NCBI GenBank assembly: GCA_964035545.1
Contig: OZ037772.1
Coordinates: 9,293,150 to 9,357,149 of the forward strand
Source: Bugula neritina
Taxonomy: Eukaryota; Animalia; Bryozoa
Direction: 5' to 3'
DNA: 64,000 nucleotides
The notes below the pieces were generated by a model. The model had not been told where the DNA came from. It did not search any database and saw only the letters and a list, made by a program, of their open reading frames with translations. Shown piece by piece: positions 1 to 64,000 of this stretch; the stretch's first letter is position 1; each line of letters begins with the position of its first letter. The position numbers and the translations under genes were made by a program.

Positions 1-132
1 AGCCTAAAATTGTGCCGGCCAAATTTTGATTTATTTTTAGCCTTTGTTCTAAGAAATTGACAGGAAGCTGAAAACGATTCATATCATGTCCTTACTCAAT
101 CCTCTGTTTATAGTAATACTGCCATGTTGTAG

Positions 133-3100
133 GGGCCTGTATCTGTCAGCATGACACGATGGGGCACAACTGTGAGAAGTGTAAAGAAGGCTGGTACGGA
201 AACGCTGAGGACGGCACTCCTAATGACTGTACGCCCTGCCCTTGTCCAGGTCAAGGACCTTGTTATGAACAGGTATTTTATACCCTGTGTTAACCTTTTT
301 CATTAGTGGTTCTTTCAGGGATGGCGACTATAAACTTGCGCAAGAGTTTTTACCCTCCCAATTAAAATCTATAATTGTTAACATATTTTAGGCCATTTGC
401 AATGCTGAAACATAGAGAGCATTGCGTTATTCATAAATCATTTTACTCAATATGCTCAGTTTATGACAGTTGGTAGAATTAAATAATAAATAAAGTTTCA
501 ATTTGAATTTATTACTCGCAAGTTTTCTCCCTCTAAAGTTATTTCTGTAATTATTATCAATACGTTTACGGCCATTTGCAATGTTGAAACTTAGAGAAGT
601 TGTGTAGCTTGAACATTAATCAACTACAAGCTTTACACACTACGGGTATGAAATCATTTTATAGTACTCTATAAAACAGTCTTGGTAGTAGTGCTTCTGA
701 CAACTCGTGTAAGTTTATAGTCCCCATCCCTTTGAGATACCCTTAAATGAAAGAGTTTCTTTTGTTCAAGCTGAAAACTTATTCAGACAGGGCACAGTAG
801 CAATCATGACTAGATGCTCTTCCTAACATCACCAATGGCCTTTGTCAGGGTTCGAACCCATGACCTTCGTGTTTACTAGTCAAACGCTCTAACCTCTAGA
901 CCACAGCTGCTTCTGCCACACAACCTAAACTATTGTTTTTATTTAAAACATTGAACGTGGGTGGATTATAATATTTCTGTTTCCTGTTTCAGTTGGACGG
1001 CAGCGTTTCCTGTCTGAACTGTCCGACGGGGTACAGCGGTGACCTCTGTGATATGTGTGAAGACGGGTTCTACGACCTTGATGACCTTTCTACTTCTGAT
1101 GTCAACTGCGCGCAGTGTGACTGTAGTGGCAATATTGACTCCAATGCTGTAGGCAACTGCAATGCGTGAGTTCATAGAAGCAGTATTATGTGGGTACACT
1201 GTGCTGTGTGAGTTAATAGAAGCAGTATTATGTGGGTACACTGTGCTGTGTGAGTTCATAGAAGCAGTATTATGTGGGTACACTGTGCTGTGTGAGCTCA
1301 TAGTAACAGTATTATGTGGGTACACTGTGCTGTGTGAGCTCATAGTAACAGTATTATGTGGGTACACTGTGTTGTGTGAGTATATAGTAGCAACTTAGAG
1401 TGGGTAACTTTATTCTTTTATTTATCTTTTATTTATTCATTTATTTATATGCTTATTTATTATTTATTTATATTTATATGTTTATTTGTTATTTATTTAT
1501 ATTTATATGTTTATTTATTATTTATTTATATTTATATGTTTATTTATTATTTATTTATATTTATATGTTTATTTATTATTTATTTATATTTATATGTTTA
1601 TTTATTATTTATTTATATTTATATGTTTATTTATTATCTATTTATATTTATATGTTTATTTATTATTTATTTATATTTATATGTTTATTTATTATTTATT
1701 TATATTTATATGTTTATCTATTTCGAGGTGTAACTTTGATGAGTTAAAAATGTGGAAAGCATTTTGTGATGTTATTCTAAAGTGAAAAGTACCCACTGAT
1801 CTCTATTTTCAGAACTAGCGGTGTGTGCCTGAAATGCATTGATAACACTGGTGGAGATCACTGCGAGGTTTGTTTGTCTGGTTTCTATGGTAACGCCACT
1901 GCAGAAGAAAAAGGAGACTGCAAACGTGAGTGTCGCGTATTTTAAATGTCTAGAATTATTTTATTTAAAATTATTTTAAGTGAGTTTACACTTAGTTAAA
2001 GCAAGTAAAGTCATCTGTCCAGTTTCTATTAAATATTTTTTTATAAAGTTGCGTTTGGTAAAACCTTAATATATTCTTGGAAAAAATTTGAATTGAAAAA
2101 ATTCAATAACATGTTTTGAGGTAAATTTAGCAGTGGTCTAGGGGTTAGAGCGTTTGCCTAGTAAACACAAAGTCATGAGTTTGAACCCCAGTAAAGGCCA
2201 TTGGAGATGTTAGGAAGAGAATCCAGTTATAATCACTCCCGTGCCCCAACTGAATAAGTCCTTAGCTCGATTTAAAAAAGAACTTTTCCATCAGGGGTTT
2301 CTCACAAAGATGTGGACTATAAACTAAAATGAGCTTTTTTATCTTATTGACTATTTATTTGGAGTTATCTGCTATTCTGACTGCATTACCTTTAGCCTGT
2401 GAGTGCAACAGTTTTGGAACTGAATCAGACAAGTTAGACGTCTGCGAACTGGAAACTGGACAGTGTAGTTGTCTGCCCTACGTCACGGGAAGACAATGTG
2501 ACCAATGTGAAGATGGTTACTTTAATTTGGAGTCGTCCACCGGGTGTGAGGCTTGTCTTTGCAATCTGATTGGCTCTTTGAACACAACTTGTGATCTTCA
2601 AACTGGTCAGGTATTCACGGACATGTTTATGTTCTGTATAAATTCGTTAGTGTGATTTTCTCACTGGTTTGGTGTGCATTTATCACCTTTTTGGTTTCAA
2701 TATGTCACTCACTCACTGTTTTGAATTTAATAAGGAGTTGGTTAGAACTTAGCATGTAGTTTGTTAAAATTTAGCACTGATTAGGTGTAAATTGTCAGGG
2801 TCTTTTTGAATTTAACACTTTTTAAAATACTCTGTTATTTTTACTAAAAATTCAACTCAAATATTTTTTCCTGTATTCACTAAATATCGGTTTGCAACTA
2901 TATGAATTACATATTGGAGAATTGTTTGGTTATATTGTGTAAACACTTGATACATACTAATACTCAAATGCTATTTCTGCTTGTTTGAGTTTAGGTATTT
3001 AGTACTAAACTCTTTCTTGTGCACTTTACTCCCCTTGATTTTACAGCTAACCTTACAAAATGTAGATATGCCTCAATGCTTACATTCTACTATTAGAACT

Positions 3101-6100
3101 TGATATTTGGAGTTGCGTTTCCAATTTTAAGCCTGTGTTCCTTGCTTTAGTGTGACTGTAAGACGGGGATATCAGGTCTTAGATGTGACGTCTGTGTGCA
3201 GGACCACTTTGGCTTCTCTAATGTTGGCTGTCAGTCATGTGACTGTCTGGATATTGGCTCCACCCATGGCCAGTGTGATGAAAGGTGCTGCGCCTAAACC
3301 ATGCCAAAATAGTACTTATAGCAAATTATGTGTGTTGTAGTTTTCAACTTTTTGTAACTAAATACTCATGTGTTGAAAGCTGTAAGAACCGTATAATTTA
3401 TCATGTTTTAATCTTCTCTTTTTATGAAGAAAATTTTGGATTCAGCTAATTGAAAGAGGAAAATATCATTGTTTTTGGTCATTTAAGACAAATATTGAAA
3501 TTACGTCTCATCTAACAAGAAATGAAATCAATGCTTTTTCAAACAAATCTAGTTTTTTATTTACCAAAATTTAGTATTACAATCAATTTAATATTAAAAA
3601 ATGGAGTTATAATATAAAGCCTGTACTGTAAGCAAAATGTTATATTTCAGTGGACAGTGTGTGTGTAAAGATGACACTCGAATTACCGGATTACATTGTG
3701 ATGAGTGCCGAGAAAATAAATACAACTTGACAGCAGGATGTCCTGGTAGGTTGTTGAACATTTCTCGCTTTTCAATTGATAAAACAATTTATTATTTTGA
3801 GAGTCTAATTCATCAGTCCACACTCAGCCATTTTTTGCTGTATTATGAATTTTATGCTGGATCAAACTCTGAAGCTGTGGTTTATAAATATAATTTCTTG
3901 AAATCAATGATAATAATTATTATACTGATTGTGCGCTTGCATGACTTTATTTCTCAAAAGGTTTTTCGCATTACTCAATCACTAACTCAAACACTGAAAC
4001 ACTCACTCACTCACTCACTCACTCACTCACTCACTCACTCACTCACTCACTCACTCACTCACTCACTATCTCACTATCTCACTCACTTTGTCTCATTGGT
4101 TCACTCTGTCTTATTCACATATATGCTTGGCAATAACTATAACTATTAATCCTCACTGCAGATTGTCCTGCTTGTTACAACTTGGTCCAGGACGCTGTAA
4201 ATGATATTCGTCAGAGTCTAACAAACTTATCAGACACACTAAAGAGCATCAACGACAATCCAGATGCGGTAGATGATGCGGAATTCACTGCTCAGCTAAA
4301 GGAAATTGAGGATAGGGTCAACGCCCTGTACAACCGGTCTCTTGACCTCCAGAGTAAGTTTACATTATGATTCATCAAACATGAGTCACTAGTTTTAAAA
4401 GGATATACAAAATTATATGACACTCACCACTTTACAGAAGATATCAAATAAATTTTGTTTATAGAAAATGGTAAATCAGACTTTCTATGCATATCCTATT
4501 TTTTTTCAAGTCTAACGCCAATAGCTCATGATATATTAGTATTTTAGTGCTTTTAGAGCTCCTAATTCACTTCTTTTTAAAGAAGTTGACATGTAGAGTT
4601 GGCAAATCTAAAAACATTGGAAATACTTTTAGCAGCTGTTATTGTTTTACTATTAAATACTATCTTGGAAAATTTTGCACCAAAATGTGCCATAAAACAT
4701 GAGTATTTTTTTATTCTTACACTTTCAAACTAAAAGTTAGCAGACGTTACATTTTGTTTTGCGGTGAATCAAGAGTCGATAGTTAACCAAGTATTTGCTC
4801 ATTTAGACTCTGGTGGCCCTGTGTCAGATGATTTGAAGGCGATTGACTCTCAAATTTTCGATTTGAAGAACAAAGCTCTGGAGATTCAAGTGATAGTCGC
4901 CTCTACCCAGGAGGAGTATGATAGAATTGACCTTGACACTTTGGACGGTCACATTTCTAACGCTAGCGGTGTGTTTGTTTGCTTTGAATTATTTATGCTG
5001 CATATTGCACTAGTTGTTTTACGTGTAACTGTCATTTCTTTTGGCCGAATCACTTCCTGGGTTAACTGCTTTGTATTGCTTTAATAAGTTGTCCGTTTAG
5101 GCATCGGGTTGAGGTTTTAGTAAAATGTAGAAAAAATTGAACTTTTGTAGCAAGGCTAGTATGTATATTAAACCATTGATCTCTTCTCTATATTAAGCCC
5201 TGGTTATAAAGTTTATTTAATTCCATACTAGGTAAAATGAGTCACCAGTGAAATTCTTATGGAACTTTGCAAATGATTTAAGTTGACCCGTTGCAATAGA
5301 GTTTCATTAACCTTCGTTTTGTAGCCGAGGTGGCCGATTCCCGCAACAAATTTGCCGCGGAAAGCTCCCAGCTGTACAACGACATTCTGGCCGCTCTTGG
5401 GAAGAATGGACCCAAGTCTGAGTCCCAGAATATGACCGCACTGGCTCAGCAGAGCATAGAGATTGTGGCAAACCAGGTTAGTTGGGGGCCTCACTGGACC
5501 CTCCCTCTAGTAGTGAGCTTAGTTGGGGTTCTTCCTTACTCTCTACTATATAATTGCTTCAAAACAATAAAAGGTCAGCTTCATTTCTTAGTCAAGGTTC
5601 TCACGGGGTGGGCACCTTCCACTAGTGTAGGGGGCTTAGTAGGTAATCTCACCAACTATTATAGGGAACTTGGCCTTTAGCTAGTCATTTTTCTGTCCTT
5701 TTTGAGCAATTATCAATTTTAACTATTTGTTTTTGATTTGCTCATATTTAGATAAAATTCTTTGAGTTTTAGAATTGTTGTAGTTATCTAACACATGTTG
5801 TTCAAAGTTTTCTTTTTATTCCGTTTCAGAAAGTTGATGCTGAAAAGATTGTTGAAGTGGCGGACAATTCCAATGAGATCTCCTCGCGAGCCTACCAACT
5901 AGCTGTGGAGGCCACTAAATCTCCTGAAGATCTCGAGATGAAGTTGTCTCTCCTGCAAGACAGGTAAAGTGGTACTTCTCATACTTAGAATTCCTTGTGC
6001 CCAGTAGTTTTGGCGAAACTGAGCTAGAAAACGATTGTGAGTTCCTATTGGATAGTTTCTTCAAGTAATTTCCTCTGCTATAGGTTTTACTACTGGCATT

Positions 6101-9100
6101 AAAACAGGGTGTTTAGATCTTGTACTCTTAAAGCTTAGGTTTACCAATACAAAGTTGATTGAATTAGGTTTACATCAGAATATGTGTTGGAATACAGTCT
6201 TTAACAAACTCACTATAATATGAAGTAAGTTTCATTTTGTTTTGGATTTGTTCTCTCGTTATCACGAAATATGGATGATAGCTGTTTTAAGACATGACAA
6301 AGCACTCAAATCCACTGTTTATTAATCATACCCTCATGCAATGATGCCTTTTTAAACACTATAATATATCCTTTTACGCTATAGAGTATATACTATGAAG
6401 CTTGTATGGACAGATAACGCCTCAGTAGATATGATGAACAAATCTCTTACTCTTTAAGGGTTCAAAACCTTTACTAGCTGTAACATGTCTCACCTTATAT
6501 GTTCTAAACTCTGGAAAATTCTGGAATATCTTGCAGGTTTAATGGGGCAAGGAACATTCTAGAAAGTGTTGCTGAGGCGGCTCAGAAAGCTCTAGAGAAA
6601 GCTACGATGATTCATACCAACGCTATCGAGAGTCTGAATGACGCTGAGCGTACAATAGTCCCGGATATTGACACGTCTCTGCAACTCGCTGAGGCACGGG
6701 ACATTCTGGAACAGGTGAGGTTAACATTTTGTATTTTATGCATGAACAGAGTCTTACATGTAAGCAATTACTGGGCAAATTTTTTCTTTTTTCTGTCACA
6801 ACTTTGGACTTTGAATGTGGTACTTTTTATCAAAAATCTGACATTTAAAAGTAAGTCAAAATTCATTGATGTCTTTTGTTGGGGCTTTTATTACGTCAAT
6901 ACCAGATATTATGTGAAGAGTCAATTTTGCTAAAGCAGTTATTGGGTGCAAGTTTTCTAAGCTGCTAATAATGCAGATAGGAAACTGACTGCATTGAACT
7001 TCATCACTAATCTTCTAATCTTTCAAATTGCATTAATACACTGAAAAATGTTAAAGTGATATGATCCTTCATTAAATGGTAGGATTTCTTTTATTAAATA
7101 CAAAAAAATAGTACTTGAATTTTAAGTATATATGTATAGGGAAGGTTTATGAAAGAACATGTTTTATAATCAAAAGTCTTTACATATAGTCTTGTGTATT
7201 TTTAGGCTGAACTTCAAAAGAATCAAACCACTGCTTTGATGGAGAAATTTGGATCTCTGATAAATGAGACACAAAATCAGATTGAGACTGCAGAAGAACT
7301 TTTCAACAGAACTTATGTTGCTCAGCAGGTGAGTCTAGTAACATTTGTTTACTGTTCCTTACCCATGTGGTAAGATATATGGTATGTCCTTATATGGTAA
7401 GATGTATGGTATGACCTTATATGGTAACATGTGCTATGACCTTATATACTATGACCTTATATGGTAACATGTGCTATGACCTTATTTAATATGACCTTAT
7501 ATGGTAACATGTGCTATGACCTTATATAGTATGACCTTATATGGTAACATGTGGTATGACCTTATATGGTAACATGTGGTATGGCCCTATATGGTAAGAT
7601 ATGGTATGACATTTTATGGTAACATGTGGTATGACTGTGTGCTCTATAGTTTTTATGGTCAAGTATGATAATATATTATTAATTTTACGCAATCGCATAA
7701 CATAATAAATACAAACATGATGTAAATATGGTAGAACATAAACAAGCGCGATGAAATTTTTTATACGGTAATCTGTGGTCACATGTTGGTGATATTATTC
7801 CAGGGAAGCTTTTAATCTAAGTAATAGACTTGTTTCATTTTTCTTGTGCATTAAGTGTTGTCTTTCCAAATAATAAGATGAAATTTTATACTAGTATTTC
7901 AACTATCTCCGCCAGATAAGGAAACTTCTTTTATTACATCATAGATAATTTAGTTCAGGAAATGGCGGAGAAAGGTGAGAAAAGTTAATGTGGTTCTTAG
8001 CCATCCCAGCCGTTATAAATAGTCTTGATGTTAAAGCATTTTTGTCTGTAAAATACTGCCAAAAAGTTTTGTGGCCAGGCTTGCAGTATTGTGTCGGAAA
8101 AACTAATTTATCTGGAATGCTGTAGAACACCGACGATTTGATGGCTGAAGTGGATGTGGCGCTACAACGAGCTCTACAGGCTATTCAAGACCCCGAAGAC
8201 CTACTTGCCGAAGCTCTCGAACAGTTGAAAACCTTACAAGGTGAATCATACTTGCATCCTGCTCATCATAATACTCTAACTGCACAATTTATCTTTATAG
8301 GTTAAAATTGAGCAAGAGTAATTGTGAATCAGGTTGCCACGGCTTCGTATTGTGTGTAAACATTTGCAAAGCTTTAATGAAAAATGCACATCAGTAGCAC
8401 AGAGCAGCTGATTCCCTTACTGTGTAAACCTACTCCGTTGACGAGTTATGAAAGTTTTGCCCAAAACATTCGATTCAATTGTAGAGTTTGATCAGGTGGT
8501 GAAGGAGAGCAAAGAGAAGGCAGTTGAGGCCCTAAAGATGATTCCTACCATAGAGGAGCTGTTGGATAGGGCGGATAACGAGACGTCCCGTGCCCGTGAA
8601 ACTGTTGAGGGGGCTAAGCAAGCTGCAAATGAGGCTAAACAGACAGCTCTAGACGCCAAGTTGACGGCAAACGAAGCCAGTGAGGTCGGTGTTGCGTGTA
8701 CAATGGGAGAGGGGGGGGGGGGGGGGTGGGGGTAACTTCCCTGCTTGTTTGTACTGTTACTGTATTTATGTTCCTGCTTGTGTATTTTTCAAGCATGTTT
8801 TTCCCCCCTCTCTTAGTTTTCCTTCTTTTTCTTTCACTCACTCACTCTCGTTCATACACTCACTCACTCACTCACTCACTCACTCACTCACTCACTCACT
8901 CACTCACTCGGTCACTCACTCGCTCGCTCACTCACTCACTCACTCACTCACTCACTCACTCACTCACTCACTCTCTCTCTACTCTTTTATAGAATTTTCG
9001 CCCTTCTATCTCTTACTACAGCTGTGTTCATATAGTTACAAAATTCTAGTACTTTATGCTGTCACGGCTAATTTCATGCTACTCTATATATAATATTGGA

Positions 9101-11872
9101 GCTATCTTTCAGAAAGGCTGAGCTGGGTATCCACTATTCTGATTTATTTTGTTTTAGAATGCGGCCAAGATTTTAGCCGAGGCCAAAGATGCTAAACTGG
9201 ACGTGGACGCTGAGGCTAACAAAACAGACACCCATGAGATACAACTGAATGCATTGTCGGAGCAAATCAACCAGACCAGACCCTTAGAGGAGGTGTGTGG
9301 TCACTTTACCTGTTTACTCTCTGCTCTTACCTGTTTACTATTACCTTTACTTACCTGCTCTTACTTCTATTTGCTTTGTGTACAACTGTACTATTTATAT
9401 GTATGCAGTAATGAAAGAATCTACATATATCTGTACTTTTCGTGGACGATTTTACAATTTTAGCTTCATCTGTAGCATTTGTTATGTGAATTATAAATGT
9501 TTTTCGTTTGGGCTTACCATATATTGTGAAATACAGAAATGGGTTACTACTATTGGTTTACAAAGTCAACCCAGTAGCTTTTAATAGTCTTGGATAAGAA
9601 AACTCTCAGATATATCTTCTATTTCATCTGTTCAAATGCTTATAGATGTACTTCAAGGAATGTTTATAGATGTACTTTATTGTCTGGATGTTTGTAGGCT
9701 GACAAGTTGTTGATTGATGTGGTGCTGACGGAAGCCGAGAGGGCGCGTCAGCGGGCTAGAGATGCTGCCGTTCAACTGATGAATGCCAAGAATCAAGTTG
9801 ACTCCATCATCAACAGTTTAGGTAGCTGAGGCTAGCTGATCGTTATTTAGTTTTCAATAGCTCTTCTCTCATTATAGAATATTGGTAACAGAAGTTGTGC
9901 CCTCTCATCATTGAGATTATTATGTACTTTGAGTAAATCGTAGAGCAGATAAATCTGATAGAACTATTAATCATGCTGCGGGGTTTCATAGCTTCTCTAC
10001 TTTTACTAATTATGTTTTGAAAACCCTGTTTTTATTGGCTAAAACTGCATCAGCTTTTTCAGAGAATCTGTATATGAGAGAATAGTCTAAATTTATATGC
10101 ATTTGGAATTCTGAAAGTAGAATTAACTGCGGTTGAAAAGAATTTTTTGTTAAAGTCAATTTCCAATACAAATTTAAGATTATTTTGGCTTGTTATTTGT
10201 AAACTGCAGCTTTTTATTAGTAAAGGTAGATAGAAGTTTGCATAAAGTAAATACATAATATGAAATCCTGTATGTTTTTCAGCTACTTTGCCCGAGTTGA
10301 ACACAACTGAACTGGACAGACTAGAGGAGGAAATGGACAAGATAGAAGCTGAAATAAACTTGGAGAATATTAATATGCAGGTACAATAAAAAACTCACAC
10401 AAGTTTATAGTCACCTTCCCTGCAAGAAACCCCTGATAGAAAGGGTTTTTGTTAAAGCTGGCTAAGGACTTATTTAAATGAGGCACAGGAGCAATTATGA
10501 CTGAATGCTCTTCCTAACATCACTAATGGCCTTTGTCTGGCTCGAACCCATGACCTCGTAGTTTACTATGCAAATGCTCTAACCCCTAGACCACAATAAT
10601 ATATTTTTAATTTATATTGCTGAATATACAAGCGTCTACGCATTTAGTGGTGCTTTTTAATTTATCTGTCCTTGATATATGTACGCTTGCCTTTAATACT
10701 TTGACTGCATATTTCAAAGATTAAAGCCTTAAAATATTTCACGAGGTGAATAAAAAGTCTTCTATATTTAAATGTCTTCTAACTTAAACTTTTTTGCAAT
10801 GAGATCAGATTTAAAAGTCTTGGATGCAGCTCAATTTTTATGTAATTTATATTGGCATAGTCTTGTTTATGTTGCCTGCAGGTAAAAGAGTTAACACAGT
10901 TTAATGATATGCACCTGCACCTTGTCAATCAGCACTGGGATTCGCTGGATCAGCTAAAGGCAGATGAACGCAACCTTCAGGTAGGCTTTAACTTAGCTAG
11001 GCCTTAGACCATGTTAACTCCTCTCTCTTTTCACTTTGTATCCCTCTTTTCATTTGCTTTAATATAAATGCTATTTTTAAATCAATATGATTGGCAATTT
11101 AGGCCATTTTGTGTTTACAATATGCAGATTGGTGTCCCTGAAAGTTTACAAAAAAAAAACACTTGAAATAAGTAAAAATAGTTTTAAAGCTACTTTTTTC
11201 AAAGGTCAAAAGTATCTTGTTTTCGTATTTTTCGAGAATATATAAATTAGTAGTGCAAACAAAAACCTTGATTTGGTAAAAGCGGAGAAGATTTCTTCAT
11301 TATTCTCCAACTGTACTGATGAATCATTTCACTGTTGGGGGTTTGTTATGCTAGAACTTGTTTAATTTCCAAGGTGACCTGGCATTATTCAGTAATACAT
11401 ATTTTGCAAAGTTAATTTAATATTCCCTTAGGAATACTAGCGCCATTTTTAATATAATACTGACCTATGATTTTTCTTTTATTTATAAATAATGTTTTAT
11501 GAATTAAGTTTTTGCAGCAAAATTGTTTGGTTGTGCTGGTAAATCTTTAAAAAAAACTCATTTTCAATGTCGCTATCACAAAAGCGTGTCAATAAAATAT
11601 GCTGACGTAAATTATCTATTAAAATAATGAGCCTGCAGCAGACAGATGGCTATTTTTCAAATAGTGGTTAAAAATGGCCAACTACTATGTTTCAACACAA
11701 AAGATTTCGCAATCACCATTTTAGAGAGATTTTAATAATTTTTCTGTAGATGATCGTAGACGCTGTTCCCAAGCCTCCCCTTTGCTACAAAGTGCCAGTA
11801 CTGGAGAAAGCAGCAGACGGAGGTAAGAGGAGGCGGAGATTAAGGAAGTTGAGGAAGCGACATCGACATTAA
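133..11872 (+). CDS. Laminin gamma chain (LAMC1/LanB2-like), 3' portion; gene starts upstream of the window
   Basis: GT-AG exons with consistent phases: 133-272, 993-1165, 1813-1925, 2396-2610, 3151-3284, 3651-3745, 4162-4353, 4807-4968, 5325-5476, 5830-5963, 6537-6714, 7206-7328, 8126-8240, 8485-8684, 9158-9292, 9698-9821, 10283-10380, 10882-10980, 11750-11872. Translation gives LE repeats, the gamma-type nidogen loop (GNIDSNAVGNC), the CPACY junction, a heptad coiled coil and a gamma-type end (RNLQMIVDAVPKPPLCYKVPVLEK). Confidence 0.95.
704..910 (-). mobile_element. tRNA-derived SINE (tRNA-Thr(AGT)-like head)
   Basis: Minus strand reads GCAGCTGTGGTCTAGAGGTTAGAGCGTTTGACTAGTAAACACGAAGGTCATGGGTTCGAACCC (A and B boxes), then GATGTTAGGAAGAGCATC and a GACTATAAACT tail; multiple copies in the window. 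Confidence 0.8.
1166..1395. repeat. 42-bp minisatellite, ~5.4 copies
   Basis: Unit GTGAGTTCATAGAAGCAGTATTATGTGGGTACACTGTGCTGT, starting exactly at the intron donor. Confidence 0.95.
1420..1722. repeat. 29-bp AT-rich tandem repeat, ~10 copies
   Basis: Unit TATTTATTTATATTTATATGTTTATTTAT. Confidence 0.9.
2128..2326 (+). mobile_element. tRNA-derived SINE, same family as 704-910
   Basis: GTGGTCTAGGGGTTAGAGCGTTTGCCTAGTAAACAC...GATGTTAGGAAGAG...GGACTATAAACT. Confidence 0.8.
3999..4086. repeat. (CACT)n microsatellite
   Basis: Direct read. Confidence 0.95.
7365..7635. repeat. ~25-bp minisatellite
   Basis: GACCTTATATGGTAACATGTGGTAT-like units, interspersed with shorter units. Confidence 0.85.
8835..8975. 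repeat. (CACT)n microsatellite
   Basis: Direct read. Confidence 0.95.
10400..10594 (-). mobile_element. tRNA-derived SINE copy
   Basis: Same motifs as 704-910 (CTCTTCCTAACATCAC...TCGAACCCATGACC...CTAGACCAC on + strand). Confidence 0.8.
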
Positions 11873-11900
11873 ACTGCAGAAGACAATCTGAAATTGACTT

Positions 11901-12085
11901 ACAGACAACAACTCGGATATTAGCTGCAGACGGCAATACATACAATGACTTTCAGACAACAATTCAGATATTAGCTGCAGACGGCAATACATACAATGAC
12001 TTACAGACATCAACTCAGATATTAGCTGCAGACGGCAATACATACAATGACTTGCAGACGACAATACATACAATGACTTGCAGAC
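11901..12085. repeat. 51-bp tandem repeat in the laminin 3' UTR (~3.5 copies)
   Basis: Unit ACAGACAACAACTCGGATATTAGCTGCAGACGGCAATACATACAATGACTT. Confidence 0.85.
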
Positions 12086-13539
12086 CACACTCCGAAACTT
12101 ACTAGCAGATGACAAAACATACTTCATGCAGCAGACTACAAAATATACATAAATGTATAGATGAGATAGAAAAAAATAGTTATTTAACTGAAAATAAAAG
12201 AGAACTGAATTTGCTAAATACACAGACACTAAACTTTGAATGACAGACCATAACTTTCAGACTGACCTCAACTTAAAGGAGATATATTTAGAGTGCTGTA
12301 CAGACATTTTTCATGTAGAAACCTTAACTTTGATTGTATTAATAAGTTTTTCGTTAGTTTGAATTGCATTGGAAATTAGATATGATTCGAGCATACAAAT
12401 AATTGTAAAATTCTCATAATAATTGAATTTAGATTAATGTTTTTGTAATACTTATATCATTTTATTAATTAGTCATTTAAAATAATATTGGTGCTTAAAA
12501 ATACTCAGAATAGCTTGTAAACCTATGCATATACTAATTGTTATCTTTGAAACTAGTGTTACTTTACTAAGTTACTTCGTTTAGCTAATGATGTATTAGT
12601 GTTCTTATTTAACTTATATTTCTTATCTTTCATTTTCTACTTGTAATAAAATATATAAAATAGCTTTATAAAGAAGTAGTTCTTTGTAATAGTTTATATA
12701 TAGTGTATGCAGCTCTAATTGCTATATAATATATATTCCTTGTATAAAGTTTGATCACGTTCTATCAATAAGCTACACATGAATGAATAGATTTGAATCT
12801 GTAATTAAGTTGAGTTGCATGTTGTTGAAATAAACTAAATTTAATGTATTTTAATTAGCAATTTTAAGTTTTACTTCAAAAGAATTTAAAACAGGCATGC
12901 AACAATCTACCTTCTATTGTTGAGCTAATAACTATATGTAGCTAATAACTTAATTAATCTATGAAAAACAAAGTCTATAAAATTTGTTAAAGTTGCTAAA
13001 TATAACTGACTTTTTTAGCTAGATATTTACCTCTTGTGACCTATTACTGTCACTCAACTGACGAGTAAAGGTAAGTCTTGTTTTTGCTGAAGAATGACGT
13101 ACACTAGTTGAAACTGACAAATTCTGATTCTTGTTGCTAATTATTGACCTGATTGTATTTATTCCTATATAAATAGTTTATATAGCCCAAGCAAACCCAA
13201 ACCCTTAACAAATTATATGCTTTTGAAAAAAGCTATGTATATTTTCTGATGTAAGTAAAAAGTAAACAGCACTATATAAGAAAAATTGAATAATATTCAA
13301 CAAATAGGCATAATTTTTAACATTTTGACAAACACTATCATTAAAAAAAATTAAATAGTAAAACACCCGCATGTGTAATGATACTATTTAAAGGTAACAT
13401 CTAAAACTAACATCATGTAATATCAATGTTGTTTTTATGTAGAAAAAAATCTGAAAAATGACTGAAAAATTGACAGCATTTTTATATTACAATACAATTT
13501 GTGTTGCAGAGAGACTGTTGATGTTACTTGGAGTAAACA

Positions 13540-16500
13540 ATGTATCAGTCACTGAATTTTGCTGACGCAGCAGATGCTAGTCAAGATGAGAATTCAATGC
13601 ACTGTACAGCTGAAGGGTGTAGCAAAGGACGTATAGCCACTAGTTATTGCGCTACGTGTGACATCACGCTCTGCCCTCATCATAAGAAGGTGTTGAATAT
13701 ATAACTCATTTTTCCATTTCATGTGTTTTAATTAAAAGATAAATTTCACATAAGTTTATAGGAGCCATTCCAGTGAGAAATCTTTGATAGAAGGGTTTTT
13801 TGGCATTCAGGCTAAGGACTTATTCAGATGTGGCACAGGAGCAATTATGACTGGATGTTCTTCCTAACATCACCAATGGCCTTTGTTGGGGTTCAAACCT
13901 ATGACTGTGTATTTGCTGAGCAAACACTGTAATTCCTAGACCACGCTGCTCTTATAATATAATGGAAAACTCAATATTTTTAAGAGAATCATAGTCCATG
14001 TGGTGTGTTCTTGTTAATGCATCTACCTGCAAGAAAGAGGTCTCGGGTTCAAATCCCAGAGAGAGCAAAATTTTTTTTCACTGAACTTTGCAAAAATCAC
14101 CTAATCAAAAAGCAATTGAGTTTTTATTAAGTGCATTAACTAATCAATACTCCAATAATATATCAATTTAGAAAAGACCAATCAGATCGATGAAATTAGT
14201 TTAACTTTTTAAAAATTTTTCATAACATCAATCTTTTTAGATTCATGGCACACTCTATGGTACGAGCCACAAAGAGGTAGGTATTGAAGTCTTGCAGAAA
14301 TCAAAAGCATTTGCAAACAAATCAGTGTGCGATGAGCACGGGGAGATCTTGATGGCAGCCTGCAGGAAGTGCGATAAGCTGATATGCTTTGCATGCGACA
14401 TCAACATAAGGGACTGCGTAGGTTAGTTCTACAGTTAACCAACTTAATTGAATACTAGTGACTTTCAAGAAAAAACTTTTTCTCCCTCTCTTCATCTCTG
14501 CCTCTCATTTTCTTTTTTCCCATCTCTCGATGTCTCTCTCTCACCTCTCTCCCCTCTCTCTCTCTAGCTCTATTTTTCACACTCCATCACACATAATTTT
14601 ATTAATTTATCTTGTATACTATTCATAACAATTGCACAAGCTACACTGACACGTACGTTATACTTTATACTACTATGTTTAATTATTTTAATTTATGATT
14701 ATGCTTCCTCTGCAGGACCAAGGAAAAGAACAGCTCAGGAATTTTTTGAAACTCCATAAAATATCTGCCTAAAGTTGCGTTTATGCCTTTGTTGTTTTAT
14801 AGTTTTGTGCTTTTAACTAAAACCATATCTACATAATATTTTATTGTTAATAATGCTATGTTGATGCTATGTTGATGCTATGTTGAGATTTATTGCTCGT
14901 TTAGATGGCGACCAACATGCCTATAAGTCTCTGCCATTACTGAGGAATGAGGTGTTAGCCTTCCTTCAGACTAAGTTAGAGGATGTGACGGGAAAGCTGA
15001 TCAAATTATCAGACATAGACAAAGAAGTACTGAAGAATTTTGAAGATCACAAGATAAAATGTGGAAATATTATAGAAGAAGTAACAAAAATCAGAAATAA
15101 ACAGGTTGGTTATAGAGCTTTCTATAAGGTTAGTTAAACCTTTATTCAAACTTTTTCTAATCTATATTTCTTAACTGATTAGGCTACTAATAGAATTGTC
15201 AAAATCCAAAACATATTTAGAAGAACAGAAATACTGATTGGGTAAAATTCTAATACTCCTGTGGATTTTTGAAGATTGAACAAATAAAACTAGAAAGTGA
15301 AAAGCTGATAGACAAAGTAACTTGTCACAAGAAAATGGTGGAAAGTGAAGTAGAAGCTTTCCGTGACAGCTTGAAGCTGAAAAGAAACAGATTGGACCAA
15401 ACAGAATTGAGTATCAACTATTTGATTCTAAAGGCTAACATGAGTGAAAGAATCAGACGAAAAAAGAAAATAACAAAAGAATTGGAGATTGATTTTGGAA
15501 ATTTGGAAATTAGTCAGCCACCAGTTTTAATCAAAAAAGGTGAAATGCTAAGTATTAATAGATATAAAACATTATTAGTATAATCTCAAACCATGAAATA
15601 AGCTATTATGTGTATGAATTTACCTTTTAAAGTTCTTTAAAGCTAAAACTTTATGGTAAGGCCATTTATACAAAGCTATTGAAAAAACCAGGTAAAACAA
15701 AATAAGTTTGCATAATTTATTGAAAATAGTTGTGTAGTGTAACAATTACCGAGTAGCTCCTGTGGTGTAATTGGTTGTAGCATCTGCTTGCAATTTGAAG
15801 GTCAGTGGTTCGAGTCCAGGTGGGGCCAATTTTTTTGTAAATTTTTGTCTTTTGTAGATGAAAATGTCATGCATTTGCTGGAGTCAAGCATCCTATTCGT
15901 TCCAACTACACTAACATACCTCTCTTCGTACGAGACAGATGGCTGGTGTCTTTCGGCCAGTCACAGATCAAACGGAGACATAATCATCGGAACTCAAAGT
16001 GGAATACAGTTACTAAGTAAAGATGCAGACACCTTAACCAAGTATGATTCAGAACAGGGATACCTATCTGTAGCTAAAGCGATTGAAAGAATGACAACCT
16101 CAAACTTCAAAGTGGTAACAGGAGTAATGGAGCACCACCAGAATACCTATATTCTACACAGAGTAAATGTTACGTGTAAATTGGAAGTGTGTTTGACTGA
16201 TGATATCAGCAAAAGAAAAGAACTCTTTCAGTTTGAGAGGACCGGAACGATTGCGCCGATGATGGCGATCTCGGAGAAATACGTAATTGTGAACGACCTT
16301 GACAGTAAGCAACTCATAGCCTATGACTTTGTAACTAAAAACACTGTCATTATCTATCCTTACATAGCCTTGTTAGGTGTACACTTTGTATCCGACAGTC
16401 ACTTCCTAGCAGTAGGTGAAGACAAACTAATTAAATACAGAATAGAGGAAGCTAGGATAATACCTGTATGGATCTGCGAGAATATCAACTCTGGATACGC

Positions 16501-16873
16501 CATCTGTACAGATTCTGATGGAGTCATTTACGTTGTAACAAGAAATATTGAGCAAGTAATTCATGTTATCTCACCAGCAGGTATATCAAATATGGAATTT
16601 TTTTAATTTTTTTTGCAAATTATTGTGTATCATGTTAAGTTTGATTAGCACAGTACTGAGTTTCAGTGGATTTATAGGCATTGCTTCATCTAGCTTGAAG
16701 TTTTTGTATTTAGTTCCGAAATTGATTATTTGGCTTTGACAGGACAGCCGATTTGTAAACTTGGTAATGAAAAACTACCAGAGACTGCGGTGGGAGTACC
16801 AAGTTTCAGAGATGGAGTAATAGCTGTACCAGGGTGGGATGATGGGAAGTTACATCTGTTCAAAGTAACATGA
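13540..16873 (+). CDS. TRIM-like gene A: B-box1/B-box2/coiled-coil/beta-propeller, no RING
   Basis: Exons 13540-13689 (MYQSL...CTAEGC...CATCDITLCPHH), 14241-14421 (CDEH...CRKCDKLICFAC), 14905-15104, 15275-15539, 15858-16580, 16743-16873. Phases are consistent and the protein is clearly paralogous to genes B-F. The start codon is inferred. Confidence 0.8.
13751..13950 (-). mobile_element. tRNA-derived SINE copy
   Basis: Same family motifs as 704-910. Confidence 0.75.
15756..15828 (+). pseudogene. tRNA-like element (tRNA pseudogene or SINE head); related copy at ~13993-14066
   Basis: A box TGGTGTAATTGG, B box GGTTCGAGTCC, 3' GGGGCCA; stems are imperfect. Confidence 0.5.
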
Positions 16874-17649
16874 AAAACATCAATTTTTATTTGGTGAATT
16901 TTACAAAGGCAAAGCTGACAGCAAAATAATAATAATTAACAGCTTATAATGGAAAAGATATTATTGTGAAGTTGTTGAAATATATAAAATTTTCCAAAAA
17001 CATTATGTTCATGTATTTATAAATGAGTGCTATTTAAATTACGTGCACTGTGGTACTTATAAAATAAATATGGTTGAGCAGGTATCATAGACCTTTGTGG
17101 ATACTTTACAGAACAGATTATTCCCAAGTTGCCATAAGAAGAAAAAGATAAAAGAAACTTTAATAAGCCTAAAATAAAACTTATATATACATGGTTGATG
17201 AAAAAGTTGCAAATAACACAGAACAAAATAAATTGCTCAATTTACCTAAATTTCCATAGCAAAATAACACATGGTATTAGCAAGGTGTAGTGATTAGAGT
17301 GCTTGCCTAAAGTCAAAATAAAAAAGGGAATGTTATAAAGAAGGGCATTCAGTAAAAATTTTTTCTAAGCAATTTTAGCAAAAAGTCTTAAGTCAGCTTA
17401 AAAAACTTTTTCTGTTCACACAGAGGATAGCTAATATAAGCGAGCTTATATAAAAGTTTATAATGCATGTCATTATGGCAGTCATTCTAAAAGGGGGTGA
17501 TTATAGTCTACAAATGAGCCTTAAACAGATTTTGAATTCTAGAGTCATGAGAGGAGGATTCCTTGTGGTATGATATGATACGAGAATAAGGGGGGGGGGG
17601 GAAGGGGGCCGTCATGATAAAAGACACGTCCCACGTATGCTACCATATT

Positions 17650-20600
17650 TTAGAGTTCAAGTCTAAATAAGTACAACTTTTCTTCATCCCAGCCAGGAAC
17701 TGCAAGAACACCATTTTGAATACTTGGGGTTCCTGCTATGTTTGTAGGTAGTTTGTCATGAGTGAGTGTCTGAAGCAGCTCGCCTACAAAATATAAAATG
17801 TAATAGATCAAAAGCTGTTCACAAACATCACAAAACCTCTTATATATAGCAAGTATTGTAATGCTAGAAAGATTATACAATTTATTTATAACAAAATCTA
17901 CTTTTATACAGTGTGTTCTATATGCTCTACATATATGTAGACTAAAGTATAAATACGCACGACTCTTTCTACTGCTGCTACATGGTTAAAAAGACATGGT
18001 CTTTCTTTTAGCAAATATATGTCTTGAGATTAGCCGAGCCTAACTAAATGTAAATTGCTATAGCAAGCAAATTTTCACTAACTGGCTTTATTGTATTTCT
18101 CCTGCCAGATGGCACCAAGTTATTTGCCCTCAAAGCAAATAAATATTGAGGAACTAAAGCTAGAAAGATGTTTCACCAGGCTAAAGAATTGTAGCACGGT
18201 TCGGCCTGTCATATGCTTATAGTTACCATGATCGTAAAAGTAAACAACTAAAAAGCAAAATAAACTCAATAAATTTTTGCTTCGGTGATAAGCTAAGCTT
18301 AACCTGAACTGAGGGAAACATGTGCTACTTCAAATTGCTGCCAAAAGTTTAACTTTTTGTCAAAACATTTTAGCAGCCTTATCCAAAAACTAAAAATGAA
18401 ACTTTTTCCTACCTTCAGGAGAAACAATATACACAGCTTTTACATTGTTGATTGTAGTGACATAGGCTAGTCCATTGGAATCTGTGCACAAACCACTGCT
18501 TCCAATTAATCCCTTACATTCCCATGTTGGAGTCAGGTTTCCGTTGTCTATTCTGAACTTAAAAAGAGTATCTTCACTTACTGTCAAGAGATTTTCATCC
18601 GGTAAAAACTGCAGATCATAAACAACAAAACTAAGATCAAGGTTCTGTGTTTGTTTGGTCATAAAATCAAAGAGAATGAGTTGGTTTGTATCTGGGTTGA
18701 TAGCTGCCACATATTTAGCAGATACAGCCATGCATGTAATTGAATCGCTTGTTTTCTCAAATTGGAAAAGTTTGTGCTTATTTGTCATGTCACTAGATAA
18801 ACACATCTCTACTTTGTCAGTTTTTTCTTCTGTGTGTAGAATATAACTAGTCTGATTTTTCTCAATAACCGTGGCTACTGATGTGTCTGTTTTATTGTAG
18901 TTAATCGGTCTTTTACCGCTTCTACCCAACAACTGTGTTCCAATCTGTGTACCGAGCAATATCTCACCATTTTGTCTGTGATAAGCAGAGAAACACTGAC
19001 CATCTGTTTTATGTTCAGCTAGGAATGTTAAGGCTGATGGTATTGTAACCAGACTGGCTCCTATGAGTATAGATGATTGGTCAGCTGAATAATGAAGAAC
19101 AAACTATAATATGGAAAAATAACGCCCCAATAATTATTATCCAGTGCCAAATTGTTTAGCATTTTTAAATGAGTCACATCACCAGACTAACTCTCTATAA
19201 TATAAGAAGACTGCCTATATTACAAAGGCTGCAAAAGCTTAGACCTCACTATATGAGTATGTTGTTTTTATCTTATAGCATGTTTGATCAACAATAAAAA
19301 AACAGCATAAAAATTAACCAATTAAATTTGTGGCAGCATGGTGTCACTAAGAATGTCACAAATTTATAAAATTTATTTGCCAAAAACCGTCTATATATTA
19401 GATTATTCTATAATGCAAACTCACCATGACATGCCTAGAAACTAGAGTATTCAGCTATAATTAGCTATATGCTGTATTGAATTATTGTATTTCCGATTAT
19501 ATATGACAGAACGGTACATGTGAAAGTTTGTTTATCTCATCTATTTTGCTAAATTAATTCAGTTAGTAGAAAGAATACAATATTTTTTGGAAAAAAAACA
19601 TTTGTTAAAATATTAACTTTTTATCTAGCTTAATAACTTACAACTCCTAATCAGACTTAGTGGTTGACTGAGAAAACATTCACCAAGCTCTAATATGCCA
19701 TTCAGCTTTTCTGGTATTATTTTTCTCTGCTTTAATTTTTCTGCCATATTTTCATCAGCCTTTATCAAACGATTGATTTCAGTTTGCAATTTTTCCAACT
19801 CGTCTTTTTTCAGCATCAAACTGTTGTAGAAAGCTTCCACCTGATTGGTCACTTTTGTCTTGTAACCTTGAACCTTCTCCATAAGTTCTTGACTCTCTTC
19901 TTCTATTTGTCTTATCTGAATAAAAATACCGGTTGTCATTTTTAATTATCAACTATTTGCATATATAAATCATAGATACACTTTCAGCTTTTATATATGG
20001 CATGAAATTGAAAATCATGTCCAGACTCATCAATTATATTAAATATGTTTAATTGATTCGAAGTTCATGTTTTTTTGAGTTTTAATCTTTTAAAAGTAGT
20101 GGATAAACTCTGCAAAAGTTCAACAGAAAAAATTTGATACAAAAGCATTATAAACTCACTCTTTCTTTGCGTAGTTTTTGGATCTGCTTTACAAGTTTTT
20201 CACACCTCTGTTCCTGGTCCTCCAGTTCTCTCCAAATATTCTTGTCTACTTTGTATAGCTCATCTATCTTTTCTGTTGTAATCTTTAACTGAGTCTGGAG
20301 ATATGAATTTATCTCTTTCTTAAAGGAAGAAAGAGATCGGAAATTGTGTTGAGTTTGATCTACAATAAAATGTTTTGCTATTTACATGTTGCCCAAAAAC
20401 TACATTGTGAGTTTTTCTGTAATTTAATATTAGAAGTCATCTTAAAACAAAATCATTTTCAAAGCAGACAACTCTCAAAACACTGCAAGAATAAATAAAA
20501 TAACCATGTTTATACCTATTTCTATTTGTCCATTTATCAATTATTAGGATTGTCTTTTTGACAATTATTTGCCAAGAGTCATATTATATACTTAAAAAGA

Positions 20601-21605
20601 TTATGAGACTGATGTAAATGAAGTTATGGTAGCAAGACCTTTGGTACATATGGAAAACCTTTAGATAGCTGAAGTCTGAGTGCACATGCAAAACACATGG
20701 GAATATGATTCTAGTGTAAATCATAAAATTCTAGCTATAATAATATTACAATTATCGCTGTTATTGTAGAAGAACTGTCTGCACTATGGTATATATAACT
20801 CATACACACTGCCTTGAAAGTAGGTTAGTCATCTTATATTTGCTAATTATAATAAGTCTAGTTACTTGGATATGAATTATTTGGTATAACGTCAGTCATT
20901 TTTAAAAAAGGACAACGCAGCTCAACTATTCTGTGATAATTACTGCTGTATATATAAACCTTAAACATAAAAGATTACATTATAAATCAGAATAGTAAAA
21001 AATCTGCTATGAATTGAAATTATTTTACTAAATTTTAAAGCTGCAACTAAAAAGTTTAAAAATATGATGAAGTTAAATACCTTTACAATCTGCTTCATAA
21101 AGATCACATTCATTGCATATGAGTCTGTCACATTTCTTGCAAGCTTTGATTAAGATCTCTCCATGCTTTTCACACATTGGTTTAGTGTAAATAGCGAGTG
21201 ATTGCATGAGAGTGTCAGGGTCAACTTCATCTGTTGGTAGTTCTACTCGGGGCAGATTTTGAAGGATCAATGACTCATGGGTATCTCTAGAAAAAATATT
21301 AATAAAAACTTTTGAAGCATTTAAATTTATAATGGCTTCTTATAAAAGAAATGAAAATATTTTCAGCAACCACTTATAAATTTAAACCTAATCAAAAAAG
21401 TTATTGGAAATGTGTAATAAAGAATAATAATAACTCACCCACATGTAGGGCAGGTAACAGAGCCATGTTGGTTGTTATAGTATCCTTCAATACAACTCAA
21501 ACAGAATACATGCTGACAAGGCAGCTCTCTTGGATCTATCATAGACTCTGCTCTGGATGCACAGAAACCACATTCATAATCTGCAGACAGGTGTTGGGCA
21601 GCCAT
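17650..21605 (-). CDS. TRIM-like gene B: RING/B-box2/coiled-coil/beta-propeller (B-box1 absent)
   Basis: Exons 21605-21439 (C3HC4 RING CGFC...CQHVFCLSC...CPTC), 21286-21081, 20359-20160, 19915-19642, 19084-18413, 17783-17650; frame open across all junctions. Confidence 0.85.
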
Positions 21606-23508
21606 CTTGGTCAGAAAATGAATCGGAAAGATTCCAAACCTATGACATATAAGTTTGGCCAATTTTTATAACAAGTAGCAAGGAGGTGGCTGTCAAATTG
21701 CTTACCACAACAAATTATTTAGAAGAACAAAAATGGTGATGTAGTTTGCATTTAAAGTTAAAAATTGATTAGTTTAAAGCAAAACTTGAAAAAGACTATA
21801 TCTACATAAAGTTATTTAGCATCCCTTTAAACTAACTAGGATGACCAGTTCTGATTATAGTTGCAGAATTAAGTAATACATACCAGAGAACTTACTAGTC
21901 TAGATAATAGTAGAGTGTTACTTAATATATAAATTATCTGTTTTGTAGCTATAATCTAGCAGCTACACTGTATGGTATCAACTGGTACAATGAAAAATAT
22001 GTTTCATAACTAGTAGCTATTGACAACAATTATACATGCAAAATATGAAGTGTTATTGTAGACTCAGTTCCGTTAAATATATTACTCTAAAACTGTTTAT
22101 GATTCTTTACACAACATTGAACTAAGTAAAACAAAATCCTGAGGCTGAAAGGGGCAGTACCTTATTTTGTTTGCTAGAACAGTCATGTTAGCTGAATAAA
22201 GTTAATGAAATGTAAGAAAGTAGCATTGATGTATTGAATTGTAGCACAATACAAAATATCGATTACAGCTAAACAATATATTTAGGTTTATTGTGTGCTC
22301 ACCTGCATATGAATAACTTTAAATATACAGCAGCTGATTATAAACTAGGCATAAGCTGCACACATTTAGTTATCCTTCAGCACAATGCTATATTATTATA
22401 TCAATATATAGGAGCTTTTATTTGTTGAATTATCACGACAATTGCAGGTCTTTTAAAAATGCAGTGTCATTGTATAAAATTTTGTAATTAATGTGTTAAT
22501 TTACAAGATTAATAGAAATGCAAGTATTTTTATTTCTTTTGCAATTGACTATTTCATAGTTAAATAATGACGATAGCTATAGCTTGTTTGTATTCTTAAT
22601 TAAGAGCAGCCATGCATGCATGATATGGCGGTAAAGAACTGCATGGTTTATAGTAAACATAAAGCCATTATATAGGTTCAAATCTAGGCGAAGGCTATTA
22701 AGCTGATGCTAAGAATGGTATTCAGTAATTATAATTGCTATTTTGTCACAATAAAAAGAAGGCCTTAGCCTAGCCCACATATTTTTATGGATGCAGGATT
22801 TATCTAAAAATTAGACAATAGCTTAGCATGCGCATGAAAAAGGTAATTGTTTTTTATTGTCATAGAAATAAAATATTGTACTCAATTATACCTCAATTTG
22901 CTTCTTCAAGTTATAGGAATTTGTATTTTTACTTAAATGCTAAACACAATAATAATTTACACAATTCAAACCACAATTGATTGTTATTTTATTAATGACA
23001 AGTAAACAGTCAGGTAGATGAATAAAAAATTACTCACTAAACAAAGAGTTCAAGTGATAAAAGTTGAAAACAAAGTCAGCTGGAAGGCATAGATTTTAGA
23101 ACATAACTAAAATTAAATGTAATACAGTCTATACTTTCACAAACTAAGTAAATTAAGAAAACCAAAATTAAAAATACGCAAACTTAAAATAAAATGCTTA
23201 CAAAAAGCATTAATTGTGACTTGTAAATGACAAATTTTGAACTGGAAAATTGTTTTACAAAAGATTCTTTCTGGATCATATTGAGCAGATAGCATGAAGT
23301 ATAATAATAGTTCTAGTAGAAAAATTAGTTGGTAAAGCAAGTAAATCTTAGAATATTATAAAGCTACTCGAACTTATAATTTTTTTTATAAACTTTTTAG
23401 CCTAACAAAAATGTCTGATAGAACTACAATTGCAGTGTACAAGTATGAAACTTCTAACATTATAAAGAGTGCATGTTGTCAGCTAGTCACTATTTTATTA
23501 CTTCTTTT

Positions 23509-26500
23509 TCAAGTTATTCTGAACAAACACAACTTGTTATCACCCCAACCAGGTACAGCAATTACTCCATCTCTGATACTTGGTACTCCTACAAACTCTG
23601 AGGGTAGTTTGTCATGAGAGAGTGTTTGAAGTAACTCACCTGCAAAACATGAAACTTGTTTAGTTTATATTAGTTGTATTAAAACACTGTAATAAAAGAA
23701 TAATAAGAAAAGAAAAATCTGAACTTTATATACACAGAGAGAAATATTAGCGCAGCGCTTGCACTAAAGTTGTTCAAAGAGCCTTTTATTGCCGGTATAG
23801 CCTGCACCACACCTCTAATAGTCGTTAGACCTGCACTTATTTTGATGAAATTGAAAATTAATCTGATTAGTGTAAGCTGAAAAATATTTTGTAGTAGCTC
23901 TGAAACCACTTAGTTGTTAAGTCAACACTACTTTTCACAAGTATTACGTAATCATCATCCCTAGGTCTGAATGAAGCTAAACAGTAGTTGATAGGAGCAG
24001 AAAGTGAGATCAATGCTACAACTACATATGTTCAAGTTAAATTTTATTTACATAAGAATTATGGAACAATCGGCAGTTGTTTACCTAACAACATTATTCC
24101 TTCACATGTGCACTAATGATGATTACAAACCTTTATAGGAAGATAGGATAGAATTGAACCCTACATTTGGGTCATTTCAATTGGTGCTTCCCAGTTAGAT
24201 GCTATTTATACATTTTACGTGCAATTTATTTGAATACTATTGAAATATATGTGTATTTAAATAAATTTGAGTCAATTGCTTTTTATAATTGGCACACAAA
24301 TAAATTTCTTTGCTCTGCATAAACCTATTAATTTTGCATTTTCTATATTTTTTGTTTTTTGAAAAAATGTTATTATTAATGCATTTAATGCTTTTTTTCA
24401 ACACAAATTTGGAAAAATTTAAATATTATTGCAAATATATCATATTTTTGGTTATTTTATGTTTAGCAATTGATATGAAAGTTATATAAGGGTATATAGG
24501 TATATAATACTTAGTACCAAAACAAAAAATACAACCTAACTGGGGAGCATATAAGTGGAATGAAACTCCTTCAACCTACTAGCTGTTTATGATTTCGAAA
24601 TTTTTTTGAAGCCAAGACATTTTCAAATAGCTTGTTACCAGACTACTATTAAAAATTGCCCAACTCCGTTTATCAAAGACTTAAATTGAATTTTAACTGC
24701 ACATATCTCTTGCATGGGTAGTTTAGGCTTCACTAGTCAATTTCATTCATGGAAAGGAAAGCCAACTAATTTAAAATGTGTGTAAAAGAGAGATCAGGGA
24801 GATGCACCATTAAACTCCAATGTACTCAGTTATCAGCAAATGTGTTTCAAACAAGAAGCTTAAAATTAACAATGAAACAAGCTACTGAATAGTCAATGGT
24901 GGATCAGGTGAACCACTTCAAAAGCCTTGTGTAAACTTGTGTAAACTACCTGGTGGAACAAAAGAAGATGTTGCATAACAGAGCTATAGTAAGGAAATAT
25001 TTAAATTGTAATTCAAAGGCAAGAAACTGGCTTACCAAGCAGTGACAGAGCAAAGCAAAGGTTATTACATAACAGCACATAGTTTTCATTCGCGGCTATT
25101 GACAGAAGAAATATTTTGCCGGCATAGTGAACACCAGAGGCTCAGACTAGGAGGTTGTGCTTTGAGATTCAGTGAATTTGTGCTTCCAAACAACCCCACA
25201 ATATGGAAAACATTGAATCATTTCATCACATGGGTAAAGATTGCAGCTACCTCTCAGAGATAAAAGATGATCACTTTCTTTCAGAGTTAGGAACTGAAGT
25301 TGTCATTGCAGCAAAAGGTAAGCCCAATCATTTGCTTAACGTTGTCATTTGATATCACAATGACAGTATGACTATTGCTGTAGACAGATAATTGATTTTG
25401 TGCAACCATAACTTTTAAGAGACCACATTGACTAATAATTCCCAAACTACTTTATTCCTATATCAATTTGATATGAGTTTTCCCGTAACAATCTATTTTC
25501 AAAAAATTTAGCGTTTTATTTCCACTTCATCTTTTAGCAATTTGTGCTAAATTCATTAATTTGAATTCCCTTCCCCATTGTAAAAGTATTGTTAATAATG
25601 CAGTTTAACAGCCTACAAGTAGTTATTAGCCTTAATCAGCTGCCAAGCTAGCTTCTTGTTTTATAGCTAAGTACCAAAATGCCAATATTAGTGGTGAGTT
25701 GGCAAAGTTGGCAAAATTTTTCATTAACTTCCGTGCCACCAGTTTATTCTTTTATTTATCTTTGCACAGCACAATTAAATATAAAAACATGTTTAGGTAG
25801 CAATATTTTTCTTGGTAGTACTTTATTTGTTTTTCAATTTATAGACATACTGAAACTTATCAATATCTGTTATCTCGATATGAGGGTTCCATATAAAATG
25901 CTGACTTCAGCTTAAATTGTGATTCACTGACATTTTGAGATAATTTTAATGCAGAGAAGCTTCTATTAACTAAACTAATTATGCCCAACAGCTCTTGCAT
26001 TTGTAATTAAGAAAGAAGTAAAATAAAATGATGGCAAAAATTGTTAGTAAATTTTGATAAGCTCAAACTAACCCAAACACTACGCAACATAATGATTATA
26101 AGTTTGCCAAAGCCTGTATGGTTATTCAGAATCAAATGATTGGTACTATGGTGCTGAAAATATGCTGAAAGATTTGTAGCTAACATCATTTATACTATTA
26201 GTTTTGGCCTTAGACTTCAGCTTCTTCAAAGTTGAACTTAATTTATTTACGCTGCTTGTGATTGTATATCTTAACCAAATGTTTACTGTTTATACTAATA
26301 CAGTTTAAATATTACCCAACTTTTATCTTTTGTTGTAGATCCCATAACATTTTTTAAGACCATGCACTCAAAAATGCTGAATAGGAGCACAAAAAAGAAT
26401 TTGACCGCTACAAAACTTTGAATCATGCTGAGACCTTCAGCCTGCAAGCAGGCGCACTCACCACTACATTACAAGCTTCACTGGGTGCTCTCGACACTAC

Positions 26501-29500
26501 ACCTCACCCACTTCTCAAGAACCCAGCTGCCCTTTTTATACTACTTCTTCAGGCTTCCCTGGCCACTCAACTTTTCTTGGAGTACTACCACACTTTACTA
26601 ACTGCTGGAATTAGTTATAAAACTTCCCCCTCCCCCCTCCCGTACTTGGGTTACTATCACAGACCGCGGACTTGCACACAGGTGTGCTAACCATTACACA
26701 CCACAACTGCTTGGTTATCGCTACACTACAGAGCAAGAATGTAATGACACACACTATGGTCTTAGCAGGTTCTGCTAATATTGAGAAAAGTTAACTGAAT
26801 TTACAGTAGAAAAATTCTGCAAATGTTTATTTTCATGGTTTTTTTTCTTATTTTAATCTTTAGAAGTTATTTTTTGTTGCATTTCTTATATTCAACTATC
26901 ATATACAATAAAATCCACATTACTATACTCTCATACTGGTTAGAAGTTATGACAAGTTAGTTCAGAGTGATCAGTAATAATTTTTGCAGAAGCTTATTTC
27001 CAACAAAAATTAGAGCAGCATGGAACATTTATAAGTTCAGCTTTGAATATAACTTAGTTCAGCATTGAGCATATCTAAGATCATCATTGAACAGAAATAA
27101 GATCATCATTAAACATATATAATATCACTATTGAGCATAAATAAGATCACCATTAAATATATATAAGTTCACCATTGAACATATATAATATCACTATTGA
27201 ACATAAATAAGATCACTATTAAACATATATAATATCACTATTGAGCATAAATAAGATCACCATTGAAAATATATAAGATCACCATTGAACATAATTTGGC
27301 CCATTGTGATAAATACAAAGAATCAACTTCACAACTCTTTATATCAACATTGATCTAACATACTATTCACTGTGAACAGTACCTGACACTAATTTCTATT
27401 CACTGCTGGTCAATTTAGGGATCCAAAAAACGAGAGGTTTTAGTTGTCAGCTTATGTTCACTCTAACACTAATATTTCTCTCTGTGTAGTTATATAGTAA
27501 CATAACTTAAGTGAAAAGCAAAAAACTGTTCACAAGGAAATACAAATTCTTATTTGGGCTATCTTTGCTTCTTACACACTTACATATAATAATTTTTCTT
27601 ATAATGAACAAAGTTTTAATTCTTTAATAATCATTTTACTATTACTATTATTAGCAGCACCTTGGGAAGAGACAACATATATCTTCCTCAAGGATCTGAC
27701 TGATACGTAGATGAATCCATTAAAATCTGTACAGAGACTGTATCCACCTTTAAGATCATCACATGTCCAGAATTCAACCAGCTGCTCATTCTCTATTTTT
27801 GCTTTCTGTAAACTACCTCCAGCAACTCCTATCAGACAACCATCTGGCAAAAACTGTAAGCCAGTCGAGTACAACCAATCAGTTCTTTGTGTTTGTTGAG
27901 ATGTGAAGTCATAAATTATCAATTGTTCATCATCTGGATCCTTAACCACAACATATCTGTCAGAGACTGCCATTACTGCGGCTGTATTATTTTTTCTGTT
28001 AAACTGAAACAATTCTTTTCTCTTTTTGATATCACCAGCCAAACACATTTCTACTATGTCTGTGTTATTTACTGCATGCAGTATGAATACATTCTGATGG
28101 TGTTCCACCACCGATGTAACTGTTTTCACATCTGTGCTGCATAAACTCAGCCAATTCCCACCTCTACGGAGGACATATAATCCACCATTTGTACCTACGA
28201 GTAAATCTCCATTTTGTCTATAGCATGCAGACAGACACTGACTAGTTGTCTTATGTTCAGATATGAATGTCAGTGATGATGGAACTGTCACTAGACTCAG
28301 GCCTAGAATTAATGATGCATCTCTTTTATCTGTAATGATGAAATATTATTTATTTTTCCGATGTTGTTGTTTGATTTCCAATTTTTACATTGCTTGAAAA
28401 TATTGCGATGATAATTCATATTATTAAAAAAGTAAAATAACTTATAGCTGAGCAACACCACTTATCAAAATCAATTTATCTGGCATTGGTTGTCCAATTA
28501 ATAATAAGTTTTATACTAACAAAATAATTGCATGACACATATAGTTTAGCTAATATTGCACTAGTAATTGGTGGCATATTACACTTTGAGCATATAAACT
28601 TTAGGGACAAAACTGATTATTTTATTATTATTGTTTATATCCATTCAAGGCGGTGTACATTATTTTATAGTGGTAACACACCTCAAAGAAATTGTAATAC
28701 TCTACTTACATGCCTGGTTTAGAGCTTGAGTTTTACTGATTGTGCATTCATCAAGTTTTATCTTTTGGACTTCCTCTGCGATTCCTTTTTTCTGTTTTAC
28801 TTTCTCAATCACATGACCACTTTGGATCAAATGGTTCAAATCAACTTGTACTTTCTGCAACTTATTTCTATTCAACATCAGGTTGCTGTAACAAATTTCC
28901 ACCTCATTAGTAACTTTTTTCCTGTGACCTATGACCTTTTTCATGAGTTCTTGACTTGTTTCCTTGATTTTCTTTATCTGTTTGAAGTACATCATTATAT
29001 AATATGTTGAAAATTCCCCATTTTTCATTTATATAATATTTCAAAGTGAACATATACCATTCTACTAAAAGTATTTTTTTTAATTTCAAGTTTTAAAACT
29101 GCTCTTAAATGTTTTGGCACAGATATAAGTTTTACAAAAATTCAGGAATTTCGTATCTTGAAATCTTTTAGCTGTTATATCTAAACTGAAAATATTTAAT
29201 TTTAATGCATCAATTGTCTGGTCGAAACCTAATGTTTATGTAGGAATGGTTGTCAGCGTACCCCTTCTTTTCGCAATTTTCGTATTTGCTTTACAAGTTT
29301 TTCACAAGTCTGTTCCTGATCATCCAGTTCTCTCCAAATCCTCTTGTCCAGATCATACATTTCTGTTATCTTTTCTGTTGTAGTCTGAAGTTGAGTCTGT
29401 AGATATGTATTTATCTCATCTTGCAGAGAGGAAAGAGACTTGAAGTTGTGTTGATCTTCATCTACATGGAATATTGAAATAAAAACTAAAATTTTTTTGC

Positions 29501-31235
29501 ATGTTCAATACAGTCTATTTTTATAGTGAAAAATTGAATGCAGTGTAAACCTTTTTGCTCGATATTTTTTTAATTTTGCATAACCTAAAGACAGTAGAAC
29601 TTTTTTGAATTATTGTGTATTATTAGTAGATATTAGTATATATGTACATGGCTATTCTCTAATGATAATATTTCTCTATGATAATATGAAAGACAACACT
29701 AATTCATACCTGTACAGTCAGTGCCGTGAACATCACATTCATTACATATCAATCTGTCACATTTCTTACAAGCTCTAACTAAAATCTCATTGTGCTGTTC
29801 ACACACTGGTTTAGTGTAAGTAGCTGGTGATTGAATGTAGACATCAACGTCAACTTCATAATGAGATTCTCTGTAGAGGGTTTTATGTGCCTGAAACATG
29901 ATGAAAAACTGCTATGCTTTTGTATAGCAAAGATAAACATTTCTTTTTATAGTTATATATGATAACTCAAAACTCGGCGAGCTTAGATTCAAAATGACGT
30001 TTTTGCTGGTATGACCAATTTAGGTGGACAGGAAATTTAACATAACTTAATACTATACTTATAATTTAAAGTTGTGGTTTTCTATAACTTGTTTCTTTCA
30101 TATTATAAATTATAAAAAATTGGAAACTAAAATTAATCGTTATAAAAATTATTTCTTTCTTTTTCTATTATATTATAAATATGTATAGCCATGAAAATAT
30201 ATTGATTTATAATACAGATTGTATGGGTAATTTTTTGTAAAATAAAAAAACAATAATTTAGATTTTCACTATCTACCGCTTGTAATATAAAATATTGAGC
30301 TTTATCTTACACCTTATATGCACGACACAAGTTGCTATAGTCATTTTATACGACATTTAGCTTTTTACTATAACTTTTTTGACATAACATTCTAACATTG
30401 TGTCCCTACATCACTTTTCAGTCATTTTAAAAGGAAATGCTTCAGCATGCTTTATGTATACATTATATAGTCATAGATTGGTAGCTTTTATATTATATAA
30501 TATTGTTTAAAACAAAGACGGACTTGTGTACAGCTGCTTCAAAGTTTGTATAGCCATCATGAATTTGTATTAAAACTATACCTGTAAACCATGCAGTGAC
30601 ATGCAAAGCTTTGCCTTCCATTATATTTAAAAATTATTACCTTTTGATGGTCAGTACAGAATTTGTCTCCACATGTAGTACAAAAGCAAATGGCAACTTG
30701 ACCTTGACATCCATAAGCTGTACAATACAATGTATCCAGGTCAGACTTGCCATCTTCTGTTTCAACTTTTTGCAGTTCTTCAAAGTTGAGGGTTTCATGT
30801 ACTTCTCTGTATAAAAATTGTATTGTGATAATAACCTCGATTCTAAATATTTTAATTTCCTAAAGTGATTACAGAATTTTTTTGTATTCTCCATTTTTTT
30901 AGGCTTTTGATTTGGAACAGCAGAAAAACCTGGTCAAGATGAGATTGTCAGCCACTGACTGATAGAAACTTTTTCTTTCAATCGAATTAGATATGATATT
31001 AGCTGTGAACTATAAAAGTTGCAGATATGTAAACCATCAGCTATCTATAAATATAATTCGCTATAACTCACCCACAAGTAGGGCAGGTCACAGAGCCATG
31101 TTGGTTGTAGTATCCTTCAATACAACTCAAACAGAATACATGCTGACAAGGCAGCTCTCTTGGATCTATCATAGACTCTGTTCTGGATGCACAGAAACCA
31201 CATTCATAGTCTGAGGGTAGGTGTTGGGCAGCCAT
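23509..31235 (-). CDS. TRIM-like gene C: RING/B-box1/B-box2/coiled-coil/beta-propeller E3 ligase
   Basis: Exons 31235-31072, 30806-30641, 29890-29710, 29461-29262, 28977-28710, 28329-27661, 23639-23509; last intron enlarged by a TIR element. Confidence 0.85.
23733..27486. mobile_element. Non-autonomous TIR DNA transposon (18-bp TIRs, TA TSD; possibly CMC/EnSpm-like)
   Basis: Perfect TIR CACAGAGAGAAATATTAG at both ends, TA on both sides, empty site in paralog gene E at 46469-46470, ~22-bp subterminal repeats at 27075-27295, no long ORF. Confidence 0.9.
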
Positions 31236-33116
31236 CTTGGTCAGTTTATGTTGGAAAGATTCTGAGCCTATAACATATAAAATTAATTGCTTTTCATAAT
31301 AAATAGCCAATTGATAGTTGTTAAATTGCTTACTATAGCAAAAACAACAGAATTAAAAATAAAATAAACATGTGGTGCGCCTTGCATTGTAAAGTGGAAA
31401 GTTGATCAAAAAACTCGAAAAAGATTACATCTCTAATAAATTTAGCTATTGTACTTTTAAAGTAGTTATGATGGCAAGTTCTAATTGGTGGCGGAAGTAA
31501 TAGTACACAGCAATTATATGTAGTCTAGATAATAGTATATACTTACTGAGTATAGAAGGGATACCTGTTTAGTGCCTATAATATATAGCAACCACGCTGT
31601 GTGGTATCAACTGGTACAATGAAGAATACGTTTCACAGCTTATTGTAGTAGCTATTGATTACCAATAATTATGTAAGCAAATAATGTGAATTGTGATTTT
31701 AGACTCAGTCCCATTAATTGCTATCTCAAAATGTTTATTACCCCATCAAACATTAAAACAAGCACAGCTGATAAAAAAATCATAATGTATGGTGCTCATG
31801 CTAAAAGGAGAATTCCCAATTTATAAGCTAAGCACAATCACTTAGATGATCAAAGTCAATGGAGTGTCTCAATAGAATATAAGTGATGTATTGAATTGCA
31901 GCACAATGCAAAATATTGATTACAGCTAAACTATATATATATATAGGTTCATTGTGTTTTCACCTATATATGAATAACTTAAAATACACAGCAGGTTATA
32001 GTAAACTAGGCATAAGCTGTACACATTTATTCATCCTTCAGCACACTGTGATGTGAATATATCAATACATATAAGAGCTTTTATTTGTTGAATTTACAAG
32101 AAAGTCGCTGGCCTTTGAAATGGAGTGTCATTGTATACAAGGTTATAATGTGTTAATTTATAAAATTAATGGAAATACTGTTTTTTACTTCTTCTGGCAA
32201 GTGACTAGCATAGTTTATCAATGACAATAACTAGCTTCTTTAAAAGAGCAGGCATGATGTAGTGGTTGGAAAAATAGCTCCGTAAACACAAAGCTAGTAG
32301 GTTCAAATCCAGGTGAAGGCTATTGTGGATGTTAAAAAGGGCATTCAGTTATAATTGTTATTTTCTCACAATAGAAAACAAGTTCTTAACCCACATATTA
32401 TTATGAATGCAGAAAATAGACAATAGCTCAGCATATGCACGGGAGAAAAACAACTATTTCAATTTTCATAGAAATATACAAGACAATTATTTTGCTTATA
32501 ATTGCTATAGAAATGTTTATTTTTAATAAAATATAAAAAGAAAATAATTATACACAATTCAAACCAAAACTAATTGTTATTTTATTATTGACAAATGAAT
32601 ATTCAGGTAGATAAATAGCAGATTACCAACTAAACACAGAGTTAAAGGGTCATATATGTGATGCAAGTTGCCGCGAGACTATAAGCTGATTATATAGGCG
32701 CAGGTTTCAAAACATAAAACTTAGGAAAGCAACAAAGGTACAATACATTCCATTTTTATAAAGCAGGCAAATAAAGAAAATTGAAGCAAATAAAATTGAA
32801 ACAAAATGCTTACAACAAGCATTAATCATGAAATATAAATGACAAATTTTGAACTAGAAAATTGTTTTATGAATAATTCTGTCAGGGTTATATTGAGCAG
32901 ATAACATGAAGTGTCATACATACCTATAGTATCAAAATTAGTTGGGGAAGCAAGTGAAAGCTTGGAATAGCAGCTTGAACTTATAATTTTTCTTTTTGAT
33001 AACTATTTATCTTAACAAAAATGTCCGATAGAAATACATCGTATAGTGTACAAGTATGAAACTGCTAACATAGAGCATACATATTGTGAACTAATGACTA
33101 TTTTCTTACTTTTTCC

Positions 33117-36100
33117 TCATGTTATTATAAAGAAACACAAGTTCTTCTCATTCCAACTAGGTACAGCCATTACTCCATCTCTGATACTTGGTACTCCTGC
33201 AAATCGTGATGGTAGTTTGTCGTGAAAGAGTGTTTGAAGTAACTCACCTGTAAAACATGAAACTTGTTGAATCCACATTTCCAGTTGAACACCATAATAA
33301 ATGTTTGAATGTAAATAAATATTATGATAACATGCTGTATTTATATAATTAAATGATATATACTCAAAAAGTGACAAATTATGCTCATGCAAATTAAAAA
33401 CTTGTTTATAGTTACACATTTTTCTTAAGATGAACAAAATTTTAATATCTGCAATAATCATAAGCATGCAATGTACTTTTACAAGTATACCAATATTATT
33501 AACAGCACCTTGAGAAGAGACAACAAATATCTTCTTTGAGAATCTGGCTGCTATGTAGATGAGTCCATTAAAATCTGTACAGAGACTTTCTCCACCTTCA
33601 ACATCGTTGCATGTCCAGAGTTCAACCAGCTGTTCATTCTCTATTTCATATTTCTGTAATTTACCTTCAACAATTCCTAACAGACAACCATCTGGTAAAA
33701 ACTGTAAGCCAGTTGCGTACAACAAATTAGTTCTCTCTGTTTGTTGAGATGTGAAATCATAAATAATCAACTGGTTAGTCTCTGGATTCCCCACCACAAC
33801 ATATCTGTCAGAGACTGCCATTACTGCTGCTGTGTTACATTTTTTAGGAAACTGAAAGAGCTTTTTTCTCTTTGTGATGTCATCAGCCAAGCACATCTCT
33901 ACCTTCCATGCACCTGGCGTTGCATGTAGTATGAAAACATTCGGATAATGTTCTACCACTGATGTAACTGACTTCACATCTGTGCTGCATGGATTCAGCC
34001 AATACTCACCTCTACGGAGGACAAATACTCCATTACTTGTACCTACTAGTAGATCTCCATTCTGTCTATAGCAAGCAGACATACACTGACTACTTGTCTT
34101 ATGTTCAGATATGAATGTCAGTGAAGATGGAACTGTCACCAGACTCACACCTAGCGAAGGTGCATCTTTTTTATCTGTATAATAGAATAAAATATATTAT
34201 TTATTATTCTAGTGCTGTTATTTAAATTTAAAATTCTTACGTTGCTTGAAAACACAGTGCTACTTTATATAATTATCCAAGTAAAAAAATCATAGCTTAA
34301 CAATTCACAAATATTATTAGAGTAAAGTTATCTGGCATTAGATGTGCTAATATTTATAATGTTTAAAGAGGGTTTTGACAGCTATAGATGCTATCAGCAA
34401 CAGAATAGTTCCACCTACATGCATAATTCAGCTAAGATTGCATTAATACATGTTTTCACAATAAATTTTCAACAAGTAAACTTCAGGAACAAAACTGGTG
34501 ATTTGAAATCTGATTTTTATTTATAAGTAGCCTAAATAGATGATGATATTTGACTTACAAGTCTGACATAGAGCTTGGGGTTTACTGATTGCATATGGAT
34601 CAAATTCTATTTTTCTCAGTTCCTCTGTAATTTCTTTTCTCTGCTTCACTTTCTCAGTCACATGACGATTTTGAATCAAATGATTCAACTTGATTTGAAC
34701 CTTCTGCAACTCATTTCCCTTTATCATCAGGTTGTTGTAGCAAGCTTCTACCTCATTGGTCACTTTTTTCTTGTGACTTATGACCTTTTTCATGAGTTCT
34801 TGACTTTCTTCTTTAACTTTCTTTATCTGTTTGAAGCACAATAGTACATATTAAGTGGAGAATTCCTCATTGATTTTGTTCTTCAAAATTTTTGTAAACC
34901 AAATGCGTAATTTATTACTTGAAGTGTCTTTTAATTTCTAAACTTTTAAAACTGTTTATGAATGTTTTGGCAAAAACTTTTCTTAAGGAACATCCCGGAA
35001 GTTGGCAAGACAAAACTATTTAAACTTCGTCTCTAAAAAAATAATGATTAGAATCTAATTATAAGTTAGGAAATCAATAACTACATTTTTCCTGCTAAAG
35101 AATGATTATGAACTCACCCTTTCTTTCCGCAACTTGCGAATCTGCTTTACAAGTTTTTCACATGTCTGTTCCTGGTCATCCAGTTCTCTCCATATCTTCT
35201 TGTCCAGATCATATACTTCATTTATCTTTTCTGTTGTAGTATTTAGCTGAGTCTGTAGACATGATTTTATCTCCTTTTGCAGAGAGGAAAGAGACTTGAA
35301 GTTGTGTTGATCTTCCTCTATACACAAAGCAATAATATTGCCCTTACACTTTTTCTTGAAAGTTCAATGCAGTCTATCTTAATTTATAGTAAACAAACAC
35401 CGAAATATTTGCTCTATATATTTTGTAGCTATATAATTTGAATATAATCAATTGTTTTAATAAATGTAGACTATACTATAATATTGTAGTGAATTTTGCC
35501 AGTTCACTATATTATGTGTGGGTCAACTTAAACAAAGCCACTACACCAGGTTGCTTACGCTAAAATAAGTTTATTATTTACACGAATACAAGAAGGTTTA
35601 TTTACTGCTAACATAAATAGAAACGATTACATAATTAGTGAGCTTTAATACACAACTACTCTAAATGAAGTCCCAAGCTGCTCTGCCGGCTAGCTACTCA
35701 ACGCACTGCAACTACGAGTAGCTAGCTCCACCTGCTATCAATTAGTGTGTCCGTCCTGGTTGGTGGTTACTAGTGGTGCCACTGCTGTCCATAGCTACAG
35801 GTCGATGCAGTCGAACTGTACAATATAATGTACAGTATAGAGTGGACCTTTTCGATTAATACTAATATGATTGCACCACTAAAATCTATCACACTCTCCT
35901 CACCTATCGAAAAGTACTCTCTATAATTAATATTTACATGACAATGACACACAAGATAACGGTTGAAACTAACATAGGGTTTTACAAAATTAGGGGTACA
36001 CACTAGAACAAGAGAAAAATATATACAGTACAAAATAGTATAAGTAGAATAAAACAAGTCTTTACTCCGTAGTCGTAACACCTATTTACATTAATTAGTC

Positions 36101-39100
36101 TAACGAAAGTGGGGGGGGGGGTGTGTGTGTGTGTGTGTGGCCGCACCTCTATCACTTCTTCGCCAGTCGTCTCTCTAGTCGAGTCTGCAACTTAGCCAGC
36201 TCAGTGGCCGCTCGCTTCTGTTCCTTACTGAGGCGAGCCATACGCCGCTGCACTTTCCTAATGTCAGTTAGTAGGGACTGGTCAGGGTCGCTGTCATCTC
36301 GGGGTGGGTTGCTAACACCCTTTCTCTTCTTGCGAGTGTGTCGGGGTACATAGGAGATCGTCGTTGTTGGGGGGTGTGAGTCATCAGCTACGGTGCGTCC
36401 AGCACGGGTTACAATAACACGTAGGGGTTGAGTAGCTACGTCAGAGGTGTGTGTTGTCGTCGTCTCAGTGGGTTGGGGGTCTGCATCAGAGTCACTCTCT
36501 ACGGTGGGTCGGGTAGCGGGAAAGTGGTCTAGAAGAGTCTGTCGTCGGTCTGGGTCGGTCACGTGAGGTAGTATTACGTCTCTGAACTCGGTGTAGGAGT
36601 CCGCGTCAACTTCATATAAGTGTCCTATGTAGCAGTCTTGAGTTCTCTGATGTCGTAGTATGGTGTCCCTGCAGAAATGGTGGACTCCACAGGGACAGAA
36701 AGTCACAGTGAAATGTTGGGGGACATGTATTTTAAGTCTTTTGGTAGTGGATAGTGTTCGTCTGCACTCAGTACATTGTCTGTTATCGTCTGACCATACC
36801 AGTGCCTGAATCAGTGTACGAGTCCGTCGAGTCGTCCAGTTAGTCCGTTGGAGTAGTGCTTGTGGCAGTGCTAAAGTATTGTCATTGGTTACAGTCAAGT
36901 CAGGTATGTCCAGTTGCATCGCAGTATGTCGGTCGGTGTTTGTCGGGGAGTCCGTCAGTGTTGACAGGTGTATGTCGGACAGCATGTCTACCCCTGCCTC
37001 TGACATGCTGTCCCAGTTGGTCGTTGGTGTGTCGAGTAACGCCTGTATCTCGTCGGATACAGGCCCAGTCTCACCTGCAATAGAGTATTTAAATTCATGT
37101 ATTATCTGAATCACACTCTATGCGTGGGACTCCCGTTCCAAACGATACTGATAATTGAGTCTCACAGTCTGTCACTCACTGATCGTGTAATCAGCTGAGT
37201 CGACCGTCCCACTCTAACTACCAAATATTGTCTGATGTCAGGAGTTTCAACTTTATCATTATGACAAAGTGAGACTGCTGTCGCTACCAGAGTAAATTCT
37301 AATTAATTATTATAGAATTTCTAGTAGACTTACCCCCCAAAACAGTTGCTGCATTAGACATAATGTTGCTGCTGTTTTCTTAGGGCTCGTAGATAGCCAA
37401 ATTGTTTACTGCAAAAGACGTGCTGCCTGTTTGCTGGTTGTAATTGAAAAGAGCGCTCACAGCTAGAGTGGTTATGTAACACCCTATACGCTGTTGAGTT
37501 GGCTACGCTCTGCTAACCCCCGGCTGACCTATTCAATCCGCCACTGGGTCGCATGTTATCAATTACCTCGCTCCCCCAGACTTCTTTGTGAATGTCGACA
37601 TGTTACAGAATACTGGGCATGTCGACCAAGTCACACAAGAAGTCTCTTAAATAAGATGGTGGCGCCCTGGTACGTTGGCTACGGTCAAACGGTACCGGGG
37701 AGTTTGCTGCGACTGGCGACTCTTCCACTACGAGTGGTGTCGCCAGTACGGGGGGGCCCACCAGTACGGGTGGTCCTCCCCCAGCTGCCTCTTCCTCATG
37801 ATTTTGAGGAATTTCCATCTCATCCGGGACGATGGGCCTGTCGACCGGCTCCACAGGTGATGGGGCCGGCTCTGACAGGTCTTTTGGCGTGTCGGCCTCC
37901 TCCTCCTGGGGTGGAGGAGGCTGGGGCTGGTCGGGCGGCGCATCAGCCGCCCCGTCCTGGTCTGGCAGTATCTCCTCAATCTCTCGATACGCCATGCCTC
38001 GCCCCCTCATAGGAGGGCGTCTAGCAGGCTCTAAGAGAGGAGGTGCTTGACCTGCCGCATCAGGACTCGCCCAGTGAGGTTTTAGCCGTGCCTCGTTCTG
38101 GATCGACACTTGTCCAGACCGTTCCACTTTATAGGTGTGATTTGGCATTACCTCAATTACGCAGTAGGGACCTACGAAATTTGGCTGCAACTTGGCCGCC
38201 TGTCCGCGCCGTCGGCGATGACTGGTCATCCAGACCCAGTCTCCCACCTTGTATAAGGGGGGGTCGTCAGCGTCACCACTTCTGACCTGCCACTGCTGCT
38301 CACATAGCACCTCGTGAGCCGTCCCCATGCGTTTTACGAGCTTGTCCACGTAATCGTGGACATTGCTCTCGGAAGTCGGAACATGATAGGCTACGTGCTC
38401 AGGAACCCTGGTTTCTCTCCCCAGCATGAGAAAATTAGGGGTCTCCAGTGTACTGGAGTGAGGGGTACTACGGTACGCTCGCATGATCTGCGGCAACACC
38501 AAGTCCCGCTCTTCCTGGCTCCTACCGATAAGCAGGCTTCTCAAAGAGTCCCCTAGCATTCGGTTGTTCCGCTCCACAACCCCGTTCCCTTGCGGGTGAT
38601 ACGGGGTCGTCCAACTCTGGTTTACCCCCCACACTCTACAGAGATCGCTCATAAGTTGCGACTGAAACTGGGCGCCTTGATCAGAGTGTATCTGCTCCGG
38701 CAAGCCGAAATAGCAGAACACATGCTGGTCCAAGGCTCTGGCCACCGAGGGGGCCGATGCATCTGGAATAGCCAGTGCATCAGCCCACCGCGTGAAATGG
38801 TCAGTTAATACCAGTATCCAGTTATTACCTCTCGCTGTTGTGGGCATGGGGCCTACCAGATCGACAGCAACTACCTGCCACGGCCGACCGGCATGGAGGC
38901 GACGCCTCCCTGCGGTCTCAGTGGGGCGGCCATGCTTGCTAGCTTGGCACACCTCGCACTTCCGCACCCGGAGTCGGACATCCCGGGTCATACCGGGCCA
39001 AAACCACTGGAGTTGAAGACACCTAGTCACCCGGCTAGCTCCTGCGTGAGCTTGCTTGTGGGTGTCCCAGATCAACTCCCGCCTCAGAGCGAACGGACAG

Positions 39101-42100
39101 ACTACCCTCTCTCGTTCACTGTGATTGGTGCCGGCTGCCAACGTGATCATTAGCAGCCCATCGCTGTTGAACCTGAGGGAGTCCCAGCGGTCACAGAAGT
39201 ACTTAAACTCAGCACTCTTCACTCGCTGTTCGGCCTCACTCGGCCGCCGTCCCTCCTTCTTGGCCCGGAATAGGTCAGCTACCACTCCTGGTAGCGTAGC
39301 CTGGAGCCGACATAGCTCCCTGACGTTCCTGAGCAACGTGGGGTTTGCGTGAAGGTTGTTAACAGCTTTGTTAGGAGATTCGGACAGGAGTTGCCCTTTT
39401 TCCCAGCTGTACACACCCGCTTTCCCCAACTGCGCTTCAACGTCCGAGCGAGGGGGTCCACCGTCCCTGCGCTCAATATTTTGGCACTGCTTAAACCCAT
39501 CTGCCTGGCGGCAGCTGAGTCCATCGGCATTACCGTGTTTCTTACCGGGTCGATGTTCGATCCGATAAGAAAACTCTGCCAGGATCTCTAGCCAGCGCGC
39601 CACTTGGCTTGATGGTTCCGCCCGTCGACACAGCCATATCAAAGACGCATGATCCGTCCGAAGCCGGAATGTACGCCCATATAGATATGGTCTAAAGTGT
39701 TTGACCGCCTTGACTACTGCCAAGAGTTCCCTCCTGGTTGTACAGTAGTTCTTCTCAGGCGCCGACAGGGCCTTGCTATAGTAAGCCACCACCACCTCGC
39801 GACCATCTTGGACCTGCGATAGCACAGCCCCCACATTATGGTTACTGGCATCAGTATCCAAAATGTACTCCTTCGCAGGGTCAGGATACGCCAAGATGGG
39901 TGCTTCCACCAGGCGATCCTTCAGGTGGTCAAATTCCCTCTGCTTGGCCTGCGTCCACTGCCATCGCACCCCCTTTGCTGTCAGCCGATTTAACGGCTGT
40001 GCAATTCCGGCGAAGTCTGGTATGTACTGACGATAGTACCCTACCAGCCCCAGGAACGCCCGCAATTCAGAGAGGTCGACAGGAACGGCCCAGTCCCTCA
40101 CAGCCCGTACCTTCTCGGGGTCGGTGGCGACCCCGTCTCGACCAACTACATGGCCCAGGTACTTAACCTCGCGTTGCAGTAATGCACACTTCGAGGGTTT
40201 GAGCTTCAGGCCCGCAGCTCGAAGCCTGTCAAACACCTCCCTGAGTTGACTGACATGTGTGTCGAAGTTGGGGGAGATGACAATGACATCATCGAGATAG
40301 ATGAGCAAGGTCTTCCAGTGCAGCCCACTCAGGACCTGCTCCATGAGTCGCTGGAAGGTGGCCGGTGCGGACGTAAGTCCGAATGGCAACACCTTCCATT
40401 TCCAGAGCCCATCCCGCGTTATAAACGTGACCTTGTCCTGTGCTTCAGGACTCATGGGCACCTGCCAATACCCGCTTAGCAAGTCCAACGTGCTGAAGAA
40501 CTTGCTACCAGCTAAGGCATCGAGCGACTCATCGATCCTAGGGAGAGGGTAAGCGTCCTGGATGGTCACGCTGTTCAGCCTGCGATAGTCAACGCAAAAC
40601 CTCCAGCTACCATCCTTTTTCCGAACCAGGACGACTGGAGAACTCCAGGCCCCATGGCCTGGCTCAATCAGGTCCCGGTTCAGAAGGTCTTGCACCTGAC
40701 GGCTCACTTCTCTCTCCTTCTCAGGACCTAACCGGCGGGTCGGCTGCCAAATGGGCGCCGTCCCCGCCGCCAGGGGTATCTCATGACAGACAGTCTTAGT
40801 CAGACCCATGTCATGGTCGCCGCAACTAAACACGTCCTTGTACTCAGAGAGTAGCTGCGCCATCACCAGGCGTTCCCGCTTGCTCTCACAGCCATCAGAG
40901 GCATCCTCGTACAACTCTGCTACGTGTTCAGGCACCGGCCTCCTGCCGTCTCTAGTGGGTACTCCACGGGCGGCGTCCGCTGTCTCCAGCGCGGGCCCTA
41001 CATCCTCCTCCTGTACGGAGTGGAACTTCCCCACTAGAGACCCAGCCGGCAATTCTACCGCCTCTGTGAAAGGATTTACGCACTGGACCAGGAACTCCCC
41101 CCGCTCATTCAGCCTATTCAGACTGTTAGCAAGCTGGACGCCCCCCAATGCACCTTCCACCACTTCGAGCTCGGAGATTTCCCTACAGTTCACTCTGCAG
41201 CAAACTGTAGCCCGGGAGCGCCCAGGTACAGTACAGCACTGTACCACCTGCACTCCCCCCACCAAGAGTCGGCCAAATCGGTCGACACAGGCCAGCTCAC
41301 GCCCGGCCATCACTACTGCCGACTTGCTAAAGTTGATGTAGCACCTGTGTCGCTTCAGAAATGGCATGCCCAAGATGGCATCCTCCTTGAGTTGACTGAC
41401 GATGAAGGTCTCACTGATCGTCTGATCACAGACTCTACCAGTCAACTGGATTACCCCATAGAAAGGAATACACGACCCGTCCGCCAACGTGCCGTGCTCC
41501 CCTTCATATGGTTCTAGGCTAGCCCTGTCCCTGGCACTGAGAGTGTCGAATAGACGCCGACTCAGTAGAGTTGTGGTGCACCCAGTATCCAACAGGAATG
41601 TGACAGCTTTGCCAGCAAGTTTGCCGGGGAGGAAATAGCTGCTTCCATATGGCTGAGCGCTCACTGAGCGGTTTGTCTCTTGAGGCGACACCTCGTGTGC
41701 ATGGAGTTGCGGATGCACCTGTGCTTTTCGGTTGCGAGGGGGTCGTCGACGTTGCATGGGCAGGCAGGTTACGTCTCGGTCTCGCTCACACACGGGCGGC
41801 CGAGTGAATTCTCGGACTGATGCTCGTGTGGGCAACCGAGGAAAATCCCTGTTGTGCTCCCACTCGTCGTTCACTCCCTCATTAAGCAAACCTTCAAAGC
41901 GGTTTTTGAGTGCCCAAGCCAGAGGTTTTGGTGGGCCTTGCGGCCTACTTCCTCTCCTTGGGGCTTGCCACTCTGGCGAAGGCGGCCTCCTCACCCGGTG
42001 GGGTTTGAACCTTGGCCTCTGCCTTGGGGGGTTAAACTGGGGCCCACGGTAGGCGGAAGTTACCGTGGGCCGTCGCTGTTTAACCGCCTCTCACTGCCGC

Positions 42101-44334
42101 GGGGGCAACTTCGTATGAAGTGCCCACCACTACCACAGCCCCAGCATATGGGGCCGCGCCTTTCGTCAACAGCTACCGTCAACAGCGTTCGACTGCGGTA
42201 GCATGCTCTCGCAGGTTGATCTTAGGATTTCTCCTAAGACTCTGCAGTTGCACGCGAGCATCTCGAGCGGTTAATCCAAACCGGGCTCGTAGTGCTTCAA
42301 ATATGTCACAGACATTCTGGCTTATCCCATAGGGTTTAGCCGGCCCTGTCAGACATAACCGCAGCTGGATCAGAGTAACCCTATTCGGCCATCCGCAGAT
42401 GCCCGCCACATCACTAAACTCAGTGATGAATTGCTCCACAGAAGATGGGAGCCCGCAAGTGGTACCTGTCCATAGGCAGCGCTGGGTCGCCTATGTGATC
42501 CTCCTCTATTGCTGCTGGCTCCTGTCTAGGCGCGTCGACTTCGTCGGCCATCTTGCTCCCTGGCTAGGAGCATTTGTATTAAGTGGAATCCCACCGCTGC
42601 CACCACTGTAGTGAATTTTGCCAGTTCACTATATTATGTGTGGGTCAACTTAAACAAAGCCACTACACCAGGTTGTTTACGCTAAAATAAGTTTATTATT
42701 TACACGAATACAAGAAGGTTTATTTACTGCTAACATGAATAGAAACGATTACATAATTAGTGAGCTTTAATACACAACTACTCTAAATGTAGTCCCAAGC
42801 TGCTCTGTCGGCTAGCTACTCAGCGCACTGCAACTACAAGTAGCTAGTTCCACCTGCTATGAATTAGTGTGCCCGTCCTGATTGGTGGTTACTAGTGGTG
42901 CCACTGCTGTCCATAGCTACAGGTCGATGCAGTCGAACTGTACAATATAATGTACAGTATAGAGTGGACCTTTTCGATTAATACTAATATGATTGCACCA
43001 CTAAAATCTATCACAATATATTATTTGAATATTATTTTTATTTCTCCATAATAATTTGAAGGAATAATATTTAACCATACCTGTACAGTCTGTGCCATGA
43101 ACATCACATTCATTGCATATCAATCTGTCACATTTCTTACAAGCTTTGATTAGAACCTCTTCATGTTGTTCACACACTGGTTTAGTATAAATAGCTGGTG
43201 ATTTCTTGTACACTTCAATGTCTATTTCCATATGAGATTCTTTGTAGAGCGCTTTGTGAAACTGAAAGAATATATTAAACCGTTGTATTTGTGTATATTG
43301 GCGGAAAATTCAATACAACACAATTTAGTAAAAAGGTGACTAGTTTAAAAAAGGTTGACGGGTAGTGTGTAAAAGAATTAAATACTGGGAGAATTACTTT
43401 TCATATTTCATATATCAATTGAATTAACAGTTTAGTATAATTGACTGGTGCTTGGTTGTACACCTCTTATATATCTATTTTGTCATGAAAGTCTCTGTAG
43501 AGAGTTGTGTGTGTTAAAATATGATGAACAATTGTTATATGCTCTTGGCAAGGATGAATTGTTCATTTACGTTCAACTCTTTAAAAGCGTGTATATTTTA
43601 TGCAAATTCATGATGGCTATAGTTATCATAAATTTGTATCAAAACTATACATGTAAAACATGCAGTGACATACAAAGCTTTGCCCTCCATTATATTTAAA
43701 AATTATTACCTTTTGATGGTCAGTACAGAATTTATCTCCACATGTAATACAAAAGCAAATAGCTATTTGACCTTGACATTCATAAGCTGTACAATACAAT
43801 GTCTCCAGGTCAGACTTGCCATCTTCTGTTTCAACTTTTTGCATGTCTTCAAAGTTGAGGGTTTCATGTACTTCCCTGTATAATAAACTGTATTCAGATT
43901 ATCCTCGAAGAACCTTGAGTATCTTTGGATAGAAAATCAGTTTAAGCACTTTTAAAGATGGGCAAAAAAATTCCTTGGCATTGCATAATTTTGTAAAACA
44001 TACTCAGAAAAACTTTAAGAAAATAAAGCTTTTCAACTGCTGCTTGATAAAAAAAATTTCTTGTAATACAAATATTCATTGGTAGTTAACCAAGTGTTGT
44101 AGGTGTATAGAAACCATCAACTATCTATAATATAAATCAAATAGAACAAACTAATTTTCTATTTACTCACCCACATGTAGGGCAGGTCACAGACCCATGT
44201 TGGTTGTAGTATCCTTCAATACAACTCAAACAGAATACATGCTGACAAGGCAGCTCTCTTGGATCTATCATAGACTCTGTTCTGGATGCACAGAAACCAC
44301 ATTCATAGTCTGAGGGTAGATGTTGGGCAGCCAT
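33117..44334 (-). CDS. TRIM-like gene D (full architecture; LTR retrotransposon in intron 3)
   Basis: Exons 44334-44171, 43875-43710, 43261-43081, 35317-35118, 34826-34559, 34174-33509, 33247-33117. Confidence 0.85.
35485..35893 (-). repeat. 3' LTR of element 1
   Basis: Direct repeat of 42607-43015, ~10 substitutions by eye. Confidence 0.95.
36152..37361 (-). CDS. Element 1 accessory ORF3: two-exon C2H2/C2HC zinc-finger + basic + coiled-coil protein
   Basis: Exon 37361-37334 (MSNAATVLG-G, GTAAGT donor) joins in frame to TTGCAG|37074-36152. Motifs: CTEC-x12-HVPQH, CPCG...HQRTQDC, RKKRK, C-terminal heptads. Confidence 0.8.
37603..42084 (-). CDS. pol: Element 1 Pol polyprotein (protease, RT, RNase H, integrase), entered by -1 frameshift
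   Basis: LLDTG protease, YLDD RT, DAS RNase H, H-H-C-C and D-D-E integrase motifs; the frame is open from the slippery site at 42084. Confidence 0.95.
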   Translation of the reverse strand, partial: VKQRRPTVTSAYRGPQFNPPRQRPRFKPHRVRRPPSPEWQAPRRGSRPQGPPKPLAWALKNRFEGLLNEGVNDEWEHNRDFPRLPTRASVREFTRPPVCERDRDVTCLPMQRRRPPRNRKAQVHPQLHAHEVSPQETNRSVSAQPYGSSYFLPGKLAGKAVTFLLDTGCTTTLLSRRLFDTLSARDRASLEPYEGEHGTLADGSCIPFYGVIQLTGRVCDQTISETFIVSQLKEDAILGMPFLKRHRCYINFSKSAVVMAGRELACVDRFGRLLVGGVQVVQCCTVPGRSRATVCCRVNCREISELEVVEGALGGVQLANSLNRLNERGEFLVQCVNPFTEAVELPAGSLVGKFHSVQEEDVGPALETADAARGVPTRDGRRPVPEHVAELYEDASDGCESKRERLVMAQLLSEYKDVFSCGDHDMGLTKTVCHEIPLAAGTAPIWQPTRRLGPEKEREVSRQVQDLLNRDLIEPGHGAWSSPVVLVRKKDGSWRFCVDYRRLNSVTIQDAYPLPRIDESLDALAGSKFFSTLDLLSGYWQVPMSPEAQDKVTFITRDGLWKWKVLPFGLTSAPATFQRLMEQVLSGLHWKTLLIYLDDVIVISPNFDTHVSQLREVFDRLRAAGLKLKPSKCALLQREVKYLGHVVGRDGVATDPEKVRAVRDWAVPVDLSELRAFLGLVGYYRQYIPDFAGIAQPLNRLTAKGVRWQWTQAKQREFDHLKDRLVEAPILAYPDPAKEYILDTDASNHNVGAVLSQVQDGREVVVAYYSKALSAPEKNYCTTRRELLAVVKAVKHFRPYLYGRTFRLRTDHASLIWLCRRAEPSSQVARWLEILAEFSYRIEHRPGKKHGNADGLSCRQADGFKQCQNIERRDGGPPRSDVEAQLGKAGVYSWEKGQLLSESPNKAVNNLHANPTLLRNVRELCRLQATLPGVVADLFRAKKEGRRPSEAEQRVKSAEFKYFCDRWDSLRFNSDGLLMITLAAGTNHSERERVVCPFALRRELIWDTHKQAHAGASRVTRCLQLQWFWPGMTRDVRLRVRKCEVCQASKHGRPTETAGRRRLHAGRPWQVVAVDLVGPMPTTARGNNWILVLTDHFTRWADALAIPDASAPSVARALDQHVFCYFGLPEQIHSDQGAQFQSQLMSDLCRVWGVNQSWTTPYHPQGNGVVERNNRMLGDSLRSLLIGRSQEERDLVLPQIMRAYRSTPHSSTLETPNFLMLGRETRVPEHVAYHVPTSESNVHDYVDKLVKRMGTAHEVLCEQQWQVRSGDADDPPLYKVGDWVWMTSHRRRRGQAAKLQPNFVGPYCVIEVMPNHTYKVERSGQVSIQNEARLKPHWASPDAAGQAPPLLEPARRPPMRGRGMAYREIEEILPDQDGAADAPPDQPQPPPPQEEEADTPKDLSEPAPSPVEPVDRPIVPDEMEIPQNHEEEAAGGGPPVLVGPPVLATPLVVEESPVAANSPVPFDRSQRTRAPPSYLRDFLCDLVDMPSIL
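42041..42084 (-). promoter_or_regulatory. -1 ribosomal frameshift signal, element 1
   Basis: G_TTA_AAC, 6-nt spacer, perfect 11-bp stem GGCCCACGGTA/TACCGTGGGCC; pol is in the -1 frame relative to gag. Confidence 0.85.
42060..42551 (-). pseudogene. gag: Element 1 gag remnant
   Basis: MADEVDAP... start, capsid-like VEQFITEF...LRARFG, zinc knuckle CWGCGSGGHFIRSC. Only 492 nt long, with a frame break near 42440 and stops near 42180. Confidence 0.8.
42586..42605 (-). promoter_or_regulatory. Primer-binding site complementary to the tRNA-Leu 3' end
   Basis: TGGTGGCAGCGGTGGGATTC, one base from the 5' LTR. Confidence 0.9.
42607..43015 (-). repeat. 5' LTR of element 1
   Basis: Direct repeat of 35485-35893, adjacent to the PBS. 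Confidence 0.95.
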
Positions 44335-46246
44335 CTTGTTCAGAAAATGAATCGGAAAGATTCCAAGCCTATGACATATAAGTTTGGCCAATTTTCATAA
44401 CAAGTAGCAAGGAGGTGGCTGTCAAATTGCTTACCACAACAAATTATTTAGAGGAACAAAAATGGTGATGTAGTTTGCATTTAAAGTTAAAAATTGATTA
44501 GTGTAAAGCAAAACTTGAAAAAGACTATATCTACATATATAAAGTTATTTAGCATCCCTTTAAAATAACTAGGGTGACCAGTTCTGATAAGTTGCAGAAT
44601 TAAGTAATACGTACCAGAGAACTTACTAGTCTAGATAATAGTAGAGTGTTACTTGATATATAAATTATCTGTTATGTAGCTCTAATCTAGCAGCTACACG
44701 TACTGTATGGTATCAACTGGTACAATGAAAAATATGTTTCATAACTAGTAGCTATTGACAACAATTATACGTGCAAAATGTGAAATGTTATTGTAGACTC
44801 AGTTCCGTTAAATATATTACCCTAAAACTGTTTATGATTCTTTACACAACATTGAACCAAGTAAAACAAAATCCTGAGGCTGAAAGGGGCAGTACCTTAT
44901 TTTGTTAGCTAGAACAGTCATGTTAGCCGAATAAAGTTAATGAAATGTAAGAAAGTAGCATTGATGTATTGAATTTCAGCACAATACAAAATATTGATAA
45001 CAGCTAAACAATATATTTAGGTTTATTGTGTGTTCACCTGCATATGAATAACTTTAAATATACAGCAGCTGATTATAAACTAGGCATAAGCTGCGCACAT
45101 TTAGTTATCCTTCAGCACAATGCTATATTATTATATCAATATATAGGAGCTTTTATTTGTTGAATTATCACGACAATTGCAGGCCTTTTAAAAATGTAGT
45201 GTCATTGTATAAAATTTTGTAATTAATGTGTTAATTTACAAGATTAATAGAAATGCAAGTATTTTTATTTCTTTTGCAATTGACTATTTCATAGTTAAAT
45301 AATGACGATAGCTATAGCTTGTTTGTATTCTTAATTAAGAGCAGCCATGCATGCATGATATGGCGGTAAAGAACTGCATGGTTTATAGTAAACATAAAGC
45401 CATTATATAGGTTCAAATCTAGGCGAAGGCTATTAAGCTGATGCTAAGAATGGTATTATGCAGTAATTATAATTGCTATTTTGTCACAATAAAAAGAAGG
45501 CCTTAGCCTAGCCCACATATTTTTATGGATGCAGGATTTATCTAAAAATTAGACAATAGCTTAGCATGCGCATGAAAAAGGTAATTGTTTCTTATTGTCA
45601 TAGAAATAAAATATTGTACTCAATTATACCTCAATTTGCTTCTTTAAGTTATAGAAATTTGTATTTTTACTTAAATGCTAAACACAATAATAATTTACAC
45701 AATTCAAACCACAATTGATTGTTATTTTATTAATGACAAGTAAACAGTCAGGTAGATGAATAAAAAATTACTCACTAAACAAAGAGTTCAAGTGATAAAA
45801 GTTGAAAACAAAGTCAGCTGGAAGGCATAGATTTTAGAACATAACTAAAATTAGATGTAATATAGTCTACTTTCACAAACTAAGTAAATTAGGAAAACCA
45901 AAATTAAAAATACGCAAACTTTAAATAAAATGCTTACAACAAGCATTAATTGCGACTTGTAAATGACAAATTTTGAACAGGGAAAATTGTTTTACGAAAG
46001 ATTCTTTCTGGATCATATTGAGCAAATATAGCATGAAGTATAATAATGGTTCTAGTAGAAAAGTTAGTTGGTAAAGCAAGTAAATCTTAGAATATAAAGC
46101 TACTCGAACTTATAATTTTTTTTTTATAAACTTTTTAGCCTAACAAAAATGTGATGGAACTACATTGCAGTGTAAAAATATGAAACTTTTAAGTGCCTGT
46201 TGTCAGCTAGTCACTATGTTATTACTTCTGCTTCAAGTTACTCTTT

Positions 46247-49200
46247 TCATGTTATTCTAAACAAACACAACTTGTTATCACCCCAACCAGGTACAGCTAT
46301 TACTCCATCTCTGATACTTGGTACTCCTACAAACTCTGAGGGTAGTCTGTCATGAGAGAGTGTTTGAAGTAACTCACCTGTAAAAGAGAAAGCTTGTTTA
46401 GTTTATATTAGTTGTAATAAGACACTGTAATAAAAGAATAATAAGAAAAGAAAAATCTGAGCTTTATATAGTTATATAGTAACATAACTTAAGTGAAAAG
46501 CAAAAAACTGTTCACAAGCAAATACAAATTCTTATTTAGGCTATCTTTGCTTCTTACACACTTATATATAATATTTTTCTTATAATGAACAAAGTTTTAA
46601 TTCTTTAATAATCATTTTACTATTACTATTATTAGCAGCACCTTGGGAAGAGACAACATATATCTTCTTCAAGGATCTGATTGATACGTAGATGAGTCCA
46701 TTAGAATCTGTACAGAGACTGTATCCACCTTTAAGATCATCACATGTCCAGAGTTCAACCAGCTGCCCATTCTCTATTTTTGCTTTCTGTAAACTACCTC
46801 TAGCAACTCCTATCAGACAACCATCTGACAAAAACTGTAAGTCAGTCGAGTACAACCAATCAGTTCTTTGTGTTTGTTGAGATGTGAAGTCATAAATTAT
46901 CAATTGTTTATCATCTGGATTCTTAACCACAACATATTTGTCAGAGACTGCCATTACTGCGGCTGTATTATTTTTTCTGTTAAACTGAAACAGTTCTTTT
47001 CTCTTTTTGATATCACCAGCCAAACACATTTCTACTATGTCTGTGTTATTTACTGCATGCAGTATGAATACATTCTGATGGTGTTCCACCACCGATGTAA
47101 CTGTTTTCACATCTGTGCTGCACAAACTCAGCCAATTCTCACCTCTGAGGAGGACATATAATCCACCACTTGTACCTACTAGTAGATCTCCATTTTGTCT
47201 ATAGCATGCAGCCATACACTGATTACTTGTCTTATGTTCAGATATGAATGTCAGTGTTGATGGAACTGTCACCAGACTCAGGCCTAGAATTGATGCATCT
47301 CTTTTATCTGTAATGATGAAATATTATTTATTTTTCCGATGTTGTTGTTTGATTTCCAATTTTTACATTGCTTGAAAATATTGCGATGCCAATTTATATA
47401 GTTAAAAAAGTAAAATAACTTATAGCTTAGCAACACCACTTATCAAAATCAATTTATCTGGCATTGGTTGTCCAATTAATAATAAGTTTTATACTAACAA
47501 AATAATTGCATGACACATATAGTTTAGCTAATATTGCACCAGTAATTGGTGGCATATTACACTTTGAGCATATAAACTTTAGGGACAAAACTGATTATTT
47601 TATTATTATTGTTTATATCCATTCAAGGCGGTGTACATTATTTTATAGTGGTAACACACCTCAAAGAAATTGTAATACTCTACTAACATGCCTGGTTCAG
47701 AGCTTGAGTTTTACTGATTGTGCATTCATCAAGTTTTATCTTTTGAACTTCCTCTGTGATTCCTTTTTTCTGTTTTACTTTCTCAGTTACATGACCACTT
47801 TGAATCAAATGGTTCAAATCAACTTGTACTTTCTGCAACTCATTTCTCTTCAACATCAGGTTGTTGTAACAAGCTTCCACCTCATTGGTCACTTTTTTCC
47901 TGTGACCTATGACCTTTTTCATGAGTTCTTGACTTGTTTCCTTAATTTTCTTTATCTGTTTGAAGTACATCATTATATAATATGTAGAAAAGTCCCCATT
48001 TTTCATTTATATAATATTTCAAAGTGAACATATACCATTCTACTAAAAGTATTTTTTTAATTTCAAGTTTTAAAACTGCTCTTAAATGTTTTGGCATAGA
48101 TATAAGTTTTACAAAATTCAGGAATTTCGTATCTTGAAATTTTTTAGCTGTTATATCTAAACTAAAAATATTTAATTTTAATGCATCAATTGTCTGGGCG
48201 AAACCTAATGTTTATGTAGGAATGATTGTCAGCGTACCCCTTCTTTTCGCAATTTTCGTATTTGCTTTACAAGTTTTTCACACGTCTGTTCCTGATCATC
48301 CAGTTCTCTCCAAATATTCTTGTCCTGATCATACACTTTGTTTATCTTTTCTGTTGTAGTCTGAAGTTGAGTCTGTAGATATGTATTTATCTCCTCTTGC
48401 AGAGAGGAAAGAGACTTGAAGTTGTGTTGATCTTCATCTACATGGAATATTGAAATAAAAACTAAAATTGTTTTGCACGTTCAATGCAGTCTATTTTTAT
48501 AGTGAAAAATTGAATGCAGTGTAAACCTTTTTGCTCGATATTTTTTTAATTTTGCATAACCTAAAGACAGTAGAACTTTTTTGAATTATTGTGTATTATT
48601 AGTAGATATTAGTAAATATGTGCATGGCTATTCTCTTATGACAATATTTATCTATGATAATCTGAAGGGTAACATTAATTATACTCATACCTGTACAGTC
48701 TGTGCCATGAACATCACATTCAACACATATCAATCTGTCACATTTCTTACAAGCTCTAACTAAGATCTCTCCATGCTGTTCACACATTGGTTTAGTATAA
48801 ATAGCTGGTGATTGAATGTAGACATCAACGTCTACTTCATGATGAGATTCTCTGTAGAGGGTTTTATGTGCCTGAAACATGATGAAAAACTGCTATGCTT
48901 TTGTATAGCAAAGATAAACATTTCTTTTTATAGTTATATATGATAACTCAAAACTCGGCGAGCTTAGATTCAAAATGACGTTTTTGCTGGTATGACCAAT
49001 TTAGGTGGACAGGAAATTTAACATAACTTAATACTACTTTTAATTTAAAGTTGTTCTATTACTTGTTTCCTTCATATTATAAAGTATAAAAAGTTGGAAA
49101 CTAAAATTAATCGTTTATATAAAAGTTATTTCTTTCTTTTTCTATTATATTATAAATATGTATAGCCATGAAAATATATTGATTTATAATACAGATTGTA

Positions 49201-50239
49201 TGGGTAATTTTTGTGAAATAAAAAAACAATAATTTAGATTTTCACCATCTACTGCTAGTAATATAAAATATTGAGCATTATCTTACACCTTATATGCACG
49301 ACACAAGTTGCTAGTCATTTTATACGACATTTAGCTTTTTACTATAACTTTTTTGACATAACATTCTATAACATTGTGTCTCCATATCACTTTTCAGTCA
49401 TTTTAAAAGGAAATGCTTCAGCATGCTTTATGTATACATTATATAGTCAAAGTTTGGTAGCTTTTATATTATATAATAATATTAAAACAAAGATGGACTT
49501 GTGTACAGCTGCTTCAAAGTTTGTATAGCCATCATGAATTTTGCATCAAAGCTCTACTTGTAAACCATTCAATGACGTACAAAGCTTTTCCCCCAATTAT
49601 ATTCTAAAATTATTACCTTTTGATGGTCAGTACAGAATTTGTCTCCACATGTAATACAAAAGCACATGGCTATTTGACCTTGACATCCATAAGCTGTACA
49701 ATACAAAGTATCCAGGTCAGACTTGTCATCTTCTGTTTCAACTTTTTGCAGCTCTTCAAAGTTGAGGGTTTCATGTACTTCCCTGTGTAATAAACTGTAT
49801 TGAGATAAACCTTAAATAACCTTGAATATCTTTGAATAGAAAAATCAGTTTAAGCACTTTTAAAGATGGGCAAAAAAATTCCTTGGCATTGCATAATTTT
49901 GTAAAACCTACTCAGAAAAACTTGTAAAAAATAAAGCTTTTTAACTGCTGCTTGATAAAAAAGATTTCTTGTAATACAAATATTCATTGGTAGTTAACCA
50001 AGTGTTGTAGGTGTATAGAAACCACCAACTATCTATATAAATCAAATAGAACAAACTAATTTTCTATTTACTCACCCACAAGTAGGGCAGGTCACAGAGC
50101 CATGTTGGTTGTAGTATCCTTCAATACAACTTAAACAGAATACGTGCTGACAAGGCAGCTCTCTTGTATCTATCATAGACTCTGCACTGGATGCACAGAA
50201 ACCACATTCATAGTCTGAGGGTAGATGTCGGGCAGCCAT
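46247..50239 (-). CDS. TRIM-like gene E (full architecture; closest paralog of C)
   Basis: Exons 50239-50076, 49782-49617, 48871-48691, 48437-48238, 47955-47688, 47307-46642, 46377-46247. Confidence 0.85.
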
Positions 50240-52094
50240 CTTGTTCAGTTTATGTTGGAAATATTTGATGCCTAAGAAATAAGTGTGATTAATTTTCATA
50301 CAAATAGCAAGGAGGTGGTTGCTAAACTGCTTGTCATAACAAAAATAACAGAGTGAAAAATAAAATACACATGTGGTGCGCTTTGCATTGTAAAGTGGAA
50401 AGTTGATCGAAAAACTTGAAAAAGATTAAATCTATAATAAATTTAGCTATTATACCTTTTAAGTATAGTTATAATGACAAGTTCTAATTGGTGGCAGAAG
50501 TAATAGCAGACAGCCACTATATGTAGTCTAGATAATAGTAGATATTTACAGAGTATAGAAAGGTTACCTGTTTAGTGCCTATAATATCTAGCAACCATAC
50601 TGTGTGACATCAACTGGTACAATGAAGAATATGTTTCATAGCTTATAGCAGCCATTGATTACCAATAATTATGTAAGAGAACAATATGAATTTTTACTTT
50701 AGACTCAGTCCCATTAAATACTATCTCAAAATGTTTATCACTCTATCAAACAATGAAACAAGTTCAAATAACAAAATCATTGTGTCTGGTGCTCAGACTA
50801 AAAGGGGAAGACCCAAATTTGTTATAGCTAAAACAATCATATATCATAATTGGATAAAGGTAATGAAATGTAAGAACATAGCATTGATGCATTGAATTGC
50901 AGCACAATGCAAAATATTGATTACGACTAAACAATATATTTAGATTCAATGTGTGTTCACCTGTATATGAATAACTGTAAATATATACAGCAGGTAATAG
51001 TAAACTAGGCTTAAACTGCACACATTTATTTATCCTTCAGCACATTGTGATATGAATATATCAATATTGAGAGCTTTTATTCGTTGAATTATCAAAAGAA
51101 TTGCTGGCCTTTGAAAATTCAGCGTCATTGTATACAAGATTATGACGTGTTAATTTATAAGATTAATCGAAATACTGTTTTTTACTTCTTCTGGCAAGTG
51201 ACTACCATAGTTTATTAATGAGAATAACTAGCTTGTTTGTATTCTTAAAGAGCAGCTATGATAATTGGTGGTTGGAACATGCAATAGCTTAGTAAACAAA
51301 AAGTCAGTTGGTTCAAATTCAAGTGAAATGTCTCTTTATTATGTTAAGGAGGGCATTCAGTTATAATTTCTAATTTGCTACAATAACAATAAAAACTAGT
51401 TAGTAGCCCAAATATTTTTATAGATACAGAATTTTTTGGCAAAATAAACAATAACTTAGCATATACAAAGGAAAAACATTATTATTTTCATTTTCTAAAA
51501 TACAATGCGGTAGAGGTACACCTTAATTTGCTTATAATTTTTCTAGATACTTTTATTTTTACTAAAATACAAAACAAAATAGTGATACACAAAACTGATC
51601 ATTATTTTATTAATGAAAATCAATTAGCCAGATAGATGAATGACAGATTACTCACAAAACGCGGAGTTAAAGGGTCACATGTGATGCAAGTTGTAAATAA
51701 ACTTATATGCCTATTATAGGCGCATGTTTCAAAACATAAAACTTAGGAAAGCAACAAAGGTAGGCCTACAATACATTCTATTTTTACAAAGCAAGTAAAT
51801 AATTAAAAAGAAAGCAAAAAATAAGTAAAATTGAAACAAAATGTTTACAACAAGCATTAATCATGAGATATAGATGACACATTTTCAACAGAAAAACTGT
51901 TTTATGAAAAATTCTATCAGGGTCATATATTGAGCAGATAACATGAAGTGTCATACATACCTATAGCATCAAAAGTAGTTGGAGAAGCAAGTGAAAGCTT
52001 GGAATAGCAACTTGAAAACCACAGTGTACAAATATGAAGCTACTAACGTAGGGAGTGCATATTGTCAGCTAGTCACTATTTTATTACTTCAGTT

Positions 52095-55000
52095 TCATGT
52101 TATTCTAAACAAACACAACTTGTTATCACTCCAACCAGGTACAGCCATTACTCCATCTCTGATACTTGGTACTCCTACAAACTCTGATGGTAGATTGTCA
52201 TGAGAGAGTGTTTGAAGTAACTCACCTGTAAAACATAAACATTGGTAACTAAATATTTGGATTTAAACATCACAATAAAAGTTTGAACCCCAATGAATGT
52301 ACATACATATGTGCTTTAGCTATAATAGTTGAATAATTTACATTAAAAGTAGCAAATTATGCTCCTGCAAACTAAAAAAACCTCTTTAGTGTATATTATA
52401 CTTTTTTACACTCATGCTATGTTTTCTCAAGGTGAACAACATTTTAATATCTGCAACAGCTATAAGCATGCGATGAAATTTTATAATTATACTTTAATTA
52501 TTAGCAGCACCTTGAGAAGAGACAACAAATATCTTCTTTGAGAATCTGGCTGCTACATAGATGAGTCCATCAGAATCTGTACAGAGACTGTATCCATCTT
52601 CAATATCATCACATGTCCAGAGTTCAACCAGCTGTCCATTCTCTATTCTATATTTCTGTAATTTACCATCCAAAACCCCTAACAAATTACTGTCTGGTCC
52701 AAACTGTAAAGCAAGCAGATTTATAAAACTGATGTTTTCTGTTTGTTGAGACATGAAATCATATATAATTATCTGCTTAGTATCTGGATTCTTCACCACA
52801 ACATATCTGTCAGAGACTGCCATTACTGCAACTATATTACTTGTTCTAGGAAACTGAAACAGTTCTTTTCTCTTTGTGATGTCATCAGTCAAACACATCT
52901 CTACCTGACATGTGCCAAGTGCTCTATGAAGGATGAATGCATTCTGATTATGTTTTACTACTGATGTAGCTAATTTCACATCCAAGCTGCATACACTAAG
53001 CATATCCCCATCTCTATGGAGGACATATAATCCACCATTTGTACCTACAAGTAGATCTCCATTCTGTCTATAGCAAGCAGACACACACTGACTAGTTGTC
53101 ACATGTTCAGATATGAATGTCAGTGATGATGGAACTGTCACCAAACTCACACCTAGCAGTGATGAAACTCTTTCATCTGTAATGAATAGATATTATTTAT
53201 TAGTCTAGTGCTGCTATTGGGTCCAAAGTTTTTACATTGCTTGAAAATACGGTCCTAATTTAAGAAAAATTATAAGCAAAAGAACTTATAACATATAACA
53301 CCATGCACCGCTGATTAAAATTAACTTATCTGACATTAGCATGTTATAACATTTATAATGTTAAAAAAATGGCCTGACCGCTATGCTATTGGCACCATGC
53401 AAAGATTTGCATCTGTAGTTCAGCTGATATTACCTAAAAACTTGTCAGCATAAAAAACTTTGATCAACAAGTAAATTTTATGAAAGAAGCTGTATATATT
53501 GAATTTATTACTTTTTTATGAGCTTGAAGTTTACTTGGTGCTGTTGCTAATATCTTTTACAAGTGAATTTTAAGAAGAAAGTCACTCAGTTTGATAATTT
53601 TGCATATCTTTGTAAGGCTTGGAGTGTAATTTATTTTAGGAGCAAAAATAAGTAATATAATATAAAGCTCACAAGCCTGACATAGAGCTTGGGGTTTACT
53701 GATTGCAGGTCCATCGAGTGCTACTTTACTCAGTTCTTCTGTAATTCTATGTTTCTGTTTCACTTTCTCAGTCACATGACTATTTTGGATCAAATGATTT
53801 AAGGTGTTTTGCACCTTCTGTAACTCATTTCTCTTCAACATTAGGTTGTTGTAACAAGCTTCCACCTCATTAGTTACTTTTCCCTTGTGACTTATGACCT
53901 TTTTCATAAGTTCTTGACTTTTCTCCTTAATTTTCTTTATCTGGTTGAAACAGACCAAGGTAAAGTAAGTTTAAAATTCCTTATTTAATATTTATTTTTT
54001 TTAAAGAAACATACTATTTTACTCAAAGTGTTTTTTTAATTTCTAAATTTTTATAACTGTTTATCAATATTTTGGCATAAACTTATTGTTTACAAAGACG
54101 CAGAAAATTAGCAGTTTAAAAATTGTCCATTTCTATATCTACATGAAAAGTAATTGCATTTAATTCAGCAGTTGTTTAGCCAAAATCTATTTTTTATTTA
54201 ATAAATCAAATATAGGCACATTATGGCTGCTATAATAAAAGAATAATTTTAAACTTACTCCTTCTTTGCGCAATTTTCATATCTTCTTCACAAGTTCTCC
54301 ACATGTCTGTTCCTGATCATCCAGTTCTCTCCAAATCTTCTTGTCTAGATCATACACTTTGTTTATCTTTTCTGTTGTAGTCTGAAGTTGAGTCTGTAGA
54401 TATGTATTTATCTCCTCTTGCAGAGAGGAAAGAGACTTGAAGTTGTGTTGATCTTCATCTATATAAAATAATAACATTTTAGTTGAAAAATCAGGATTTT
54501 ATTTGCAAGTTCTAATGCCCATTATTTTTCTAATAATACAACAGAAATAAACCTGTATGCTTTGCATTTTTAACTGTATGCTTTAGGTTATAACATAGCA
54601 TAATATTTTGACATGAATACACTATATAAGTGGTACGTTTTTCTGTTTGTTTTTCTATATATGGTAATATGAAAAACAACACTAACTCATATCTGTACAG
54701 TCAGTTCCATAAACATCACATTCAACACATATCAATCGGTCACATTTCATACAAGCTCTCACTAAGAGCTCTTTATGTTGTTCACACACTGGTTTAGTAT
54801 ACGTAGCTGGTGATTGCTTATAGACATCAATGTCTATTTCTCTATGAGATTTTTTGTAGAGAGTTTTGTGAAGCTGAAAAAGGCTGGTATGCTGAGATGT
54901 TTTCGGATTGACAGAATACCTATATAATACAATGTAGTTTATTATACTTATGGATGATTAGGTGAAAAATTGAGATGTAGATTGTCAAATCAAATAATGG

Positions 55001-56170
55001 AAAGATTATCTATCAACTTTCATTTTTCAATTGAAATGCTTGATATATAATGTCTTGGTTGTTTCATGGTTTGTGATACACCATCGAATGATTAAACTAT
55101 ATCGCAGAGAATTAGAAGATCAAATGGAAAAGTCAATTTTCTCATTCTTCTTAAACTTCACATGTGTATAACCTAGCTTTTTGAAGTTGATTTTTATCAA
55201 CTTTAGCAAAATATTATTAAGATAAGCAAACAGAAGTTATATAATGCAAACATTTCCTCATTAAGTTTTAAGTGTGTTTGCTCAACTTTTCGCTTGCAAG
55301 CCTAAAAGTTGAACAAACATGTGCATTAGTTATAAACTTATTGCTTTGATATCTTAATCTTAGCAAAAGGAGATACTTAAGAGGGTCATGCAAATCATAT
55401 AATGAACTCATTTTATCTCTGTGCGTAGAGGCATGCAATTAAGTTATCATTAAAACGATTTCCAAATCAAAATCTATATATGAAAAACATGCAGTGGAAG
55501 AAAAGCCAAACCCAAAAAATAAAAGTATATATAAGGTAGATATTTTACAAAATTGTTTTTACCTTTAGATGGTCAGCACAGAATTTATAGTCACATGTCA
55601 CACAGAAACATACAGCCAGTTGACCTTCACATTGATCAACTGTACAAAGCAGAGTCTCAGACTCTAGTCTACTTTCCTCTGTTTTACCTTTTTGTAATTC
55701 TTCGAGGTTCAGTGCTTCAAACAGTTGTCTGCAAGAGGATATATATAGTTAACTATCGAGTATCAGAAAATCTCGTTATATAATATGTTATAAATATAAA
55801 CATGCATGTATATGTTTTGCACTTTCTCCTTATTTTTAATGCTGGCAAATGGCATGAATTGCTGTTTTTAAAATATTAATAAATTTTATTTTACACAATT
55901 ATTCTTCACAGTATTCAGGCAACATAGATTGTTTGGCAATACAGTAAGTGTTGCAGGTTTATAGGTATTTGACTATTTAGACAAAAGGAACTTCTCACAC
56001 ACTCACCCACAAGTAGGGCAGGTTACAGAGCCATGTTGGTTGTAGTATCCTTCAATACAACTCAAACAGAATACATGCTGACAAGGCAGCTCTCTTGGAT
56101 CTATCATAGACTCTGTTCTGGATGCACAGAAACCACATTCATAGTCTGGGGGTAGGTTTTGGGCAGCCAT
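52095..56170 (-). pseudogene. TRIM-like gene F, probable pseudogene
   Basis: Exons 56170-56007, 55728-55563, 54873-54693, 54458-54259, 53940-53673, 53176-52511, 52225-52095. Exon-3 donor is AT instead of GT (54692) and there is an in-frame TGA at 54279-54277. Confidence 0.8.
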
Positions 56171-58285
56171 TTTGTTCAGTTTATGAATTGGAAAGATTCA
56201 AAGCCTATATGACATTTAAGTTTAATTACTTTTCATAACAGATGGCCAGTGGATGGTTGTATCTGTGCCTCAAGACCAAAACGAGTCTTGACAAGGTTTA
56301 TATGTGTTTGATTTGATATAACTTCATTAATAATTTATTTATACTTTGTTACCCTTTGTTAATCATATGTTAACCTTTTGTTAAACTGTAAAAAAATATA
56401 AGATGTATGCAACAGAACCATCACTAAAGTAACTTTAAAAAACGCATAAAAAATCTAACTATTGCAACATTTCAAAGTAATTATTATTATTATACTATAA
56501 AAAAGATGAGATTTACATTAGCAGTAAAATATAGCCTACATGACAATAATTAATTTACACAGACCTCCGTTCTCACGCTATGAGATGCAGATATAATCTA
56601 TATCATGCTTCAAACTGACTATATATAGGCTATTATATTCTTTTACAAATCAGTGTCAAAAAACTATGTGTTGATGACTGTAGTATTAACCTTTAACTGA
56701 TTTGCTTGTATAAGTAAGCAGCGTGATGCCATTATGTGATGCCATTACGTGATGCCATTACGTAAAGCTATAGGCACAAAAATGATGCAATGATGATGCA
56801 ACACACAAGTATGATATCACTGTCAACAGAAAATAAACAAGTATTTTACTATTGAGTTAGAAGATAATGAAAGCCAAAATATGGTAAAGGAGGTTAATAA
56901 TATGGTGAAATTTACTGTAATGAAAATTATAGTATTTTCTAAATGCTTTAAGTAGCCAGCAATCCACTACAATGGTTACTAAATTGCCTACCATAACCAA
57001 AACAACAGAATGAAAAAGAAAATGCTCACTTGGCGAGCCTTGCATTTTAAAGTTGAAACTTAATCAAAGAAAAAAACATGAAAAAGAGTATATCTATCAA
57101 ATTAGGTACCATGCCTTTAAAGTGTTTATGATAATTTACAGAGGTATTAGCTGACGTCTAGCTAAGTTGTCTAGATAATAAATAGTAAATATTACAAAGC
57201 ATAAATGAGTTATAATACCTGTTTAGTAGCTATATTATAGCAGCCACAGTGTGTGGTATCAACTGGTACATTGAGGAATATTATGTTTCGTAACTAGTAG
57301 CAATTGATTACCAATCATGTAATGAAATATTGTCATTGTAAACTCAGTTCCATTAAATGCTATCTCAAAATGTTTATGACTCTTTATGCAACTCACAGTA
57401 CAACAAGTATGGAAATAATCATGTTTGCATGGTGCTCATGCTAAAAGGGGAAGTCCCCAATTTGTTAGCTAGAACAATCACGTGAAATGAATAAAGTTAA
57501 TGAAATGTAAGAATATAGCATTGGTGTATTGAATTGTAGCACAATACAAAATATTGATTACAGCTAAACAATATATTTAGGTTTATTCTGTGTTCACCTG
57601 CATATAAATAACTTTAAATATACAGCAGGTAATAGTAAACTAGGCATAAGCTGTACACATTTATTTATCTTTTAGCACAATGCTATATTGTTATAATTTT
57701 CAGATTTAGGGTTGATATGCTGTCCAGAGAGTCTATTTATTTGCTATAGAACTGCACCAGGATAAGTCGAGTGAACGAGTATATTTTACACACAATTATA
57801 CATTATAAAAACGATACATTACATCCAGACAAGTTATACATCTAATCTATTTGACACTCTAGCTTCGACTGACTTAGCAGCGGGAAACTATAATTGCTGC
57901 TAACTATCCAATACGCTAATTGGCTATCCATTGTTCCGGGTCAATTACGCGACCCTACATGTTGTGCTGCTGGTAGTTCCACGAACCACCACACCGCCCC
58001 CACCAGCAGAAAGCCCTCTTTCTGATATATATAAAAAAAAACATTCATTAGTAACCGCATACATCAGTGGACAAAAATAATACATAATATACAGGAAGAG
58101 ACATAATAATAGGCAGAGTCATTATAACAATCCGTTACCTACAATTGACCAGCTATAGACGAGGAATACCGGCTAGCTGTGGTATTAGACAGGGAATAAC
58201 CTGTCAAGCAGTCAAGCATTTACACGAGGTCCTAGGTTTCCCCAAGAGAATGAAGTTGCGGATTATTCCGACAGCAGAACTAGAG

Positions 58286-59356
58286 TCATTGTTGGGCACG
58301 CCGGTGCTTGGCTTGGCATGTACGCAGTTTCGGTTTCATACGGCATACGGATCCCTTTAGCTGGAAGAGTCCTGTTGTAGTATTAAGTAGATCTGGTGCC
58401 AACTGGGTGAATTCTTCTTGTAATCGCAGGAGGCGTTCTTCTACTGTGGCCAGGCGGACTGGGTCTGGGGACGGTGTCCGTCTGCGGCGCAAGGGGGGAC
58501 TGGGGGACCTGGTTCGTCTCTTCGTCGGGGTAGGGGAGATCTCTCCTTCTTCTGGATATGTAAACTCCTCGGGGGTGTATGTAATCTGAGGGCGGTCAGA
58601 CACCAACGGGGATTGTTGGCGGGCGTTGTCTAATACACGTTGGAACCCCGAGGTCAGAACGGCCAACAGCATTGCCTTCTTCACCAGGGGTCGTATAAGT
58701 GTGAGGAACTCCGGGTATAGCTTAGCGTCGACCACGTAGTTTTCTCCAGGGAAACAGCCCGTCGCTCGATGTCTGGTGACGGGGTAGGGATAAACATCAT
58801 TGTACCCGCAGGGGCAGAATGTTAGTAGGAGATGAGCATTGACGTGTAGTTTCAGGGAGCGGTGGGAGGCGCATTCTTCACCACAAATCTGGCATCTCGT
58901 CCGTCCTCTGGACCCCCAGGCCGTTTCTATTTCTTCCTCTGTTTGTGGAGACACCCACCGCCAACGGCGGCGTAGTGGCTCAGGCCGGTCACCACTAGCA
59001 TACTCCTCCGGATGCGGAGCGGGAAGTGTTCTATCCCGTACCCTGGTTGTAGCGGGTCGAGTGTAATCTGAAAAAGTTTCAACAGTGTTAATACAGTACA
59101 CTGCCGTGTTGTCAGCTTGAATAGCTTGGCAACTCCTAATTCAGTTACCTCGTAGAGATTTGTGGTAGTGAATAGTCAGATAGAACACGTATTGCAATGA
59201 GATTATAAAAATCTCTAAGTCAAACTGAGTTCTTACTCGGTATTTCACTAACCTATCTCCAGCTCGATTGACTCAGTGAGTCGGAGCTGAGTGATGCAAT
59301 CTAGTTTCGTATTAAGATATAGTTAACTCACCCCACGATCTGTTGTCGTAAGACAT
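58286..59356 (-). CDS. Element 2 accessory ORF3: two-exon zinc-finger + RS/SP-basic + coiled-coil protein
   Basis: Exon 59356-59332 (MSYDNRSW-D, GTGAGT donor) joins in frame to TTTTTCAG|59067-58286. Motifs: CQIC-x12-HVNAH, CPCG...HRATGC, RRTRSPSPPLRRRRTPSP, C-terminal heptads. Confidence 0.8.
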
Positions 59357-59625
59357 ACTGAATGTGTGAAATGGTTTGAACTACTGCTTAGAAACACGTC
59401 TACTCCTGACTGCATCAGCGTATGAAAAGATCGAGCAACGTGGTTGGGGTGCGTGATTAAGACTTTGTGCACCCGGCGGATGAATTTTGTTTCTATTTCC
59501 GCCGATACAAAAGTTGATTTTTCCGTGGTGCTGACAACTCCCACATTTGCTCGATACTTTTCTCATACGGTTTTCCCCTAGACTTTCATACACGCCGCTT
59601 GTAACGCAGTCGCATATGAAGTCCT

Positions 59626-62600
59626 TCAAGTATGCGGGGGTTGCCTCGTACGCTGTCCCCTTTCTAGGGGGGGTGGCACGCTTGCCGGTTCGTTAGTAGG
59701 GGCCTCTAATGGCGTCTCTACTTCACCGTTAGCGGTCACCTCTTCTTGTTCTCCAGATGGAGCCCCTCCCTCTGTGGGGGTTTGCACTTCCGGAACCGGT
59801 TCGGTTTCTGGAAGTGATGGAATTAAACTTGGCGGTGGCGGACACGCTTCTGTTGACAAAAGCTGCCGCTCCTCTCTCACCAAGTTTTCTTCCCGCGGTA
59901 TGACCACTTCGTATTCAGGTCCATGCCGCCGTCGCCCGCGCGTTGTTGTCTGCCTCCTGGGCTCTAACAACGGGGGGGCTTCCCCCACTCCGTCGGGGCT
60001 AGCCCAATACGGTTTCAAGCGAGACTCATTCTGGATAGACACCTGTCCTGAGCGCTCAATCTTGTACGTATGATTTGGCATAGCCTCGACGACCACGTAG
60101 GGCCCTACGAACTTAGGCTTCAGTTTATCAGCCTGTCCGCGACGCCTACGGTAATTGACCATCCACACCTTATCTCCCATTTGATAGAGAGGTGGTTCAT
60201 CGGAATCTTCGTGCCGCACCTTCCACTGCTGTTGGCGCAGTATATCGTGTGCGGCCTTCATCCGTTCCACTAGTTCACTGGCATACTCGTGGACCGAGTT
60301 GTCTTGCTCTGGAACGTGATAGGTGAGATGGTCAGGGACACGAGTCTCTCTCCCGAGCATCAAGAGGTTTGGGGTCTCACCAGTACTGGTGTGTGGGGTG
60401 CTACGGTATGTACGCATGACTTGCGGCAACACCGTATCCCATTCCTCTTGACCTCGTCCAAGGAGGAGACTCCGGAGTGCATCACCTAGCATCCGGTTGT
60501 TGCGCTCCACCACCCCGTTACCTTGAGGGTGGTAGGGGGTGGTCCTGCTCTGATTTACTCCCCAGAGGTGGCAAAGGTCGCTCATCAGTTGAGACTGGAA
60601 TTGAGCGCCTTGATCAGAGTGTATCTGTTCGGGGAGCCCAAAATAACAGAATACATGTTGGTCTAGTGCCCTGGCCACTGTTGGGGCTGATGCATCTGGG
60701 ATAGCCAGAGCATCCGCCCACCTAGTAAAGTGGTCGGTTAGTACTAGGATCCAATTATTGCCTCTGGGGGTCAGGGGCATGGGTCCGACCAGGTCTACAG
60801 CGACTACTTGCCAGGGCCTACCAGCATATAGCCTCCGCCGTCCTGCTTCACCAGGGGGGCGGCTATGCTTACTGGCCTGGCAGATCTCACACTGTTTGAC
60901 TCTGAGCCGGACGTCACGCTCCATTTGTGGCCAATACCACCGGAGTCGTAATTTGGACATCACTCTCTTGACCCCTGCGTGGGCCTGTTTGTGAGTATCC
61001 CAAATCAACTCACGGCGGATGGCCGTGGGGCAGACTACCCTCTTCCTTTCCGGGTGTCTGCCGCTGGCAGCTAGAGAGATGGTTAGTAACCCATCCTGCC
61101 CGATCCGCAGCGAGTCCCAACGCTGACAGTATAGCCGGAACTCGGCGCATCCCTGTCGTATGCGTTCCTCGCTGGGTCGTCGCCCTTCCCTTTTGGCCCG
61201 GTATATGTCTGCCACGACTCCAGGCAGCTCTTCTTGGAGCTTCTTCAGCTCTCGAACATTACCGGCCAGTACAGGGTTGGCGCGGAGGTTTTGTACACCC
61301 TCCGGGGATTCATCAACTCCTTGCCTGAGTTGACCCTGGTCCCAGTCAAACGGTGCTCCGTGGTGAGCCAGCGTCTCCAACTCGCATCGCGGGGGACCTC
61401 CATCCCTCCTCTCGATGTTGAGACACTGTTTGCAACCTCCGTCAGGTCGACGACTCAACCCATCCGCATTGCTGTGTCTCTTGCCCGGTCGATGTTCGAT
61501 CCGGTATGAGAATTCAGCTAGGATTTCGAGCCACCGGGCGACCTGACTAGAGGGCTCTGCTCTCTTGCACAACCAGATCAGCGAGGCATGATCCGTACGC
61601 AGCCGGAACTTCCTGCCATATAGGTATGGTCTGAAGTGCTTCACTGACTTGATTACTGCCAGCAGCTCCTTGCGGGTAGTGCAGTAGTTTCGTTCAGTGG
61701 GTGAGAGAGACTTGCTGTAGTAGGCTACTACTACTTCTCGGCCTTCCTGCACTTGCGACAGCACAGCGCCAACATTTTGGTCACTGGCGTCGGTGTCGAG
61801 GATGTACTCCAGAGTGGGGTCTGGGTAGGCCAAGATGGGCGCCGTTAGTAGGCAGCCCTTGAGGCGGTCGAACGCTTCTTGTTCGACTGGGGTCCACTGC
61901 CACGTCACTCCCTTTGCGGTGAGCCGGTTTAACGGCTGTGCTATGCCCGCAAAGTCTGGTATGTATTGTCTGTAATACCCTACCAGCCCCAAGAAAGCCC
62001 GGAGTCCGGTCAAGTCTTGGGGGGTGACCCAGTCTTCTATTGCCCGTACCTTCTCGGGATCCGTTGCCACGCCGTTTCGACCGACAACGTGCCCCAGGTA
62101 CTTAACCTCTGGCTGCAATAGAGCGCACTTAGAAGGCTTGAGCTTAAGACCGGCACCTCGGAGTCTCTCAAAGACCTCCTGCAGACGACTGACATGTGTC
62201 TCGAAGTCTGGGGAGATCACGATGACATCATCGAGGTAGATCAGCAGTGTCTTCCAGTGGAGCCCGCTGAGGACTTGCTTCATCAGCCTCTGGAAGGTGG
62301 CTGGGGCGGAGGTCAACCCGAAAGGCAGCACCTTCCACTTCCACAACCCGTCCCGTGTGATAAACGCCGCTTTCTCTTGGGCGTCGGGACTCAGAGGAAC
62401 TTGCCAATAGCCGCTTAGCAAGTCTAACGTACTGAAGTACTTGCTGCCGGCTAGGGCATCCAATGACTCGTCAATACGAGGTAGAGGGTAGGCGTCCTGT
62501 ATGGTTACGCTATTGAGTTTGCGGTAATCCACACAGAACCGCCAACTGCCGTCTTTCTTCCGGACCAGTACGACTGGCGAGCTCCACGCACTATGGGCGG

Positions 62601-63951
62601 GCTCTATCAGTCCCCGGTCCAGAAGATCCCGTACTTGTCGGCTAACCTCCTTCTCTTTCTCCGGCCCCAGCCTGCGTGTGGGCTGCCGGACAGGGACTGT
62701 CCCTGCAGTCAGCGGTATTTCGTGTCTGACAATTCCAGTCAGTCCCACGTCATGCTCTCCGCTGCTGAACACATCACCGTAGTCGCGTAGTAACTTAGCC
62801 ATAACTTGGCGTTCTCTGTTACTCGCGCAGCCGCTACAGGCTGTGTCATACAACTCCCGGAGATGTGCGGGGACTGCCCCTCGCCCTTGAGTAGGGCACT
62901 GAGGAAGTGCCTCTGCCGCATCACCCAGCGACGGGCCTACGTCTTTCTCCTGAACAGAGTGAAAACGGCCCAGCATCGACCCAGCCGGGAGCTTGATAGA
63001 CTCGGTAAAGGGGTTGACGCACTGCACTAAGATCTCCCCTTGCTCAGTCAGCTGATTCAGACTGCTGGCAAGTTGGATCTTTTCGTGCGCGCCTTCAACT
63101 ACCCCGAGTCCAGAGATCCGGCTATTATTCACCCTGCAGTGAATGGTAGCCCGGGAGCGGCCTGGTATGATACGGTTGCGTACCACTTGCACACCTCCCA
63201 CTAAAGGGCGGCCGAACTTGTCGACGCAGGCGAGTTCCCGCCCGGACATCATCATTGCAGATTTGCTAAAATCTATGTGACATCCGTGCCGTTTTAGGAA
63301 CGGCATCCTGAGGATGGCATCGTCCTTGAGCTGACTGACGATGAACGTCTCTTGGATCGTTTGATCACGGACTTGTCCCGTCAGCTCAATTATACCATAG
63401 AAGGGAAGGCACGACCCGTCAGCTAGGGTGCCGTACTCCCCTTCGTATGATTCCATCTCGCCCCTGACCCTAGCACTGAGGGTGTCGAAGAGTTGGCGGC
63501 TTAAGAGGTTCGTGGTACAGCCCGAATCAATAAGGAAAGTAACAGCTTTGCCTTCCAGTTTACCGGGCAAGAAATAGCTGTTCCCATGAGGCTGCACCTG
63601 AACTCTCTCTTCAGGCCTTACTCTCGCAGGGAGTACCTCCCTCGCTTTGGGTCGCGAAGGAGGTCTCTTGGGGCGGTGGTAGGTAGGCCTCGGGGGTGCC
63701 GAGGTTAGATTCTCGGCTACCTTTGTGGGCTCCCATCCAGATTCTTGGGCTTGTAGCCCTGCGAATCTGTTGTGAAGGGGCATAGAAAAGGCAGCCGCGG
63801 GGCGAAGCCCCTTGCTGGTCCGTCGTGGCTGTTGCCACTGTTGGTTGCCAGTACGCGGTACCCGTCTGGGTGACCTGCGTTTCTTCTTCCCTGGGGGTTT
63901 CATCGTCGGCCCGCAGGAGGTGGGAACATCTGCGGGCCGCGGTAGTTTAAC
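59626..63951 (-). CDS. pol: Element 2 Pol polyprotein
   Basis: LIDSG, YLDD, DAS, HHCC and DDE motifs; 1425-aa ORF extendable to the slippery site at 63951. Confidence 0.95.
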   Translation of the reverse strand, partial: VKLPRPADVPTSCGPTMKPPGKKKRRSPRRVPRTGNQQWQQPRRTSKGLRPAAAFSMPLHNRFAGLQAQESGWEPTKVAENLTSAPPRPTYHRPKRPPSRPKAREVLPARVRPEERVQVQPHGNSYFLPGKLEGKAVTFLIDSGCTTNLLSRQLFDTLSARVRGEMESYEGEYGTLADGSCLPFYGIIELTGQVRDQTIQETFIVSQLKDDAILRMPFLKRHGCHIDFSKSAMMMSGRELACVDKFGRPLVGGVQVVRNRIIPGRSRATIHCRVNNSRISGLGVVEGAHEKIQLASSLNQLTEQGEILVQCVNPFTESIKLPAGSMLGRFHSVQEKDVGPSLGDAAEALPQCPTQGRGAVPAHLRELYDTACSGCASNRERQVMAKLLRDYGDVFSSGEHDVGLTGIVRHEIPLTAGTVPVRQPTRRLGPEKEKEVSRQVRDLLDRGLIEPAHSAWSSPVVLVRKKDGSWRFCVDYRKLNSVTIQDAYPLPRIDESLDALAGSKYFSTLDLLSGYWQVPLSPDAQEKAAFITRDGLWKWKVLPFGLTSAPATFQRLMKQVLSGLHWKTLLIYLDDVIVISPDFETHVSRLQEVFERLRGAGLKLKPSKCALLQPEVKYLGHVVGRNGVATDPEKVRAIEDWVTPQDLTGLRAFLGLVGYYRQYIPDFAGIAQPLNRLTAKGVTWQWTPVEQEAFDRLKGCLLTAPILAYPDPTLEYILDTDASDQNVGAVLSQVQEGREVVVAYYSKSLSPTERNYCTTRKELLAVIKSVKHFRPYLYGRKFRLRTDHASLIWLCKRAEPSSQVARWLEILAEFSYRIEHRPGKRHSNADGLSRRPDGGCKQCLNIERRDGGPPRCELETLAHHGAPFDWDQGQLRQGVDESPEGVQNLRANPVLAGNVRELKKLQEELPGVVADIYRAKREGRRPSEERIRQGCAEFRLYCQRWDSLRIGQDGLLTISLAASGRHPERKRVVCPTAIRRELIWDTHKQAHAGVKRVMSKLRLRWYWPQMERDVRLRVKQCEICQASKHSRPPGEAGRRRLYAGRPWQVVAVDLVGPMPLTPRGNNWILVLTDHFTRWADALAIPDASAPTVARALDQHVFCYFGLPEQIHSDQGAQFQSQLMSDLCHLWGVNQSRTTPYHPQGNGVVERNNRMLGDALRSLLLGRGQEEWDTVLPQVMRTYRSTPHTSTGETPNLLMLGRETRVPDHLTYHVPEQDNSVHEYASELVERMKAAHDILRQQQWKVRHEDSDEPPLYQMGDKVWMVNYRRRRGQADKLKPKFVGPYVVVEAMPNHTYKIERSGQVSIQNESRLKPYWASPDGVGEAPPLLEPRRQTTTRGRRRHGPEYEVVIPREENLVREERQLLSTEACPPPPSLIPSLPETEPVPEVQTPTEGGAPSGEQEEVTANGEVETPLEAPTNEPASVPPPLERGQRTRQPPHT
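63907..63951 (-). promoter_or_regulatory. -1 ribosomal frameshift signal, element 2
   Basis: G_TTA_AAC, 5-nt spacer, 10-bp stem CGGCCCGCAG/CTGCGGGCCG. Confidence 0.85.
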
Positions 63952-64000
63952 CCCTGATTTAGGAAGGGACAGTATCGGCGGAAATGCCCTTGATTTCCGC

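Follow-up and report, generated by a model that had tools for sequence, protein, structure and literature searches.

The stretch of DNA analyzed here, referred to as the window (64,000 nt of the Bugula neritina contig OZ037772.1, forward-strand positions 9,293,150 to 9,357,149), contains two copies of an LTR retrotransposon, elements 1 and 2 (copies 1 and 2 below). The LTRs of element 1 with their TG...CA ends, the 4-bp target-site duplication (ATAT at 43016–43019 and 35481–35484), and the order of the pol domains (protease, RT, RNase H, and integrase; Pfam), which is the same in both copies, identify it as a member of Ty3/gypsy (Metaviridae). Its GC content is 50–57%, compared with ∼31% in the surrounding host DNA. 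The 5′ LTR and gag region of element 2 fall outside the window end. Both copies are inserted in one 5.9-kb host tandem array. The features are as follows (positions of the window, basis in brackets):

35485–43015, minus strand: element 1, whole Ty3/gypsy LTR retrotransposon, 7531 bp (LTR pair and flanks)
42607–43015, minus strand: 5′ LTR of element 1, 409 nt, TG...CA (LTR comparison)
42585–42606, minus strand: candidate primer-binding site of element 1, TGG motif, abutting the 5′ LTR (sequence reading)
41995–42551, minus strand: gag region of element 1, including a CCHC knuckle (ORF list)
37603–41994, minus strand: pol ORF of element 1, 1463 codons open (Pfam matches)
37362–37602, minus strand: conserved, non-coding spacer of element 1, pol stop to accessory ATG (multi-copy alignment)
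37334–37361, minus strand: copy-1 exon 1, 28-nt ATG micro-exon, ending in G before the donor GTAAGT (sequence, seven-copy alignment)
37075–37333, minus strand: copy-1 intron, 259 nt, GTAAGT...TTGCAG, phase 1, 38% GC (sequence, intron-less relatives)
36152–37074, minus strand: copy-1 exon 2, 923 nt, intact (two split-codon bases, 306 codons, and stop)
36503–36880, minus strand: predicted core domain, residues 65–190, C2H2 and CxC...H...C fingers with flanking helices (AlphaFold2, pLDDT >90)
36320–36334, minus strand: basic patch RKKRK, residues 247–251, candidate nuclear localisation signal (sequence)
36158–36286, minus strand: predicted C-terminal amphipathic helix, residues 263–305, heptad pattern (AlphaFold2, alignment of relatives)
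35894–36151, minus strand: 3′ untranslated stretch of element 1 ((CA)n and C-run at its start, candidate polypurine tract at its end)
35485–35893, minus strand: 3′ LTR of element 1, 409 nt, AATAAA motifs and 11-nt inverted repeat (LTR comparison)
59626–63903, minus strand: pol ORF of element 2, 1425 codons open (ORF and Pfam)
59332–59356, minus strand: element 2 exon 1, 25 nt, ATG...G before the donor GTGAGT (sequence)
59068–59331, minus strand: element 2 intron, 264 nt, phase 1, ending in TTTTTCAG (sequence)
58286–59067, minus strand: element 2 exon 2, phase 1, without Met before the zinc-finger core (ORF)
57697–58285, minus strand: 3′ untranslated stretch and 3′ LTR of element 2 (low end approximate, set where host-repeat homology resumes)

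The two LTRs of element 1 differ at 10 positions, and the LTR contains two perfect inverted repeats, with arms of 8 and 11 nt. The candidate polypurine tract, a purine run (35894–35904), adjoins the 3′ LTR. ARAGORN detected no tRNA gene, either in the window or in the loci fetched, for comparison with the TGG-containing primer-binding candidate, and Rfam gave no match in the window. The gag region is short for a gag and is broken: from the first ATG to the pol frame, the reading frame shifts three times, and a natural gag–pol shift could account for no more than one of these changes. The integrase encoded by pol comprises H2C2, core, and SH3-like parts, followed by a long Pro/Glu-rich tail; a chromodomain, the chromovirus hallmark at the integrase C-terminus, was not matched in the pol of either copy.

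Between pol and the 3′ LTR of element 1, in sense orientation, lies an additional gene with its own ATG (at 37361, 241 nt past the pol stop) rather than that of gag. Exon 1 encodes M-S-N-A-A-T-V-L-G and supplies the first base of a Gly codon, and the spliced product would comprise 316 residues. Everything that the first-pass annotation had read from the sequence of this gene (its coordinates, the micro-exon, the 259-nt phase-1 intron, and the exon of ∼306 codons) was confirmed, and its assertion that the diverged element 2 has the same layout also held (25-nt exon, 264-nt intron, phase 1). The exon-2 frame of element 2 lacks a Met ahead of the core, which therefore needs an upstream ATG exon. 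The layout was repeated in 7/7 aligned copies of the copy-1 lineage, every one with a 28-nt exon 1, and again in copy 2 and locus L007, which make up the copy-2 lineage; micro-exon, phase, and donor are retained in all of these. Since it recurs in both lineages, the layout is beyond chance. The intron of L007 can be read as a candidate of 35–41 nt or, equally well, as one of 311 nt leading to a better acceptor. The L008 lineage has a plain ORF of 479 codons with its own ATG; thus, the intron is not universal. The spacer of element 1 contains a pyrimidine tract (37453–37446) followed by AGs at 37435–37434 and 37428–37427, which are kept in six of the seven copies. The acceptor-like site previously suggested at ∼37409 is not conserved, its AG being retained in just three of the seven.

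That the intron is genuine and common to diverged lineages, as had been proposed, was borne out by natural intron-less copies, which provide evidence for the junction 37334/37074. On contig L015, the 3′ end of pol, the spacer, and the ATG exon are retained, and exon 1 joins exon 2 directly. The 40-mers flanking this junction lie 243–273 nt apart in all seven intron-bearing copies, and the stretch absent from L015 begins with GTAAGT and finishes with CAG in every one of them. P0081, which belongs to a different sub-lineage, shows this fusion too, and the exon 1 peptide is fused to exon 2 in both P0081 and P0088, which are intron-less relatives. Alternatively, the micro-exon might be fortuitous and there might be no functional splice, the protein, if made, originating from an internal Met or from another transcript. 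Indeed, in the copy-1 lineage, a Met lies in frame 23 codons inside exon 2, where gene callers start, and both intron borders share a short G-G-T repeat, so that a microhomology deletion could mimic a splice. However, two independent intron-less copies from different sub-lineages have identical GT...AG boundaries, and there is no Met ahead of the core in copy 2 or in the L010 lineage. Moreover, the 21 codons before the internal Met are open in every copy compared, with a dN/dS of 0.004–0.37 in four of the five pairs that gave a ratio (0.85 in one), and the length of exon 1 is constant in seven copies despite nearby indels. We consider the absence of a functional splice very improbable, and the accessory gene is, with high probability, a genuine, spliced, and selected gene of the element. 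As judged from this comparison of genomic copies, a Ty3/gypsy lineage in bugulid bryozoans is shown to carry a third, spliced gene after pol.

The claim that the gene is maintained was substantiated by its dN/dS among copies, 0.11–0.16 for the whole gene and 0.07 for the core, which corresponds to purifying selection. Nevertheless, the accessory protein evolves far faster than pol: between copies 1 and 2 it is 23–34% identical, compared with 68% for pol; together with the LTRs, it constitutes the fast-evolving part of the element. The four-fold sites of exon 2 are 24–69% identical, whereas identity is 59–94% for the intron and 68–94% for the spacer, higher in 15/15 pairs. Mismatch in the intron (0.06–0.23) was lower than at third positions of pol (0.10–0.30) in 3/3 copies compared with copy 1. 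In the profile along the copies, the step in divergence lies just inside exon 2. Recombination that gave the 3′ module (exon 2, 3′ UTR, and LTR) a separate history could in part explain why spacer and intron diverge slowly. One-sided G-to-A editing was rejected as the source of the excess silent divergence in exon 2; A/G changes are balanced by C/T changes, and CpG is depleted to a similar degree throughout.

All of the motifs initially noticed in the protein are present: the C2H2 finger, the CPCG...H...C finger, YxVDA, RKKRK, and the likely C-terminal coiled coil. Finger 1 (C100/C103/H116/H120 in exon-2 numbering, C-x2-C-x12-H-x3-H) has the spacing of the classical C2H2 rule (C-x2-4-C-x12-H-x3-5-H). 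Finger 2 (C126-P-C128-G...H141...C147) is of the form CxC-x12-H-x5-C. Their metal ligands are at least 90% conserved among 78 diverse relatives. The YxVDA motif reads Y-E-V-D-A in copy 1 and Y-V-V-D-A in copy 2, and relatives carry basic runs equivalent to RKKRK. AlphaFold2 predicted the core and the C-terminal helix with a pLDDT >90 and the remainder as disordered; in the model, the core is a compact fold of ∼120 residues in which both fingers are embedded together with extra helices and a strand. At least 83% of the residues in the a/d heptad columns of the C-terminal helix are hydrophobic (24 relatives), and this helix is likely a coiled coil. The N-terminus is strongly acidic in the copy-1 lineage, with a conserved D-M-L-S-D, and basic in copy 2. 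A loose export-signal pattern fits a few places in the protein, which says little.

That the protein is not an Env was corroborated: it has neither a signal peptide nor a membrane segment (19-residue Kyte–Doolittle maxima of 0.74 for copy 1 and 1.51 for copy 2), Pfam gave no match for copy 1 and, for copy 2, a C2H2-finger score of 14 bits (gathering threshold 25.2), and a Foldseek search of PDB and BFVD returned nothing with an E-value below 0.26. Low hydropathy and the lack of a Pfam or of a PDB/BFVD fold match rule out the reading as an env glycoprotein. Against PDB, the family profile matched C2H2 fingers (E = 1.4e-6), all of these matches being DNA-binding arrays, and 12 of the 78 relatives weakly matched zf-C2H2 models of Pfam. 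Compared with classical C2H2 proteins (PF00096/PF13894), the protein thus has a lone canonical finger, followed by CxC-x12-H-x5-C, within a larger fold that has no structural match. A literature search found no description of the accessory gene. In agreement with the original impression that it was not an already described family, the accessory protein family is new, there being no Pfam family, solved structure, or paper found that describes it and nothing in Pfam, PDB, or BFVD beyond a generic C2H2 finger.

The relatives that could be traced to a source stem exclusively from Bugula neritina samples and from Watersipora, and most relatives lie directly behind a Gypsy pol. A profile search of a word-indexed protein collection, confined to a capped set of candidates, brought in no further named relatives. 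As first supposed, the gene is element-borne: pol lies immediately upstream on the same strand in eight fetched loci as well as in both window copies. Scans of metagenome contigs, with an alignment query and with a single-protein query, yielded pattern matches and no confirmed relative. A few relatives lack pol and are host-like. In Bugula there is EB796_004208, whose upstream exon is AT-rich and whose phase-1 intron is of the host type. In Watersipora, there are two tandem paralogues with no pol within 29 kb and no convincing upstream ATG micro-exon. These pol-less, host-like paralogues in Bugula and Watersipora indicate that element–host exchange has happened. Because the GC3 of the Bugula copy is element-like (0.44, compared with 0.29 for a host ORF and 0.49–0.62 for element genes), its direction would be from element to host. 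Capture of a host gene, which the first-pass annotation had raised as the alternative to an element gene, is in line with the existence of these paralogues, but not with the constrained element copies being always behind pol.

Spacer and intron also share a predicted RNA fold. The consensus fold comprises 154 pairs, with 93% of cells paired among seven related sequences. Both-sided changes were counted at 20 pairs, compared with 10 ± 2.4 after shuffling (0/500) and 1–7 in slid controls, the fold having been derived from the same seven sequences that were used for the counting. The folding z-score of the copy-1 micro-exon plus intron was −6.95 and that of the copy-2 intron −4.07; a control segment from pol (−3.8) also folds well, and the spacer by itself (−1.6) is unexceptional. 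In the minimum-energy fold of five copies from both lineages, the micro-exon lies in a hairpin and the donor is paired; the predicted spacer–intron hairpins base-pair both splice sites. Taken together, an RNA module adjoining the gene appears, from these sequence comparisons, to be under selection.

LTR retrotransposons usually contain gag and pol, sometimes env, and spliced regulatory genes are a hallmark of complex retroviruses. To our knowledge, Cer1 with its protein CERV is the sole worked-out exception among LTR retrotransposons. Of the earlier proposal of a "complex" retrotransposon with a spliced regulator, the spliced element gene stands, whereas a precedent for it exists in CERV of the Ty3/gypsy element Cer1 of Caenorhabditis elegans, a spliced product with a nuclear localisation signal, a zinc finger, and a leucine zipper, which is needed for the export of unspliced RNA (PMC10309623). 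CERV has 517 residues encoded by five exons, shares its N-terminus with gag, which it overlaps, and comprises H, M, and GTPase-like G domains and a C4-type finger (PMC10309623). Both proteins are extra products of spliced Gypsy RNA (the bryozoan splice being deduced from intron-less copies), both have a candidate basic nuclear localisation signal, a Cys-rich zinc finger, and a leucine-zipper-like helix, and neither has relatives beyond its own animal group. In both elements, functional splice sites persist in the genomic RNA, which needs a route out of the nucleus. In contrast to CERV, the bryozoan protein is ∼316 residues long, is encoded by two exons behind pol with its own ATG and no gag overlap, and has a C2H2 plus CCHC finger pair; its model consists of one finger domain and a long helix, with no G-like domain. 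No sequence or fold match to CERV was obtained, the traceable hits all belonging to the bryozoan family and no nematode protein being named. The function of CERV has been shown experimentally, whereas that of the bryozoan protein we infer.

Rev/Rex, Tat, Tax, and Tas/Bel1 can be compared with the bryozoan protein by role only. They are small nuclear regulators, as the bryozoan protein putatively is, made from spliced RNAs and encoded 3′ of pol, and they combine oligomerisation with basic nucleic-acid-binding parts, for both of which the bryozoan protein has candidates. In contrast to complex retroviruses, the bryozoan element is a Metaviridae-type retrotransposon without env, and no search, including Foldseek against BFVD, gave a named hit of the Rev, Tat, Tax, or Tas type. 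As far as we know, a classical C2H2 finger is absent from these regulators. The RNA target of Rev is intronic and is carried by unspliced RNA alone (PMC10309623, discussion).

From its domain make-up and by analogy, we infer a role as a nuclear regulator, that is, a trans-activator, a Rev-like factor, or an anti-silencing protein. A post-transcriptional regulator is favoured, with an LTR trans-activator almost as likely. The protein would enter the nucleus, oligomerise via its helix, bind nucleic acid through its fingers and basic patch, and act on the element's own transcripts. Only the full-length, unspliced RNA, which would serve as genome and as gag–pol message, would carry the intron, and it would have to evade splicing and nuclear retention. 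Base-paired splice sites might keep basal splicing low, and the protein may bind the structured spacer–intron module and favour the unspliced RNA, via export or protection from splicing, in a feedback loop resembling CERV in Cer1 or Rev/RRE in lentiviruses. This specific mechanism, which leans on analogy, is put forward tentatively. Somewhat more doubtful is the broader proposition of a self-encoded circuit, independent of those of retroviruses and Cer1, in which an oligomeric finger protein recognizes an RNA module present only on unspliced RNA and decides between splicing and export, the protein later having been co-opted as a bryozoan host gene. Against an RNA mechanism speak the C2H2 fingers, the dimerising helix, and the acidic N-terminus (copy-1 lineage), which equally fit a DNA-binding transcription factor; the L008 lineage, which lacks the intron, and the pol control, which folds as well as the copy-2 intron; and the failure to detect similarity to CERV, to Rev, or to viral proteins in general.

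Tas/Bel1 and Tax are trans-activators of complex retroviruses, and the bryozoan protein might likewise be a sequence-specific DNA-binding protein in which dimerisation through the coiled coil doubles the two fingers of each chain and which switches on its own LTR by means of an acidic, activating N-terminus. The classical finger 1, the PDB matches confined to DNA-binding arrays, the conserved dimerising helix, the basic patch, and the acidic N-terminus with its D-M-L-S-D in the copy-1 lineage all agree with this, as do the inverted repeats (8- and 11-nt arms) in the LTR and the fast evolution of both protein and LTRs, which co-evolution predicts. However, the fingers number no more than two, finger 2 is atypical, a canonical inter-finger linker is missing, the N-terminus of copy 2 is basic, and the constraint on the intron is left unexplained. 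Unlikely, in our view, is a host-directed factor that steers integration to particular chromatin or repeats or blunts host silencing. The protein does evolve much faster than pol, as proteins in conflict with, or adapting to, the host do, both window copies lie in the same array, and pol-less copies seem to have been absorbed into host gene models; yet a pair of insertions in a single array is too small a number to establish targeting, every dN/dS measured is well below 1, with no sign of positive selection, and nothing ties the protein to integrase. Finally, a host zinc-finger gene might have been captured by one Gypsy lineage as a passenger with no role in the life cycle or, in the reverse case, the host copies might be the functional ones. 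Despite the paralogues in host settings (EB796_004208 and the two in Watersipora), this is distinctly unlikely: the gene remains open and under constraint in element lineages that share only 23–34% identity in their accessory proteins, its position always behind pol speaks for an old association selected within elements, and the GC3 of the Bugula copy points from element to host.

With respect to other elements with additional coding capacity, errantiviruses likewise have a third ORF, which in the insect ones follows pol as it does here, and bryozoans are among the hosts of env-carrying elements. In the bryozoan GAG-ENV-POL Ty3/gypsy elements, env precedes pol (PMC13524379). Compared with env products, the bryozoan accessory protein lacks a signal peptide, a membrane anchor, and a glycoprotein fold. 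In plants, extra ORFs of Ty3/gypsy elements and the Ogre elements demonstrate that extra coding and intron retention are possible, albeit in another kingdom and with unrelated proteins. Ogre elements keep an intron in the genomic RNA, in their case within the polyprotein region and not in an accessory gene. Plant Ty3/gypsy elements with an added domain include those with an m6A-demethylase domain in orchids (PMC9289625).

The bryozoan gene thus represents a second, unrelated case of a spliced accessory gene, in a different animal superphylum, of a kind that is rare outside nematodes. Its intron has been kept through deep divergence, and natural processed copies support the splice directly, which provides a system for studying the retention of an intron by an element whose RNA must also be copied unspliced. 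The gene also bears on how retroelements acquire accessory genes, and its pol-less paralogues mark it as a candidate instance of gene flow between element and host.

Each of the two Ty3/gypsy LTR retrotransposons of the window carries, after pol, a third gene (the accessory gene) that is assembled from an ATG micro-exon and a long second exon; residues are numbered in exon 2.

Features of element 1 (copy 1), element 2 (copy 2) and their accessory genes
35485-43015, minus strand: element 1
ATG at 37361, minus strand: copy 1 exon 1, 28 nt, 241 nt past the pol stop, ending in G before the donor GTAAGT
To 37075, minus strand: copy 1 intron, 259 nt, ending in TTGCAG, phase-1 join
Stop at 36152-36154, minus strand: copy 1 exon 2, 306 open codons, frame set by the phase-1 join
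59356-59332, minus strand: element 2 exon 1, 25 nt, ending in G before the donor GTGAGT
Minus strand: element 2 intron, 264 nt, with the end TTTTTCAG
59067-58286, minus strand: element 2 exon 2

The 28-nt micro-exon, 259-nt phase-1 intron and exon of ~306 codons proposed by the first-pass annotation were read at the same coordinates in copy 1, and the same layout, which it had also claimed for the diverged element 2, was present there (25-nt exon, 264-nt intron, same phase), the gene plan being the same and the letters different. Without splicing, the copy 1 frame from the ATG stops after 20 codons, and the exon-2 frame has no ATG from the acceptor to residue 23. In element 2, the exon-2 frame has its first methionine only past the conserved zinc-finger core, which therefore cannot be made without an upstream ATG exon. 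In the copy-1 lineage, exon 2 begins with a donor-like GTGAG right behind the acceptor AG (37066-37074), which is invariant in seven copies and predicted to pair with a CAGTCTC stretch early in the intron. The accessory stop codon is directly followed by a (CA)n run and then a C run (36108-36150).

Conservation of the splice signals was accompanied by natural copies lacking the intron. Within the copy-1 lineage, the 28-nt ATG exon with its G and GTAAGT donor, and an acceptor rich in pyrimidines whose terminal CAG is followed at once by GT, were kept in all seven aligned copies, indels being located elsewhere than in exon 1 and the splice sites; in the copy-2 lineage (copy 2 and its relative L007), exon 1 has 25 nt and the same phase. 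Nine predicted proteins reach across the exon-2 border; seven continue into intron sequence, and two (P0088 and P0081) have an N-terminus in which the micro-exon peptide is fused directly to exon-2 sequence. The contig encoding P0088 (L015) contains the pol end, the spacer (the non-coding stretch from pol stop to accessory ATG) and the ATG exon, followed by exon 2 without an intron. When the 40-mers left and right of this junction were matched separately, they lay 243-273 nt apart in every intron-bearing copy, and the stretch absent from L015 always started with GTAAGT and ended with CAG. In copy 1 it corresponds exactly to 37333-37075, which is the 37334/37074 junction of the first-pass annotation. 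Such a fusion is the expected trace of a reverse-transcribed, spliced, pol-containing RNA; the fact that the pol 3′ end and spacer are retained therefore indicates that spliced full-length RNA is occasionally reverse-transcribed and integrated. Genomic deletion via the short GGT repeat found at both borders is an unlikely origin of these copies, because there are two independent cases in different sub-lineages (P0088/L015 and P0081). The intron-less stretch occupies L015 1-946; the rest of the locus is degenerate, and its end is AT-rich DNA that does not belong to the element. The layout varies among other relatives: in L008, a single plain ORF of 479 codons starts at its own ATG, and L010 has no methionine ahead of the core and a 416-nt AT-rich stretch upstream. 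In L007 (3430-3770), the frame is open from the donor through the intron-equivalent stretch, and three in-frame AGs, at 35, 41 and 311 nt past the donor, are possible acceptors; its intron may be partly exonised.

Protein searches, alignments and structure prediction used exon 2 alone as query. Thirty close relatives (50-84% identity) were found in JGI samples 3300002729 and 3300003318, one of them also in Logan run SRR4020085 and a few in ENA. Among 1.84 billion representatives searched exhaustively, 164 clusters reached E ≤ 0.001, and the relatives have residues 65-195 in common. The only named members, Bugula neritina KAF6037488.1 and Watersipora subatra XP_067940963/4, are both from cheilostome bryozoans. 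The JGI scaffolds bear the tag AY690838, an accession cited in articles on mitochondrial genomes of Bugula and other bryozoans, among them that of Bugula neritina; with the Bugula-specific ORF family next to element 1, the relatives assign the window to Bugula neritina or a close relative.

Among four intact copies, dN/dS was 0.11-0.16 overall and 0.07 in the core (the two-zinc-finger domain, approximately residues 65-190) where dS was estimable, exon-2 silent sites being near saturation; neutral evolution of the ORF, named as a refutation in the first-pass annotation, was not what these copies showed. The 21 codons ahead of the internal methionine are open in all copies, with dN/dS of 0.004-0.37 in four of the five pairs yielding a ratio and 0.85 in one. 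Copies 1 and 2 share 68% identity in pol, compared with 23% in the accessory protein (34% in its core). Judged by these low ratios and this low identity relative to pol, the gene is selected, yet fast-moving.

The AlphaFold2 model, run with 78 relatives, comprised a confident core (68-190), a confident single helix (263-305) and a disordered N-terminus and linker. C103 is invariant across the 78 sequences, C100, H116, H120, C126, C128, H141, V155 and D156 are at least 90% conserved, and C147 is invariant in 24 closer relatives. The modelled core and conserved ligands thus identify two successive fingers, a C2H2 and then a CxC-x12-H-x5-C finger, within a larger fold to which further helices contribute. 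Among solved structures, the family profile matched C2H2 fingers only (best E 1.4e-6); Pfam gave nothing for copy 1 and weak finger matches in 12 of the 78 members, and Foldseek against PDB and BFVD gave nothing with E below 0.26. The C-terminal helix retains hydrophobic a/d heptad columns in 24 relatives, the basic run RKKRK precedes it, and no hydrophobic segment was found in the protein. Both fingers (the second annotated as CPCG...H...C), the basic patch, the C-terminal coiled coil and the lack of an evident transmembrane segment had been noted in the first pass, and all hold.

The non-coding module appears constrained as well. In all 15 pairs of six copies, identity was 59-94% in the intron and 68-94% in the spacer, versus 24-69% at exon-2 four-fold sites; intron mismatch (0.06-0.23) was below that of pol third positions (0.10-0.30) and the 3′ UTR (0.17-0.49). 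RNAalifold predicted 154 pairs with 93% of cells paired. Two-sided changes occurred at 20 pairs, compared with 10 ± 2.4 in shuffles (0/500) and 1-7 with partners slid, the fold being scored on the same sequences from which it was derived. Folding z-scores were −6.95 for the copy-1 micro-exon plus intron, −3.8 for one pol control segment and only −4.07 for the copy-2 intron. In the minimum-energy fold of five copies from both lineages, a hairpin encloses the micro-exon and base-pairs the donor in its stem, with paired letters that differ between lineages; copies of the copy-1 lineage are predicted to pair the pyrimidine tract and acceptor too. When the window copy and L001, L009, L011, L013 and L014 were compared, exon-2 silent sites (36152-37074) had diverged 2-7 times more than pol third positions, spacer and intron (37075-38600) in every pair, without a one-sided G-to-A bias, and in 100-nt windows the divergence stepped just inside exon 2. 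Related loci were analysed in their natural, unrepaired form; L001, taken with 10-kb flanks, contains most of a degenerate relative; its accessory-gene region and outer pol-match bounds only were used. The step could reflect 5′-side constraint, recombination of the 3′ module, or both, and a separate recombinational history of that module could explain part of the contrast between intron and exon 2. The few non-coding letters common to both deeply diverged lineages include a purine-rich motif just past the pol stop (AAGTCTRGGGG; 37570-37585 and 59590-59605) and a CTTTTC tract ~90 nt ahead of the accessory ATG; the tract could be part of an acceptor for a leader splice.

The gene was not found described in the literature on extra ORFs, zinc fingers, introns, Rev-like factors, bryozoan retrotransposons and Bugula genomes. 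Its closest precedent is CERV, a spliced product of the C. elegans Ty3/gypsy element Cer1 with an NLS, zinc finger and leucine zipper, which is required for export of unspliced RNA (PMC10309623). In the bryozoan elements known to carry env, env lies before pol (PMC13524379). For a spliced and selected gene with this protein architecture and a constrained, structured spacer and intron, the reading that we tentatively favour is that a nuclear, oligomeric, finger-bearing protein would act on its own element's RNA and would favour export of unspliced genomic RNA over its splicing. An activator that binds the LTR as a dimer is possible and nearly as likely as this RNA regulator. A host-directed role appears unlikely and a mere passenger gene is more doubtful still; a non-functional splice is highly improbable.

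Linkage to Gypsy pol, which the first pass proposed to check, was found in eight loci (L001, L002, L007, L008, L009, L011, L013 and L014) and both window copies, with pol immediately 5′ of the gene in the same orientation. No pol was found near L005 and L006 (the Bugula EB796_004208 locus), L010 or L012 (Watersipora). In L005, an AT-rich exon upstream leads into the family exon via a host-type phase-1 intron; because the GC3 of this copy (0.44) is intermediate between element genes (0.49-0.62) and a host ORF (0.29), we infer that the gene passed from an element into the host. In Watersipora, two paralogues in tandem, sharing ~41% identity, are fused into one 644-aa RefSeq model (L012 17900-21000). 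These and the Bugula paralogue (L005 1480-2747, equal to L006) lie in host-like settings and may be co-opted element genes.

Element 1 has 409-nt LTRs with TG...CA ends and 10 differing positions, an ATAT target-site duplication and a purine tract adjoining the 3′ LTR. Its pol (1463 open codons) has the Ty3/gypsy order of protease, RT, RNase H and integrase, with no chromodomain in a Pfam search. Pol and accessory gene are without stop or frameshift in both window copies. The gag of element 1 (41995-42551) is short for a gag and broken, with three frame changes from the first ATG to the pol frame, at most one of which a natural gag-pol shift could explain; because of this and the 10 LTR mismatches, element 1 is old and probably not autonomous. 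Element 2 runs past the window end, which leaves only its pol (1425 codons), the accessory gene and the 3′ end inside. Both LTRs of element 1 contain an 11-nt perfect inverted repeat with arms ~17 nt apart (42815-42865, 35693-35743) together with an inverted repeat of 8 nt that flanks a TATA-like stretch (also 42940-42975); these could be protein-binding sites or form an RNA hairpin in the leader.

GC content is 50-57% in both elements versus ~31% in host DNA, which between 20000 and 57700 forms a tandem array of ~5.9-kb units (80-90% identical) with a higher-order duplication offset by 18.9 and 22.7 kb. Both elements are inserted in such units, each of which contains a long ORF. That adjoining element 1 (33117-34148, 343 codons, 36% GC) belongs to a large Bugula-specific 'hypothetical protein' family (identity up to 88%) with no Pfam domain. 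Patches of 38-41% GC at 4-6 and 8-10 kb within 1-20000, and scattered ORFs including 3637-4149 (weak laminin-EGF match) and 27599-28291 (weak β-propeller match), are probably host exons or other repeats.
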